From contig JAUCBJ010008463.1 in NCBI GenBank assembly GCA_032718475.1, forward strand, positions 5,522 through 69,521: a DNA stretch of 64,000 nt. The letters are read 5' to 3'. Of this stretch, positions 1 to 64,000 are shown one piece after another; within the stretch, counting starts at the first letter, position 1, and each line of letters opens with the position of its first letter. The DNA comes from Nemertoderma westbladi (Eukaryota > Animalia > Xenacoelomorpha). The translations under genes and the position numbers were made by a program. Under the pieces are notes generated by a model. That model made no database searches. It saw only the letters and a program-made list of their open reading frames with translations, and was not told the origin of the DNA.

Positions 1-614
1 GTTTTCACTTTTTCTTAGTTTAAATATTCTTGAACAGTTTTTATTAATAATAGTTCAGAACTATTGATTAAAATAAAATTTTATGTTCTAGAACAAATAT
101 TTTTTGCTCTAGAACAATTTTTATACTAGCTAGTTGTTGCAACAATTTATTTTATTTAAAAAATCATGTTATAATGTAATGTTGTAATTAACATGTTCAT
201 TACATAGTTAACATTAACAATCTAGAACTTTAGCTATTTTTTCAAACTAACGGGCGCGACTATATAAAGGCACCACTACAGTACATATGTGTACCATGAC
301 CATAATTTTTTTACTATAGCTACTTTTTTTTATAACTCTTCTATTTCATGTTAGCTATTGTTAGGCAAAAAAATTATGTTCTAGAACAAATATTTTTTGT
401 TCTAGAACATTAACAATAAATAAATCTATTAGAAATTATTTGTTATGTTTAATAAATTGTTTACTATTAATAAATAAATAAACATTAATAGCTATGATTT
501 TTTGCAAGTTTACTATTATTAAAAAATAATAATTTTCTGAAATTATTTGTTATAAATTGTTTAATTATCTATAAACATTATTAGCTACTAATTTTCAGGC
601 TAGCTAATGATTTT

Positions 615-2817
615 GGAATTATAAGAACAAAATGTAGCCACAGGCGGAACTATAAGAACAAAATGTAGCCACAGGCGGAACTATATGAACGAAATGTAGC
701 CACACACGGGACTATAAGAACAAAATGTAGCCACAGGCGGAACTATAAGAACAAAATGTAGCCACACACGGAACTATATGAACAAAATGTAGCCACACAC
801 GGAACTATAAGAACAAAATGTAGCCACAGGCGGAACTATAAGAACAAAATGTAGCCACTGGCGGAACTATACGAACAAAATGTAGCCACTGGCGGAACTA
901 TAAGAACAAAATGTAGCCACTGGCGGAACTATAAGAACAAAATGTAGCCACAGGCGGAACTATAAGAACAAAATGTAGCCACTGGCGGAACTATAAGAAC
1001 AAAATGTAGCCACACACGGAACTATATGAACAAAATGTATCCACAGGCGGAACTATAAGAACAAATTGTAGCCACAGGCGGAACTATAAGAACAAATTGT
1101 ATCCACAGACGGAACTATAAGAACAAAATGTAGCCACTGGCGGAACTATAAGAACAAAATGTAGCCACTAGCGGAACTATAAGAACAAAATGTAGCCACA
1201 CACGGAACTATAAGAACAAAATGTAGCCACACGCGGAACTATAAGAACAAAATGTAGCCACGGGCGGAACTATAAGAACAAAATGTAGCCACGGGCGGAA
1301 CTATACGAACAAAATGTAGCCACTGGCGGAACTATAAGAACAAAATGTAGCCACAGGCGGAACTATAAGAACAAAATGTAGCCACGGGCGGAACTATAAG
1401 AACAAAATGTAGCCACTGGCGGAACTATAAGAACAAAATGTAGCCACTGGCGGAACTATACGAACAAAATGTAGCCACACACGGAACTATATGAACAAAA
1501 TGTAGTCACAGGCGGAACTATAAGAACAAAATGTAGCCACGGGCGGAACTATAAGAACAAAATGTAGCCACTGGCGGAACTATAAGAACAAAATGTAGCC
1601 ACTGGCGTAACTATAAGAACAAAATGTAGCCACGGGCGGAACTATAAGAACAAAATGTAGCCACACACGGACCTATAAAAACAAAATGTAGCCACAGGAG
1701 GAACTATAAGAACAAAATGTAGCCACTGGCGGAACTATAAGAACAAAATGTAGCCACGGGCGGAACTATAAGAACAAAATGTAGCCACGGGCGGAACTAT
1801 AAGAATAAAATGTAGCAACGGGCGGAACTATAGGAACAAAATGTAGATACGCGCGGAACTATAGGAACAAAATGTAGCCACGGGCGGAACTATAAGAACA
1901 AAATGTAGCCACTGGCGGAACTATAAGAACAAATTGTAGCCACAGGCGGAACTATAAGAACAAAATGTAGCCACGGGCGGAACTATAAGAACAAAATGTA
2001 GCCACTGGCGGATCTATAAGAACAAAATGTAGCCACTGGCGGAACTATAAGAACAAAATGTAGCCACGGGCGGAACTATAAGAACAAAATATAGCCACTG
2101 GCGGAACTATAAGAACAAAATGTAGCCACTGGCGGAACTATAAGAACAAAATATAGCCACGGGCGGAACTATAAGAACAAAATGTAGCCACTGGCGGAAC
2201 TATAAGAACAAAATGTAGCCACGGGCGGAACTATAAGAACAAAATGTAGCCACGGGCGGAACTATAAGAACAAAATGTAGCCACGGGCGGAACTATAAGA
2301 ACAAAATGTAGCCACGGGCGGAACTATAAGAACAAAATGTAGCCACAGGCGGAACTATAAGAACAAAATGTAGCCACTGGCGGAACTATACGAACAAAAT
2401 GTAGCCACGGGCGGAACTATAAGAACAAAATGTAGCCACAGGCGGAACTATAAGAACAAAATGTAGCCACGGGCGGAACTATAAGAACAAAATGTAGCCA
2501 CAGGCGGAACTATAAGAACAAAATGTAGCCACAGGCGGAACTATAAGAACAAAATGTAGCCACGGGCGGAACTATAAGAACAAAATGTAGCCACAGGCGG
2601 AACTATAAGAACAAAATGTAGCCACTGGCGGAACTATACGAACAAAATGTAGCCACTGGCGGAACTATAAGAACAAAATGTAGCCACAGGCGGAACTATA
2701 AGAACAAAATGTAGCCACTGGCGGAACTATACGAACAAAATGTAGCCACTGGCGGAACTATAAGAACAAAATGTAGCCACTGGCGGAACTATAAGAACAA
2801 AATGTAGCCACAGGCGG
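615..2817. repeat. Tandem satellite, 31-bp unit GGCGGAACTATAAGAACAAAATGTAGCCAC(A/T/G), about 70 copies; about 2 more copies at 6597-6660
   Basis: Head-to-tail unit with period 31 (e.g. 661 to 692); no unique spacers. Confidence 0.98.
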
Positions 2818-4290
2818 TATTAGAAGAGACAGTAACAATACCTGCAATATCCTACTGTAAAGTTTGTGAATCAAATCATAAATCCGACCTTCTCACCAAA
2901 ACAGTAAACTCTAAGTAAGCGAATATATTGCAGTATCGATCTCTTATAACCGGTGAGGCAGAAAACAGTCTACGAGCAGACAAACTTCGATAAAACAAAA
3001 ATCCCGCGCAGCGAATCCTAAAATCAGGCTGACTCACTGACGGACTAAGGGGCTCGTATACTTTGCCGCGGTGTGATTTATATGGTTGGGCGAAAGAGAC
3101 GCTAGCTAGGTACAGAGGCAGAGATTTGGAGATGTCTAACTAGCGGGCAAAGCACAGTAAGGACGAAAGTTAATTTTATATATTTTGAGGTGTAAATAAT
3201 TTCTAACGCGCGTGTGTTAATTCTAAACAGTCAAAAGCAGTTTTGCTCCTTCATATATATAATTACTGGGTACGGTGTGCATTTTACGAATATTCTAATT
3301 TTGTAACTTGTAGGTCCAATACTCACGAATAATAAGGTTCCTTCCCCTCTTGCGTATTTCCAGGACTCAAATTCAGGCATAAGGTTAATGCTACGCCCAG
3401 AATTCGGCAATTTTAATTTACCAGGCCCCTAATACTAAGAAGAAATGTGTTAGTTTACTACAGTAGGCGTACTGTTACAAATAGCTATCCTGGCTCTTAT
3501 CTAGAATTTTAGTCACCTAGGTAGGCTGGGTGACTTCCTATCAGGACGTTGGCGGGGACACGGTAGATGTTAGTATATCCCTAATAGCCTCAATTTATTT
3601 GCGCCTAGTCGTAAACTGCCCTACCGCCTGAACGGTACAATCCCAATTCAGGTGAAACACAGCAACCCTCCTAGCCTACAAGTTCTAATGCAATGGACAC
3701 CGTTGTACTACAAATAGTCGCAAACGCACCTGTACTTAGCAAGAGTTAGGCGTACAGTTTGCTGCACCCTACCAATGTGTATGCTTCGTACCGGTGTGCC
3801 TACGTCCTATCTGCGTACTAGTATCTCTGTCTGCTCTCCCCCCCCGTAGGAATATGAATGTCTACTGCGGTTTTTTCCTGAATTAAGACAGTACAGTCCC
3901 TAAGATGTAATTTTAGGCTCACAGCGTGTCACTACTTCTACCTTTGATCTTTGGTCTTACGCTTAGGTAGCAAGGCGTCGAACGCTGTCTAACCTTTCAG
4001 GCGATGGGCGAATAACTAAGGTGGTATTGCGGGTTGTCTCCTGTCTACATTCCCTTGATGTTCCCGTTCATTGCTGCGGCCCGATCTCTAGCCGGCCATC
4101 CTGTTCCTAAGTGTGTTCACCGTAGTGAATCATGGTGAAAAGAAAAGGCAGGTAGCGGTATTTCTGAATTTATTGCAGATAATAATACAAAATGTAATCT
4201 GAAAACTAATGACAGAATAAACAAGATTGTAAGAAGTGAGATAGAATATTGAATGAGAGGATAGATGTGATAACTAATGAACAAATCGCA

Positions 4291-4428
4291 CCTTTATATA
4301 CCAAATTTGTGCTGCAATCAATCGAGAACATTCTATAATTATATTGGGTTTTTAAAGATAACCATTGGTCCAGCTAATATATAACTTGCACGACATTGGT
4401 TACAATCTAATAACTGCAGTCTCATTGG
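4291..4428 (-). promoter_or_regulatory. Pol II promoter-like module: four CCAAT boxes followed by TATATAAAGG
   Basis: ATTGG on + at 4343, 4364, 4395, 4424 (last three about 30 bp apart); CCTTTATATA at 4291-4300. Confidence 0.45.
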
Positions 4429-4509
4429 TTAATCTAGGTACAGACAAATGCAATTTAATTTGTAGCGGTCAATTTAAATGAGTTGAAATTCTGCACAAAA
4501 AATAATTCG

Positions 4510-4583
4510 CACTTACTAGGATTCGAACTCAATACCTACTACACATATAATTTCCAACGCTCTACCAACTGAGCTAGGGCTGG
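4510..4583 (-). pseudogene. tRNA-like sequence (tRNA pseudogene or SINE head)
   Basis: Minus strand has A box TAGCTCAGTTGGTAGAGC and B box GAGTTCGAATCC at tRNA spacing, but acceptor and anticodon stems do not pair. Confidence 0.65.
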
Positions 4584-6946
4584 GGTAAAACAGACTGTAA
4601 ACAAGGGGGGAAAAGAATTACGCGGAAAAATGTCCAGAGAGGGAGGAAAAACGCAGAGAGAAAGGAAAAATGCAATAATGTATTTTTGTGACATACATAC
4701 TGTAATTTTATTAGAATTTTTATACATTTTTGTAAATAATGAAACATCAATATTAATATTATATGAGAACATATAGTATACATAATATAGAGCATTGTTG
4801 TACATTATAGATTAACTTAAACAAATTTAACTTATTCAACAAATAATTCAGCTCCTTTTAGTGTCGTTATATTGTTCCAAAATCGATTTATTATCAATGT
4901 AAGGACACCACCACATATGGCAGATCGCAGATGGGTCGTGTCCCCTCAAAATATATTTTTATGAACGAAGCCGTCAGGTATTTTATTGAAGTTTGCAATG
5001 TATTTATAGCAGTTAGGGCATCTTCGTTTGTCTCTTCTTGGCTCTCATCTATACCTCAAGGTCATATAAGGTGTAGTCATTTGGGAGCAGCCTATTGTAT
5101 CTAATAATATAATACCACCAAGCTCAACTATTGGATCTATTTTACTGAAACTATCTTTACAGTAGTAAACAATTATCCTTTACGTCTAGCTATCAACGTA
5201 GGCTACTCTTCCCTTAAGACAAGGCTATGTTCATCTCAAAAATCCATTAGTTTTCAGGGCCAACAATATGGATCTCTATCCCCTCTGCTGCCGTAAAACA
5301 TAAAAAATCTAAAATACAGTACCCTTTTCGAAACACTTAAACGTCACCTTCTAATAATATTAAAGTACACTTTAATCAATCAACCAAACATACATCTTAC
5401 AAATTTTCCATAACCTTTTCAATCCAATATTTTATATTTTATGCATTTCCTATCTCGACTCATTAGTTTAGTTTTATATACCTGGAACAGCATCGGAACA
5501 ACAGTGAAACTATAGAAATGTGTAGGAGATTAACGTTGAATAATTAATTATTTGTGTATTAACAGTAACAATCTCACACCTCACAATTCACATAATAGTA
5601 ATACCCCCCCCCCCCCCCCCCCCCTTTTTTTTTTCACGCAATGCACACCACCCCTACCTGCCCGGCACTCCCAGACAATACATTGGGCTATAATACTAGC
5701 CATGCCATTGTCCAAAGTATTATTGTAACTTAACTTTTAATATTGTAATTATACAATATACTGTATATCTTACTCTATATGTGCAATGTGAGTATCGGAT
5801 TACACAATTAAACAATACAATTTAAACAATTGTCTTCTTTAGTCTAAAATTCGCAACTGTTCGGTGGTCCACCCACACGAGCAAGACCATGTACTACTGT
5901 ACTACAGTACATGCACGTGTTGCACATGATGGGCGTACTTGACTGCGGGATTGCTGGAAATCCCCCCCCGCTAATTGGCAGTCCTCCGTTTGATAATTCC
6001 CGTATCAAAACACCGTACTCGTGGATGCATTTGAAGTCATGACACATTATTGAAAGTTTATTATTTTACTCATAAGTATATAATGACAAATAATATAATT
6101 TATTTGTCAATATAACACGATTAACGGATGCTCGTTTAATTAAACGTAAACCTTTAATGAAATTTAAAAATTCCTTACTAATCCGTGCCTGTAATCAATA
6201 ATTAATTAAAAGTTTAGTTGTTTTGCTAGGTTAACTTAGCAGCCTATCCCAGTACATGATTTCCCATCTCCTCAACCAGGGGAACTACTATATAGTTTAA
6301 ACTATGTAAGCTATTTATAGCAGCCAATAGAAAGCCGGGTTTTTCCTACCATACACCTAAGCAAGCTACTCCCTTCCTCACCTCCACGCTACTCGCGACC
6401 TTAGCTCTAGCCTACTCTCAACCTTAGATTTACCACAGTCCTTAGGTATTCTGCCTGAGCTACTGAACCACTTGAATAATCAGCGTTCAAATAGAAATAG
6501 CAATACAAATGAGGACTCAAAGTAATCTTTTACAAAGTTAATTCGAATTAAATAAAATTTTGAAAATCCACGGCATTTAGGGAATATAATTCTATAGGCG
6601 GAACTATAAGAACAAAATGTAGCCACTGGCGGAACTATAAGAACGCACGGGCGGAACTTTGAAACGTTTTTTTTGCCATATAGAAAAATATTAGATAACG
6701 ACTATCAGAAGGAAAAAAGTTATTCTAGGAAAAAAACAAACTAATTAATTAATTACTAATTAACAAAAACTAATTAACAAATTAATAGTCATTTACACAT
6801 TTAAAAAATTGTAAAACAGTTGGCACCCATGCATACATTCTTAGGAAATAAGTTGCATTGATGACAAAATGTATCTTAATAATACTATTGAATATCTCGA
6901 ATTAATGTTTTGGCAAATCAGTATTAACAGATTGATAATAATTATT

Positions 6947-7600
6947 TATTACATGGGAAATAAAAGTAGAACATTTTTTTCGTTATACTCGAGGAATTTT
7001 ACTTATCGAGCGACAGCGAGGTTAATAAAGGGTCGAGAGAATATTGAAAAAAAAATGTTCTACGTTTTTTTCCCATGTAATACGTAATTTTATTCTTAGA
7101 TTGGTACTTTTTTGTTGCTCAATTCTTTAATAAAACATAGCGAAATACTACAGTTACAGTTAGTATTACAAAATAAATTGAACTGCAGTATTTTACTAAT
7201 TTGCTTCCATAGTTACTGTGATTCATATTATTGTACTCTTCAACTCCTAATGCTGCATTACTCAATGTTACAATAATTTAGTGTTCTCGAATATTAATTA
7301 CGTAACTAGAGAGCAGCTTAACTACCTGCCCTAAACCAATATTGGATATTGAGTTCCGTTTTGGTGTACGGCTTTTCTACGTCAATGCTCTTTCAATATA
7401 TGTAATACAATTATTATATGCAATGTATATAAATTTAAGAAATTCCACCAAAAAATATTTTAATATACTTTTTTCGCCTGGAAAAAAAGTAAAATCAATG
7501 CATTCCTATGGGTTACTTTTTTCCCTGGGAAAAAAATTTAAACTTTTTCTCCCGATTTTGGGGTATATTCGAGCGAAAAAGTAACAATTTAAGAATAAAA
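6947..7600. mobile_element. Non-autonomous element with two adjacent inverted-repeat pairs (possibly Crypton-like)
   Basis: IR 6947-6980/7049-7082 around CGAGCGACAGCGAGG; second IR 7088-7112/7576-7600. Confidence 0.45.
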
Positions 7601-7769
7601 TATCTTAATAAATAAAGTAGACTTTTTATATATTTCAAATTGTCAATATCAAATGAATATCAATGCAAGATATGAATTGAGCAATAATGCAAAATAATCT
7701 TGTCAATATTTATATTGCTAATTTGCATATTTATCTTTGTCAATGGATACATAGTTGATATGTTAGGTG

Positions 7770-10700
7770 CTAACTAATATGTTAGGATTGGGATACTAAC
7801 TCTAACTAATATGTTAGGATTGGGATACTAACTCTAACTAATATGTTAGGATAGGGATACTAACTCTAACTAATATGTTAGGATTGGGATACTAACTCTA
7901 ACTAATATGTTAGGATTGGGATACTAACTCTAACTAATAGGTTAGGATTGGGATACTAACTCTAACTAATATGTTAGGATTGGGATACTAACAATAACTA
8001 ATAGGTTAGGATTGGGATACTAACTCTAACTAATATGTTAGGATTGGGAAACTAACTCTAACTAATGGATTAGGATTTGGGATACTAACTCTAACTAATA
8101 TGTTAGGATTGGGATACTAACTCTAACTAATATGTTAGGATTGGGATACTAACTCTAACTAATATGTTAGGATTGGGATACTAACTCTAACTAATATGTT
8201 AGGATTGGGATACTAACTCTAACTAATGGATTAGGATTTGGGATACTAACTCTAACTAATATGTTAGGATTGGGATACTAACTCTAACTAATATGTTAGG
8301 ATTGGGATACTAACTCTAACTAATGGGTTAGGATTTGGGATACTAACTCTAACTAATATGTTAGGATTGGGATACTAACTCTAACTAATATGTTAGGATT
8401 GGGATACTAACTCTAACTAATGGGTTAGGATTTGGATACTAACTCTAACAAATATGTTAGGATTGGGATACTAACTCTAACTAATATGTTAGGATTGGGA
8501 TACTAACTCTAACTAATATGTTAGGATTGGGATACTAACTCTAACTAATAGGTTAGGATTGGGATACAAACTATAACTAATATGTTAGGATTAGGATACT
8601 AACTCTAACTAATATGTTAGGATTGGGATACTAACTCTAACTAATATGTTATGATTGGGATACTAACTCTAACTAATGGGTTAGGATTTGGGATACTAAC
8701 TCTAACTAATATGTTAGGATTGGGATACTAACTCTAACTAATATGTTAGGATTTGGGATGCTAACTCTAACTAATATGTTAGGATTGGGATACTAACTCT
8801 AACTAATAGGTTAGGATTGGGATACTAACTCTAACTAATGGGTTAGGATTTGGGATACTAACTCTAACTAATAGGTTAGGATTTGGGATACTAACTCTAA
8901 CTAATATGTTATGATAGGGATACTAACTCTAACTAATGGGTTAGGATTTGGGATACTAACTCTAACTAATAGGTTAGGATTTGGGATACTAACTCTAACT
9001 AATATGTTATGATTGGGATACTAACTCTAACTAATATGTTATGATTGGGATACTAACTCTAACTAATATGTTAGGATTGGGATACTAACTCTAACTAATG
9101 GGTTAGGATTTGGGATACTAACTCTAACTAATGGGTTAGGATTTGGGATACTAACTCTAACTAATATCTTATGATTGGGATACTAACTCTAACTAATAGG
9201 TTAGGATTGGGATACTAACTCTAACTAATGGGTTAGGATTTGGGATACTAACTCTAACTAATAGGTTAGGATTTGGGATACTAACTCTAACTAATATGTT
9301 ATGATTGGGATACTAACTCTAACTAATATGTTATGATTGGGATACTAACTCTAACTAATAGGTTAGGATTGGGATACTAACTCTAACTAATGGGTTAGGA
9401 TTTGGGATACTAACTCTAACTAATAGGTTAGGATTTGGGATACTAACTCTAACTAATATGTTATGATTGGGATACTAACTCTAACTAATGGGTTAGGATT
9501 TGGGATACTAACTCTAACTAATGGGTTAGGATTTGGGATACTAACTCTAACTAATATGTTAGGATTGGGATACTAACTCTAACTAATAGGTTAGGATTGG
9601 GATACTAACTCTAACTAATATGTTAGGATTGGGATACTAACTCTAACTAATAGGTTAGGATTGGGATACTAACTCTAACTAATGGGTTAGGATTTGGGAT
9701 ACTAACTCTAACTAATATGTTATGATTGGGATACTAACTCTAACTAATGGGTTAGGATTTGGGATACTAACTCTAACTAATATGTTAGGATTGGGATACT
9801 AACTCTAACTAATAGGTTAGGATTGGGATACTAACTCTAACTAATAGGTTAGGATTGGGATACTAACTCTAACTAATGGGTTAGGATTTGGGATACTAAC
9901 TCTAACTAATATGTTATGATTGGGATACTAACTCTAACTAATGGGTTAGGATTTGGGATACTAACTCTAACTAATATGTTAGGATTTGGGATACTAACTC
10001 TAACTAATATGTTATGATTGGGATACTAACTCTAACTAATGGGTTAGCATTTGGGATACTAACTCTAACTAATATGTTAGGATTGGGATACTAACTCTAA
10101 CTAATAGGTTAGGATTGGGATACTAACTCTAACTAATATGTTAGGATTGGGATACTAACTCTAACAAATAGGTTAGGATTGGGATACTAACTCTAACTAA
10201 TGGGTTAGGATTTGGGATACTAACTCTAACTAATATGTTATGATTGGGATACTAACTCTAACTAATGGGTTAGGATTTGGGATACTAACTCTAACTAATA
10301 TGTTAGGATTGGGATACTAACTCTAACTAATAGGTTAGGATTGGGATACTAACTCTAACTAATAGGTTAGGATTGGGATACTAACTCTAACTAATGGGTT
10401 AGGATTTGGGATACTAACTCTAACTAATATGTTATGATTGGGATACTAACTCTAACTAATGGGTTAGGATTTGGGATACTAACTCTAACTAATATGTTAT
10501 GATTGGGATACTAACTCTAACTAATATGTTATGATTGGGATACTAACTCTAACTAATAGGTTAGGATTGGGATACTAACTCTAACTAATGGGTTAGGATT
10601 TGGGATACTAACTCTAACTAATAGGTTAGGATTTGGGATACTAACTCTAACTAATATGTTATGATTGGGATACTAACTCTAACTAATGGGTTAGGATTTG

Positions 10701-11259
10701 GGATACTAACTCTAACTAATGGGTTAGGATTTGGGATACTAACTCTAACTAATATGTTAGGATTGGGATACTAACTCTAACTAATAGGTTAGGATTGGGA
10801 TACTAACTCTAACTAATATGTTAGGATTGGGATACTAACTCTAACTAATAGGTTAGGATTGGGATACTAACTCTAACTAATGGGTTAGGATTTGGGATAC
10901 TAACTCTAACTAATATGTTATGATTGGGATACTAACTCTAACTAATGGGTTAGGATTTGGGATAGTAACTCTAACTAATATGTTAGGATTGGGATACTAA
11001 CTCTAACTAATAGGTTAGGATTGGGATACTAACTCTAACTAATAGGTTAGGATTGGGATACTAACTCTAACTAATGGGTTTAGGATTTGGGATACTAACT
11101 CTAACTAATATGTTATGATTGGGATACTAACTCTAACTAATGGGTTAGGATTTGGGATACTAACTCTAACTAATATGTTAGGATTTGGGATACTAACTCT
11201 AACTAATATGTTATGATTGGGATACTAACTCTAACTAATGGGTTAGCATTTGGGATACT
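7770..11259. repeat. Tandem satellite, 32/33-bp unit ACTAACTCTAACTAAT(AT/AG/GG)GTTAGGATT(T)GGGAT, roughly 108 copies
   Basis: Period 32 (7801 to 7833); contains TTAGG/GGGTTAGG telomere-like motifs; a rare variant recurs 1199 bp apart. Confidence 0.98.
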
Positions 11260-12659
11260 CTTATATAAATAACATAGTTTACTAAGTATTGATAATACAG
11301 TTTATTTGTTTGTTTGAATTTGATTGGTTTTGTATTGTTTTATACATAACCTCAATAATAATCGATCATTTAATATTACCAACTATTTTATTTTTCAATT
11401 TTGTATCTTATCAAACACCCTTTTACTTAATATCCCCAGATATATGGTGGAGCGTAACCTGATCTATTGACAATCGTCTATTGTTTTGGTTTTGCTTTAG
11501 AGAGCCCGGTCCATGCCACTTCCCAAAAACATACTTTCTAACTGTAGATCGGACCCCAATCTACCTAGCACGGAATATTATCATATTGTCATTTTGGCCA
11601 GTTACGCCTAATTATCATATTTTGACAATTTGGCAATTTAATTGGCTGAAAATAGTTTGCATTTATAGCAATATAAACGAATGTCGTAATAAAGTATATT
11701 GCCAAATGTGGAAGATATTTGACAAATTAAATTGCCAAAATACAGCGGCTATTTTATATTGCTTTGATGGCCAAATAGAAAGTCGAGATCGGTGTACCAA
11801 ATTTGTGCGGTATGGCAATATAGTTGACCATTTTGGCAATATTGTTTCAATGTTTCGAGTGTAGGCCTACATACTGTAGTACGAGTATCGTTATAAAATA
11901 AGAACAAAAATACACCATATAACCCTTAATATACAACAACCATTTATAGGGGGTCGGAGCCCCCCACACCCCCCCTTAATTTTTTTCAAATTTCAATAAA
12001 ATGCTACCTTTTCTTACTGGTGGCCCGGCCGGATTTTTTAATTTATAAGCTATTTCGATACAACAAGCCGTTAAAAATCGTCTATTTTGCAATATTTAGC
12101 CACCTCCATCGGGTTTATTTTTCGCCTTTGGAATGAAATCTAGATATCATTAGATCCGCCTTCATCTGCAGATTCGGAATCTGAAACCCGTTGTAAATTT
12201 CACCTATAACTTCCGGAGATATTATCAAAATACTAGGGTATAAATTTTATGACGTAAATTGCTATAATTCTAATGTTTTTTTTACTCAATTCTAAAATAT
12301 TAATTATGGGTAATGAAAAAACAAGATGGAGAGTTTTAAACGCTTAGCTAAATAATAATTAATATTCTAGAATAAAGACAACAAAACATCAGAATTATAG
12401 CGATTTACGTCTCTAAATTTATACATTAGAATTTTGATAATATCTTTACCAATTTTTGGTTAACTTTAAAACGGTTTTCAGATTCGGAATCTACAGGCGA
12501 AGGCGGTTTTAATGGTATCCAGATTAAATTTCAAAGATCTAAAAATAAAGTCTACGGAGGTGGTTAAACATTGCTAAATAGACATTTTTTAAGGACTTGA
12601 ATGAAAATAACTAAAAAATTAAAAATCCGACCAGGCCACCAGTAAGAAAAGGTGTCGAT

Positions 12660-13576
12660 CATGGAATACCGGTACTAAATATACACGGAACCAGATAGAT
12701 GTCCGATTTCACGAGTCATTCTTTTTATTGCTTTAATCTATTGTACTCGATGCATGAATAAAAATTTTGAAAAAAAAATTGGTGGTCATCGATCTCGTTG
12801 CCATGGCAACAGAGATTAAATTGTTGCGTGCATCACTATCTAAATCGCTATATCGTCAACACTACTTGGCTGAGTAATTCCATAGTAACTATGATAGAAC
12901 GCATTACTGTAGTTCTTCTAGAAGGCCTTGGTTGTACAATACAATTTCACAGGGTTAAACGACACGACAGTGCGAAATCAGATTAGAACATACAGTACTG
13001 TATACCACACCTCTATAGCTAAGGTTAAAACACACCGTGTCCTACCTACAGTACAGTATATAAATTAATAACGAATGCCTGGTGTTTGTTGTGTACCTAA
13101 TTGTGGGGTGAGGGCCGGGCCTAGTGCTACGGTATACTGTATACCCAAGGACACATCAACTAGGGACAAGTGGCTTAAAGCAGTGAGAAAGCCAGGTGTG
13201 TTTTCCTGCGACAGTTTGGGTGTCTGTTGCAGACATTTTTCACAAAGCGATTTCATTGCTAAGCCATTTAAAAGAAAAGAGCTGAGAGATTCCGCTGTGC
13301 CATCATTATGTCTACCAGGATCAGAGAAGAGTGAAACAACACTTTCTAAACGTGTTAACTTCTATGGTAGACGCAAAAAACCAACAAACCGGATAACACT
13401 GACAAAGGACTTAGATAGGGACCAAGAGTCAACATTTAGAGACTTCGATCAACTGGTGGGTGTGACAGTTACTTACAAAAAGTATTTCAGTACCTATTTT
13501 AAGTAAGCTAAGTACGCTAAGGCGAGCCTTAGTGTACTGGTATCATTAGGCAACGGTGTATATTTAGTATTCCATG
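12660..13576 (+). mobile_element. Internally deleted P/Galileo-superfamily DNA transposon
   Basis: TIR CATGGAATACTAAATATACAC at both ends (left copy has a 6-bp insert); 7-bp TSD TGTCGAT (12653-12659 and 13577-13583); THAP ORF inside. Confidence 0.8.
13075..13506 (+). CDS. THAP zinc-finger protein (N-terminus of a truncated P-type transposase), 143 aa
   Basis: THAP signature CCVPNC...P...W...VCCRHF...AVPSL; no catalytic domain. Confidence 0.75.
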   Translation: MPGVCCVPNCGVRAGPSATVYCIPKDTSTRDKWLKAVRKPGVFSCDSLGVCCRHFSQSDFIAKPFKRKELRDSAVPSLCLPGSEKSETTLSKRVNFYGRRKKPTNRITLTKDLDRDQESTFRDFDQLVGVTVTYKKYFSTYFK

Positions 13577-14167
13577 TGTCGATCTATCATCATACCGAAT
13601 TTCGTAGCATTTTATTGAAATTTGAAAAGAATTAGGGGCTCCGACCCCCTAAAAATGGTTGTCGTATTAAGGGTATATGGTTATAGAATCATAATTTCCC
13701 AAATAAATTTCAAACTTATCGTGAAAATCTAAGCAAACATTGGTAAATCAAGTAAGAATACTGGTAATTTTATTAGATTATGTTACACGGTATGTTACAC
13801 AATATTAATATTATTAGTTTTAATATGAGCATTAATTCCCAGAATACTTGTTGTTTAAGTTGTCATATCAACTGATACATTTTTGACTCACACATACACT
13901 TTGATACCGAGAAAGGGCGGTGGAAGTTTTGCGCAAATCCAATCTCGGCGAATTAATATATTGTCTTAATGTTAAATGATCAATTAAGGTAAAAGGACCA
14001 GGTTACAGTTCACGTTATTCTAAACAAAACAATAAACTAAAGACAATAATTAGGCGATTCATAGTAACAATAACGGTCTTGATGCAAGTAGTTGTAGTTC
14101 CCTAAGTTTGTAAATATTCTTTATGATGTCATTATTTATGTCCTTATTATCATTCTATCATTATAAA

Positions 14168-14567
14168 GCAGCCTGTCCAATTAGCTGAGGGGCCTTTGTG
14201 CTCCCTCTAGTGATTCTGAGAGTTCTCCTATGTCATCAGCAAAGTCTAGATCAGTTAGGTACTTTGCAGGATTTCCTCGACTTCTGGAGCCAGTGGGCGG
14301 AGTTACCATGACACCCCATCATCATTATGATGATTTAAGGATACGCGTAGAACATAGTCAACCACAATAATGAACAGGAATGGTGCAAGTGTATCTCCCT
14401 GGAGGACTCCCCATAACACTTCGAATCGTGTGTCACTGTCAACAGTAGACACAAATGTCGTCGAACCGTCATGTACTGCAATAATTTCATCAGGAATCCC
14501 ATATAGTGAAAGTATGCTGAACATACATAAGCGAGAGACTGAAAGGAAGGCCTTGAAGAAGTCAACA
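14168..14567 (-). mobile_element. RTE-like LINE reverse transcriptase fragment (family A)
   Basis: Near-identical to 27050-27357 and 22447-22560; GVLQGDTLAPFLF and DFADD motifs. Confidence 0.85.
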
Positions 14568-14716
14568 GAGGCTGATATAAAGCTGATAATATAATATCAA
14601 ATAAGGCTGATATAATGATTATTATTCAGGCCGGATAGTTATAAAACCGAAAATAACGAAAAAAGAGAAATTATCAACGAAACTATCGAAATTATTTCGC
14701 CCCATTTTCGACCTTA

Positions 14717-15199
14717 AAAAAGTAATTTAATACCAAATACTGTCTGCTGGTTGGTTGTTAGCTGTTGACCAATGGCGGCTTGGATGAATCAATTCAGCAT
14801 CAGCAGGCAGTGTACTGGACAACTGGTGTATTACAAGCAAGGTACAGCCTGGAGGTGTAAGGTTAAAGGAACCGGTCCGGTCAGCCAGTACCCTAACCCA
14901 ACACTGCATACGCATTACGGCGTACGGTACCTTCGCGTTGTAGGTGTACACTGTACAGTGACTGCCAGGCAAGTAAGTAAGTGGCGAAGCGCGGCGAGTG
15001 AGTTTTTGGATTATAATTATATTCTATTATTATATTCCGAGGTTACAGTCCTGCAGTCGCAATGCAGTAACTGCTAGCAGTAGGCCTACACTCTGACTGT
15101 ACTGTCCTAATTTGAGCGCCATCTTGTGGTGTTTTGACATCATTGGATTACCCCTAATAACCAATCAACAGAGACAGTATTTGGTATTAAATTACTTTT
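14717..15199. mobile_element. Small MITE-like element
   Basis: IR AAAAGTAATTTAAATACCAAATACTGTC at 14717-14760 vs 15155-15199. Confidence 0.5.
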
Positions 15200-15242
15200 A
15201 GCGTCTTAAAATTAAAGCGTAAAAATTACTTTTATTTTTCTG

Positions 15243-16266
15243 CCCCTACCAGTAAGGGTGTCGGTATGTCTGTCCCTACCAGTCAGGGTGTCAGTCTGTC
15301 TGTCCCTTCCAGTCTGGGTGTCGGTATGTCTTTCCCTATCAGTCAGGGTGTCGGTTTGTCGGTCGCTACTAGTCAGGGTCTCGGTTTGTTGGTCCCTACC
15401 AGTCAGAATGTCGGTTTGTCAGTTCCTACCAGTCTGGGTGTCGGTTTCTCGGTCCCTACCATTCTTTGTGTCGGTTTGTCTATCTCTGGAAATGGATTGT
15501 TTTCGGCTGGAACCCAGTTCAGTCACCCTCATAATCTCTTCCCAAACGTTCCTGGTTATTCAGAAGAGATCGGAACATCTCTTCTTCCCGACGATTCCTC
15601 TCTTCTGCTACAACGCGATCACTCTCTAAACGTGCGGCATCTTTATCGTAAAGTTTCTCCATCATTTGAGTAAACATTCTCGCCTGATTTTCCATCTGTT
15701 GTTGCATAACAGTACTGAACATTTGTGCGATGTTGCTCAAGTCAGTTGCCAACCCTGTATCACCTCCTGCAGCACCCTTCGATGTCTGTTTCGACTTTTT
15801 CTCCTCACTCATTGCTGCTTTTCTAATCTCCCCGTGATAAATATCTTTCGTTTCTTCGGCAGTTTGACGAGTAACACGCTCCAGTTCTGCTACTTACCGC
15901 ATAACCCACCTCTAGATGTTAAACATAAGCCTGTATACCCTTACCCTATAGATCGTAGTGAATGCAGCCGGTGGGACCTCCATGTAATAAGCTATCTCAT
16001 CATGCTCTTATCTGCATCAACCCGATCATATAAATAACGTAGTCTGTTGCTTATACTTGGTTCATCATAATATAGGGACTGTATAATAAAATATAATAAC
16101 AAAATATAATCACATCAGTACATCACCAATTGATCTCCATAATAATATCATCATATATATAGTTTAGTTATATTAGCAACAAATACTACCACGTTCTACA
16201 GGCCTATGCCTAACCTAAAACAAAGTAAAGGCTATACGCTACCGATACTGTTATATTCCTATTACA
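15243..16266 (-). mobile_element. Probable 5' fragment of an LTR retrotransposon (LTR about 15917-16266, gag-like ORF 15519-15812, 30-bp repeat array 15243-15485)
   Basis: TG...CA-bounded 350-bp segment followed on the minus strand by a coiled-coil-like ORF and about 8 copies of CCCTACCAGTCAGGGTGTCGGTTTGTCTGT; related repeats at 17246-17400. Confidence 0.4.
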
Positions 16267-17246
16267 CTATGGACTCATAGTGGACCCAGTTGTCACAAGT
16301 CCCAGATAGACCATATTCTGTTTCGTAGGAAATACAGGAGCTCTATACAAGACTGTAATGCATTTACACTTCGACCCTTCTCCAGTGATCACCGCCTTAT
16401 TGTGGCCAAGGTAAGACTTAGTCTGCGTGCTAGCAGAACAACGAAATCTGCCTTGCCGCGGCATGACAGGTCCTCTCTGTTGCAACAGCCAACTGTGAGA
16501 TCCAGCTTCACACTACAGCTGAGCAACAGGTATGAGGTTCTTGCCTCTGAGGCGGCAGATCACTGTGAGTGCTATACTGCCTTCACAGAAGCAGTTAAGT
16601 TAGCAGCTGCAGAAACATTTCCTGTATACCCTCGAAACAGGAAAAGGGCCCCCTGGACTGACAACAAAACTCAGAAGTGCCTAAATGACCTCTATAAGGC
16701 GCAGAAAGAGTCCCGACTCAAACAGACTACAGTGGCCAAGAATGCAGTTATGGCTGCATCTTGGTCCCTGAACAGGCAGTACTCTGTTAATCTACAGGAG
16801 CTAATAAACCAACAGGTTGATGCCATCAATGATGCTGACGACAGCAGGCAATCATCCCAGGCATGGAGATCGATCAACTTGCTTACTGGTGCACACATCT
16901 CCAATCAGACACCATATAACATTGGAGGTGTCTCATTGGTTCCCCCAAGCTTGACACTAGAACAAAATCGCCTCCGCTTTGCAGGACATTACTTTCGCCG
17001 TGAGGACCAGCCAGTGCATAATCTTGTACTTTGGCAGCCTCATGGAGTGCATAAGCATGGTGGACAGCCTATGGGTTTCTTGAGACGCATCTTAAAAGGA
17101 CACTGGCCTTGAAGATGCGGATGATCTAGCAAATGTCATGGGTGATAAGGAGTTGTAGCGGCGCAATTTTGTCGACAAGCCGGCACAGCATTCTTAAAAA
17201 TGCAGCTGCAATGCAGCATGCCGATCCTATTAGTAGTAGTAGTAGT
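16267..17246 (+). mobile_element. RTE-like LINE (family A) with the RT domain deleted; (TAG)n tail
   Basis: APE C-terminal motif ..DHIL..SDHRLIVAKVRL joined at about 16890 to a C-terminus matching 22958-23290; TAG repeats at 17230-17246. Confidence 0.85.
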
Positions 17247-17574
17247 GCCGGTTTGTCGGTCCCTACCATTCTGTGTGTCGGTTTGTCCCTACCAATCTGG
17301 GTGTCGGTTTATCCATCCCTACCATAGTCCGGGTGTGGGTTTGCCCGTCACTACCAGTCAGGTGGTTTGACCGTTCCTACCAGGATGGGTTTTACATCAG
17401 TCCCACATGGAGTCAGTTTAGGTATGTCAGTGCCTCCAGTCTCAGCTGGTGCTCTTTTTAGGATTTAGGATTACCAATTCAGAGTAGTACAAGTGTTAAA
17501 TTTCCTGCTGATAAATATTTTCACTGTTTTCTGGGTGTTTTACTGTTTTACTAGTGTTTTCCTAATTTAGAACT

Positions 17575-19320
17575 ATTTTGGTGACAGGGGATAATCAGCC
17601 AGATATGGTGTTGCTTAAAATAGATTTCAGCAATGCCTTTAACTCCATTCGAAGGGATGCCATGCTCAAATCTATCCATAAGTACCATCATTCCATTTAC
17701 AATTACACCTTCGTGGCATATGGGGATGCCGCCTTTCTTCTCCACAGTGACAAAACTCTGCTTTCTGATGAGGGTGTTTAACAGGGCGATCCCTCCACGC
17801 TTCAGTCATACGCTAAATCCCATCATCCAGACATTGATGTCTTCCTTCAATGTCTGGTAGTTGGATGATGGCAACTTCCACATTGTCTTGGATGACTTGA
17901 AGAAGATCATCATAGAAGGGAGGAGATGTAGACTGTCGATAAACCCCAGGAAGAGTGAGCTGTTCTTCCTAAATAGGTCAGAGATGGAGGATTCTCGCTC
18001 GCAGATCCTTGTCGAGTTTGATGCCATCCGTCCTGGAATTCAGTTTCCTCTGTTGGACCAGTTGACCATGCTGGGTGCGGGTGTCCCAATAGAGACACAG
18101 CCATTGCTTCTTGTGGGGGATCTTTCCACACTTGCTACCCGGCTGCTGTTCCTCGATGCCTACCATGAGTATTTCCTTCTGAAGAACTCATTTGCGATTC
18201 CTTGGCTGATGTACTTTCTACGGACAGCTCCATGCTTTCGTTTCCCAGGTCAGCTCATGGCCTATGATCGGGTTCTCCCCAGTGCCATCCAAGATGTCGC
18301 TAACTGTCACATATATGACCCTGCCTGGTCCCAAGGTATGTCTCCAGCACGGATGGGCAGTCTGGATTGAGCGCAGCAGTGCAGCATGCACCCTCCGCCT
18401 TTTTGGCTTCTGCGGCTGCCTGCAAAGCTCTGTCCAACTGCTTATTCCCTTCAGTAGTGGCAGACTCAAGCCCAGCTACGGAGTTAGCCCATACGCTTTG
18501 GAATAGTATGCCATCAACCGGTTCACCACCACCTACAACAACCATTCAGATGGTGCGGATGTCCCCTGTTCATGATGCGAACATAGCCACTCTCCGGTGT
18601 GCTGCCCCACCATTGGGCCTTATTGCCACACTTAACTCGCTGGATGACCCCACAGCCGGCTGCTGGCTCAATGCATTGACCTGTTCCTCCCTTGGGTCTG
18701 AAACTCGATATTATGCAGTTTTGCATCCTATCGCTACAAGACTGGGGTGTAAGGTCATCAAACCCCAAATCTGCTGGACATCATTCGACGGGTGATGGTT
18801 AGTTTTGGGGTGCCTTCACTCCTACAGCCCCGAGGTTTATGTCGGAGCGACGGGGGAGGGGGGGGGGGGGGGGGTGGAAGGCTTTACAAATGACCCCGTA
18901 GTCAGAGGGCCGAACCCTAGCATGGGATGCCACACTGATAGATCCGCTGGCCCCCAGCGACATTCAACAGACAAATTGTCACTGGGGGACGCACTGCAGA
19001 GGGGGCAGAGCAAACTAAAAATGCTAAAGTATCACGACCTAGTGGACCGGGGCCACTTCTTTCATCCCGTGGATTTGGAGACGATGCTCTGGCCCACAGA
19101 CCTCCACCTTCCTCCCAGGAGATCGGCAATCAGTTTTTGCCACAAAGCCTAGAGATATGGCAATTTTGATCGGCAATGCTGCATCAGTCATCGCACACCT
19201 ACCATTGGGCTATTCGGGGATTAAACTCCTAAAAGTTTTATTTTCTGTCGGAATGTGTCTGTCTGTTGATATTTTCTATATCATTTATAATGGATTATAA
19301 TAATAATTTAAATAAAAAAA
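17575..19320 (+). mobile_element. Degraded CRE-clade (RLE-type) non-LTR retrotransposon
   Basis: Frameshifted motifs KIDFSNAFNSIRR, GV*QGDP, W*LDDG, AFLAS, GCWLNALTCSSLG, KYHDL..FFHPVDLET; A-rich 3' end. Confidence 0.75.
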
Positions 19321-20034
19321 GTGATTGAATTAATTACTCACCGTGTCTTCGAATTAAAACGAAAACCATAAACTGATTAAGTAAAAAAAAAACAATTAAA
19401 AAAAAAAATAAGTAAAAAATAACACATCGAAGAAAAAATTGAAGTAAAAAATTACTCACAAAAAAATACCAAAGGCGCGAATACCTAAAATGACCCATGG
19501 CTACCATCACCCCAGAATCAGTTAACGCTAGACGCAGGACTGCCATTAAAACAGTAATAAATAAAAATAAACTCCTAATAAATTAAATAAATAAATTATT
19601 GGTCCAGGGTTGCCATTAAAAAAAATTTATAAAATATTATAGAAACAATTATATTTAATTTATTAAAATTATAAAATCATCCCTCATGGCCCAGGTCTAA
19701 AAATTATAAAAAGTGTAAATTATTGAGCATTGTCAAAGTCATCATTTCTGCACCAGCTCCCGGCGCAAGTTGAAAAGAGGCGGCGAACGTGTTCGGTGTA
19801 CCCTTGTAACTGTAAGTACAGCAGTACACTGCCTTATCAGCTGATTGTGCAATTTACATCACAGCAGCAGGGAGCAGGCAAGTGCAGAAGTGGCATAACC
19901 AGTCTGCCTTTACCCTACAGCCCAGCAGCCCTAGGTTTGCTTCAGTTCTATCTTACTGTCAGACTGTCTTAGTTAGGCCTATTTCCTGATTTCAATATTT
20001 TATATTCCTCTATTTCAGTATTTGCTGATTTGGA

Positions 20035-21207
20035 ATGCCGAAACACGAATTCCTTACGCCGAAGGCGATATCCAACAGAATCAAATCGAAAGGACTCCAG
20101 AAACTTAGATGGTACTGCCAAATGTGCCAAAAACAGTGCCGTGACGAGAACGGATTCAAGTGTCACACCGCCTCGGAGTCCCACCAACGACAGATCCTTC
20201 TGTTCGCAGACAATCCCGACAAATACCTAACCTACTTCTCGGAAGAGTTTCTCGATGGGTTTATGGAGTTGTTACGTCGCCGATTCGGTACAAAACGGAT
20301 CCTTTGTAATGTGGTTTACAACGAGTACATCCACGACCGCGATCATATCCACATGAATTCCACGCAATGGGACACTTTGACCGAGTTCGTTAAGTGGTTG
20401 GGACGGGAGGGAAAGTGCAAAGTCGACGAGACCTCGAAGGGCTGGCATATAGCCTACATAGACAGACAGGCGGAGGCCTTGCAGAAACAACTCACTAAGG
20501 ATAAGAAGGAGAAGTTAGATTTGTGTGACGAAGAGAGAATGATGGCGTTTATAAATAAACAGGTAGAGTTGGATAGGGATCGATGTGTAGTCGAACGGGA
20601 GAGCACTGAGTTAGAAAGGGATGACGAATCCGAGAGAGTCGCTTTCAATTTCTCTAGTAAATCGAAAAGTGCGTCGGGTGAGGGAACCGAGACAGGCGGG
20701 GAAGCCAATAAACCTAGCGTTAGTAACTCCAACCCATTTGATTCGGGGAAAATTCAACCCATAAAATCGACTAAAAAGTCTAGTAGGCCTAGCAAACTAG
20801 AACGTAAGAGCAACCTGCGAGAGATAATGGAAGAGGAGTCGGCAAAACGAGTAAAATTATCGGGTAGAGGGTTGTTAGAAGGAATTGTTGTTAAAATTGT
20901 AAATAAACGGATCGGTGACGCTTTCTATAAGAAGAAAGCGGTTGTAACTAAAGTTGTTGATACTAGCGTTGCTATGGTAACTTTAATCGATACCAGGGAT
21001 GTTATTAAGGTTAACGAGGGCGATGTAGAGACTGTTATCCCTTCGTTAGGTCGTCATGTAGTTTTACTGAGCGGCTTTCGCAGAGGACAACGTGGAGTTC
21101 TAGAGAAACTCCACGAAGATACTTTCTCTATAACGGTTCGATTAAAATCCGGAGAAACTGTTTCTAATGTTCGTTATGAAGATGTTAGTAAACTGCATTT
21201 TGAGTAG
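20035..21207 (+). CDS. KIN: DNA/RNA-binding protein KIN17, 390 aa, single coding exon
   Basis: KSKGLQKLRWYCQMCQKQCRDENGFKCH zinc finger, HIHMNSTQWDTL winged helix, C-terminal tandem KOW/SH3-like region (ETVIP...YEDVSKL); probable 5'UTR intron 19812-20018 (GTAAGT...TTTCAG). Confidence 0.97.
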   Translation: MPKHEFLTPKAISNRIKSKGLQKLRWYCQMCQKQCRDENGFKCHTASESHQRQILLFADNPDKYLTYFSEEFLDGFMELLRRRFGTKRILCNVVYNEYIHDRDHIHMNSTQWDTLTEFVKWLGREGKCKVDETSKGWHIAYIDRQAEALQKQLTKDKKEKLDLCDEERMMAFINKQVELDRDRCVVERESTELERDDESERVAFNFSSKSKSASGEGTETGGEANKPSVSNSNPFDSGKIQPIKSTKKSSRPSKLERKSNLREIMEEESAKRVKLSGRGLLEGIVVKIVNKRIGDAFYKKKAVVTKVVDTSVAMVTLIDTRDVIKVNEGDVETVIPSLGRHVVLLSGFRRGQRGVLEKLHEDTFSITVRLKSGETVSNVRYEDVSKLHFE

Positions 21208-21360
21208 TTGGTATAGTATTGTATTTCATATTATTATGTTGTTATTTATGAAAGTATAATCTTATTTATGTATTATTTTATTAAAGTAACGAATATTTAT
21301 ATAATATAAAACATAGAGCGAACAACAACTAATCAAACTACAATTTGTAACTATATACAT

Positions 21361-22349
21361 TAGAGTTGCAACAGAGACCTATTTTTCTTAATCCCGGTGA
21401 ACCAGAGCCCTACCCGGAGAATTATTTTGGAAAATACCGGAGACCAGAGCCGGAGATCAGAGACTTTGCTTATTTTTGTACTTACAATTTGATTACCCCC
21501 CTATAGCACAAACAGGTACAACGGCCTTAACTATTTTTCTATGTTCAATTACAGAAAGTAAATCCAACCCATTCCAACCCTTACCCATTGTAAGAAAATA
21601 AGCGCACGTACAGTTTGGGGGGCTTAATTAATATTAATTTGGTTATTTGTTTATTAATTCGTTCTTATTTTGTTATTGTTAATAATATGTTACATAATTT
21701 TGTTTTGCGCCATAGGTACCGGTACTTTGTTAATTAAAGGTACTTATTTTACAATTGTTCAAATCATATACATTTCAATGTACTATATAACTTAGTCATT
21801 TACGAATACTTAGTGCACAGGTATAGTGCTCTACTCGCCCCATTTACAAGCCTCGTTACGCTCGTTCTCTCCATTTGGTCGTCATATTATCTATCCTATA
21901 ACAAATTGAATGGAGATCAGCCCTTTCTTTCACTTTTAAACATTATGGGTGCTCAAATTAAGCACCCTTATCCTTAAATAAGAACGACCTTTAGGTGCTA
22001 ATTTAACTTAAAATTAAACGCACCTTAAATTAATTAAATAGAAGATTATCGGTACATTTATTAGAAATAGTGTAAAAGTGAATATATAATTGTGTTGAAG
22101 TGGTGTATGAAAAATAGTTAAAAATTAAAGATAATTAATTGTAAAAAATTGTGAAAAATATCTTCATTTCACATTTTGTGTTGTACAGGATCTATTTTTA
22201 AATAACTAATTCTAATTTGTAAAATCACTGATCTCTGGGTAAAATGTCTGTTTTCAATACCCGGGAACCAGAGACCTATCCGGAGACCAAAAAATAGCCC
22301 GGAGAATCCAGAGAACAGAGATCAGTTACAAGTCTCTGTTGCAACTCTA
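21361..22349. mobile_element. hAT-type MITE
   Basis: 18-bp TIR TAGAGTTGCAACAGAGAC; perfect 8-bp TSD ATATACAT; subterminal CCGGAGA repeats. Confidence 0.9.
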
Positions 22350-22414
22350 ATATACATACATAATAATTGTGTAGGTGAACTGACGTAATGATTGAATATA
22401 TTGCCATAACAATG

Positions 22415-24460
22415 TAATAACTATTTACTTACTTGTGTCTTACTTGAGTCGAGGAAATCCTGCCAAGTACCTAACTGATCTAGACTTTGCTGATGACTTA
22501 GGAGTACTCTCAGAATCACTAGAGGGAGCCCAACGGCTCCTCAGCTCATTAGAACATGCTGCTTCTAGTCTTGGTCTTTTTATTAACTCCAGAAAGACCA
22601 AAATTTTGACAGTTAACTTTGAAAGTTCTCAGCAAGTCTCTGATCGGATGAGCATAAGCTCAAAGGATGGTATGCTTGAGCATGTGGACGACTTCTGTTA
22701 CCTGGGATCATGGATCCGGAGTCAGGTGAGGACCTTCGAATACGTAAGGGAAAGGCATGGGCAGCCTTGAATAGGCTTTCCAGGATTTGGAAGTCACCGA
22801 GAATTAATCGGAAACTTAAGGTCCGATTATTTAGAGCAGCAGTAGTTCCAGTACTCCTCTATGGGAGTCCTTGCTGGGCTCTAACTGCTGAGGATACCAA
22901 ATCTCTGGATGGCACATTCACAAGAATGCTACGCCGGGTTCATTGTGTCAAGTACAATGCACACATCTCCAACCAGACACTATATAACATTGGAGGTGTC
23001 TCATTGGTTCCCCCAAGCTTGACACTAGAACAAAATCGCCTCCGCTTTGCAGGACATTGCTTTCGCCGTGAGGACCAGCCAGTGCATAATCTTGTACTTT
23101 GGCAGCCTCATGGAGTGTATAAGCATGGTGGACAGCCCATGACTTTCTTGAGACGCATCTTAAAGGACACTGGCCTTGAAGATGCGGATGATCTAGCAAA
23201 TGTCATGGGTGATAGGGAGTTGTGGCGGCGCAATTTTGTCGACAAGCCGGCACAGCATTCTTAAAAATGCAGCTGCAATGCAGCATGCCGATACTAGTAG
23301 TACTTGTGTCTAAAGTAGCACTTTACAGTGCGATGACGAACGTTGTTACGAACGACGTTATTGAGTGAGTGAAAATAAAGCCACGAGGATCAGAACACTG
23401 TAAAGTACTTTGCAACACGTATATGTAGTTTTATTCAAAAATTTTAACATTACGAAATGATTGTATATATATTATAAGTGATAGAAACTACACAAATTAT
23501 ATTAGTTGCTGTATAAATAAATGTAAAAATGACATAAATTATGTTATAAATATATTTATGGTGTCGTCCTACCGGTAGGTAATAAAGTAGGCCTATCTGG
23601 CTGTCAGGCAAATTCCAACTATTGTTTACGTGGTAACCAATGACGGCGTTAAGTAATGTCCACTAAGGGGATATTACTTGATTAACTACTAACACCAAAT
23701 ACAATACTAAATGTACAGGCCAATACAATGCTGTAATGTCCTCAAATGTTGTAAAGTGCTAAATAACAACTTGCTGTTAATACTAACAGCGTTGAGTAAT
23801 AAAGTACTTTATTCCAAAATTGTAACATTACTCAATGCCGTTACTATTAACAGCGAGTTGTTATTTAGCACTTTACAACTTTAAAGGGGTGTAAACGCTA
23901 CGCCGACAACCGACTGCCGACCACTTTAGAGGACATTACAGTATTGTATTGGCCTGTACAATTAGTATTCAGTATTGTATTTGTGTATTGTTATGTGGTA
24001 ATGTCCCATTGGCGTGACTTTACATCACGCTGTCATGGTTACCACATAAACAATAATTGGTATTTATTATTAATTGCCTGACAGCAGATAGGCCTACTGC
24101 AGTACCTACCGGTAGCTATTAATAACCAGTAGCTATAAACTATTAACATGGCTCCAAACGCCACCATAAATATAAGCTAACTTATTTATAACATAATTTA
24201 TGTCATTTTTACATTTATTTATACAGCAACTAATTTAATTTGTGCAGTTTCTATCACTTATAATATATGTACAATCATTTCGTAATGTTACAATTTTGGA
24301 ATAAAACTACACTACATACTTGTTGCAAAGTACTTTACAGTGTTCTGATCCTCGTGGCTTTATTTTCACTCACTCACTAACGTTCGTTCGTGTAACAAAG
24401 CCACTCGGATCATCACACTGTAAAGTGCTACTTTACACACAAGTATGTAAATAGTTATTA
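22415..24460. mobile_element. Long palindromic fold-back element (about 1.2 kb) with an RTE inserted in its left arm
   Basis: Arms 22415-22440 plus 23312-23800 mirror 23827-24460. Confidence 0.85.
22441..23300 (+). mobile_element. 5'-truncated RTE-like LINE (family A)
   Basis: DFADD, FCYLGS, LLYGS..W, RLRFAGH motifs with one frameshift; short TAG tail; 11-bp TSD TACTTGTGTCT (22430-22440 and 23301-23311). Confidence 0.92.
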
Positions 24461-24694
24461 CCACATGTTTTTGAGCATCGAAATATAAAATTTTTCACGT
24501 ATTGTTAACAATAATCGAGGTTGACAAAAGGGACCGAGAGCTTGTTATGAAGCCTCAACTAATTATTAAATATATTTATTACAGGGAAAGAAGGAGAATT
24601 AATAGCAAGCAAAATTAAGTTACGGTATAAATGCTACTGTAGCTTTCTGACTATAGTGTATAGTCCTTCGGGCGAAATAGAATATACAATATAC

Positions 24695-25568
24695 ATGTCC
24701 TGGAATATAGTGTCGTTATTCAGGTACATGAGATTGCATTAAATTTGAAACAGAGATAGTTCCACATCCCTCCTCCTCCGTGGGTGAGCCAGAATTTTTA
24801 TTTTTGATTTCAATCTTTAGCTTCAAGCGTTTGAAAAAGTTGCCTCCGTCGATATTGCACAAGTTACAGTACATTGCAGTTAATATTCAATGCTATAGTG
24901 ATTTATAGGTACAGTTAGAAAGCTGGCCATGCAAGGATCCCAAATATGTTTTAAAACAGCTGAGATACTGTATTAGCGTTCGAAAGTTGCATGGTTTTGC
25001 GCATGCGTGAGGTTATTTTATTCTATTAAATAAAAACACAATATTCTAGAACATTTTGCTTATGTATGAATAACTACAGAATAGTATGATTATAGAGTTA
25101 ATGCATTGTTGCCCTGTTGCCCAGCTACGTATGAGATAAACAAAATTTTCCAGAAAACGGTGTATTTATTAAATAGAATAAAATAGCTGCGCGCAAATGC
25201 AAAACCTTGCAACTTTTGAACGCTCACATCTCAGCTATTCTACGACTAAATTCAGGTTGCGATACATACTGTATTTGGAATCCTTGCATGGCCAGCAACT
25301 AAACTCAATAGAACAGGTTACAGTAAAATTTTTGAGAGTTGTAGTCATCTGTTATTTGCGTTCAATTTCCCCTGGAGAGGGATGAATTTTTATTGCGTTC
25401 AGTTTCCTCCCCCCCCCCCTATCTCTGTCAGAGACACCTTTTTCAAACGCTTTTAGCTAAAGAATGAAAGCGAAAATAAAAATTCTGGCTCACCCAGGAA
25501 GGAGGAGGGAGGTGAAACTATCTCTGTTTCAAATTGCATGCAATCTCATTACGATTTGTAGAAAAAGT

Positions 25569-25599
<31 letters not shown>

Positions 25600-25620
25600 G
25601 GCAGGTATATTCCTGGACAT
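24695..25620. mobile_element. Palindromic MITE / fold-back element
   Basis: 24726-24840 is the reverse complement of 25438-25550; 24921-25060 mirrors 25140-25296. Confidence 0.85.
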
Positions 25621-26589
25621 GGTGTAACAGTGAGCTAAACTGCACGAGACACTTATACATGAAGGTTTTAAATTTCCCGCCAATGTTAAATGTTATGTAT
25701 GGTTGAATAATAATATTATGTGAGGGGGTAAATATTAAGTTGGTATTAGGTGGTAAGGTAAAGTAGGTGTGAAGTGGTTAGGTGAGGTGGTAAATAAAGT
25801 TGGTGTAATAGTAAACCGACAGATATGTTGTTAGTCCAGGAGTTTTTGTGTTGTCTTACATGGAAGTGTTTTTTTTTAAGTAAGCGATATTGTTGATGTT
25901 GATTTTGGGGTCTTGTACAAAAGTTCCTTAGTTTATATGCCAAATTGAGAAGACTATAAATTTGGGATTATCAGTGAATCACCACTTTGACTGTGGGGTG
26001 AGCCACGAAATTAGCGGAGCCTTAGTGTACTTATACTGTTAGGGGGGTGGGTCAATTAATGGCAAGTAGTTGTCTTTGTCATTGATGGTCGCCTCGGTTA
26101 CCATTTTGACATGCTAATAATAACTTTTTCCGGATTTAAAGCTGTCTTGTAGAAAAGATTTTAGGCATCAATATAAGACTAAAAGTTATTTTCAGACACT
26201 CAGTTCAATACAACATTCCCCCCCCCCCCCCCCCCCCCCCCTAGAGGCCAACATGTCTAAAAATTTCTTTTATTTTACTCCGTTCAAGCTGAAACTTGGC
26301 AGGTTTGTAGGCCTACTTGGACATTACAAACAGTATATGTGCCATTCAAAGGAGGCTCATCCGTCTGCAGTTCTTTACTCTACCGATAGAAGACGAAATG
26401 TCTCAAAGTGAAATCCTCGATAACTTTAATGGGACTGCAGTTCTCCAGTCTACCGCTAGAGGGCGAAATGTATGCAATGGTAACCTTCCCCATTTCCTTG
26501 ATCTTAATATGTTTACGCTGAATCTTGGAATATATGTACCAGATCACATGCTGTGTCTTTTTGGGGAAGGGTGATCGCCAGAGGGTGCT

Positions 26590-27357
26590 CTGAGTCTGTA
26601 CTCCCAGATATTCATATTAGCGATATCACCTTTGCAGAAGTGAAGGCTGCTGCAAAGAGCATTAAGAGCAATCGTGCCAGTGGAGTAGGTGGTGTTCCCC
26701 CTGAGGTCTTTAAAATACCTGAGTGTTTAAAGCTCATCTATTCCATCATAGTAGACATGTACCGAACAACAAGAGTCCCACAAGAAATGAAAACAAATAA
26801 GTTGGTGCCAGTTCCCAAGAATGGCAACCTGACACTCTATGGTTCTTTTCGGGGAATCTCATTGATCTCGATTGCTGCAAAGCTATACAATAGAATTCTA
26901 TTAAATCGCATCAGGGATCCCATTGAGAGACTGCTCCGTGGAAATCAGAATGGGTTCCGTAAAGGTCGTGGGACCATGGACGCCCATTTTGGCACTTAGA
27001 AGGATAATTGAAGAGTTATCAAAAAAGAAAGACAGGCATCTGGCTGTTATCTTTGTTGACTTCTTCAAGGCCTTTGATTCAGTCTCTCGCTCACGTATGT
27101 TCAGCATACTTTCATTATATGGGATTCCTGATGAAATTATTGCAGCAATCAGATCAGTATACGATGGTTCGACCTCATTTGTGTCTACTGTTGACAGTGA
27201 CACAGAACCATTTGAAGTGTTATGGGGCTTCCTCCAGGGAGACACACTTGCACCATTCTTGTTCATAATTGTTGTTGACTATGTTCTACGCATGTCCTTA
27301 GATCATCATAATGATGATGGGGTGATGATAACTCCACCTACTGGCTCCAGAAGTCGC
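26590..27357 (+). mobile_element. RTE-like LINE RT N-terminal half (family A), cut at the satellite boundary
   Basis: FRGISLISIAAKLYNRIL, QNGFRKGRGT, VDFFKAFDSV, QGDTLAPFLF motifs; one frameshift. Confidence 0.9.
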
Positions 27358-27361
27358 TGAA

Positions 27362-30300
27362 GTTAGTGGACGCTAGGTGGACTCAAACAAATACGGTTAG
27401 TGGACGCAGACAAATACGGTTAGTGGACGCTAGGTGGACTCAAACAAATACAGTTAGTGGACGTAGGTGGACTCAAACAAATACGGTTAGTGGACGCTAG
27501 GTGGACTCAAACAAATACGGTTAGTGGACGCTAGGCGGACTCAAACAAATACGGTTAGTGGACGCTAGGCGGACTCAAACAAATACGGTTAGTGGACGCT
27601 AGGTGGACTCAAACAAATACGGTTAGTGGACGCTAGGTGGACTCAAACAAATACGGTTAGTGGACGCTAGGTGGACTCAAACAAATACGGTTAGTGGACG
27701 CTAGGCGGACTCAAACAAATACGGTTAGTGGACGCTAGGTGGACTCAAACAAATACGGTTAGTGGACGCTAGGCGGACTCAAACAAATACGGTTAGTGGA
27801 CGCTAGGTGGACTCAAACAAATACGGTTAGTGGACGCTAGGCGGACTCAAACAAATACGGTTAGTGGACGCTAGGTGGACTCAAACAAATACGGTTAGTG
27901 GACGCTAGGCGGACTCAAACAAATACGGTTAGTGGACGCTAGGTGGACTCAAACAAATACGGTTAGTGGACGCTAGGTGGACTCAAACAAATACGGTTAG
28001 TGGACGCAGACAAATACAGTTAGTGGACGCTAGGTGGACTCAAACAAATACGGTTAGTGGACGCTAGGCAGACTCAAACAAATACGGTTAGTGGACGCTA
28101 GGTGGACTCAAACAAATACGGTTAGTGGACGCTAGGCGGACTCAAACAAATACGGTTAGTGGACGCTAGGTGGACTCAAACAAATACGGTTAGTGGACGC
28201 TAGGCGGACTCAAACAAATACGGTTAGTGGACGCTAGGTGGACTCAAACAAATACGGTTAGTGGACGCTAGGTGGACTCAAACAAATACGGTTAGTGGAG
28301 GCAGACAAATACAGTTAGTGGACGCTAGGTGGACTCAAACAAATACGGTTAGTGGACGCTAGGCAGACTCAAACAAATACGGTTAGTGGACGCTAGGCGG
28401 ACTTAAACAAATACGGTTAGTGGACGCTAGGTGGACTCAAACAAATACGGTTAGTGGACGCTAGGCAGACTCAAACAAATACGGTTAGTGGACGCAGACA
28501 AATACAGTTAGTGGACGCTAGGTGGACTCAAACAAATACGGTTAGTGGACGCTAGGCGGACTCAAACAAATACGGTTAGTGGACGCTAGGCGGACTCAAA
28601 CAAATACGGTTAGTGGACGCTATGTGGACTCAAACAAATACGGTTAGTGGACGCTAGGTGGACTCAAACAAATACGGTTAGTGGACGCTAGGTGGACTCA
28701 AACAAATACGGTTTAGTGGAAGCTAGGCGGACTCAAACAAATACGGTTAGTGGACGCTAGGCGGACTTAAACAAATACGGTTAGTGGACGCTAGGTGGAC
28801 TCAAACAAATACGGTTAGTGGACGCAGACAAATACGGTTAGTGGACGCTAGGTGGACTCAAACAAATACGGTTAGTGGACGCTAGGTGGACTCAAACAAA
28901 TACGGTTAGTGGACGCTAGGCGGACTTAAACAAATACGGTTAGTGGACGCTAGGTGGACTCAAACAAATACGGTTAGTGGACGCAGACAAATACGGTTAG
29001 TGGACGCTAGGCGGACTTAAACAAATACGGTTAGTGGACGCTAGGCAGACTCAAACAAATACGGTTAGTGGACGCTAGGCGGACTGAAACAAATACGGTT
29101 AGTGGACGCTAGGTGGACTCAAACAAATACGGTTAGTGGACGCTAGGCAGACTCAAACAAATACGGTTAGTGGACGCTAGGTGGACTCAAACAAATACGG
29201 TTAGTGGACGCTAGGCAGACTCAAACAAATACGGTTAGTGGACGCTAGGCGGACTCAAATAAATACGGTTAGTGGACCCTAGGTGGACTCAAACAAATAC
29301 GGTTAGTGGACGCAGACAAATACGGTTAGTGGACGCTAGGCGGACTCAAACAAATACGGTTAGTGGACGCTAGGTGGACTCAAACAAATACGGTTAGTGG
29401 ACGCTAGGCAGACTCAAACAAATACGGTTAATGGACGCTAGGCGGACTCAAACAAATACGGTTAGTGGACGCTAGGTGGACTCAAACAAATACGGTTAGT
29501 GGACGCTAGGTCGACTCAAACAAATACGGTTAGTGGACGCAGACAAATACGGTTAGTGGACGCTAGGCGGACTCAAACAAATACGGTTAGTGGACGCTAG
29601 GCGGACTCAAATAAATACGGTTAGTGGACGCAGACAAATACGGTTAGTGGACGCTAGGCGGACTCAAACAAATACGGTTAGTGGACGCTAGGTGGACTCA
29701 AACAAATACGGTTAGTGGACGCTAGGCAGACTCAAACAAATACGGTTAATGGACCCTAGGCGGACTCAAACAAATACGGTTAGTGGACGCTAGGTGGACT
29801 CAAACAAATACGGTTAGTGGACGCTAGGTGGACTCAAACAAATACGGTTAGTGGACGCTAGGCGGACTCAAACAAATACGGTTAGTGGACGCTAGGCGGA
29901 CTCAAATAAATACGGTTAGTGGACGATAGGTGAACTCAAACAAATACGGTTAGTGGACGCTAGGTGAACTCAAACAAATACGGTTAGTGGACGCTAGGTG
30001 GACTCAAACAAATACGGTTAGTGGACGCTAGGCGGACTCAAACAAATACGGTTAGTGGACGCAAGGCGGACTCAAATAAATACGGTTAGTGGACGATAGG
30101 TGGACTCAAACAAATACGGTTAGTGGACGCTAGGCGGACTCAACAAATACGGTTAGTGGACGCTTGGCGGACTCAAACAAATACGGTTAGTGGACGCTAG
30201 GCGGACTCAAATAAATACGGTTAGTGGACGATAGGTGGACTCAAACAAATACGGTTAGTGGACACAGACAAATACAGTTAGTGGACGCTAGGTGGACTCA

Positions 30301-30979
30301 AACAAATACGGCTAGTGGACGCAGACAAATATAGTTAGTGGACGCTAGGTGGACTCAAACAAATACGATTAGTGGACGCTAGGCAGACTCAAACAAATAC
30401 GGTTAGTGGACGCTAGGCGGACTCAAACAAATACGGTTAGTGGACGCTAGGCGGACTCAAACAAATACGGTTAGTGGACGCTAGGTGGACTCAAATAAAT
30501 ACGGTTAGTGGACGCTAGGCGGACTCAAACAAATACGGTTAGTGGACGCTAGGCGGACTCAAACAAATACGGTTCGTGGACGCTAGGTGGACTCAAACAA
30601 ATACGGTTAGTGGACGCTAGGCGGACTCAAATAAATACAGTTAGTGGACGCTAGGTGGACTCAAACAAATACGGTTAGTGGAAGCAGACAAATACAGTTA
30701 GTGGACGCTAGGTGGACTCAAACAAATACGGTTAGTGGACGCTAGGCGGACTCAAACAAATACGGTTAGTGGACGCTAGGCGGACTCAAACAAATACGGT
30801 TAGTGGACGCTAGGTGGACGCAGACAAATACAGTTAGTGGACGCTGGTGGACTCAAACAAATACGGTTAGTGGACGCAGACAAATACAGTTAGTGGACGC
30901 TAGGTGGACGCAGACAAATACGGTTAGTGGACGCTAGGTGGACTCAAACAAATACGGTTAGTGGACGCTAGGTGGACTC
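27362..30979. repeat. Tandem satellite, 34-bp unit GTTAGTGGACGCTAGG(T/C)GGACTCAAACAAATACG with interspersed 23-bp short variants, roughly 110 copies
   Basis: Period 34 (27481 to 27515); internal GTGGAC sub-repeat. Confidence 0.98.
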
Positions 30980-31357
30980 CTAATAATACCGCATTCCACG
31001 CCGCTCGAAAGTAAAATACATTACTTTAAGTAAATTGAATACAGTATCTCAATTAATTTCAAAGTTTATATTGTCTGAATGAGTACCAGTTAAATAACTG
31101 GGAGCAATTCTTGGGATAAGAGTAGCGCCCATCCCTACCATCGGGTAGCAGCTATCGAAGGAGGAGCTTTCGAGTCGCCTCCGGCTTCGGCCGACTGCTT
31201 GCTTGCTTGATACTGCCTGAAACACAAATAGTAGCCAAAATGTTACCAAAATGTATCAAATTGGATAATTCTGCTTCTACTCGACGACTTGCAATAAAGT
31301 TTATTTTGATTCTTAAATTTTAAGTATTTTTGTCAAAAATAACTTTATTTTTTACAT

Positions 31358-31589
31358 AAAGTCATGGGCTGTCCACCATGTTTATTCACTCCATGAGGCT
31401 GCCAAAGTACAAGATTATGCACTGGCTGGTCCTCACGGCGAAAGCAATGTCCTGCAAAGCGGAGGCGATTTTGGTTCTAGTGTCAAGCTTGGGGGAACCA
31501 ATGAGACACCTCCAATGTTATATAGTGTCTGGTTGGAGATGTGTGCATTGTACTTGACACAATGAACCCGGCGTAGCATTCTTGTGAAT
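31358..31589 (-). mobile_element. RTE-like LINE C-terminal fragment (family A)
   Basis: Reverse complement of 22916-23146. Confidence 0.85.
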
Positions 31590-32888
31590 AAAAAGTTAGG
31601 GTGTTTACTGAGGCTAGTCTAGTGACTTGCCTCAGGTTCAGACTTGCCTCACGTAATATATAATAATAGGTATAATACAGTATATAAATATCATATCACA
31701 GATATTGAGTCATTATGTACATTATACATAAGTAACTAATACATAGAGTCACCCCTGTACTGAGTATACAGTACATAGAGAGTCAGTACTAGTGCCTCAA
31801 TATAATTATAATTAGGTACATCCAACTCCCCCCTGTGTGGAAATAATTCCACACAACATTAAATAACATATAGTTAGTTACTACATAAATTAACATGTGT
31901 GTTCTAGAAATATTATTCTTAATTAATGTTTATTGATATAATTTAATTGATGAAATAAAATAATTTTATTTTATTTTATTGATAATCATAAAAGGCGCTC
32001 AAAACACTAGGCCTTGCAACCACAATTTGCTAGCTAATTATTTTCCACCTTGTTTACGGTAATAATACACCAACAAGATTAGAGCTAGAAGATAATGGTG
32101 AATACAGAGACAACATTACCGAGGTTATTCACCTACATATTCCTACCAACCATCATTTTCACTTCGATTATATGGAGGTAAGTTTAATGATGTAATTAAT
32201 TCTGTTAAATCCGTCAGGGAGGCCAATGATTAGTGTGCATTTTTGTGTCTCGTTTCGGTACTACTTCGCCCTGTCGACACACCCTGTCATTTTTTTGCCT
32301 GTCACTTTTTAGTGTTCTTTACTGCTTTTTTGATATTGGTAAATATTCTAGAACATTAGTAGATATATTTTTTTATGGTAGCTAGTGTTTTTTTTTTAAT
32401 TTAAAAAATACGGTATTTTTTTATTTTTGTTATTGGTAAATGTTCAAGAACAATATTAGATATATATTATTTATTAAGGTAGTTAAGTAATCAAGTGTTT
32501 TTTTACTACCTACAATTTTATGAAATTATAAAAAAAATTGTGAAAACATTGATATTTCAGAATTATTTCAGTATTAATGACCAAAAATATTGATGCTATT
32601 ATAACAGTGTGAGCTTATATTAACAAACGTTTGATATTTTTTAACATCGTGTAGGCCTACAGTTTTCTGATCTAAATTCCACAAAGTGTCCCTGAATGAT
32701 ATCCAGCCAGAGTCGAAAGGGCCACGTAGGCCTAGTACCCTCGTTTCACCATAATAACAGGAGGTAATTTCCAAATTATACCCAAAATATCAGTTTCTAT
32801 TGAGTTTTACATACATGCATCGGCCGCACCAGGTAAGATCCATCGCCGTCGTCTGCCGTATCTGCAACCCAATAAATCCGCAGGTTGC

Positions 32889-33280
32889 TGTTTAAACGGG
32901 ATCCCGGCGAAAAAATAATCAATCCCGGTTCCGATCCCGACTTTTTTTGTCCGGAATCCCGAAGTAAATATAGTTAAAGAAATTCGTCGAATTCTAATAA
33001 ATAGTTCCAGCGGAACGGTAATGTTTGGATTATATCTAATTTTTATGTCAGTAAACCATCCAGCAATCAATTGCAAAATAATTTTAATATAACTTTATCT
33101 TACATATGTTTCAGAAGTGTAAAATAAAGTGAGTGTTACCCAAAACCCGCAACATATACTAATAACAGCCGAATTTAATTAAAAATTACAATTCCTGTCC
33201 AAAAGCGGGATCCCGAGAGTTATAATCCTGGTCCCGATCTCGATCCCGGAAATCCCGAAAAGTCTGATCCCGTTTAAACA
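32889..33280. mobile_element. MITE (hAT-like) with ATCCCG subterminal repeats
   Basis: TIR TGTTTAAACGGGATC / GATCCCGTTTAAACA; several ATCCCG motifs near both ends. Confidence 0.65.
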
Positions 33281-33339
33281 ATAGTTTGCTGTCAATCATG
33301 TACAGTAACTTCCGAATTGTCATTTGTTGGTTTCACCTG

Positions 33340-34713
33340 TATGTCCTGTGAGCGGATTCAATTCCGCCTCACCGGACCCCCATAAAGTGGGGGGGAGCAG
33401 GACAGAGGGTGTGAAGTAGGTTACTAGCCAATGGGGGGAAGGCATCGGCTGAGTAGGATAATGCGGCCAACCGTGCAGTATAATATTACCGGTAACTGTG
33501 TTACTTGCTCAGTTTACTCAGTCAGTTCAGTTAGGGTGGAACGGTGACTTCTATCACCGTCCGCTACCGCCACTATATGTAATACCTATTTACCGGTACA
33601 TCTTTGCTGACTTTAACCCTGGTTAATTGTGCTTATATCATATTACCATATACCTTCATATCAATCAAGAACTTTGGAACCCTTAAAGAACCTTTTCACA
33701 CACACGGCGGGGACGCGTAGATAGGAAAACCCACACGGATAAATCGGGGTCCACGGATCCCATCACAGTGATAGAACTCCGAAACCCAAGCTGTGACTGC
33801 CAGCCACCAAGTGATAAAGTAAAGGCGATGAGTCGAGAAGAAAAGACGACACCGCCGCGGACCCCGGACGGCGATCTAACGATCCGCGAGGCCATGGCGA
33901 GACGGTATCGACCCACGACGCCGGATCCGTCGACGAACGATCCGGCAATCCAAATGGAGGGGGGCCGTCTACAACAGCGAGAGGACGAGTCGGGAGGAGA
34001 GAGAGACGAGTCGACACACAGCGGCGGTCGCCGTACCGATGTCGCCGGCCAGCCACAGGCCGAGGGCGATGGACGGCCCACCGGAACGGCAACGGTGGAG
34101 CCGCCGGTACGACGCCGGACCCGGAGGGAGAGAGGAGATGACGGCGACGAGGACGTCGGGGCCGTCCGGCTCCGACGAGCCTACGCCGCGACCCGGGAAC
34201 AACTGAAAGAAGCTAGAGGAGGGGCCGAGATAGACCAGGTGAAGTTGAAAAGGCGACTAGGTGAGTCGAACAGATACTTTGATTACCTAGTGCATTCTGG
34301 GCAGGGAGAACTAGCCAGGGAGAGAGTGAGAGGGGTTGCCTTTGAACTGTTTGGGCTATGGGAACGTAGGGGTATGGGGCCTGGTGCAGTGTACATACTT
34401 AGTTGATGCCCGGGAAGCAAAATTAGTGGGTTGGAAGAGACCTGAGGAGGGCGAATCCGAGGTTAAACCCGAGGATTCAGTCTCGTCAGTCGGAGGAAGT
34501 TCCGGGAGGCGGGGGAAAGTTAGTAGGACGGAGGGGCGGCGGGAATCCGTCACAACCGATAAGTCTGCTACATCCTCCGCAAAAGAAAGACGGATGCGGA
34601 AGATAAATCTGGCACATAAATTAGGAATGGAAGAATTAGAGTGGATAATGAGGGGAGGGAAGGAGCAAGAGAGTGAACGCAAAGAGCGTGAGGCAAGAGA
34701 ACAGAGCGTGCGG
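33340..34713 (+). mobile_element. 5' fragment of a second (BEL/Pao-like) LTR element: LTR-like region plus frameshifted gag N-terminus
   Basis: ORFs 33828-34406 and about 34390-34713 with PEDSVS..SS and a charged coiled coil typical of BEL gag; truncated at the next LTR. Confidence 0.55.
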
Positions 34714-35899
34714 TGTAAAAGCTTTTGCGTCATTAACCGGTTATTTTCCCTTAAAGTACTCTGTAGTTGGTTTGCCAGGCATAAAAAGGCCGTGTCCTTG
34801 CTGTACTGGTGTTTTAGAGGACATAAAAGTCATTTCTTATGTATTTGTACTGTATTTGTACTTTAGAGGACATAATCCACAATCTCGTGACGCGATAAGC
34901 TAGATACTCTTGAAAACAGTGTCGCTACCATGACGATGGCTAACAGCTGATATTGCCACGTCGACGTTTCTTTGTTTCTTTGTTCTCTCGTTGTTCGGTT
35001 GACCAATCAGAGCGTTTGTTGTCTCTGTGTTGGAGGTGTATACAGAGGCTCAGTAGTTCAGTGTTATGTTTTTGCCCAGAGCCTAAGAACCGGCTTTTGG
35101 CACCTCCGTGTTTTCAGTTTTTAGTCTTACACTAGTAGGCTTAATTATAAGGACATATATCCGTTATCTAAACTAAACATAACATAACATACCATACCTA
35201 ATCAAACAACCTGTGCATACTTTTATATTATTATACTGCTATTTACTGTCAGTTCTTCATAATATGGTTGATGAATTATTATATTTGGAATAACGATAAA
35301 TAACCCCGAAAACCCAATATACTTGATATACCGAAGGTAAGAGAGAAAGGTTACATATAACGATTGTGACTTATGTTAAAGTGGTTTGAAGTGAATCTAA
35401 TGTTATTTGATAGACCCTACATGATTCGGTCCGTGTTCCTTTTATATGTGACTAAAATCAGTGAAGATCGGCAGATTAGTGTGCAGTATTGTGCAGCATT
35501 GTGTATGAGTGAGACTGATAACGAAGCATTTCCTAAAGAATGCGCCATATATGTGAATTATAACTAAGCCATATCGTTGTGAGTAGTTTAAGTCATAACT
35601 CTGTTTATATAGATAGAGCGCCACGTCCTAAAGGAACTGTTAATATTCCCCGAAGGTGAATAATATTGTCAGAGATTATATAATACTGTCAGTCGAATAA
35701 TACATTAGGCTTACATAGCAATACGATTAAGCCGTCGAACCCAATCTCCCGGGTATATCCAGCGGGTGAATGATCGCGCACCGATTGGTTTCGACTAGTG
35801 TAGTGAATCAAATACTTGTCAGAGGCTAAAAGTGATTTATTATCTAGAAGACATCCTAATTTGGCGGGTTAAACTGCCAAAGGTCTGAAAGCGCGAACA
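34714..35899 (+). repeat. 5' LTR of BEL/Pao element
   Basis: About 99% identical by eye to 49346-50526 (about 10 substitutions, one small indel). Confidence 0.93.
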
Positions 35900-38112
35900 A
35901 TAACGGATATTGCTTCTGGATTGCGGTGTAAGCAATCAAGTCTAAAGTACCGGTACCGGTTGAACGGTAACCTGTACTGCTGTAGGCCTGTAGGCCCAAC
36001 TGCCCGAACCGGTACTTACGGTACAGGTACATCAGTATTATTCGATTTTGATAATTATATACCGTAGGCCTTAATAATTAATCAGGGACGGCCGCCCTGG
36101 TTTTTTATTGAGATTTTACTTGTTTCTGTCAAGTTTTATTTATTTGTAGGCCAGTATTGAGCAGAAGGCGTGTAAGCCTGCTCAGATTGTACAGATAATT
36201 TGTAGGCTTGACTGTTGGCTAACTGTTGATTAGGTCTGAACGGATTGCAGTGCATGTAGAGTGTATGTCCGATAAAGAACGGTTAGGAAGTAGGGGCAGC
36301 CATAGCTGTAAGGTAAACCCCCATCTAAAGAATAAGTCGTACTACTGGGTTAGAACGCATACTACTTAATCATTTCGGAGTCTGCATGTCCTGTGGTTTA
36401 TTTAGGCTTGATAGTAGTCTGCCATCGTTTGGTCTGTACTTTGTTTGTGTAGTCTGTACAGGTAGCGTATAATTTTATTTAGATAATTTGTAGGCTGGAT
36501 AGTTGTCTGGCTGCTGTTGGGTTTGAGGAAATTTCGGTGTGTGTAGAGCATCTGTCCGATAAAGTGCTAAGTTAGGAAAGTAGGGGCTTCAAGTGCTGTG
36601 AGGTAAACCCCCTGTGAAAGAATAAGTCGTACTACTGGGTTAGAACGCATACTAACTAATCATTTTGGAGTCTGCATATACCGTAGTTTGTTTAGGCTTG
36701 ATAGTAGTCTGTCAGTATTTGGTCTGCATTTTGTTTGAGTAGTTTGTACGCGTAGCGTAATATTTATTATTCAGAGTTTATGCGATTATTCGCAACATTC
36801 ATTCCCCAAGTTTGTTCCTACAGTAATTGTGTTTGTTATACATACCGTTATAGTTAAATTAACCCCGGTACTACATGGGCTGCTTGGCGTAGGTAAAGAC
36901 TGGTGATTTTGTGCACCGGTCACTCCAGCAGATGCCGTGGTTCTTTTAGCTGTTCAAGTATATTTAACTACTGATTATATGTTGTACAAGTACTCGTACC
37001 TAATTTAGGGTTTAGTGTACAGTGCTTTCCGAGAGTAATTAGTATAGGCATTATATTTGTGTTGTAAAGTGGTTGATAGGCACGTTCGATTAGCTCTATT
37101 AACTTCTAGGTAGGAACACTCCGTGATACATAACGTAGAACCTATAGCGATACGGCTATAGGTCGTCAGGCGGTGGTATTTTCCTATCTGGACAACGCAG
37201 TGTATTTACTACTACGTATTATTTTCAAATACCGCAGTACCCTGTCCGTTGTAATAACCAGATTCTAACCCTTTGTTAGGCTGGTTTGTAGACTTCTTGT
37301 AAAATTACCCTGAAAATTCGTATTTTGTGTTTTGTAAATTTTTGTGTTTATTTAGAGATTGTAATCTCACCCGAATTGTACGTAATTTGTAGTATTAAGT
37401 AACTTAGGTAAATTAGCATTATTTGTTTTAGTGTCCTATAAGTAACACTTCACTGAAAGCGCACCGCTTTGTGTAGTGATTACTTCCCAGAAATAATAAC
37501 ATTTATTTCAAACATTGACAAAACCCATTAAAACGGGTATATATATATTATAAATCAAATCTAACGATTTATAAATAGTAGGCCTACCATACAACCATTA
37601 GGTCTCAATATCAGTTGGACTACTGCTCAAATAACGGTAATAAAGTAAGTAAAGTAACCAAGTAACCCTAAAATTCAGAAATTCAATTATTTAAAATAAT
37701 TGATATACCGGTATTTACGATAGGCCTATTATCTTTATTTCTATAAATTTAGGCTGAAATTATACCGGTACTTTATAATTAATTCTAGTCCAGAATTATA
37801 CTTATATATACTACAAACTGTAAGCTGTATACCGGTATTCCCGATAGGCCTATTATATATTTATATATATTTGTGCTAAAATTATACCGGTATTCTGTGA
37901 TAAACCTAGTCTGTAATAATACTTATATAGTTATATATACTATAAGCATACCGGTATTCTAATATATTATATATAGCACGCTGCACTGAGTAGCAGTACC
38001 GGTAATTAATTACTAGGCTAGCAGTTAATACTGAGTTACTAGACTTGCTCAGACTGTAATACAGCAGTAGACATTCAACTGTACACAACTGTACTTCAGT
38101 TCACCTGCCACT

Positions 38113-41007
38113 GTGAGGAAGGTCATCCCTCCTGTAGTAATAACAGAACCTAGGCTGGTCCAACATCGTAGGTCTATCATAGGCACTCGAGCTCAGGTCA
38201 AGCGGGACCAAGAAGCAGCAGAACAGCAACAACCCGCGAGCCAAGAACTTACTTCTCAACGGCCCAACAGCTCCAGTAGTGAGGATACTGTAGAACTGAC
38301 ACCAGAACGCGGAGCAAAGATGATGGATGCGGTTTATTCGGATCCCCTTCTCATCCTTCCTGCAGCCGTACTCACTAGGTTATTGATTGCGGTGGAAGAA
38401 CACCAGATCGATTGGGCGAGAAGTCAGCGATCAACTAGAGATAGTTATGCGGGATACACGAGGGAAGAACTGAAGTCTATTGTCGAGTCGCAATGGAACT
38501 TCCCCGGACCCGGACTCCCGTTTGATTTATCAGAAGCTGCCTGGGAAGACATACATCGGATGGGAGTAGCCAAAGAAACCATAGATCCCGCTGTGTGGAA
38601 GAGGTCCGCAGCCGGATACGCACAGGGATTCTTCAGCTCTATGGAGCGAGTAAAAGGACAACTGTTTCAACAACCACAAGGACCTCAAGAGCAGGGACAA
38701 CTGCTTTATCAAGTTAGAGAAAGAATTCTACGAATCAGGCTAATATTATCGGCCTTTGAGGAGGCTTCTAAACGAAGGCAAGACACGTCGTTGCAAGTTG
38801 CCGTAAAGACTTGGTTTCAAAGGGTGAGTCTCCAGGTTCAAGGAACAGCTCAGTGGAAAGCTCAGCTAGAGGAGCGCTCAACCCATGGAGAATCAACAGA
38901 CGCTACTTTTTCCCAAGTGGAAAGTGAAGCGACGGCAGAGAAACCGCATAAGAGGGATGCCATTGACATCTATCTGTCAGACTATCAACGTTTTTTAGGT
39001 GATGACGAGTTGAGGAGAAGGTTAGAGGGACTTAGCCCTAATAGTGAAGGAACCAAGCTTGTGTTGGATGCCATCGATGTGGAAATGAGGGCTGCAAACC
39101 AGGCTAAATTTGATGAACAACTCCGCATCACCAGAGTCCAAGAAGAACAAGTAAAGAAAAAACGTATAGAAGACAGAAAGGCAGCGGCAGTAGCAGCAGC
39201 AGTGGCAGCTGCAGAAGCAGAAAGAAAAGCGGCAGCGGCAGTGGCAGCGGCAGAGGCAAAAGCGGCAGTAGCAGCAGCAAAGGCAGTGGCCGAAGCGGAA
39301 AGAGAAGCGGCGGAGGCAGTGGCAGAAGCAGAACGGAGAGCGGCTGAAGAAACCACCCAATTAGAATTGGAAAGCATTCAGGAGAATCAAGACTGCATAA
39401 ATAAACAGTTAACAGCTAGTAATATGCAGATGATGAATCGATCTACTCCCAAAAGACAGGGATATACATCATCTGAGGAAGGCGATACCACCGATACTGA
39501 AGGCAAAGGAAATAGATCTCGTCTAAGCAGACGTAAAAGAACATTCCACCGTCAGAAATTGCCTGATTTGCCTCCAGCTGTTAGAAGGCAACTAAATAAC
39601 ACCAACTTAGGTAGTACAGAACCCACAGACCAAATAATTAAAATAGAAAGACTCCCTACTATAGTAGATGAGCCTGAAATAATTAGGCCTGTTCTTGAAA
39701 TCACCCCTTCGGTGATAGACACACCTGTGCTCCCTGAAACTACCTCTAAATTCCCTCTGCATAGCACTAAGCTACCTGTGCCCAGTAGAACTGCCCAGGA
39801 GACAGTTCAGGTCCTGGACCCCGAGCGAAATATACATGATTTGTCGCCCGTTGTCCCTCGTCCGCCCGCTACAACGTTGGCGACTCCCGCTTCGGCGGTC
39901 GAATGGGTGGACGAGAGACGACGGGGGATGGATCTCCTGCTCGGACAGATGCAGGAGACTGTTCAACAATTCAAAGGCACAGTAAGGGAAAGTAGGCTAG
40001 AGTTGCAAGAAGTGCAGCAAAGTATCGCGCTAGAACGCGATAAATTAGTAAATGCACAAAAGGGTATACCACCACCCTCTGTAACAATGTGTCAACCTGT
40101 TAGGTCTGAAGTATCGCATGCGCAAGGTGTGGAGCCTACACGCATCTATACTGCTAGCGAAGTAGAAACTCCTATAGTGAACCCTATTAAGGGTAATTAT
40201 AGACCTGTTGATAATGATATTCCATATAGAACGGATCATAATCCGAGAAATTTATATACCGATAACTCGATATTAAATAACACGATGGCCCAAGAAAGTT
40301 TTACGCGTCAAATGGCTAGAACCGAAGCCCGGCAAGCTGTAAAGGTGGGAGAGATCGTCAAGTTCAATGGAGATGAGATGAAATGGTTACCTTTTAATGA
40401 ATATTACAAAGATAACATACAGAACTCTGTGCTATCTAATGGAGAGAAACTTAGATTCCTCATCGAATGCTTGGAAGGATCTCCCAAGTTAATGGCGTTA
40501 AAATTTATTGGACATCCAGACGGATTAAGACAAGTTTGGGATACACTTAACATCAGGTATGGTAATAGGAATAACATAGCTGGGTATTTGTATGCAAAGT
40601 TGGTAGCGCCCCGAAAGTTTATTAGCAGCGGAATTATAGAGTTTTCCGATGAGATTCAGGAGATCTGCAGACAATTAGATTGGCTAGGTAAGTCTCATGA
40701 GTATCAGAACACTATGGTTATTAGAGCAGTAGCTTCTACTTTACCGAAGGGTGGAGTAGGCACACGCTGGGATAAGAAAGTGTTATATATGATGGAACAA
40801 CAACGAAGAGACCCTACCATGGCTGATCTCATGTCATTCCTAGATGGAGAAGTGAAATTACAGCTCCTGAAACTGTCCAGAGAGAAGACACCGGAAAACA
40901 AGGTAAGTGAAAAACCCGTCGCTAGGAGAAAGGTAACACCAGTGTGTTATACAGATGATGGCGAAAGCCAGACTTCTCAAGGAGAAGATAGTCGGGAAAG
41001 ACACTGA
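38113..41007 (+). CDS. BEL/Pao Gag (first ATG 38320) with Ala/Glu-rich repeat and DUF1759-like domain
   Basis: KFNGDEMKWLPF...EKLRFLIECLEG...RYGN pattern of the BEL gag core. Confidence 0.85.
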   Translation: MRKVIPPVVITEPRLVQHRRSIIGTRAQVKRDQEAAEQQQPASQELTSQRPNSSSSEDTVELTPERGAKMMDAVYSDPLLILPAAVLTRLLIAVEEHQIDWARSQRSTRDSYAGYTREELKSIVESQWNFPGPGLPFDLSEAAWEDIHRMGVAKETIDPAVWKRSAAGYAQGFFSSMERVKGQLFQQPQGPQEQGQLLYQVRERILRIRLILSAFEEASKRRQDTSLQVAVKTWFQRVSLQVQGTAQWKAQLEERSTHGESTDATFSQVESEATAEKPHKRDAIDIYLSDYQRFLGDDELRRRLEGLSPNSEGTKLVLDAIDVEMRAANQAKFDEQLRITRVQEEQVKKKRIEDRKAAAVAAAVAAAEAERKAAAAVAAAEAKAAVAAAKAVAEAEREAAEAVAEAERRAAEETTQLELESIQENQDCINKQLTASNMQMMNRSTPKRQGYTSSEEGDTTDTEGKGNRSRLSRRKRTFHRQKLPDLPPAVRRQLNNTNLGSTEPTDQIIKIERLPTIVDEPEIIRPVLEITPSVIDTPVLPETTSKFPLHSTKLPVPSRTAQETVQVLDPERNIHDLSPVVPRPPATTLATPASAVEWVDERRRGMDLLLGQMQETVQQFKGTVRESRLELQEVQQSIALERDKLVNAQKGIPPPSVTMCQPVRSEVSHAQGVEPTRIYTASEVETPIVNPIKGNYRPVDNDIPYRTDHNPRNLYTDNSILNNTMAQESFTRQMARTEARQAVKVGEIVKFNGDEMKWLPFNEYYKDNIQNSVLSNGEKLRFLIECLEGSPKLMALKFIGHPDGLRQVWDTLNIRYGNRNNIAGYLYAKLVAPRKFISSGIIEFSDEIQEICRQLDWLGKSHEYQNTMVIRAVASTLPKGGVGTRWDKKVLYMMEQQRRDPTMADLMSFLDGEVKLQLLKLSREKTPENKVSEKPVARRKVTPVCYTDDGESQTSQGEDSRERH

Positions 41008-44000
41008 CCGCGCTTATTACGTAAATAAAATGCCTAGAGATCAGGTAAGTAAATTTAAGTCTCGAACAAATGACAGGAGAGAACAGGTAAGAAAAACTCC
41101 TCCTACGTCTCCCAAGAGAATTCAGGTGAGAAAGCCCGAAGAAAAAACAAGTGTACACAATGTCACCCAAAATAAGGTAAGTAACATCAAACCGAAATGT
41201 GCGCTGTGTGACGGGACCCACCGTTTGAATATGTGTGATGAATTTCTAAAGAAATCATTAACTGAGAGACGTGAAGTCATGTGGGACAAGCGGTTATGTT
41301 ATAATTGCCTCAGACAAGGACACCAACGGCGAACCTGTTACTCTGACACAAGATGTGCCAAGTGCGGTGCGAAACATCATATCTTGTTGCACGCTGAATT
41401 CGAGCGAAATAGTCCGAGTCAGGTAAGTGATTCCGAACTACATGTCCAATTCAGTGATGTGAACGACACTGATCAATCTGAGATGGAAGGATTCTATACG
41501 GACGAGTTCTCCGACGAAAACGAATCCTGTTACATGATAAATACCACAGTGTATCGAGCACTCATTTATGAAAAGGATACATCAGACATTGACCTTGCTT
41601 TAAATACTTCTGATCGACAACCATCTTGGAAAGCGCCAACTTCCAATGTAGGGATTAGAGAATTTCCTGTGGTACAGGTAAGGGTTCACGGACCTAAGAG
41701 GAGTTACGTAGTGAACGCCCTCCTTGACTCCGGTAGTACAGGAACATTCATCGACCAAGAGCTAGCCGAAGACATATTTGCTGGACAACCCAAGTTCCGA
41801 ACTACGCTAAACATGTCAGGCATTATGCAAGTTTGGAAATCTACAATAACAGCGGATTATTATGTAGGAGCGTTGTCCACCCCCCAGGACGAACTAGGAG
41901 AACATAGCATAAGGTCAGTGAAAATGGTGGCTATAAAGAACTTCGCTACTACTCAAGCAGACCTTTATAATTGGGACGAGGATGAGAGCATCCAACATCT
42001 TAACATACCTCGATTCCAGACTGATTATCCTGGAGTGCAAATACTCATCGGCCAAAACGCGCATGAGGCGCTGGAGACATTAGAGAAACGGCCTGCTCAA
42101 CCGCAGCCGCTACAGACCTATGCGGTAAGAACTAGAGTAGGTTGGTACTTTACTGGCCCTTCCCGTAGAACACTCAGAGAAAGACTACCGCCAGAGAGCG
42201 TCTGCCAGGTGAGTGAATGGGAAGATGATACTAGTGAGGGAGACGATTTAACTGAGGGAACTCCATACTCCTCAGATAACGACGACATTCACCAGCTTTT
42301 TGATGAGGAGAATACCATCGATCTCCTTAAGGAAAACGAGGCTTGGCAAAACCAAGTGAACTTATGTCAACTTCTTTATCCATCTGAACGAGAAGCTTAT
42401 AACGACGAGTTAAATGACGTCATCGAGCGTTGTAATGCCAAGACTCGAGATGAACATGCCGTACGATTCTTTACGCAAGAGGCGGTAGAGCCCAATTCCT
42501 ACGATAAAGCCTTATCGGTGGAAGAGGAAAGGGCCAAGCAGATCCAAGAGACAACTACACGTTTCCTCAAAGATCAAGGTAGGTATGAAGTCGGTCTACC
42601 TTTCCGCAAGAGAGAACCGAAGTTCATCAATAACAGACCCTTGGCGGAGAAAAGAATCGCGCAACTCCATCGACGCCTTACGGCTAATTCTTCAGCCAAA
42701 GACATGTATCAAACACAGCTGGAGAAATTTATTAGTAAGGGATACGCGGAGAGAGTACCGGAAGAAACACCTGTGACTGAAAGAACGTATTACTTAACTC
42801 ACCATTACGTTCCTAAACCCGGTAAACCACATGAAGTGAGAGTAGTGTTTGATGGCTCCGCTCTTTACATGGGTCAATCCCTTAACTCTGAATTGTTACC
42901 CGGACCCAACTTACTTCAATCTTTGTTGGGAATTCTTTTAAGATTGAGACAATATTCGATTGCTTTCGCCTCCGATATAGAAGGCATGTTCTTACAAGTC
43001 AAGGTGCTAGATAGGGATCGAGATAGTCTACGATTTCTGTGGTGGCCCGAAGGAGACCTCAACCAGAAACCGGTGGAGTACTGGATGACCATCCAGGCCT
43101 TTGGGATAATCTCAAGCCCTTCCAACGCCTGTTCGGTAGTGCGTACCACTGCAGAGGACAACCGAGAGGCATTCTCTAAGGAAGTGATCGACAACATCAA
43201 GAGAGACATATACATGGACGACAATCTGAAGTCCCTCCCATCAGTTGAGGAAGCCATTGAGGTCGCTAAAGGAATGGTAGAGTGCTTAAAAAGAGGTGGG
43301 TTTCGATTAACAAAATTCACCAGCAACTCCCGTGAGTTTCTGGAGTCGATCCCTGCGGAAGATCGAGGGGCGAAAGATCTAGATTTGATCAAAGATGATC
43401 TGCCAGAAACCAAGACACTCGGCTTGAAATGGGACACAGAGCGAGATATCCTGTTTTTCCAACTAAAACAGCGAGATAATCCAGTTCGAACCAAACGGAT
43501 TTGTTTAAGTATACTGAGCACTTATTTCGATCCATTGGGATTTATTAGCCCAGTTATATTGATTGCTCGGAGTTTGGTACAACAAATGTGGCTTGAAAAC
43601 CACTCATGGGATGATCCACTTAAGGGAGAATTATTAAAGAAGTGGATGAAATGGGAAGATTCTCTGCCGGCTATCGAGGATTTTATAATTTCCCGTTCAT
43701 ATTTTGGTCATGTTCTCCCTACGTATTCCTATCAACTCCATGTGTTTGGAGACGCCAGCGATATGGGAATAGGTATAGTAGCCTATCTAAGAGTGGAAAC
43801 TCCGGATGGAATCAAAGTCGCCTTGGTTACTTCTAAGGCATTAATCAACAACAAGTTGAAAGTTCCTCGAGCGGAGTTAAAAGCGGCTCTATACGCTACA
43901 GCCATCGGCCGGAATGTAACAGAACAGATTGACTATCCATTAGAGAAAACTGTCTATTGGACCGACGCTTTACTCGTGTTAGAGTATATAACCAATGAAG

Positions 44001-46096
44001 TCTGTCAGTTCAGCGTCTTCGTTACCAACAGAGTAGCCATCATACTTAGTCGCACGACGATGGACCAATGGAGACATTGCCCCGGAACGATTAATCCAGC
44101 AGACATCGCTTCCCGAGGAGCGACTCCAAAGGAATTGGTAAATACTCCCGAATGGTTAGGTGGACCCGACTTTCTCTACCGAGAAGAAGAAGAATGGCCT
44201 CCCCATCTCACAACAGCAGAGATCAGACAGGCCAAGGGAGCGGAGAAAGTTAAACCCAAAACTCGAGCGAGTAAATCGAAGTTGTTTAAACCTGCGGTTG
44301 ATCTATCTGTATTATTTACTTCCGGAGAGGATGCTTTGGATCAGAAACCCACCGCCACGGATAAAGAAGTCTTGGAAATCCGTGACAAGGATTGGAAATC
44401 TGGAATACCAGATATCTCACAAGGACTCTCACCTCTCTTGCAGAGAGCGATACGTCACTACAGTTCCTGGAATCGGCTCTGTAAAGCTGTCACCTATTTG
44501 AAACGATGTTTTCATCATCGTTACTCAGGAACAAAGACCAATAGTGATGATGCTCCATCAACATCTGCACGAGTCCATGTTGTTAAAGATCTTCCTAAAT
44601 ACAAGATATCCGACAGGTTTCTAAAGGAGAAGATCAGTTACCAGGAGCATGATGAAACCAACAAACAGATGCTGAGACTCCTACAATGCTATGAGGATTC
44701 CGATAAGTATTTCCTGTTGTTAAGAAATCCGCAGATGCGCTTAAGGGATCGCTTCTCTAGTACCATGATAGATGGGTTAATACGTGTTGGAGGCAGGCTT
44801 ACCAACGCCCCATTATCCTTTGACACTAAGTTTCCCATACTCATTAGAAATCTTGACATACAAATCAAGATGATTGTAGATGTTCATAGCAAACTGTACC
44901 ATGCTGGTAGAGAACGAGTTCTGAGCGAAATTCGAACTCGCTACTATTTTTATAAACCCCGTAGGGCTCTGAACCAAGTTCTTAGGAACTGCATACCCTG
45001 TAGGAAAGCATTCAGTAGGCCTTTAACACAGCGAGAGGCAGAATTACCTAGGGAAAGAGTAAGCTTCTATGAACCACCCTTTACTAATACCGGTGTGGAT
45101 TTATTTGGCCCTATTGAAGTATATCGTGCCCGGACTATAGTCAAGAGATGGTGTGTCATCTTCGTTTGTATGACTTGTAGAGCTATCCATCTCGATATGG
45201 TAAACGATCTATCCACCAACAGCTTCGTGTTGAGTTTACGACGACAGATCGCTCGCTTCGGAACCAGTAACACGATGAGATCGGATAAGGGAACGAACTT
45301 CATTGGCGCCAACAACGAAATTCAAGCTTACGTAAAGGACTGGAACAAAAGACAGGTGGACGATCAGCTAAAGATAACAGCGTCTAGCTGGACCTTCAAC
45401 GCCGCCGACGCCCCTTGGTGGGGAGGAAGTTGGGAGAGATTGATTAGGAGCGTGAAGACTGCGTTCCACTTTATTGTGCCTTGTCGCGCTTATCTCACCG
45501 ACGAACTATTGCGGACGTTAATGGAGGAAATCGCCGCCTATCTCAACGAAAGACCGCTTATGCCAGTCTCTTCAAATCCTGATTCCCTGGAAGCGCTAAC
45601 ACCCGCGCACTTTCTACTGAAGAAACCCGTAGCCATGCTCCCACGATCGGAGATCACAGACGGAGACGAGTACTGCCGTCGAACCTGGCAACTTATGCAG
45701 TTGCTATCCCGTCGTTTCGCTGACCATTTCGAGAAACATTACCTGCCCACTCTACAACTTCGAACTAAGTGGTTTGCGCAGCAAGAAAACGTCAGCGCTG
45801 GAGACATGGTGCTTATTGTGGACCCCGATCTCCCACGTAAGCGATGGCAAACAGGTCGTATCATCGAGACTCATATCTCGAGCGATGGTTTGGTGCGATC
45901 AGTAGAACTCGTCGTCATGCGGCGTAATTTTAAGAAACCAGGGATAGTCTTTGAGACTCAACAGCTCAATCGCCCAGTGGGTCGTTTATGTTTACTGGAA
46001 AGAGACAGAGAGCTCTCCGGAAACTATGGAAGACAAGAAACTCTTCCCACGACCACTTCCCTAATCCAACCGACACCTAGGGACTCCCCAACTTAA
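40955..46096 (+). CDS. BEL/Pao Gag-knuckle/Pol polyprotein (three Cys-His boxes, PR, RT, RNase H, IN), 1713 aa
   Basis: CALCDGTH..C, CYNCLRQGH..C, CAKCGAKHH..LH; LLDSGS; YMDD; FGDAS/PRAEL; HHCC and GVDLFGP/SDKGTNF/WERLI. Confidence 0.97.
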   Translation: MMAKARLLKEKIVGKDTDRAYYVNKMPRDQVSKFKSRTNDRREQVRKTPPTSPKRIQVRKPEEKTSVHNVTQNKVSNIKPKCALCDGTHRLNMCDEFLKKSLTERREVMWDKRLCYNCLRQGHQRRTCYSDTRCAKCGAKHHILLHAEFERNSPSQVSDSELHVQFSDVNDTDQSEMEGFYTDEFSDENESCYMINTTVYRALIYEKDTSDIDLALNTSDRQPSWKAPTSNVGIREFPVVQVRVHGPKRSYVVNALLDSGSTGTFIDQELAEDIFAGQPKFRTTLNMSGIMQVWKSTITADYYVGALSTPQDELGEHSIRSVKMVAIKNFATTQADLYNWDEDESIQHLNIPRFQTDYPGVQILIGQNAHEALETLEKRPAQPQPLQTYAVRTRVGWYFTGPSRRTLRERLPPESVCQVSEWEDDTSEGDDLTEGTPYSSDNDDIHQLFDEENTIDLLKENEAWQNQVNLCQLLYPSEREAYNDELNDVIERCNAKTRDEHAVRFFTQEAVEPNSYDKALSVEEERAKQIQETTTRFLKDQGRYEVGLPFRKREPKFINNRPLAEKRIAQLHRRLTANSSAKDMYQTQLEKFISKGYAERVPEETPVTERTYYLTHHYVPKPGKPHEVRVVFDGSALYMGQSLNSELLPGPNLLQSLLGILLRLRQYSIAFASDIEGMFLQVKVLDRDRDSLRFLWWPEGDLNQKPVEYWMTIQAFGIISSPSNACSVVRTTAEDNREAFSKEVIDNIKRDIYMDDNLKSLPSVEEAIEVAKGMVECLKRGGFRLTKFTSNSREFLESIPAEDRGAKDLDLIKDDLPETKTLGLKWDTERDILFFQLKQRDNPVRTKRICLSILSTYFDPLGFISPVILIARSLVQQMWLENHSWDDPLKGELLKKWMKWEDSLPAIEDFIISRSYFGHVLPTYSYQLHVFGDASDMGIGIVAYLRVETPDGIKVALVTSKALINNKLKVPRAELKAALYATAIGRNVTEQIDYPLEKTVYWTDALLVLEYITNEVCQFSVFVTNRVAIILSRTTMDQWRHCPGTINPADIASRGATPKELVNTPEWLGGPDFLYREEEEWPPHLTTAEIRQAKGAEKVKPKTRASKSKLFKPAVDLSVLFTSGEDALDQKPTATDKEVLEIRDKDWKSGIPDISQGLSPLLQRAIRHYSSWNRLCKAVTYLKRCFHHRYSGTKTNSDDAPSTSARVHVVKDLPKYKISDRFLKEKISYQEHDETNKQMLRLLQCYEDSDKYFLLLRNPQMRLRDRFSSTMIDGLIRVGGRLTNAPLSFDTKFPILIRNLDIQIKMIVDVHSKLYHAGRERVLSEIRTRYYFYKPRRALNQVLRNCIPCRKAFSRPLTQREAELPRERVSFYEPPFTNTGVDLFGPIEVYRARTIVKRWCVIFVCMTCRAIHLDMVNDLSTNSFVLSLRRQIARFGTSNTMRSDKGTNFIGANNEIQAYVKDWNKRQVDDQLKITASSWTFNAADAPWWGGSWERLIRSVKTAFHFIVPCRAYLTDELLRTLMEEIAAYLNERPLMPVSSNPDSLEALTPAHFLLKKPVAMLPRSEITDGDEYCRRTWQLMQLLSRRFADHFEKHYLPTLQLRTKWFAQQENVSAGDMVLIVDPDLPRKRWQTGRIIETHISSDGLVRSVELVVMRRNFKKPGIVFETQQLNRPVGRLCLLERDRELSGNYGRQETLPTTTSLIQPTPRDSPT

Positions 46097-47743
46097 TATC
46101 GTTCAGAGTGGGCGTGTGACTCTATTATTTTATATTATTTTATTATTTTTATATTTATGTATGTATTACTACGTAATTTTATTATAATCGTTTTATTTAA
46201 TTTAGTAGAATCTTATTTAGCGATTATTTAGTAGAATAGTGCAATATATTCATGTTTATTGCGTACGTAATTACGTATATATTATATTTAGTGCGACGGC
46301 AAGAAATAATTCTTTTCCTTCTTCCTTACTGTCCGTATTACATTACAAATACGTAACTACAGTAAGATGAAATGTCCGTACTTATTAAAGTACAATAAAG
46401 CCACTACTATATTCAAGCATTATTGGTAGGCAGAGTATTAGGAATGCAAAGTTCAGATCCTCGTGTCTCGGCTAAACCAAGCTCTGGGTAGACCTTGGAA
46501 ACGACTTGCCTCTTCACACTGACATTGCTTCGTGCGATATTGCTCTCATACCGTATATTAAATAATACATATAGTAGCGTGATGTCCCTTTAACAGTAGC
46601 GTATAACGCAAAATAAATCTGTTAAACCCTTTGACCATCTGTAATTCTAGTCGATTAAGATATCGCGGCACCCACCGATATACTTGAAAGACAAATTCTA
46701 GAATCAGTGGTTAACGTCCCCAGACAAGTTCTGGAATAAATCGGTGCCCATCTCAAATATTAATTATTTAATATTTGCAAATCCAATAAATCAAAATCTG
46801 TAAAATTCAGATCCTTCAACAATTCTAGTCAATTAAGATATCGTAGCATTTACCGATATTCTTAAAAGGACAATTTTCATAGAATTAAGGATCTTGTGTC
46901 CCCAGACATGTTCTAGACTCAAAATATGTCCATTTAATTATCAAATAATAAAATTTCAGGGAATAAATTTAAATTCATGCCTTTTAATGAGTTTAATAAA
47001 TTGCCATTTTTACGCAATTTATAACATTCCCAAAATTCCATTAATTAATAGATCAAGGGAGCGGAGATTTGTCTTATTATGAGTATGAGTGTGCGAAAGT
47101 CTCCCAAACATGGTCAATAGCCGATAAAATTCATAAAGTCATGTATCAAACAGGATATTGACTATTAAAGAATTACTATTAAATAACATCCCAGATCTGT
47201 ATGCATGGGAATTACTCTAATTCTACCGCTAGCTTTGCATAATGTCACCATGGCAACAACCACGCTAGAATTAGAATTGAGTTAAAAGAACAATAGAAAG
47301 CTTGTCCCATTGAATAGCATAGGGAATAAATAGCGCACTGCTAGTATCCAAGGATACATAATAATACAGTGACATTCTGGAAGGCATTGACTAACGGACA
47401 AATGGCCCGAATGTGCGTAGTTGTGACCAGTTGTGTGGTATTTGTGAGTTTATAGGTGAATGTTACTGCTAAAGTGTGTTTACAGTAGCTAGTCGCAATC
47501 GTGAAAGTAACCTAACTCTCCAAGGAAAACCTGAAGTACATCTAAGCCTTTGGGACGGACAGTGGAGTGACTTGTGCCGGTTGTCGTTGTCGTTGTGCGG
47601 CTACGTCGTTGGCGAAAGTACAGCGGCGACAACACATCGGCGCTGAGGATCTCGCACTGTCCGGGGGCTGATTGGGGTAGGCAGCGACGCCTGCTCGCCT
47701 AAATATAAACTCATTATAATATGGATAAATTTATATAGCAGAT

Positions 47744-48874
47744 ATGATTGAGTTGATAGAAGATGATCTTGGTATCAGGGAGCGATATACTCTACCTTTA
47801 CAAGCATTTTTTGATAGCTTGATACACGGCGATGCTGGTCCAACTGCTGCGGAGGACGATGATCGTTATATCGAACCGCCAATGTCCCAAGAGCAGCTCA
47901 CGCATGAGTTGGACTATAAGAAATTCACCGCTCGCTATACGCATCGTAATGGTACGTATGTGGACTTCTTAACTACTGGTCATCCTATCGATTTACACGA
48001 TACGGACAATGTCGACACTAAAAGGGAAATGGTACGATTGAAATATCCTACCCAGCGGAGGCGGAACGATAAACCGAGAATGGAACACGAGAATTCTATT
48101 CGAAACAGACTCGAAAGAGAAGACGTTGAGGAGCCGGATAAACGCAGCGACTTCAACGATTATCTGGAATTCCTGATAGAAACATATCTCAATATTGCCA
48201 GTCAACAAAATCTAGAAACTCGATATCCTCAAGGTATACATCATGACCGCATGGTAGAACTCAAACGGCTCTATTCCCCTATGATGTATCTTACCGCCGA
48301 TCGACCGCTACCTGTTGTACCGAATAGCTTCGAACGGATGGAGGAATATTGTAAGCTGGAGAAAGATCACTCGCGTTTCCCCTACAAGACGTACGTTTTT
48401 GGGTATTATTGTGATGAATGCCCAAGACCCAACCAACAAACAAAAAGACATAAACATCCGCGGAGACGTTGCTTTAAACACGGTTTTACTCGCTATACTT
48501 ACGGGAGTTTCGAGCGAAACTTGTTCAATGTATCACCTACGCTCGTTCGACTCAAACGATCCTTAAATAAACCAATGATCAGAGTTTCGGAATACTCGAT
48601 CAGAGCTCCTCATTCCCTAGTGAGGCCTCAGACTCTTGATCCTATTAGTATGACGGATCCTCCCGAGCTGTACTCACTGCTCAAAGATCTAGTGTTACCT
48701 GAACGATTAGTCGGTGGCACCCCAGTTGTGGGTTTCTTAGATATTAGCCCATCCTACCTAGCCGGATTGGGACGCGGACATTTAATATCGCCGTTTAACC
48801 CTTACCATCGTCCCGGCTTGACACGATATAACCTGTCACCAGAGTGGCAGAGAACGTTGTACCAAACCAGTTAA
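47744..48874 (+). CDS. Extra ORF3 of the BEL element, unknown function (376 aa, CxxC...CxxH, no evident TM segment)
   Basis: Long ATG-initiated ORF between integrase and the 3' LTR; degraded continuation to 49267. Confidence 0.75.
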   Translation: MIELIEDDLGIRERYTLPLQAFFDSLIHGDAGPTAAEDDDRYIEPPMSQEQLTHELDYKKFTARYTHRNGTYVDFLTTGHPIDLHDTDNVDTKREMVRLKYPTQRRRNDKPRMEHENSIRNRLEREDVEEPDKRSDFNDYLEFLIETYLNIASQQNLETRYPQGIHHDRMVELKRLYSPMMYLTADRPLPVVPNSFERMEEYCKLEKDHSRFPYKTYVFGYYCDECPRPNQQTKRHKHPRRRCFKHGFTRYTYGSFERNLFNVSPTLVRLKRSLNKPMIRVSEYSIRAPHSLVRPQTLDPISMTDPPELYSLLKDLVLPERLVGGTPVVGFLDISPSYLAGLGRGHLISPFNPYHRPGLTRYNLSPEWQRTLYQTS

Positions 48875-49345
48875 ACGCTATTCTACAAAGATCAGAAAGG
48901 AAACCTACGTTTGTTCAGATAAACGTAAGTTGTAACAGCAAGTCCAAGCGATAAACGAATTGTCTTTATCTCAGTTCGATTGTGAAATCCAGAATCTCTA
49001 AGAAGATATCGCACTTAGACAACCCCATTCTCTGCGAGAGTTTTTGGATGAACGTATCCAGCTACGAGCGGAGGAAAATCAGCTCGAGGAGAAGCATATC
49101 GAAACGGCGGATACCCCGACCATAATCCTACACCTTCTGATGCAATCATATTGCACCCTTCACCCAGGATTTATAGCCCTCCTAGTAAAGTGGCTCCCCC
49201 CAAAGAGAAAAGGACTCTTGCTAGCCTCAAAAAACTGCGTAAACGCCGTCTGCGTAAGAAAGACTAACTGTTTAGAGTATTTTTATATTTTAGAAACTGT
49301 GATTTGTTATATTTTATAGACTTAAATCCCATTTTCTGGGAGCGG

Positions 49346-50526
49346 TGTAAAAGCTTTTGCGTCATTAACCGGTTATTTTCCCTTAAAGTACTCTGTAGTT
49401 GGTTTGCCAGGCATAAAAAGGCCGTGTCCTTGCTGTACTGGTGTTTTAGAGGACATAAAAGTCATTTCTTATGTATTTGTACTGTATTTGTACTTTAGAG
49501 GACATAATCCACAATCTCGTGACGCGATAAGCTAGATACTCTTGAAAACAGTGTCGCTACCATGACGATGGCTAACAGCTGATATTGCCACGTCGACGTT
49601 TCTTTGTTTCTTTGTTCTCTCGTTGTTCGGTTGACCAATCAGAGCGTTTGTTGTCTCTGTGTTGGAGGTGTATACAGAGGCTCAGTAGTTCAGTGTTATG
49701 TTTTTGCCCAGAGCCTAAGAACCGGCTTTTGGCACCTCCGTGTTTTCAGTTTTTAGCCTTACACTAGTAGGCTTAATTATAAGGACATATATCCGTTATC
49801 ATAACATAACATAACTTACCATACCTAATCAAACAACCTGTGCATACTTTTATATTGTTATACTGATATTTACTGTCGGTTCTTCATAATATGGTTGATG
49901 AATTATTATATTTGGAATAACGATAAATAACCCCGAAAACCCAATATTCTTGATATACCGAAGGTAAGAGAGAAAGGTTACATATAACGATTGTGACTTA
50001 TATTAAAGTGGTTTGAAGTGAATCTAATGTTATTTGATAGACCCTACATGATTCGGTCCGTGTTCCTTTTATATGTGACTAAAATCAGTGAAGATCGGCA
50101 GATCAGTGTGCAGTATTGTGCAGCATTGTGTATGAGTGAGACTGATAACGAAGCATTTCCTAAAGAATGCGCCATATATGTGAATTGTAACTAAGCCATA
50201 TCGTTGTGAGTAGTTTAAGTCATAACTCTGTTTATATAGATAGAGCGCCACGTCCTAAAGGAACTGTTAATATTCCCCGAAGGTGAATAATATTGTCAGA
50301 GATTATATAATACTGTCAGTCGAATAATACATTAGGCTTACATAGCAATACGATTAAGCCGTCGAACCCAATCTCCCGGGTATATCCAGCGGGTGAATGA
50401 TCGCGCACCGATTGGTTTCGACTAGTGTAGTGAATCAAATACTTGTCAGAGGCTAAAAGTGATTTATTATCTAGAAGACATCCTAATTTGGCGGGTTAAA
50501 CTGCCAAAGGTCTTAAAGCGCGAACA
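49346..50526 (+). repeat. 3' LTR of BEL/Pao element
   Basis: Direct repeat of 34714-35899; starts TGTAAAAG, ends GCGAACA. Confidence 0.93.
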
Positions 50527-52690
50527 ACCAAATTGTTCTAACTTAAAGACAATCTTTCCGGGAAGTACTGTCTCATTTAAATGTGTGACTAAATTTGTAA
50601 CAATATCTTCCGAAAAATTAATTCCAAAGGAAATAATGTCGTCTCGGTATCTTTTGTATTCTTGTGGACTGTTATTATAGGAAGACACTGCCGTGTCAAT
50701 GAATTTGGCTCCCCATATATCGGTGTAGGTACAAGAATAAGAAGGTCCCATAGCTGAACCCCCAGACTGGGTGAAGTGTTTGCCATTGAAAGCACAATTA
50801 TTGCTTTCAAGGCAAATTTTAAGAGCTTCTAATATGCATTCATTAGGTGGGTCACCTTCTGCAACAATTGTTCTGTATTGTTCCAGAGTTTCCTCAACTG
50901 CCGCTAAACCCATGCAGTTATCAACTGAAGGGAAGAAATTTGATACATCAAGGCACAAAAAGCTAGAGTTTGGCGGAAGGGGAGCTAGACGTTCATTTAT
51001 ATCTCGTATCCAAATCAAAACGTCAAATGTATTTTTTAGAAAAGCATCATGTTTGCTACCAAACTCGTGTAAATAATATTCAACAAACTTGCCCAAACGC
51101 TCAGTAACTGATCCACAGGCGGATTGAATATACCTCAATGGATGATTTTCCTTGTGTGTTTTCACATTTCCAAATACTGTACCTGGTTGTGGGTCCTGGC
51201 CAATGAGCCAATCCTTGCATTCAATGATTGTTTTCAAATTTTTCCATTTTAAAACAAATTGAGTCACTTTAACTAAATAATCTACAGAAGGATCCAAATC
51301 GTGCTGTTTAAAGCAAGATTTATCTTCTAAGTGTCGTTCAACACTACTACAATATGTTGAATTTTTCAGAACAACAAATCGTTGTGAACCTTTATCTTGA
51401 ATCCTAATAACACTTTCGCTCCCTATGGTGCCACATGTTTTCTTTAATTTAGTTAAAGCAATTCTCTCACTTTTACTTAAATTATCTTTTGTTTTAATTC
51501 GTTTAGATACATCAAATAAATCAGTTCTAACCTCATTCAAAAATTGTTCTAGAATCGGATTGTTAGAGTTCAATGAAAAACGAGATTTACCGGGCCACGG
51601 TTTTTTTCGTGGATGAAAATCAGGTGCTGTTTCACTTTCAACGGCCTGATCGTCTTCTCTGTGAACTACTGTAACCCCTAAATTTGTCTTCTTTTCTTGC
51701 ATGTAATTATCAAATTTTATTCTTATAGATGAAGCAAATTTTATAAAGTCTATGTTCGCCTGATACAAATCAGCATGTGGAGGAATTGGGCAAAACGAAG
51801 GTCCTTTCTTGAGCAATAAAATTGCTGGGTCATCGATTTCTATGTCTTCATAGACAACAGGATCAAATACAGTAGGGTCGCATTTGTTCATTGACATTGA
51901 ATCAACTAATCTATTTTCGATTTTTTTGCGTCTGTTTAAGTAATTAAGTCTACGTTGTGCGGATCTCTGAGGTCCAGGTTTATGTCTTTTATGAGACAAC
52001 AAATTATCGTATAAAACATTGCTAGGGCTTGAAGCAGAGCGGGTTTCATTCATTAAATTGTTCCACTTTTTTATCAGACGCTGTCTCACTGTACGAGAAG
52101 TGTTTTTCATGTGATCATAAACGCGGGACAAGATTGAATTCGAATTATCATAGGTGATAGCAGATGATTTAGCTCTCATAAAAAGACTAAGAAAATGTCT
52201 TCGCCTCGTCTCGGCATGAAGAGAAACAACTTCCAAAATATTTAATTCGGCTTTAAAAATATTATTTTTAGCTTTAATGCGAACCTGTTCAAAATGAATA
52301 GAATTACCAGGTAAATTAAGCTTTAAGCAAATCCTCAAACCCTTCGGTATTACGTTGTGCTTCTTGCAATTTTCAAGAAATTATCTTTGAAGTTGACCCA
52401 AAATTAGTTGCGAGCCTAAAGTTATTAATTGTAGGAACAAAATTCTTGGTACAATCGCCATTCATCCACAGTCAAAAATTAATATAAGTTTAAATTAAGT
52501 AAAGAAAGTTAGGGAATATGACTGTAGGGTGTGAGATCAAGTTGTTTTAGTATAATAATATTTTAAGATTTCAAAAAGTGACAACTTATATGATCAATCA
52601 CTAAAAATTTATTTTTTTATTATTATTAGCTTTCGATAGCTCTCTCTATCTTTTTCAAATAAACGATATTCTGGTATTGAAACGATATTC
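50527..52690 (-). mobile_element. Penelope-like element, 3'-truncated at the BEL LTR (RT present, GIY-YIG missing)
   Basis: FLENC..VIPKGL, LLKKGPSF, IQDKGS, KTHKENHPLRYI, LDVSNFFPSV, GSAMGPS, RYRDDI; ORF 50467-52338 runs a few codons into LTR sequence. Confidence 0.9.
52623..52662 (-). ncRNA. Putative minimal type I hammerhead ribozyme (U3-A8 core variant) in the Penelope 5' region
   Basis: Minus strand TTAT-TTGAAAAA-GATAG(agagag)CTATC-GAAA-GC-TA-ATAA: stem II, GAAA, palindromic stem III AGCT, UA site, 4-bp stem I. Confidence 0.55.
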
Positions 52691-53061
52691 ATCTTTATAC
52701 AAAATATAGTCAAAATATAAGTACGTTTTTTGTTAGAGTATTGTAGCGATACTGTATGCGGGACTTAGGAGATATACAGTAGTGGCGTCCCTAGTTGCCT
52801 AGCAACGGACGATGTGGAGTTTTACATACAGACTGTCCATCTATCATCTTTTGGTACCGTACACTGCAGTACCGGCACGCTGTGTGCTATACGGATGACT
52901 GCGGCCCTATCCCGGTATATCTATATCTTTACAGTAGCAATGCATTGCTAACTATTATTATTATTATAATACATAATAACCCGCGCTTCGATTTATTCAT
53001 TGAGAATAACGCCGCTACATTTGGTGACCCGGCACTCGCAAACTTCCGACCTCATCATACC

Positions 53062-53826
53062 ATGCCCCTTGAAGCTGCCGACATCCAGGCTTTGGCCGAG
53101 GCCATTCAAGGCCTCAACGTGGCTCCAGCGGCTGCCGCCGCAGCCGCCCCGGCCGCCGCTGTATCTGCAGTCTCCCTCAAGCTCCCCACCTTCTGGACCA
53201 ACGACCCAGACTTGTGGTTCACTCAAGTGGAGGCACAATTTGACATTCGAAACATTACTGCAGACAAGACGAAGTTTCACTACATCGTCTCTGCACTTGA
53301 TAATGCCACTGCCGCCGAGGTCCGGAAAATCGTCATGGAACCACCCACCACCGATGCCTACCCTACCCTCAAGAAGGCCCTCACGGAAGCCTTCGGCCGC
53401 ACTCAGGCCTCGAAGGATGCCGAACTTCTCCGTCTCTCCGGCATCGGGGACCGCCGCCCAACCGCTCTCCTCCGGCACATCCAGGGCCTGAACGCCGACC
53501 CCGAGACACTCCTTCGGGCGTTATACTTTCAGCTTCTCCCAGTGGAGGTGCGACGCGTCCTTGCCGGTTCGAACAAAACGAACATCGAGGAGTTGGCCAA
53601 AGACGCAGACCGCATCATGGAGGCCTCGAACCCAGTGTCAGGCGTCTCCGCTGTCCGCCGCCCCGGAGCACCACGTTCCTCGTCATCGTCTCAGGAACTC
53701 TGTTACTACCACAGCCGGTTCGGGGATTCTGCTCGCAACTGCGAACACGGCCGATGCCCGCTAGCCTCCCTCGTCAAACGTTCCGGCCCCTCCAAACCGC
53801 CGGGAAACGCCGGCGCCGGCCGCTAG
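53062..53826 (+). CDS. Gypsy Gag (CsRn1 type)
   Basis: LPTFWTNDPDLWFTQVEAQF and CYYHSRFG..ARNC..C motifs; ATG just after the PBS. Confidence 0.9.
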   Translation: MPLEAADIQALAEAIQGLNVAPAAAAAAAPAAAVSAVSLKLPTFWTNDPDLWFTQVEAQFDIRNITADKTKFHYIVSALDNATAAEVRKIVMEPPTTDAYPTLKKALTEAFGRTQASKDAELLRLSGIGDRRPTALLRHIQGLNADPETLLRALYFQLLPVEVRRVLAGSNKTNIEELAKDADRIMEASNPVSGVSAVRRPGAPRSSSSSQELCYYHSRFGDSARNCEHGRCPLASLVKRSGPSKPPGNAGAGR

Positions 53827-56800
53827 TCCCTGCGGTTGGCGTCTCCAGGAAGGGGCAGAAAACTATTATGGTAGAGGACAGCCGCACTGGCTGCACCTTC
53901 CTAGTGGACTGCGGAGCCGAGGTCTCCGTCATTCCGGCCTCGGCTGCCGACCGTGCAACCCGAACCCGCTCTCCTCCCCTTCTCGCAGCTAACGGCTCTT
54001 CAATTTCGACGTGGGGAGACCGTTCCTTCTCCTTCCGCCTCGGTAAGGCTACACCCAGGGATTTCTCTTTCGACTTCGCTGTCGCCGACGTCCCCAAGGC
54101 CATCCTCGGGGCGGATTTCTTCGCCGAAAATAACCTGGCCATCGACCTCCGCAACCGCCGCCTCATATCTCTCGACGATGGAACTATCTTCCCCGCTTTC
54201 GCCTCGTCCTTCCATGGAGGTATCTCAGGCCTCCACCTTGCCGCCATCTCAGCTTTCGACCGGATAATCGACGAATTTCCGGAGGTCGTCATTCCCCGAT
54301 TCGAACTCGGCGATGTCAACAAGCACGGCATCGAGCATCATATAGTCACGGAGGGACCACCACTTCATGCTCGCGCCCGCCGGCTCGACCCCGAGAAGCT
54401 GGCTGTTGCGAAGGCCGAGTTCGCAAAAATGGAAGAACTCGGAATAATCCGGCGTTCTTGCTCCCCATGGGCATCTCCGCTTCACATCGTGTCAAAACCC
54501 GACGGTGGATCGCGGCCTTGTGGCGATTTCCGCCGACTGAACGAGGCGACAGTGGGGGACCGCTACCCGCTCCCCCACATCCAGGACTTTAACGGTGGCC
54601 TGGCTGGCAATGTCATATTTTCAAAGATAGACCTCGCCCGCAGCTACCACCAGGTCCCCGTCCATGCCAGCGACGTCCCCAAGACGGCCATTATCACTCC
54701 CTTCGGCCTCTGGGAGTTCTTGAGAATGCCTTTTGGCCTTAAGAACGCCGCCCAGGCTTTCCAGAGGCTGATGGATGCCGTCCTTCGTGGTATACCATAT
54801 GTTTTCGTCTACCTCGATGACATACTCGTGTCCAGCAAGTCCGAGGCCGAACACATCGACCACCTCCGCCATGTCTTCCGCCTCCTCGCAGACAACGGCC
54901 TCGTCGTCCAGCGGAAGAAATGTGTGTTCGGCCAGACAGAGATCGAATACCTCGGCCACCTCGTGTCCGCCACCGGCGTTCGGCCACTGCTCTCCAAAGT
55001 TAAAGCAGTCCTAGAGTTCTCCACCCCGACAGACAAGGCCGGGCTACAGCGATTTCTGGGGATGCTGAACTACTATCACCGTTTCCTCCCCAACATCGCA
55101 GGATGCCTCGCCCCTCTCCACGAGGCCACCAAGTCCACCCCTGGTGCGTTTGCTTGGAACTCTGAGTGTGCCAACGCATTCGCCGCCGCCAAGCGTGCCC
55201 TCGCCGACGCCGCTCTATTGTGCCACCCCCGGACATCCGACTTCCTGTCTGTGTCGTGCGACGCCTCCGGCACCGCCATAGGAGCCTCCCTCGATCAGCG
55301 CGCATCGGCTTCAGAGGACTGGCAGCCACTCGCTTTCTTCTCCCGCAAGTTGTCCTCGGCCGAGAAGAAATACAGCGTTTTTGACCGCGAGCTCCTCGCC
55401 ATGTTCGCGGCCATCTGCCATTTCCGACATTTCGTCGAGGGCCGGCCCTTCATTATCTACACTGACCACCGCCCTCTGACCTTCGCATTCGCCAACACCG
55501 CCGAGCGTTCCCCCCGCCAGACACGCCACTTGGCCTTTGTGTCGGAATTCTCTACCGACGTCCGACACATTTCCGGTAAGGCCAACGTCGTCGCCGACGC
55601 TCTTTCCCGGTCCGACGACTGCACACCCGCCTCTAACCCACTAGTCGGTGCTCTCCTCGCGCCCGAGGTCGACTTTGCCGCCCTAGCCGTGGCTCAGACA
55701 GCCGCCTCGGTCGAGATCTCGGCCTACAGGACATCCATTTCCGGCCTCCACCTGGCCGACATACCATGCCGCGACTTCACGGTCTTGTGCGACACCTCGA
55801 CGGGCCGGAACCGCCCCGTCGTCCCGGATGGCTGGCGCGGCCGGATCTTCGAGGCCATCCATGGCCTCTCACATGTCGGTCCAAAGCCCACCATCCGCGC
55901 CATCTCCGAGCGTTTTATCTGGCATGGGATGAAGAAAGACGTGCGCCGACGCTGCCTCGAGTGCGCCGCCTGCCAGGCCTCCAAGGTCGGCCGCCATGTC
56001 CATGCGCCACTAGAAAGTCGCCCTGCCCCTGAGGCCCGATTCGAGAGCCTCCACGTAGACATCGTTGGTCCACTTCCACCATCGGAAGGCCACGGCTACC
56101 TATTCACAATCATCGACAGGTTCACACGGTGGCCTGAGGCCATCCCCATTATCGACGCCACCGCTGAGACGTGTGCCCGCGCACTTCTACGGGGCTGGAT
56201 CGCCAGGTTCGGGATACCCGGGGACATCACCTCCGATCGCGGGGCGCAGTTTACCTCTCACCTGTGGGCCGAGCTTCACAACCTCCTCGGGATCTCGGCC
56301 TCCACTACTACATCCTACCACCCACAGGCGAATGGGATGATCGAGCGACTCCATCGCCAACTCAAGGCATCGCTCAAGGCCCGCCTACATGGACCGAAAT
56401 GGATGGACGAACTCCCACTAGTCCTACTCGGGATCAGGACGGCTTGGAAGGAGGACCCTGGCTGCTCACCCGCCGACCTCGTCTATGGCACCCCCCTCCA
56501 CGTGCCTGGCGAGTTCGTGGGCCCTGGGTCCGCGCGAACAGAGACTCCAACCTCAGCTTTCGTCTCCGACCTCAAGGAACGCCTCAAGTCAGCTGTTCCC
56601 CCGCCGACAAACTTCCACGGCTCACCGTCAACCTCCCACATCCCGGCATCCCTGGCCTCGACAGGTTACGTGTATGTACGCCGTGGTGGTCATGTAGGAC
56701 CTCTCAACCGCCCCTATGCTGGCCCCTACAAAATCATTAAGGTGGAGCCAAAAACTTTCCTCCTTGACCTCAATGGCCGCCTGGATCATGTCTCCATCGA

Positions 56801-57038
56801 CAGACTGAAGATTGCCTTCATTCCGCGGCCGCCCACGATCCCACCGGCACCGTCGGCATCTTCGTCAGATCCCGACCTTCCGGCGCCTTCCTACGCTGCC
56901 GTAGCAGCCACTCCAGCACGACATACCAGTCCTTACGCCAGGCCCAAGGCCCACTCGAAACCTCCCACCACGACGTCGTCCACGTTTCAGACTCGTTCCG
57001 GCCGACAGGTCCGCCGTCCGGAAAGATATACCACCTAA
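53754..57038 (+). CDS. Gypsy Pol (PR, RT, RNase H, IN), probably via -1 frameshift
   Basis: LVDCGAEVS, YLDD, CDAS, HVDIVGP/SDRGAQF/NGMIER, GPY; intact 1094 codons in the -1 frame to gag. Confidence 0.97.
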   Translation: MPASLPRQTFRPLQTAGKRRRRPLVPAVGVSRKGQKTIMVEDSRTGCTFLVDCGAEVSVIPASAADRATRTRSPPLLAANGSSISTWGDRSFSFRLGKATPRDFSFDFAVADVPKAILGADFFAENNLAIDLRNRRLISLDDGTIFPAFASSFHGGISGLHLAAISAFDRIIDEFPEVVIPRFELGDVNKHGIEHHIVTEGPPLHARARRLDPEKLAVAKAEFAKMEELGIIRRSCSPWASPLHIVSKPDGGSRPCGDFRRLNEATVGDRYPLPHIQDFNGGLAGNVIFSKIDLARSYHQVPVHASDVPKTAIITPFGLWEFLRMPFGLKNAAQAFQRLMDAVLRGIPYVFVYLDDILVSSKSEAEHIDHLRHVFRLLADNGLVVQRKKCVFGQTEIEYLGHLVSATGVRPLLSKVKAVLEFSTPTDKAGLQRFLGMLNYYHRFLPNIAGCLAPLHEATKSTPGAFAWNSECANAFAAAKRALADAALLCHPRTSDFLSVSCDASGTAIGASLDQRASASEDWQPLAFFSRKLSSAEKKYSVFDRELLAMFAAICHFRHFVEGRPFIIYTDHRPLTFAFANTAERSPRQTRHLAFVSEFSTDVRHISGKANVVADALSRSDDCTPASNPLVGALLAPEVDFAALAVAQTAASVEISAYRTSISGLHLADIPCRDFTVLCDTSTGRNRPVVPDGWRGRIFEAIHGLSHVGPKPTIRAISERFIWHGMKKDVRRRCLECAACQASKVGRHVHAPLESRPAPEARFESLHVDIVGPLPPSEGHGYLFTIIDRFTRWPEAIPIIDATAETCARALLRGWIARFGIPGDITSDRGAQFTSHLWAELHNLLGISASTTTSYHPQANGMIERLHRQLKASLKARLHGPKWMDELPLVLLGIRTAWKEDPGCSPADLVYGTPLHVPGEFVGPGSARTETPTSAFVSDLKERLKSAVPPPTNFHGSPSTSHIPASLASTGYVYVRRGGHVGPLNRPYAGPYKIIKVEPKTFLLDLNGRLDHVSIDRLKIAFIPRPPTIPPAPSASSSDPDLPAPSYAAVAATPARHTSPYARPKAHSKPPTTTSSTFQTRSGRQVRRPERYTT
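53802..53843 (+). promoter_or_regulatory. -1 ribosomal frameshift signal
   Basis: Slippery heptamer GGGAAAC (53802-53808) followed by stem GGCGCCGGCCGC...GCGGTTGGCGTC in the gag/pol overlap. Confidence 0.8.
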
Positions 57039-58438
57039 CATTCATCGCCACTATTAGGGATTTATCGTGTTACCACACTTGAGGGGGGGTTATGTAGCGA
57101 TACTGTATGCGGGACTTAGGAGATATACAGTAGTGGCGTCCCTAGTTGCCTAGCAACGGACGATGTGGAGTTTTACATACAGACTGTCCATCTATCATCT
57201 TTTGGTACCGTACACTGCAGTACCGGCACGCTGTGTGCTATACGGATGACTGCGGCCCTATCCCGGTATATCTATATCTTTACAGTAGCAATGCATTGCT
57301 AACTATTATTATTATTATAATACATAATAACCCGCGCTTCGATTTATTCATTGAGAATAACGCCGCTACAGTATCAACTAATTGGACATTCCTGATATTA
57401 GCTGAGCTGCTGTCACGTCGTTTGGTTAAAAGATTAGCTACTGTAAGCTACTTCGGAACAGAGAAGGGTTCAAGTGCGGGCGTTGGACACCTGTTGGGCA
57501 TGTCTTGCTCCAGGTCACGTACGTTATAAATAATTATATATATATATAAATAATATACAAATAATAATAAATACAACAATCGCAGTAACTAATCAGGTGC
57601 TGCCTAAAAACCCCCTTCTAATGCTGCATTGAAGATGGTTGGTTGCAAAACGTATGTTGAAGATCTCAACGATAAATTCCCTTCAATGTTAAATTTCGAA
57701 CAATATCAAATGTTCTAGAATGGAAAAGATTAATTGTGTTTAATAAAAAAAAACTATATTCAGGGGCCAACTTTCACAAGCAACATCTGGCGCTCTGCAG
57801 GACACCGTGCCATTTAATATCACGATCCACTGGAAGCTATGCAGCATTAAAAAACCATCCCACGAAATATCTGAGACTGCAACTGAAAATACAGGAAGTA
57901 CATCTTCTTGGATTTACAATATATTTGACTGGAAATCATGCCCGCCAAAGCGACAACTTGAAACCAGCAACATATAATCGCCCTTTTTAATTAACTCGCT
58001 TTTTTTTCTTTGTATGCACTTATTACATTATATATTCAGAAAAATAAAGTGCCAATAAACCATTTACCCCGTGGGTGGGATAAATGATTACCCCCGTGGG
58101 ATAATTATCTTCTAACTTCCCATACATCTTTCAATAAAGTGCCGGAATTGGACAATATTAAGGGGGGAGGGGGTTGCGGGGTGGGGATGGCACCCTCAAT
58201 AATAGAGCCTCACATTTGTTCAGAATATCACCCCATTTCAGTTAAAATTAACTGATAATAGCTTTTTCATGAAAAAACGTCATTCTGAGATATATAAGCC
58301 TTCTCATATAGGTGTTTAGGAACAATTCATACTTTCCCGCTATTTTAGATAGGCCCCTAATACCATTTTTCTTTGTTCAACAATAACTTTGTCAAAAATG
58401 TATGAAATTCAACGAAATTTTTCGGGGAACTATCGAAA

Positions 58439-58569
58439 ATTCATCTTTATACAAAATACAGTCAAAATATAAGTACGTTTTTTGTTAGAGTATCAACTAA
58501 TTGGACATTCCTGATATTAGCTGAGCTGCTGTCACGTCGTTTGGTTAAAAGATTAGCTACTGTAAGCTA
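58439..58569 (+). repeat. About 130-bp direct repeat equal to the empty Gypsy target site
   Basis: Matches 52687-52741 joined to 57375-57449 with a single GTAT. Confidence 0.9.
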
Positions 58570-59512
58570 ATGTACACGTAACTACTGGATGTAGTACAGT
58601 ATAACGCGCATGTTAGTGGTTCAATTTTATTGTAAATAAATGGTTATGCATTATTGCAGGATTATTATTACATGCATAATTATTTCATGCACGCAAGGCA
58701 GGCATGCATGCATCATTATTTTATTTTAGTGGAAACAGTTCTCAATGTAATTTTCATTATTACATGTGTATTGTATGAATATTTGAAATTGGCCTAATCG
58801 ATTAATTGATATTTTTCTATAGTAATTATTACATTTACATACATACCAAACACAACTTACGGAAGGGACATGATACGATATGATTCATGTTTACTTTATG
58901 TAGGCCTATGTAACACACTCTATTGCCAATCTCGGGTATGAATCACCAGGAATCATTATAACTTTTCTCCGTGAGCTGATTTGCTATCCTTCAACCAACG
59001 CTCTGGAGTACTCGGTCTTTACAACAATTCTTTACTTCTGCCGTTCTTCAACACCAAATCAATAAACACATAAACTTATTGCGTTAACCAGAACCGAGCG
59101 GTACATTAATTCTACCCCCACACCAAAGAGGCTGCACTACATCCCTACCTATAATTCTTACTGTAGTGGAATACAATAATTATAATATATATTACACTAT
59201 ATATATACCAATTACATACCGGTAAACAAACAACAATAACAAACATATATATATATATATATACTGTATGTAGTTACTGTATGTGTATATACCAATTACA
59301 TATCGGTATTTATTGTAGTTACTGTATATATACTACTGTACGTACACTGTACTATACATGTACATGTACTGCACATATACTACTAGTTACTGGTAGTTAC
59401 TGTATGTATATACATACCAATTACATATCATCGGTATAATAGGCCGAACCAAAATACTATGTACAGGTACACTTACAGTATAATTGAAATGACTGTGTGC
59501 CAAATTATTTAT

Positions 59513-60677
59513 TACTACTGTACTACTACTACTACTACTACTAGGTCGAGCGAACTCGGACAGTGGAAATGAGATCCTTCCAGGCTTCCCGATTCTCCAT
59601 AGTTGTCGCAATTTCGTTTATCCCAAGTTCAGTATCCCTTTCAAGATGATCTATATATGTAATGGCCGGTCGTCCTCGACTACGCTTTCCATGAGTTGGT
59701 TGCCAGAAAAGTAGATCTGGTATGGCCTCGTCTTTACTTCGCCAGCAGTGCTCACTGAATCTTAATCTGCGTTCACGGAGGGTGGTTGATACAGGTGGTA
59801 TTGTACCATAAAGCTCGGCGTTTGTCATGTGTTGTCTCCAGCTGATGTTTAGGGCTGCCCTTAGTAGTCTTGTGTAGCAACCATCAATTCGTTGTTCAAG
59901 TGATTTAGTCAGTGTCCAGGTCTCACCCCCGTATAAAAATACACTTTCCACTGTGGCTCGAAATAACTTAGTCTTCTGGTGCCTGGAGAGATCTGATTTC
60001 CAGATGGTATCCATTTTTGATAGAGCTACCCAAGCCTTTGCTTTCCTAACTTCTATGTCCTTTTTGCTACTCTCTATCCATAATCCAAGGTACTGGAAGT
60101 CATCGACCTTCCTTAGTTGATTATTATCAATGGTTGTCAAGTTTCCATCAACATTAAAAGTCATGAATTCGGTCTTAGTAGCATTTATATACAATCCAAC
60201 CTCCTTAGCAGCCCTCTCCACTTTATTTAGTAGAAGCTGTGCATCTGCTAGCGTATTAGAGAGCAGGACGATGTCATCCGCAAAATCGGTGTCTGTGACT
60301 GTAGTTGCCGGATATCTACTACTCCTGCGTTCTTGAAGTGTGAATCCCAGATCTTCACCCTTTGTGACCGTCCTCATTGCGTAATCCAGTACAATTACAA
60401 ATAGTATTGGTGCTAATGTGTCACCTTGCAGTACGCCAGCCAGGATTGAGAAAAACTCAGTTTCACCATCTGGTGAGAGTACCTGTGCTTCTGTGTCACA
60501 ATATAACAATCCAATGCCAGCTACAATTACTTTTGGTATTCCATAAGCTCTTAGGATTTCAAGCATTTTACCTCTATGGATGGATTCGAATGCCTTCTTG
60601 GAGTCCACAAAAGTCATGACTGCGGGGAGATTCTTTGACTTATTTCCTCCAATCAGTCTCCGTAGTGCAAGTATCTG
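59513..60677 (-). mobile_element. RTE-like LINE (family B), RT and C-terminus, (TAG)n tail, interrupted by Copia
   Basis: ORF 59541-60617 with GVLQGDTLAP, DFADD, FQYLG, RLRFSEH; the stop codon is the first unit of the TAG tail. Confidence 0.93.
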
Positions 60678-63600
60678 TGTTAATCTAGTTCTGTTTATTT
60701 ACTATTTCTGATTACAGATAATAATTATTATAGCACTTTCTCATCGGTACCGATAACACAGTAATTACTAATTCAAATCTCCCGCTCATATCAAATGTAC
60801 TATTAACCAACTATAACAAGCTCCCCCTATTTTCTAAATAATTATAAAAACAAAAAATAATAAGTTCCTTACATCCACAAATCAATCTAAAATTTAAACA
60901 TACCAAATTATTTAACTAGAATAATATTCCGAAATAATTGCACAAGCCGAAATAATTACACAAGCTTCGACCCTTATCAAAAAAAAATAATAATAATAAT
61001 TGAACCACTTCTTGAATCAAATAGAGAAATCCACTCTGACAATTTTGTCCTATAAATTAATTGAGTATCAACCACCACCTGAAAAATATACATAATTACA
61101 CTCAAAAATTAAAATATTATTCAAAAGTCCTTGTTATTGTTATTGTCACCGCCTAAATGTCAACTTTCGGTTTAGAAAAAATTTAATTGATTGTTATTGA
61201 ACCTGGCCGACTTTCGGAGGGCGTATTTTAGATTACCAGTATTTGCACCTTGTTTAGTCAGACAATTTGCAAGTTGATGGCGTTCTGGAACCCACTTTAC
61301 GTCCTTAATCTCACCTCTCTGGATCATCTCTCGTAATATAGCAATATCAATCCGTAATCTTTTGTCCGTTACAGACGTCAATGAGTGTACAGCTTCACAT
61401 AATGACGAATTGTCAGTTATTGCTGTAATTGGAATTTGTTTCATTGAAATGTTCAGCAATTCCATCAGAAATCTAGCATGAAGATATGCACATTCAACAG
61501 CTTCTACCAATTCGACAGTTTCGGCGGCTAAAGAACTCTTAACAACACGTTTAATCCGCTTACTATGCCAAGAGATCAGTGATGCTTTTCCGTTTTTTCC
61601 AAGAAGAAACACCAAATAACCTCCTTGCGATCCACCATCCGGTAAATTCCCAAGACTTGCATCGCTAAAACACAAAATTTCCATACCACTTAAATTTCCT
61701 ACACTATGAAGGTGTATTGCCACATTTTCGGATTTCATCTTTTTTACCGTTTTAATGACCTTCAGAAGATTTCCAACATTTGATTCGCCCACAGAGCATG
61801 CTAATTGGCATGACTCGAAGCAAACATCAACCCGACACTGAGTCGTCGCCCAATTAAGTTGACCTAACAATGAACGATACAGTTTATATTCATCACCACT
61901 CAACATTGCAACTTTGTTCAATGTCCGATTTTGAGGAGTGATTATATCCGGTATTTGTTGTACATATTTTTGTAGATCTATTGTAATGCAAGATCTATCT
62001 TGATTCAAATTTAAACCGAGATATTTCATAGAAACACTAGACTCGTGACTGAAAAGAAACACTTGTCTCAATGACGATATAATGTCATTATCAAAACTTT
62101 GATCTCCAGCCCATAAGAAATCGTCCACATGAATAACGATAATTCCGTGAAGAACACAATCTTTTTGATAATAGAAAACAGCAGGATCAAACTGTGATGT
62201 ACAAACTTTTAGTTTTTCAAGCTCAGAGACAACTCGCAGATACCATTTACGCCCAGACTCATTTAGTCCATAAACACAATGATTTAAACGCCACAATTGA
62301 TCTGATTTAGCCTCTTTTGGTGGCTTTAAAAAAACTTCACGATCCATTGGCATACCTTGTAAATATGCACTTTTAATATCAAGTACATTTAATTTCCAAT
62401 GTAAAGATGATATTATTACTAAACAAATACGCAGAGATTCCTTGTAGCATGTGGGAGATTCTGTTTTCGGATTACCAATGTCCTCAAAACCTCTAGCAAC
62501 TAGTCGAGCCTTTAATGTAAACTTATCACCAATAAGTTTTTCTGTTAAAACCCACTTAGTAGATATCGAATATTGACCATTATCTGGAACTTCCACATAA
62601 GTGTTCATCTCTTGCCATTTTCTTAGTTCATCCTGTTTGGGTTTATCGAACCGTTCATTATCATCACATAAACGATGTTCTTCTGAGTAATATGTAGTCC
62701 CACTCACAAACTCAGCCGAACTCTCCCCACGTATATCTTCAAACCTTTCTGTTGCAGGTGACTCTGAATGTTCACTCTCTACTGCACCATTATCAACATT
62801 CCAATCTTTTATTTCATCTCGGAAACTTTTGCTACACTGTGTACCATCATTGTTCTGTATATTCATGAAATGCCAATATTTACCTGATGCTTTACCTGCT
62901 CTTCCGAGCACAGTTGCATTTTTCCACTCATTTGAACTATTGTCAAAATATTTAATTACATCATTCCGTTTCGGCAAGATCGTCTGCATTTTCACTACTG
63001 GATTTTTATTTGAAGAATTACTAACATCTTCAATTGCATCTTCGATAACAACCTGATGTTGAGACCTTCCTGTATCACTATCATCACTTGATGAGTCATC
63101 ATTATTTTGTTCCGACTGCGCTTCTACTGAGTCCGGTTTTCGAGAGACGTTTTTGCTAGTTTCCGTTATTTGTTGTTTCTCTTCTGTTAATATCAATCGA
63201 CACGGGTGAACTCTAATGTAATATCCACCATGCTTAACCAAAACAAGCTTATCATCTGTACCAAGCACCCTCGCAGGACCCTTCCAGGACGTGGAATTTA
63301 TCCTTTTATAATAAACTTCATCACCAGCTGTGAAAGTATAATCACTGTATGACCTAGTTCTTCTATTTAAAGCACGTCTCAATTTCTCACAGCTTTCTTG
63401 ATGTATAAAACTTTCTCTCGCTAAATGCAACGCGGTCAGGTTGTTTCTCACTACATCACTAATTACAGTTTCATTATTAGCTGGCAACCTGTTCTCAGAA
63501 CTAGATGGAAAGCTAGGGTTTCTTCCAAACACTAGTATATTTGGTGTGAAACCATAAACATTGATGAGTGAGTTCTTTGCAGCAATTGCCCATTGAATAG

Positions 63601-64000
63601 CAATGTTTAAGTCAAGAGAAGCTTGAAATAGTACTTTTTCAACACATGATGCCAATATACCATTGTGTCTTTCGACCAAACCATTTGACCAAGGGCTCTC
63701 CGCTGCTGTAGACTTTACTCGTATATTGAACTGTTCACAAAATTCTCTAAATTCTTCATTGTTGAATTCTCCACCATTATCAGAGAGAAACTTAGCAGGA
63801 GAACCGAAAATTCGAATCCAATATTCAAATAGTTTCTTGACGATCGTCTCTTTCCTTTTGTTGTCAATTGCTACAGCTTGAGCATATCTGGTGACATGAT
63901 CAATCATATGCAAAATATGAATTCCCGGTCTGATCTCTTTCAGGTCCATCGCAACTGTCTCGTTAAAAGTTGTTGCTAATGGAAATCCAACAATGGGTTT
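60678..64000 (-). mobile_element. Ty1/Copia LTR retrotransposon (GalEa-like), 3' part; 3' LTR 60678-60818, PPT 60819-60834
   Basis: Minus strand AAAATAGGGGGAGCT then TGTTATAG...TTAACA; abuts the RTE coding sequence. Confidence 0.9.
61172..64000 (-). CDS. Copia Pol (IN-RT-RNase H), continues beyond the window
   Basis: SDNGGEF/NGLVER integrase before KARLVARGFE, HVDDFLWAG, SDAS..SQGG, LRIDIA, QLANCLTK. Confidence 0.95.
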   Translation of the reverse strand, partial: KPIVGFPLATTFNETVAMDLKEIRPGIHILHMIDHVTRYAQAVAIDNKRKETIVKKLFEYWIRIFGSPAKFLSDNGGEFNNEEFREFCEQFNIRVKSTAAESPWSNGLVERHNGILASCVEKVLFQASLDLNIAIQWAIAAKNSLINVYGFTPNILVFGRNPSFPSSSENRLPANNETVISDVVRNNLTALHLARESFIHQESCEKLRRALNRRTRSYSDYTFTAGDEVYYKRINSTSWKGPARVLGTDDKLVLVKHGGYYIRVHPCRLILTEEKQQITETSKNVSRKPDSVEAQSEQNNDDSSSDDSDTGRSQHQVVIEDAIEDVSNSSNKNPVVKMQTILPKRNDVIKYFDNSSNEWKNATVLGRAGKASGKYWHFMNIQNNDGTQCSKSFRDEIKDWNVDNGAVESEHSESPATERFEDIRGESSAEFVSGTTYYSEEHRLCDDNERFDKPKQDELRKWQEMNTYVEVPDNGQYSISTKWVLTEKLIGDKFTLKARLVARGFEDIGNPKTESPTCYKESLRICLVIISSLHWKLNVLDIKSAYLQGMPMDREVFLKPPKEAKSDQLWRLNHCVYGLNESGRKWYLRVVSELEKLKVCTSQFDPAVFYYQKDCVLHGIIVIHVDDFLWAGDQSFDNDIISSLRQVFLFSHESSVSMKYLGLNLNQDRSCITIDLQKYVQQIPDIITPQNRTLNKVAMLSGDEYKLYRSLLGQLNWATTQCRVDVCFESCQLACSVGESNVGNLLKVIKTVKKMKSENVAIHLHSVGNLSGMEILCFSDASLGNLPDGGSQGGYLVFLLGKNGKASLISWHSKRIKRVVKSSLAAETVELVEAVECAYLHARFLMELLNISMKQIPITAITDNSSLCEAVHSLTSVTDKRLRIDIAILREMIQRGEIKDVKWVPERHQLANCLTKQGANTGNLKYALRKSARFNNNQLNFF

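What the first reader, a model, noticed from the sequence alone, without database searches (positions are those of the whole stretch)
40901..42214. Eight strong splice-donor motifs, all in codon phase 0, clustered across the BEL gag/pol junction
Seen: AG|GTAAGT at 40901, 41043, 41175, 41421 and AG|GTRAG at 41085, 41124, 41676, 42207; each falls between codons (K/Q|VS or Q|VR). A candidate acceptor TAGCAG (47736-47741) sits just before ORF3, and a phase-0 splice there reads ATA TGA, whose stop overlaps the ORF3 ATG (ATGA). Known: Drosophila copia makes Gag from a spliced RNA, and AUGA overlaps mediate stop-restart translation. Inference: alternative donors remove pol to give a ladder of Gag isoforms with or without zinc knuckles, possibly coupled to ORF3 translation.
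Basis: partly seen in the sequence, partly recalled or inferred. Interest (0 to 1): 0.8.

Follow-up and report, generated by a model that had tools for sequence, protein, structure and literature searches.

The report
Splice-donor ladder inside retrotransposon gag-pol
A jumping gene in an animal genome has eight near-perfect splice-start signals written into its codons between the capsid and reverse-transcriptase regions, far more than chance or 28 distant relatives show, and they likely let the cell splice out the enzyme genes to make extra capsid protein, although that splicing is untested.

Summary
The eight AG|GTRAG motifs are at the stated places and are not chance: 7 in ORF2 against 1.0 expected from synonymous shuffles. 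All five perfect MAG|GTRAGT sites in the window, on either strand, lie here. In 28 control BEL/Pao ORFs the same region holds at most one. The window's copy is frame-broken near 40990; other copies lack the break, so the family is a single gag-pol ORF with all eight donors in phase 0. The phase bias is only modest, because phase 2 is impossible in an ORF and a ninth site (40686) is phase 1. Best reading (about 50%): redundant donors that splice out pol for copia/EVD-type Gag mRNA. Splicing was not tested. A diverged subfamily has lost or weakened some donors. The scan had not noted this cluster before, but it had noted donor minisatellites in this genome and BEL self-priming in others. This element also has a Tf1-like 11-nt self-primer match.

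The parts
34714..35899 (+). 5' LTR (TG...CA, 1,186 nt)
   Evidence: 98.6% identical to the 3' LTR over 1,191 columns; ends read
35157..35167 (+). 11-nt LTR segment perfectly complementary to the primer-binding position; candidate Tf1-like self-primer
   Evidence: Markov null P=0.0008 (0.0015 over 4 offsets)
35334..35342 (+). LTR donor AAG|GTAAGA; candidate donor for a subgenomic ORF3 mRNA (inferred)
   Evidence: 8 of 9 consensus match
35900..35910 (+). Primer-binding position abutting the LTR; no TGG tRNA-type start
38320..41007 (+). ORF1 in this copy: Gag with a long N-terminal extension; DUF1759 at aa 682-809 (about 40363-40746)
40685..40693 (+).
40900..40908 (+). Donor 1 AAG|GTAAGT (after ORF1 aa 861; upstream of the zinc knuckles)
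   Evidence: 9 of 9 match
40980..41000 (+). Frame break between ORF1 and ORF2, private to this copy or assembly
   Evidence: nearly all spanning contig depth in 4 of 4 runs lacks it
40937..46096 (+). ORF2 in this copy (open from 40937, first ATG 40955): three zinc knuckles 41198-41395, protease DSG 41726, RT YMDD 43211, Peptidase_A17/RNase H, integrase, DUF5641
41042..41050 (+). Donor 2 CAG|GTAAGT
   Evidence: 9 of 9
41084..41092 (+). Donor 3 CAG|GTAAGA
   Evidence: +5 differs in about 22% of X1 depth
41123..41131 (+). Donor 4 CAG|GTGAGA
   Evidence: GT lost in about 4-6% of X1/X3 depth and in the X7 contig
41174..41182 (+). Donor 5 AAG|GTAAGT, last before the zinc knuckles
   Evidence: 9 of 9
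41420..41428 (+). Donor 6 CAG|GTAAGT, just after the zinc knuckles
   Evidence: 9 of 9
41675..41683 (+). Donor 7 CAG|GTAAGG, 16 codons before the protease DSG
42206..42214 (+). Donor 8 CAG|GTGAGT, between protease and RT
   Evidence: 9 of 9
46110..46208 (+). T-rich tract (54 T in 96 nt) ending in AG 46204-46205 followed by TAG; candidate acceptor giving an immediate stop in phase 0 (inferred)
   Evidence: ranks 4 (46205) and 3 (46208) of 237
46384..46399 (+). First ATTAAA / AATAAA after the pol stop; candidate poly(A) signals for a short Gag mRNA (inferred)
47736..47747 (+).
   Evidence: ranks 86 and 129 of 237
47744..48874 (+). ORF3, 376 aa, no family or homologue found, no predicted membrane segment
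49346..50526 (+). 3' LTR, preceded by a short purine run (GGGAGCGG)

Best explanation
The eight motifs are consensus 5' splice sites written into the codons of a BEL/Pao gag-pol reading frame, between the capsid domain and reverse transcriptase, and they likely act as redundant U1 donors that splice pol out of part of the RNA to give Gag-only messages, as copia and Arabidopsis EVD do. Shown: the motifs, their enrichment, their positions relative to domains, and a single reading frame in the family. Inferred: a single-ORF element needs some means other than frameshifting to make excess Gag. A phase-0 splice to the T-rich acceptor just after the pol stop (46205) would end Gag at once, with poly(A) signals about 180 nt further on. 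Donors 1-5 would give Gag without the zinc knuckles, donors 6-7 Gag with them, and donor 8 Gag plus protease. Several donors would raise the spliced fraction whether or not every product matters. ORF3 is more simply made from the LTR donor at 35337 than by stop-restart.
For: Enrichment over codon usage: 8 of 8 V-[SR] pairs between the break and the protease end use GTRAG, against 2 of 8 in RT-IN and 2 of 6 in the Gag N-terminus. Position: 9 AGGTRAG in the 1.9 kb from capsid to protease end, 0 in the 2.0-kb Gag N-terminus, 0 in the 3.8-kb RT-IN, and 0-1 in each of five other ORFs of the window. All 5 perfect sites of the window are here, on the sense strand. The family is single-ORF. A top-ranked acceptor with an immediate phase-0 stop follows pol. 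Precedent: PMC5580714 passages (donors centred on the protease, stop created by splicing); spliced GT-AG transcripts of full-length Max-element (10.1101/2023.05.27.542554 passages), a BEL-Pao element (PMC10018349 passages).
Against: Splicing itself was not tested. The cluster is absent from 28 of 28 distant BEL ORFs (3 sites against 6.2 expected, at most 1 each), so it is not a shared BEL strategy in that sample. A diverged subfamily weakens or loses donors 2-4. Conservation in the main family is inconclusive: 1 of 15 donor third positions is listed as variable (motif kept) against 17 of 97 overall, with 7 of X1's 33 variant places not shown. Five of eight donors would remove the zinc knuckles, an odd product for a packaging Gag. 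The acceptor score is crude and not trained on this host, and a T-rich tract is also what an ordinary AT-rich 3' UTR looks like.
Confidence: 0.5

Rival explanations
1. The sites are selected U1 snRNP landing pads that are rarely spliced. They would protect the 14-kb unspliced RNA from premature cleavage and polyadenylation, or make it look like an intron-bearing host message for export or escape from silencing.
For: U1 binding at the EVD donor blocks premature termination (PMC5580714 passages). It explains redundancy and donor turnover between subfamilies, and needs no useful truncated protein. An AATAAA lies at 41024, between donors 1 and 2.
Against: It does not predict the phase bias (P about 0.02, hand calculation). 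It does not explain why the 2-kb Gag N-terminus and the 2.4-kb leader carry almost no strong sites.
Confidence: 0.2
2. The cluster is largely a by-product: one functional donor was copied by short in-frame duplications, as in 'mirage' repeats, and the copies are tolerated because only one is used.
For: In-frame duplication puts every copy in the same phase automatically. R-x-Q-V-[SR]-K recurs at donors 2-4. Flanks are mildly alike: all eight 0.30 against 0.26, P=0.003; upstream flanks of the first five 0.375 against 0.293, P=0.015. Unreviewed scan notes report many donor minisatellites in this genome, with the first donor used. Mirages do not disturb splicing in amphioxus (PMC3087553 passages).
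Against: Tandem Repeats Finder lists no array in 40900-42300. No pair of flanks is more alike than chance maxima (P=0.34). Donors 6-8 are separated by zinc knuckles and protease, which simple tandem copying cannot span. The 9-nt cores are near perfect while the flanks are almost unrelated, which implies the cores were retained. Two of four flank tests were not significant.
Confidence: 0.2
3. One reading: donors splice to TAGCAG before ORF3, Gag ends at ATA TGA, and ribosomes restart at the overlapping ORF3 ATG.
For: The overlap exists, and both AGs give a stop within 1-2 codons in phase 0.
Against: Middling acceptor ranks, 86 and 129 of 237. No TGGGA upstream of any of 8 donors (the TURBS requirement is recalled). 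An LTR donor at 35337 offers an ordinary env-like route to ORF3.
Confidence: 0.06
4. Chance or codon usage.
For: The cluster was picked out after the fact among many possible motifs.
Against: P=0.0002 for the whole ORF2 with no region choice, 1.2e-7 given the protein, and about 5e-10 window-wide. None of 28 control elements has more than one site.
Confidence: 0.02

Closest known systems
Ty1/copia subgenomic Gag splicing (Drosophila copia 2.1-kb RNA; Arabidopsis EVD shGAG). Seen: passages of PMC5580714 and of 10.1101/2023.05.27.542554
   Same: Single gag-pol ORF; U1-consensus donor around the protease; a splice that would create a stop and remove pol.
   Different: Those elements are described with one intron, shown in RNA and conserved across the family. 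Here there are eight phase-0 donors over 1.3 kb in a BEL/Pao element, five upstream of the zinc knuckles, none shown in RNA, and absent from 28 distant relatives.
Drosophila Max-element spliced transcripts (10.1101/2023.05.27.542554 passages; BEL-Pao per PMC10018349 passages)
   Same: A full-length BEL/Pao element gives GT-AG spliced transcripts, so splicing in this superfamily has precedent.
   Different: The passages seen give neither the intron's position nor several donors.
BEL/Pao LTR retrotransposons (Belpaoviridae); PMC3118150 passages
   Same: DUF1759 Gag, three zinc knuckles, PR-RT-RH-IN order, Peptidase_A17 and DUF5641; RT region 39-45% identical to the 120 listed relatives.
   Different: 15.8 kb against the usual 4.2-10 kb; a long Gag N-terminal extension; an orphan ORF3; a self-complementary primer site.
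Amphioxus 'mirage' minisatellites (PMC3087553 passages)
   Same: Multiple copies of a splice-donor motif in a row, tolerated.
   Different: Mirages are recognisable tandem repeats running into introns; these donors are dispersed inside a coding frame with only faint flank similarity.
Tf1/Tj1 self-priming (PMC4600332 passages), for the side observation
   Same: Primer-binding site complementary to a segment of the element's own LTR, with the right geometry for priming.
   Different: Described for Ty3/gypsy-type elements; here in a BEL/Pao element, and the transcription start is unknown.

Membership tests
BEL/Pao LTR retrotransposon | Two LTRs (TG...CA) flanking the coding region | tested here: met
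   98.6% identical, 1,186 nt
BEL/Pao LTR retrotransposon | Gag (DUF1759, three Cys-His knuckles) then PR-RT-RH-IN with Peptidase_A17 and DUF5641 | tested here: met
BEL/Pao LTR retrotransposon | RT closest to BEL/Pao elements | tested here: met
   all 120 listed hits (of 1,107) carry PF05380; 39-45% identity; no tree built
BEL/Pao LTR retrotransposon | Target-site duplication (recalled feature of an intact insertion) | tested here: not met
   the two flanks differ; recombination between copies or an assembly join is likely
Copia/EVD-type Gag splicing | Single gag-pol ORF with no frameshift or stop | tested here: met
   the break is absent from 41296 of 41404 depth (X1), 32928 of 32962 (X3), and all of X4 and X7
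Copia/EVD-type Gag splicing | U1-consensus donor at the Gag/protease boundary | tested here: met
   (donors 6-8 bracket the protease)
Copia/EVD-type Gag splicing | Acceptor that creates a stop soon after the junction | tested here: inconclusive
   candidates only: 46205/46208, 47738/47741, 49293/49319
Copia/EVD-type Gag splicing | Spliced RNA observed | not testable with these tools
   only contigs were available, from runs whose kind is a guess
Copia/EVD-type Gag splicing | Donor conserved across related elements | tested here: inconclusive
   main family 1 of 15 against 17 of 97 third positions; subfamily loses some; absent in 28 distant ORFs
Mirage minisatellite | Head-to-tail tandem copies of an exon-intron boundary | tested here: not met
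   one search lists no array in the region; flank identity only 0.30
Recursive splice sites (AG|GT ratchet points; recalled) | Polypyrimidine tract before the AG | tested here: not met
   the six CAGs rank 72-236 of 237
Termination-reinitiation (TURBS; recalled) | UGGGA motif within about 80 nt upstream of the stop/start | tested here: not met
   0 of 8 donors
Programmed gag/pol frameshift | Frame change fixed across copies | tested here: not met
Tf1-type self-priming | Primer-binding site complementary to an LTR segment | tested here: met
   11 of 11 nt
Tf1-type self-priming | That segment is the 5' end of the RNA and is cleaved to prime | not testable with these tools
   no transcript ends available

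The most novel reading that the evidence does not exclude
A retrotransposon that encodes a graded set of particle proteins (capsid only, capsid plus nucleocapsid, Gag plus protease, full Gag-Pol) purely through eight competing splice donors hidden in its codons, so that host 5' splice-site choice sets particle composition. It would have evolved in a host genome that amplifies splice donors on a large scale, and the same element would prime reverse transcription with its own RNA.
Probability: 0.2. Interest if true: 0.78.

Novelty: new variant of a known kind. Interest (0 to 1): 0.5.

Why it matters
How single-ORF BEL/Pao elements make more Gag than Pol did not turn up in the papers searched. 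This element gives a sharp and cheap test: eight predicted junction starts and a few candidate acceptors. If several donors are used, it extends the copia/EVD strategy to another superfamily and adds a multi-donor form that yields Gag with and without nucleocapsid. If none is used, a strongly retained cluster of unspliced U1 sites in a coding frame still needs explaining. If the cluster is a mirage-like by-product, it shows the host's donor-duplicating process acting inside a transposon.

Tried and rejected
No genome is held for this window, so assembled copies could not be compared. No RNA holder listed; X4 is RNA only by guess and X5 DNA only by guess. In one search (X4, X3, X5, X1; 16 kb) 15 of 116 joints were shown and none starts at a donor. 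In one search (X1, X3, X4, X7; 40870-41200) no joints were listed. These are contigs and say nothing on absence. Rejected: (a) an intron 40903-41044 that joins ORF1 to ORF2, and (b) a programmed frameshift, both because other copies have no frame break; (c) recursive splicing at the CAG|GT sites; (d) a general BEL feature (at most 4 [KQE]V[SR] in the matching region of 110 of 137 proteins, against 7 here). The viral-contig scan found no relative. ORF3: no Pfam hit, 0 hits among 1.84 billion representatives, no usable Atlas hit, AlphaFold mean pLDDT 32, so no fold search was run. Host: KIN17 is 48-62% identical to many animal phyla alike, so the host stays an unplaced animal. Self-priming in control loci: 18 of 77 had a long direct repeat, most truncated at contig ends; one (L073) had a 12-nt self-complement and the rest 9 nt or less, which is uninformative. 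No tRNA genes in the window. The window's own satellites carry no site of 8 of 9 or better.
Full report
What the region is. The finding lies in a BEL/Pao LTR retrotransposon of 15.8 kb. Its LTRs are at 34714-35899 and 49346-50526 and are 98.6% identical. ORF1 (38320-41007) carries DUF1759. ORF2 (open 40937-46096) carries three zinc knuckles, protease, RT, Peptidase_A17, integrase and DUF5641. An orphan ORF3 follows (47744-48874). The RT region is 39-45% identical to the 120 listed of 1,107 hits, all BEL-type. The host is an unplaced animal, and no genome is held. There is no target-site duplication.

The observation. In 5,000 synonymous shuffles of the whole ORF2 the mean AGGTRAG count is 1.01 against 7 observed (P=0.0002). 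For the 5' 1,280 nt, a region chosen after seeing the cluster, it is 0.79 against 7, with 0 of 20,000 shuffles reaching 7. The tripeptides themselves are also in excess, 7 against 0.83. Given the protein, the joint probability of the donor-forming codons is 1.2e-7. Between the break and the protease end 8 of 8 V-[SR] pairs read GTRAG, against 2 of 8 in RT-IN and 2 of 6 in the Gag N-terminus. The rest of the window has 13 AGGTRAG on both strands, giving about 5e-10 for eight in 1.3 kb. All five perfect MAG|GTRAGT sites of the window lie in this stretch. The signal is real.

Corrections. First, in the window donor 1 is in ORF1's frame and the other seven are in ORF2's, with a stop at 41005-41007. 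I considered a 142-nt intron joining the two frames, and a programmed frameshift. Contigs from four runs (three studies; X1 may be the source sample) show the break near 40990 is private to this copy or assembly: it is absent from 41296 of 41404 depth in X1 (17 contigs), 32928 of 32962 in X3 (7), and all of X4 (2) and X7 (1). The family is therefore a single gag-pol ORF with all eight donors in phase 0. Second, there is a ninth AG|GTAAGT at 40686 in phase 1, and weaker sites at 41912 and 42577. Third, phase 2 would be a stop and the null splits 0.289:0.274 between phases 0 and 1, so 8 of 9 in phase 0 has P of about 0.02 (hand calculation). That is suggestive, not striking.

Position. Five donors lie between the capsid domain and the zinc knuckles, two between the knuckles and the protease active site, and one between protease and RT. 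The 2.0-kb Gag N-terminus and the 3.8-kb RT-IN region have no AGGTRAG; five other ORFs in the window have 0-1. A cluster confined to the stretch downstream of an intact capsid is what a Gag-truncating splice predicts.

Is it general? No, in the sample examined. Of 77 metagenome loci, 40 had a stop-free stretch of 1,000 or more codons and 28 were non-redundant and long enough. In the matching region they hold 3 sites against 6.2 expected, at most 1 each. Of 137 proteins, 110 were long enough; the highest [KQE]V[SR] count is 4. These relatives are distant (about 35% identity), so a closer clade could share the cluster.

Is it conserved within the family? Inconclusive. For X1, 26 of 33 variant places are listed (hand tally), 19 of them at third positions. 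No listed change touches donors 1, 2 or 5; the 7 hidden places include at most one G>A and one T>C. One of 15 donor third positions is variable, and it keeps the motif, against 17 of 97 overall. Against conservation: donor 3 differs at +5 in about 22% of X1 depth; donor 4 loses its GT in about 4-6% of X1/X3 depth and in the X7 contig (50 differences over its laid part); and 19 X1 contigs and one X4 contig stop matching just 5' of 41045, so donor 2's exon side differs in that subfamily. Only 40 of 78 variant rows were shown. Donors 6-8 were covered only, where 40 of 2,568 rows were shown and none falls in them.

Acceptors. The pair at 46205/46208, 110 nt after the pol stop and at the end of a tract with 54 T in 96 nt, ranks 4 and 3. 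In phase 0, 46205 is followed at once by TAG and 46208 by a stop after three codons; ATTAAA and AATAAA follow at 46384 and 46394. Sites at 49293 and 49319 also score well and stop quickly. The score is not trained on this host. Stop-restart in animal viruses needs an upstream UGGGA element (recalled); 0 of 8 donors has one within 80 nt. An LTR donor at 35337 gives an ordinary env-like route to ORF3, although the LTR exon holds two ATGs. The six CAG|GT sites are poor acceptors (ranks 72-236), so recursive or in-frame skipping is unlikely.

Mechanism. Most likely (0.5), the donors are redundant U1 sites that splice pol out to give Gag-only mRNA. The motifs, positions and single frame are shown; splicing, the acceptor and the isoforms are inferred. 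The duplication rival was prompted by unreviewed scan notes that this genome is rich in donor minisatellites with the first donor used. It explains the shared phase at no cost and has weak flank support (P=0.003 overall; two of four split tests significant). However, no tandem array is found there and it cannot easily place donors 6-8. Origin by duplication and use in splicing are compatible.

What is known. Copia makes Gag from a spliced 2.1-kb RNA, and full-length Max-element gives GT-AG spliced transcripts (10.1101/2023.05.27.542554, passages; Max is BEL-Pao per PMC10018349, passages). Arabidopsis copia elements have conserved donors around the protease, and splicing creates the Gag stop (PMC5580714, passages). 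PMC3118150 (passages) has no occurrence of 'splic' or 'frameshift'. Mirages: PMC3087553 (passages). Self-priming: PMC4600332 (passages). PMC5443660 (passages) added only the domain order and a mention of Tf1 self-priming. Nine searches (listings only for papers not named above) showed no multi-donor cluster in a BEL/Pao gag-pol. The library lacks most subscription papers, and the Max-element figure is in a closed supplement. The scan's own index had no look-alike.

Side result. The 11 nt directly after the 5' LTR are a perfect complement of LTR 35157-35167 (Markov null P=0.0008-0.0015; 2 of 13,380 internal 11-mers have such a match), the geometry of Tf1-type self-priming. Scan notes on other genomes gave this lead; here the primer segment is contiguous.

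Verdict. A real and lineage-specific cluster of splice-donor consensus sites in a BEL/Pao gag-pol, best read as a multi-donor variant of copia-type Gag splicing, unproven for want of RNA. New variant of a known kind; interest 0.5.

Noticed in passing
window 35900-35910 and 35157-35167 (3' LTR copy 49789-49799): The 11 nt abutting the 5' LTR are a perfect complement of an LTR segment, with the geometry of Tf1-type self-priming; there is no TGG tRNA-type site (P about 0.001). The lead came from scan notes on other BEL elements; here the primer is contiguous, not split by an intron.
   Followed up: partly
window 48925-48992: GTAAGT...CAG, 68 nt, just after ORF3. Run X5 alone lists a joint 48922 to 48993 that ends exactly at this AG, with 8 other letters between. 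It may be a spliced intron of a diverged subfamily or a genomic replacement; the kind of X5 is only a guess, and X1/X3 counts were incomplete.
   Followed up: partly
window 44250-45967: A 1.7-kb internal deletion form is joined in contigs of 4 of 4 runs, so a deleted derivative family likely exists.
   Followed up: no
window 34694-34713 and 50527-50550: No target-site duplication. The left flank is a retroelement-like ORF fragment (33828-34406) and the right flank a truncated RT ORF (50467-52179, minus strand), suggesting recombination between insertions or an assembly join.
   Followed up: partly
window 47744-48874: ORF3 is an orphan with no predicted membrane segment, so it is not obviously env. 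Short open frames follow (48999-49317, 49049-49265), one ending in a basic KKLRKRRLRKK-type stretch.
   Followed up: partly
window 38071-40360: Gag has about 680 aa before DUF1759, with an Ala/Glu-rich repeat (39168-39344). The frame is open about 250 nt upstream of the ATG and contains a CTTCAG acceptor-like site near 38100, so a leader intron from the LTR donor is possible.
   Followed up: no
window 40685-40693 and 42576-42584: Two phase-1 donors that would join in frame to ORF3 if spliced to the CAG at 47739-47741 (arithmetic only).
   Followed up: no
window 20035-21207: Intronless KIN17 gene, 48-62% identical to listed animal KIN17 proteins.
   Followed up: partly
window 52742-57370: A Ty3/gypsy-like element with 278-nt LTRs that are 100% identical and overlapping gag/pol ORFs; a copia-like ORF lies at 61172-63949 (minus). 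Labels are from my reading of the translations.
   Followed up: no
window 615-2817, 7770-11259, 27362-30979: Three minisatellites with 31-, 32- and 34-nt units; none carries a strong donor consensus.
   Followed up: partly
window 36193-36775, 37704-37959, 46643-46917: Degenerate direct repeats in the element's 2.4-kb leader and in the pol-ORF3 spacer.
   Followed up: no
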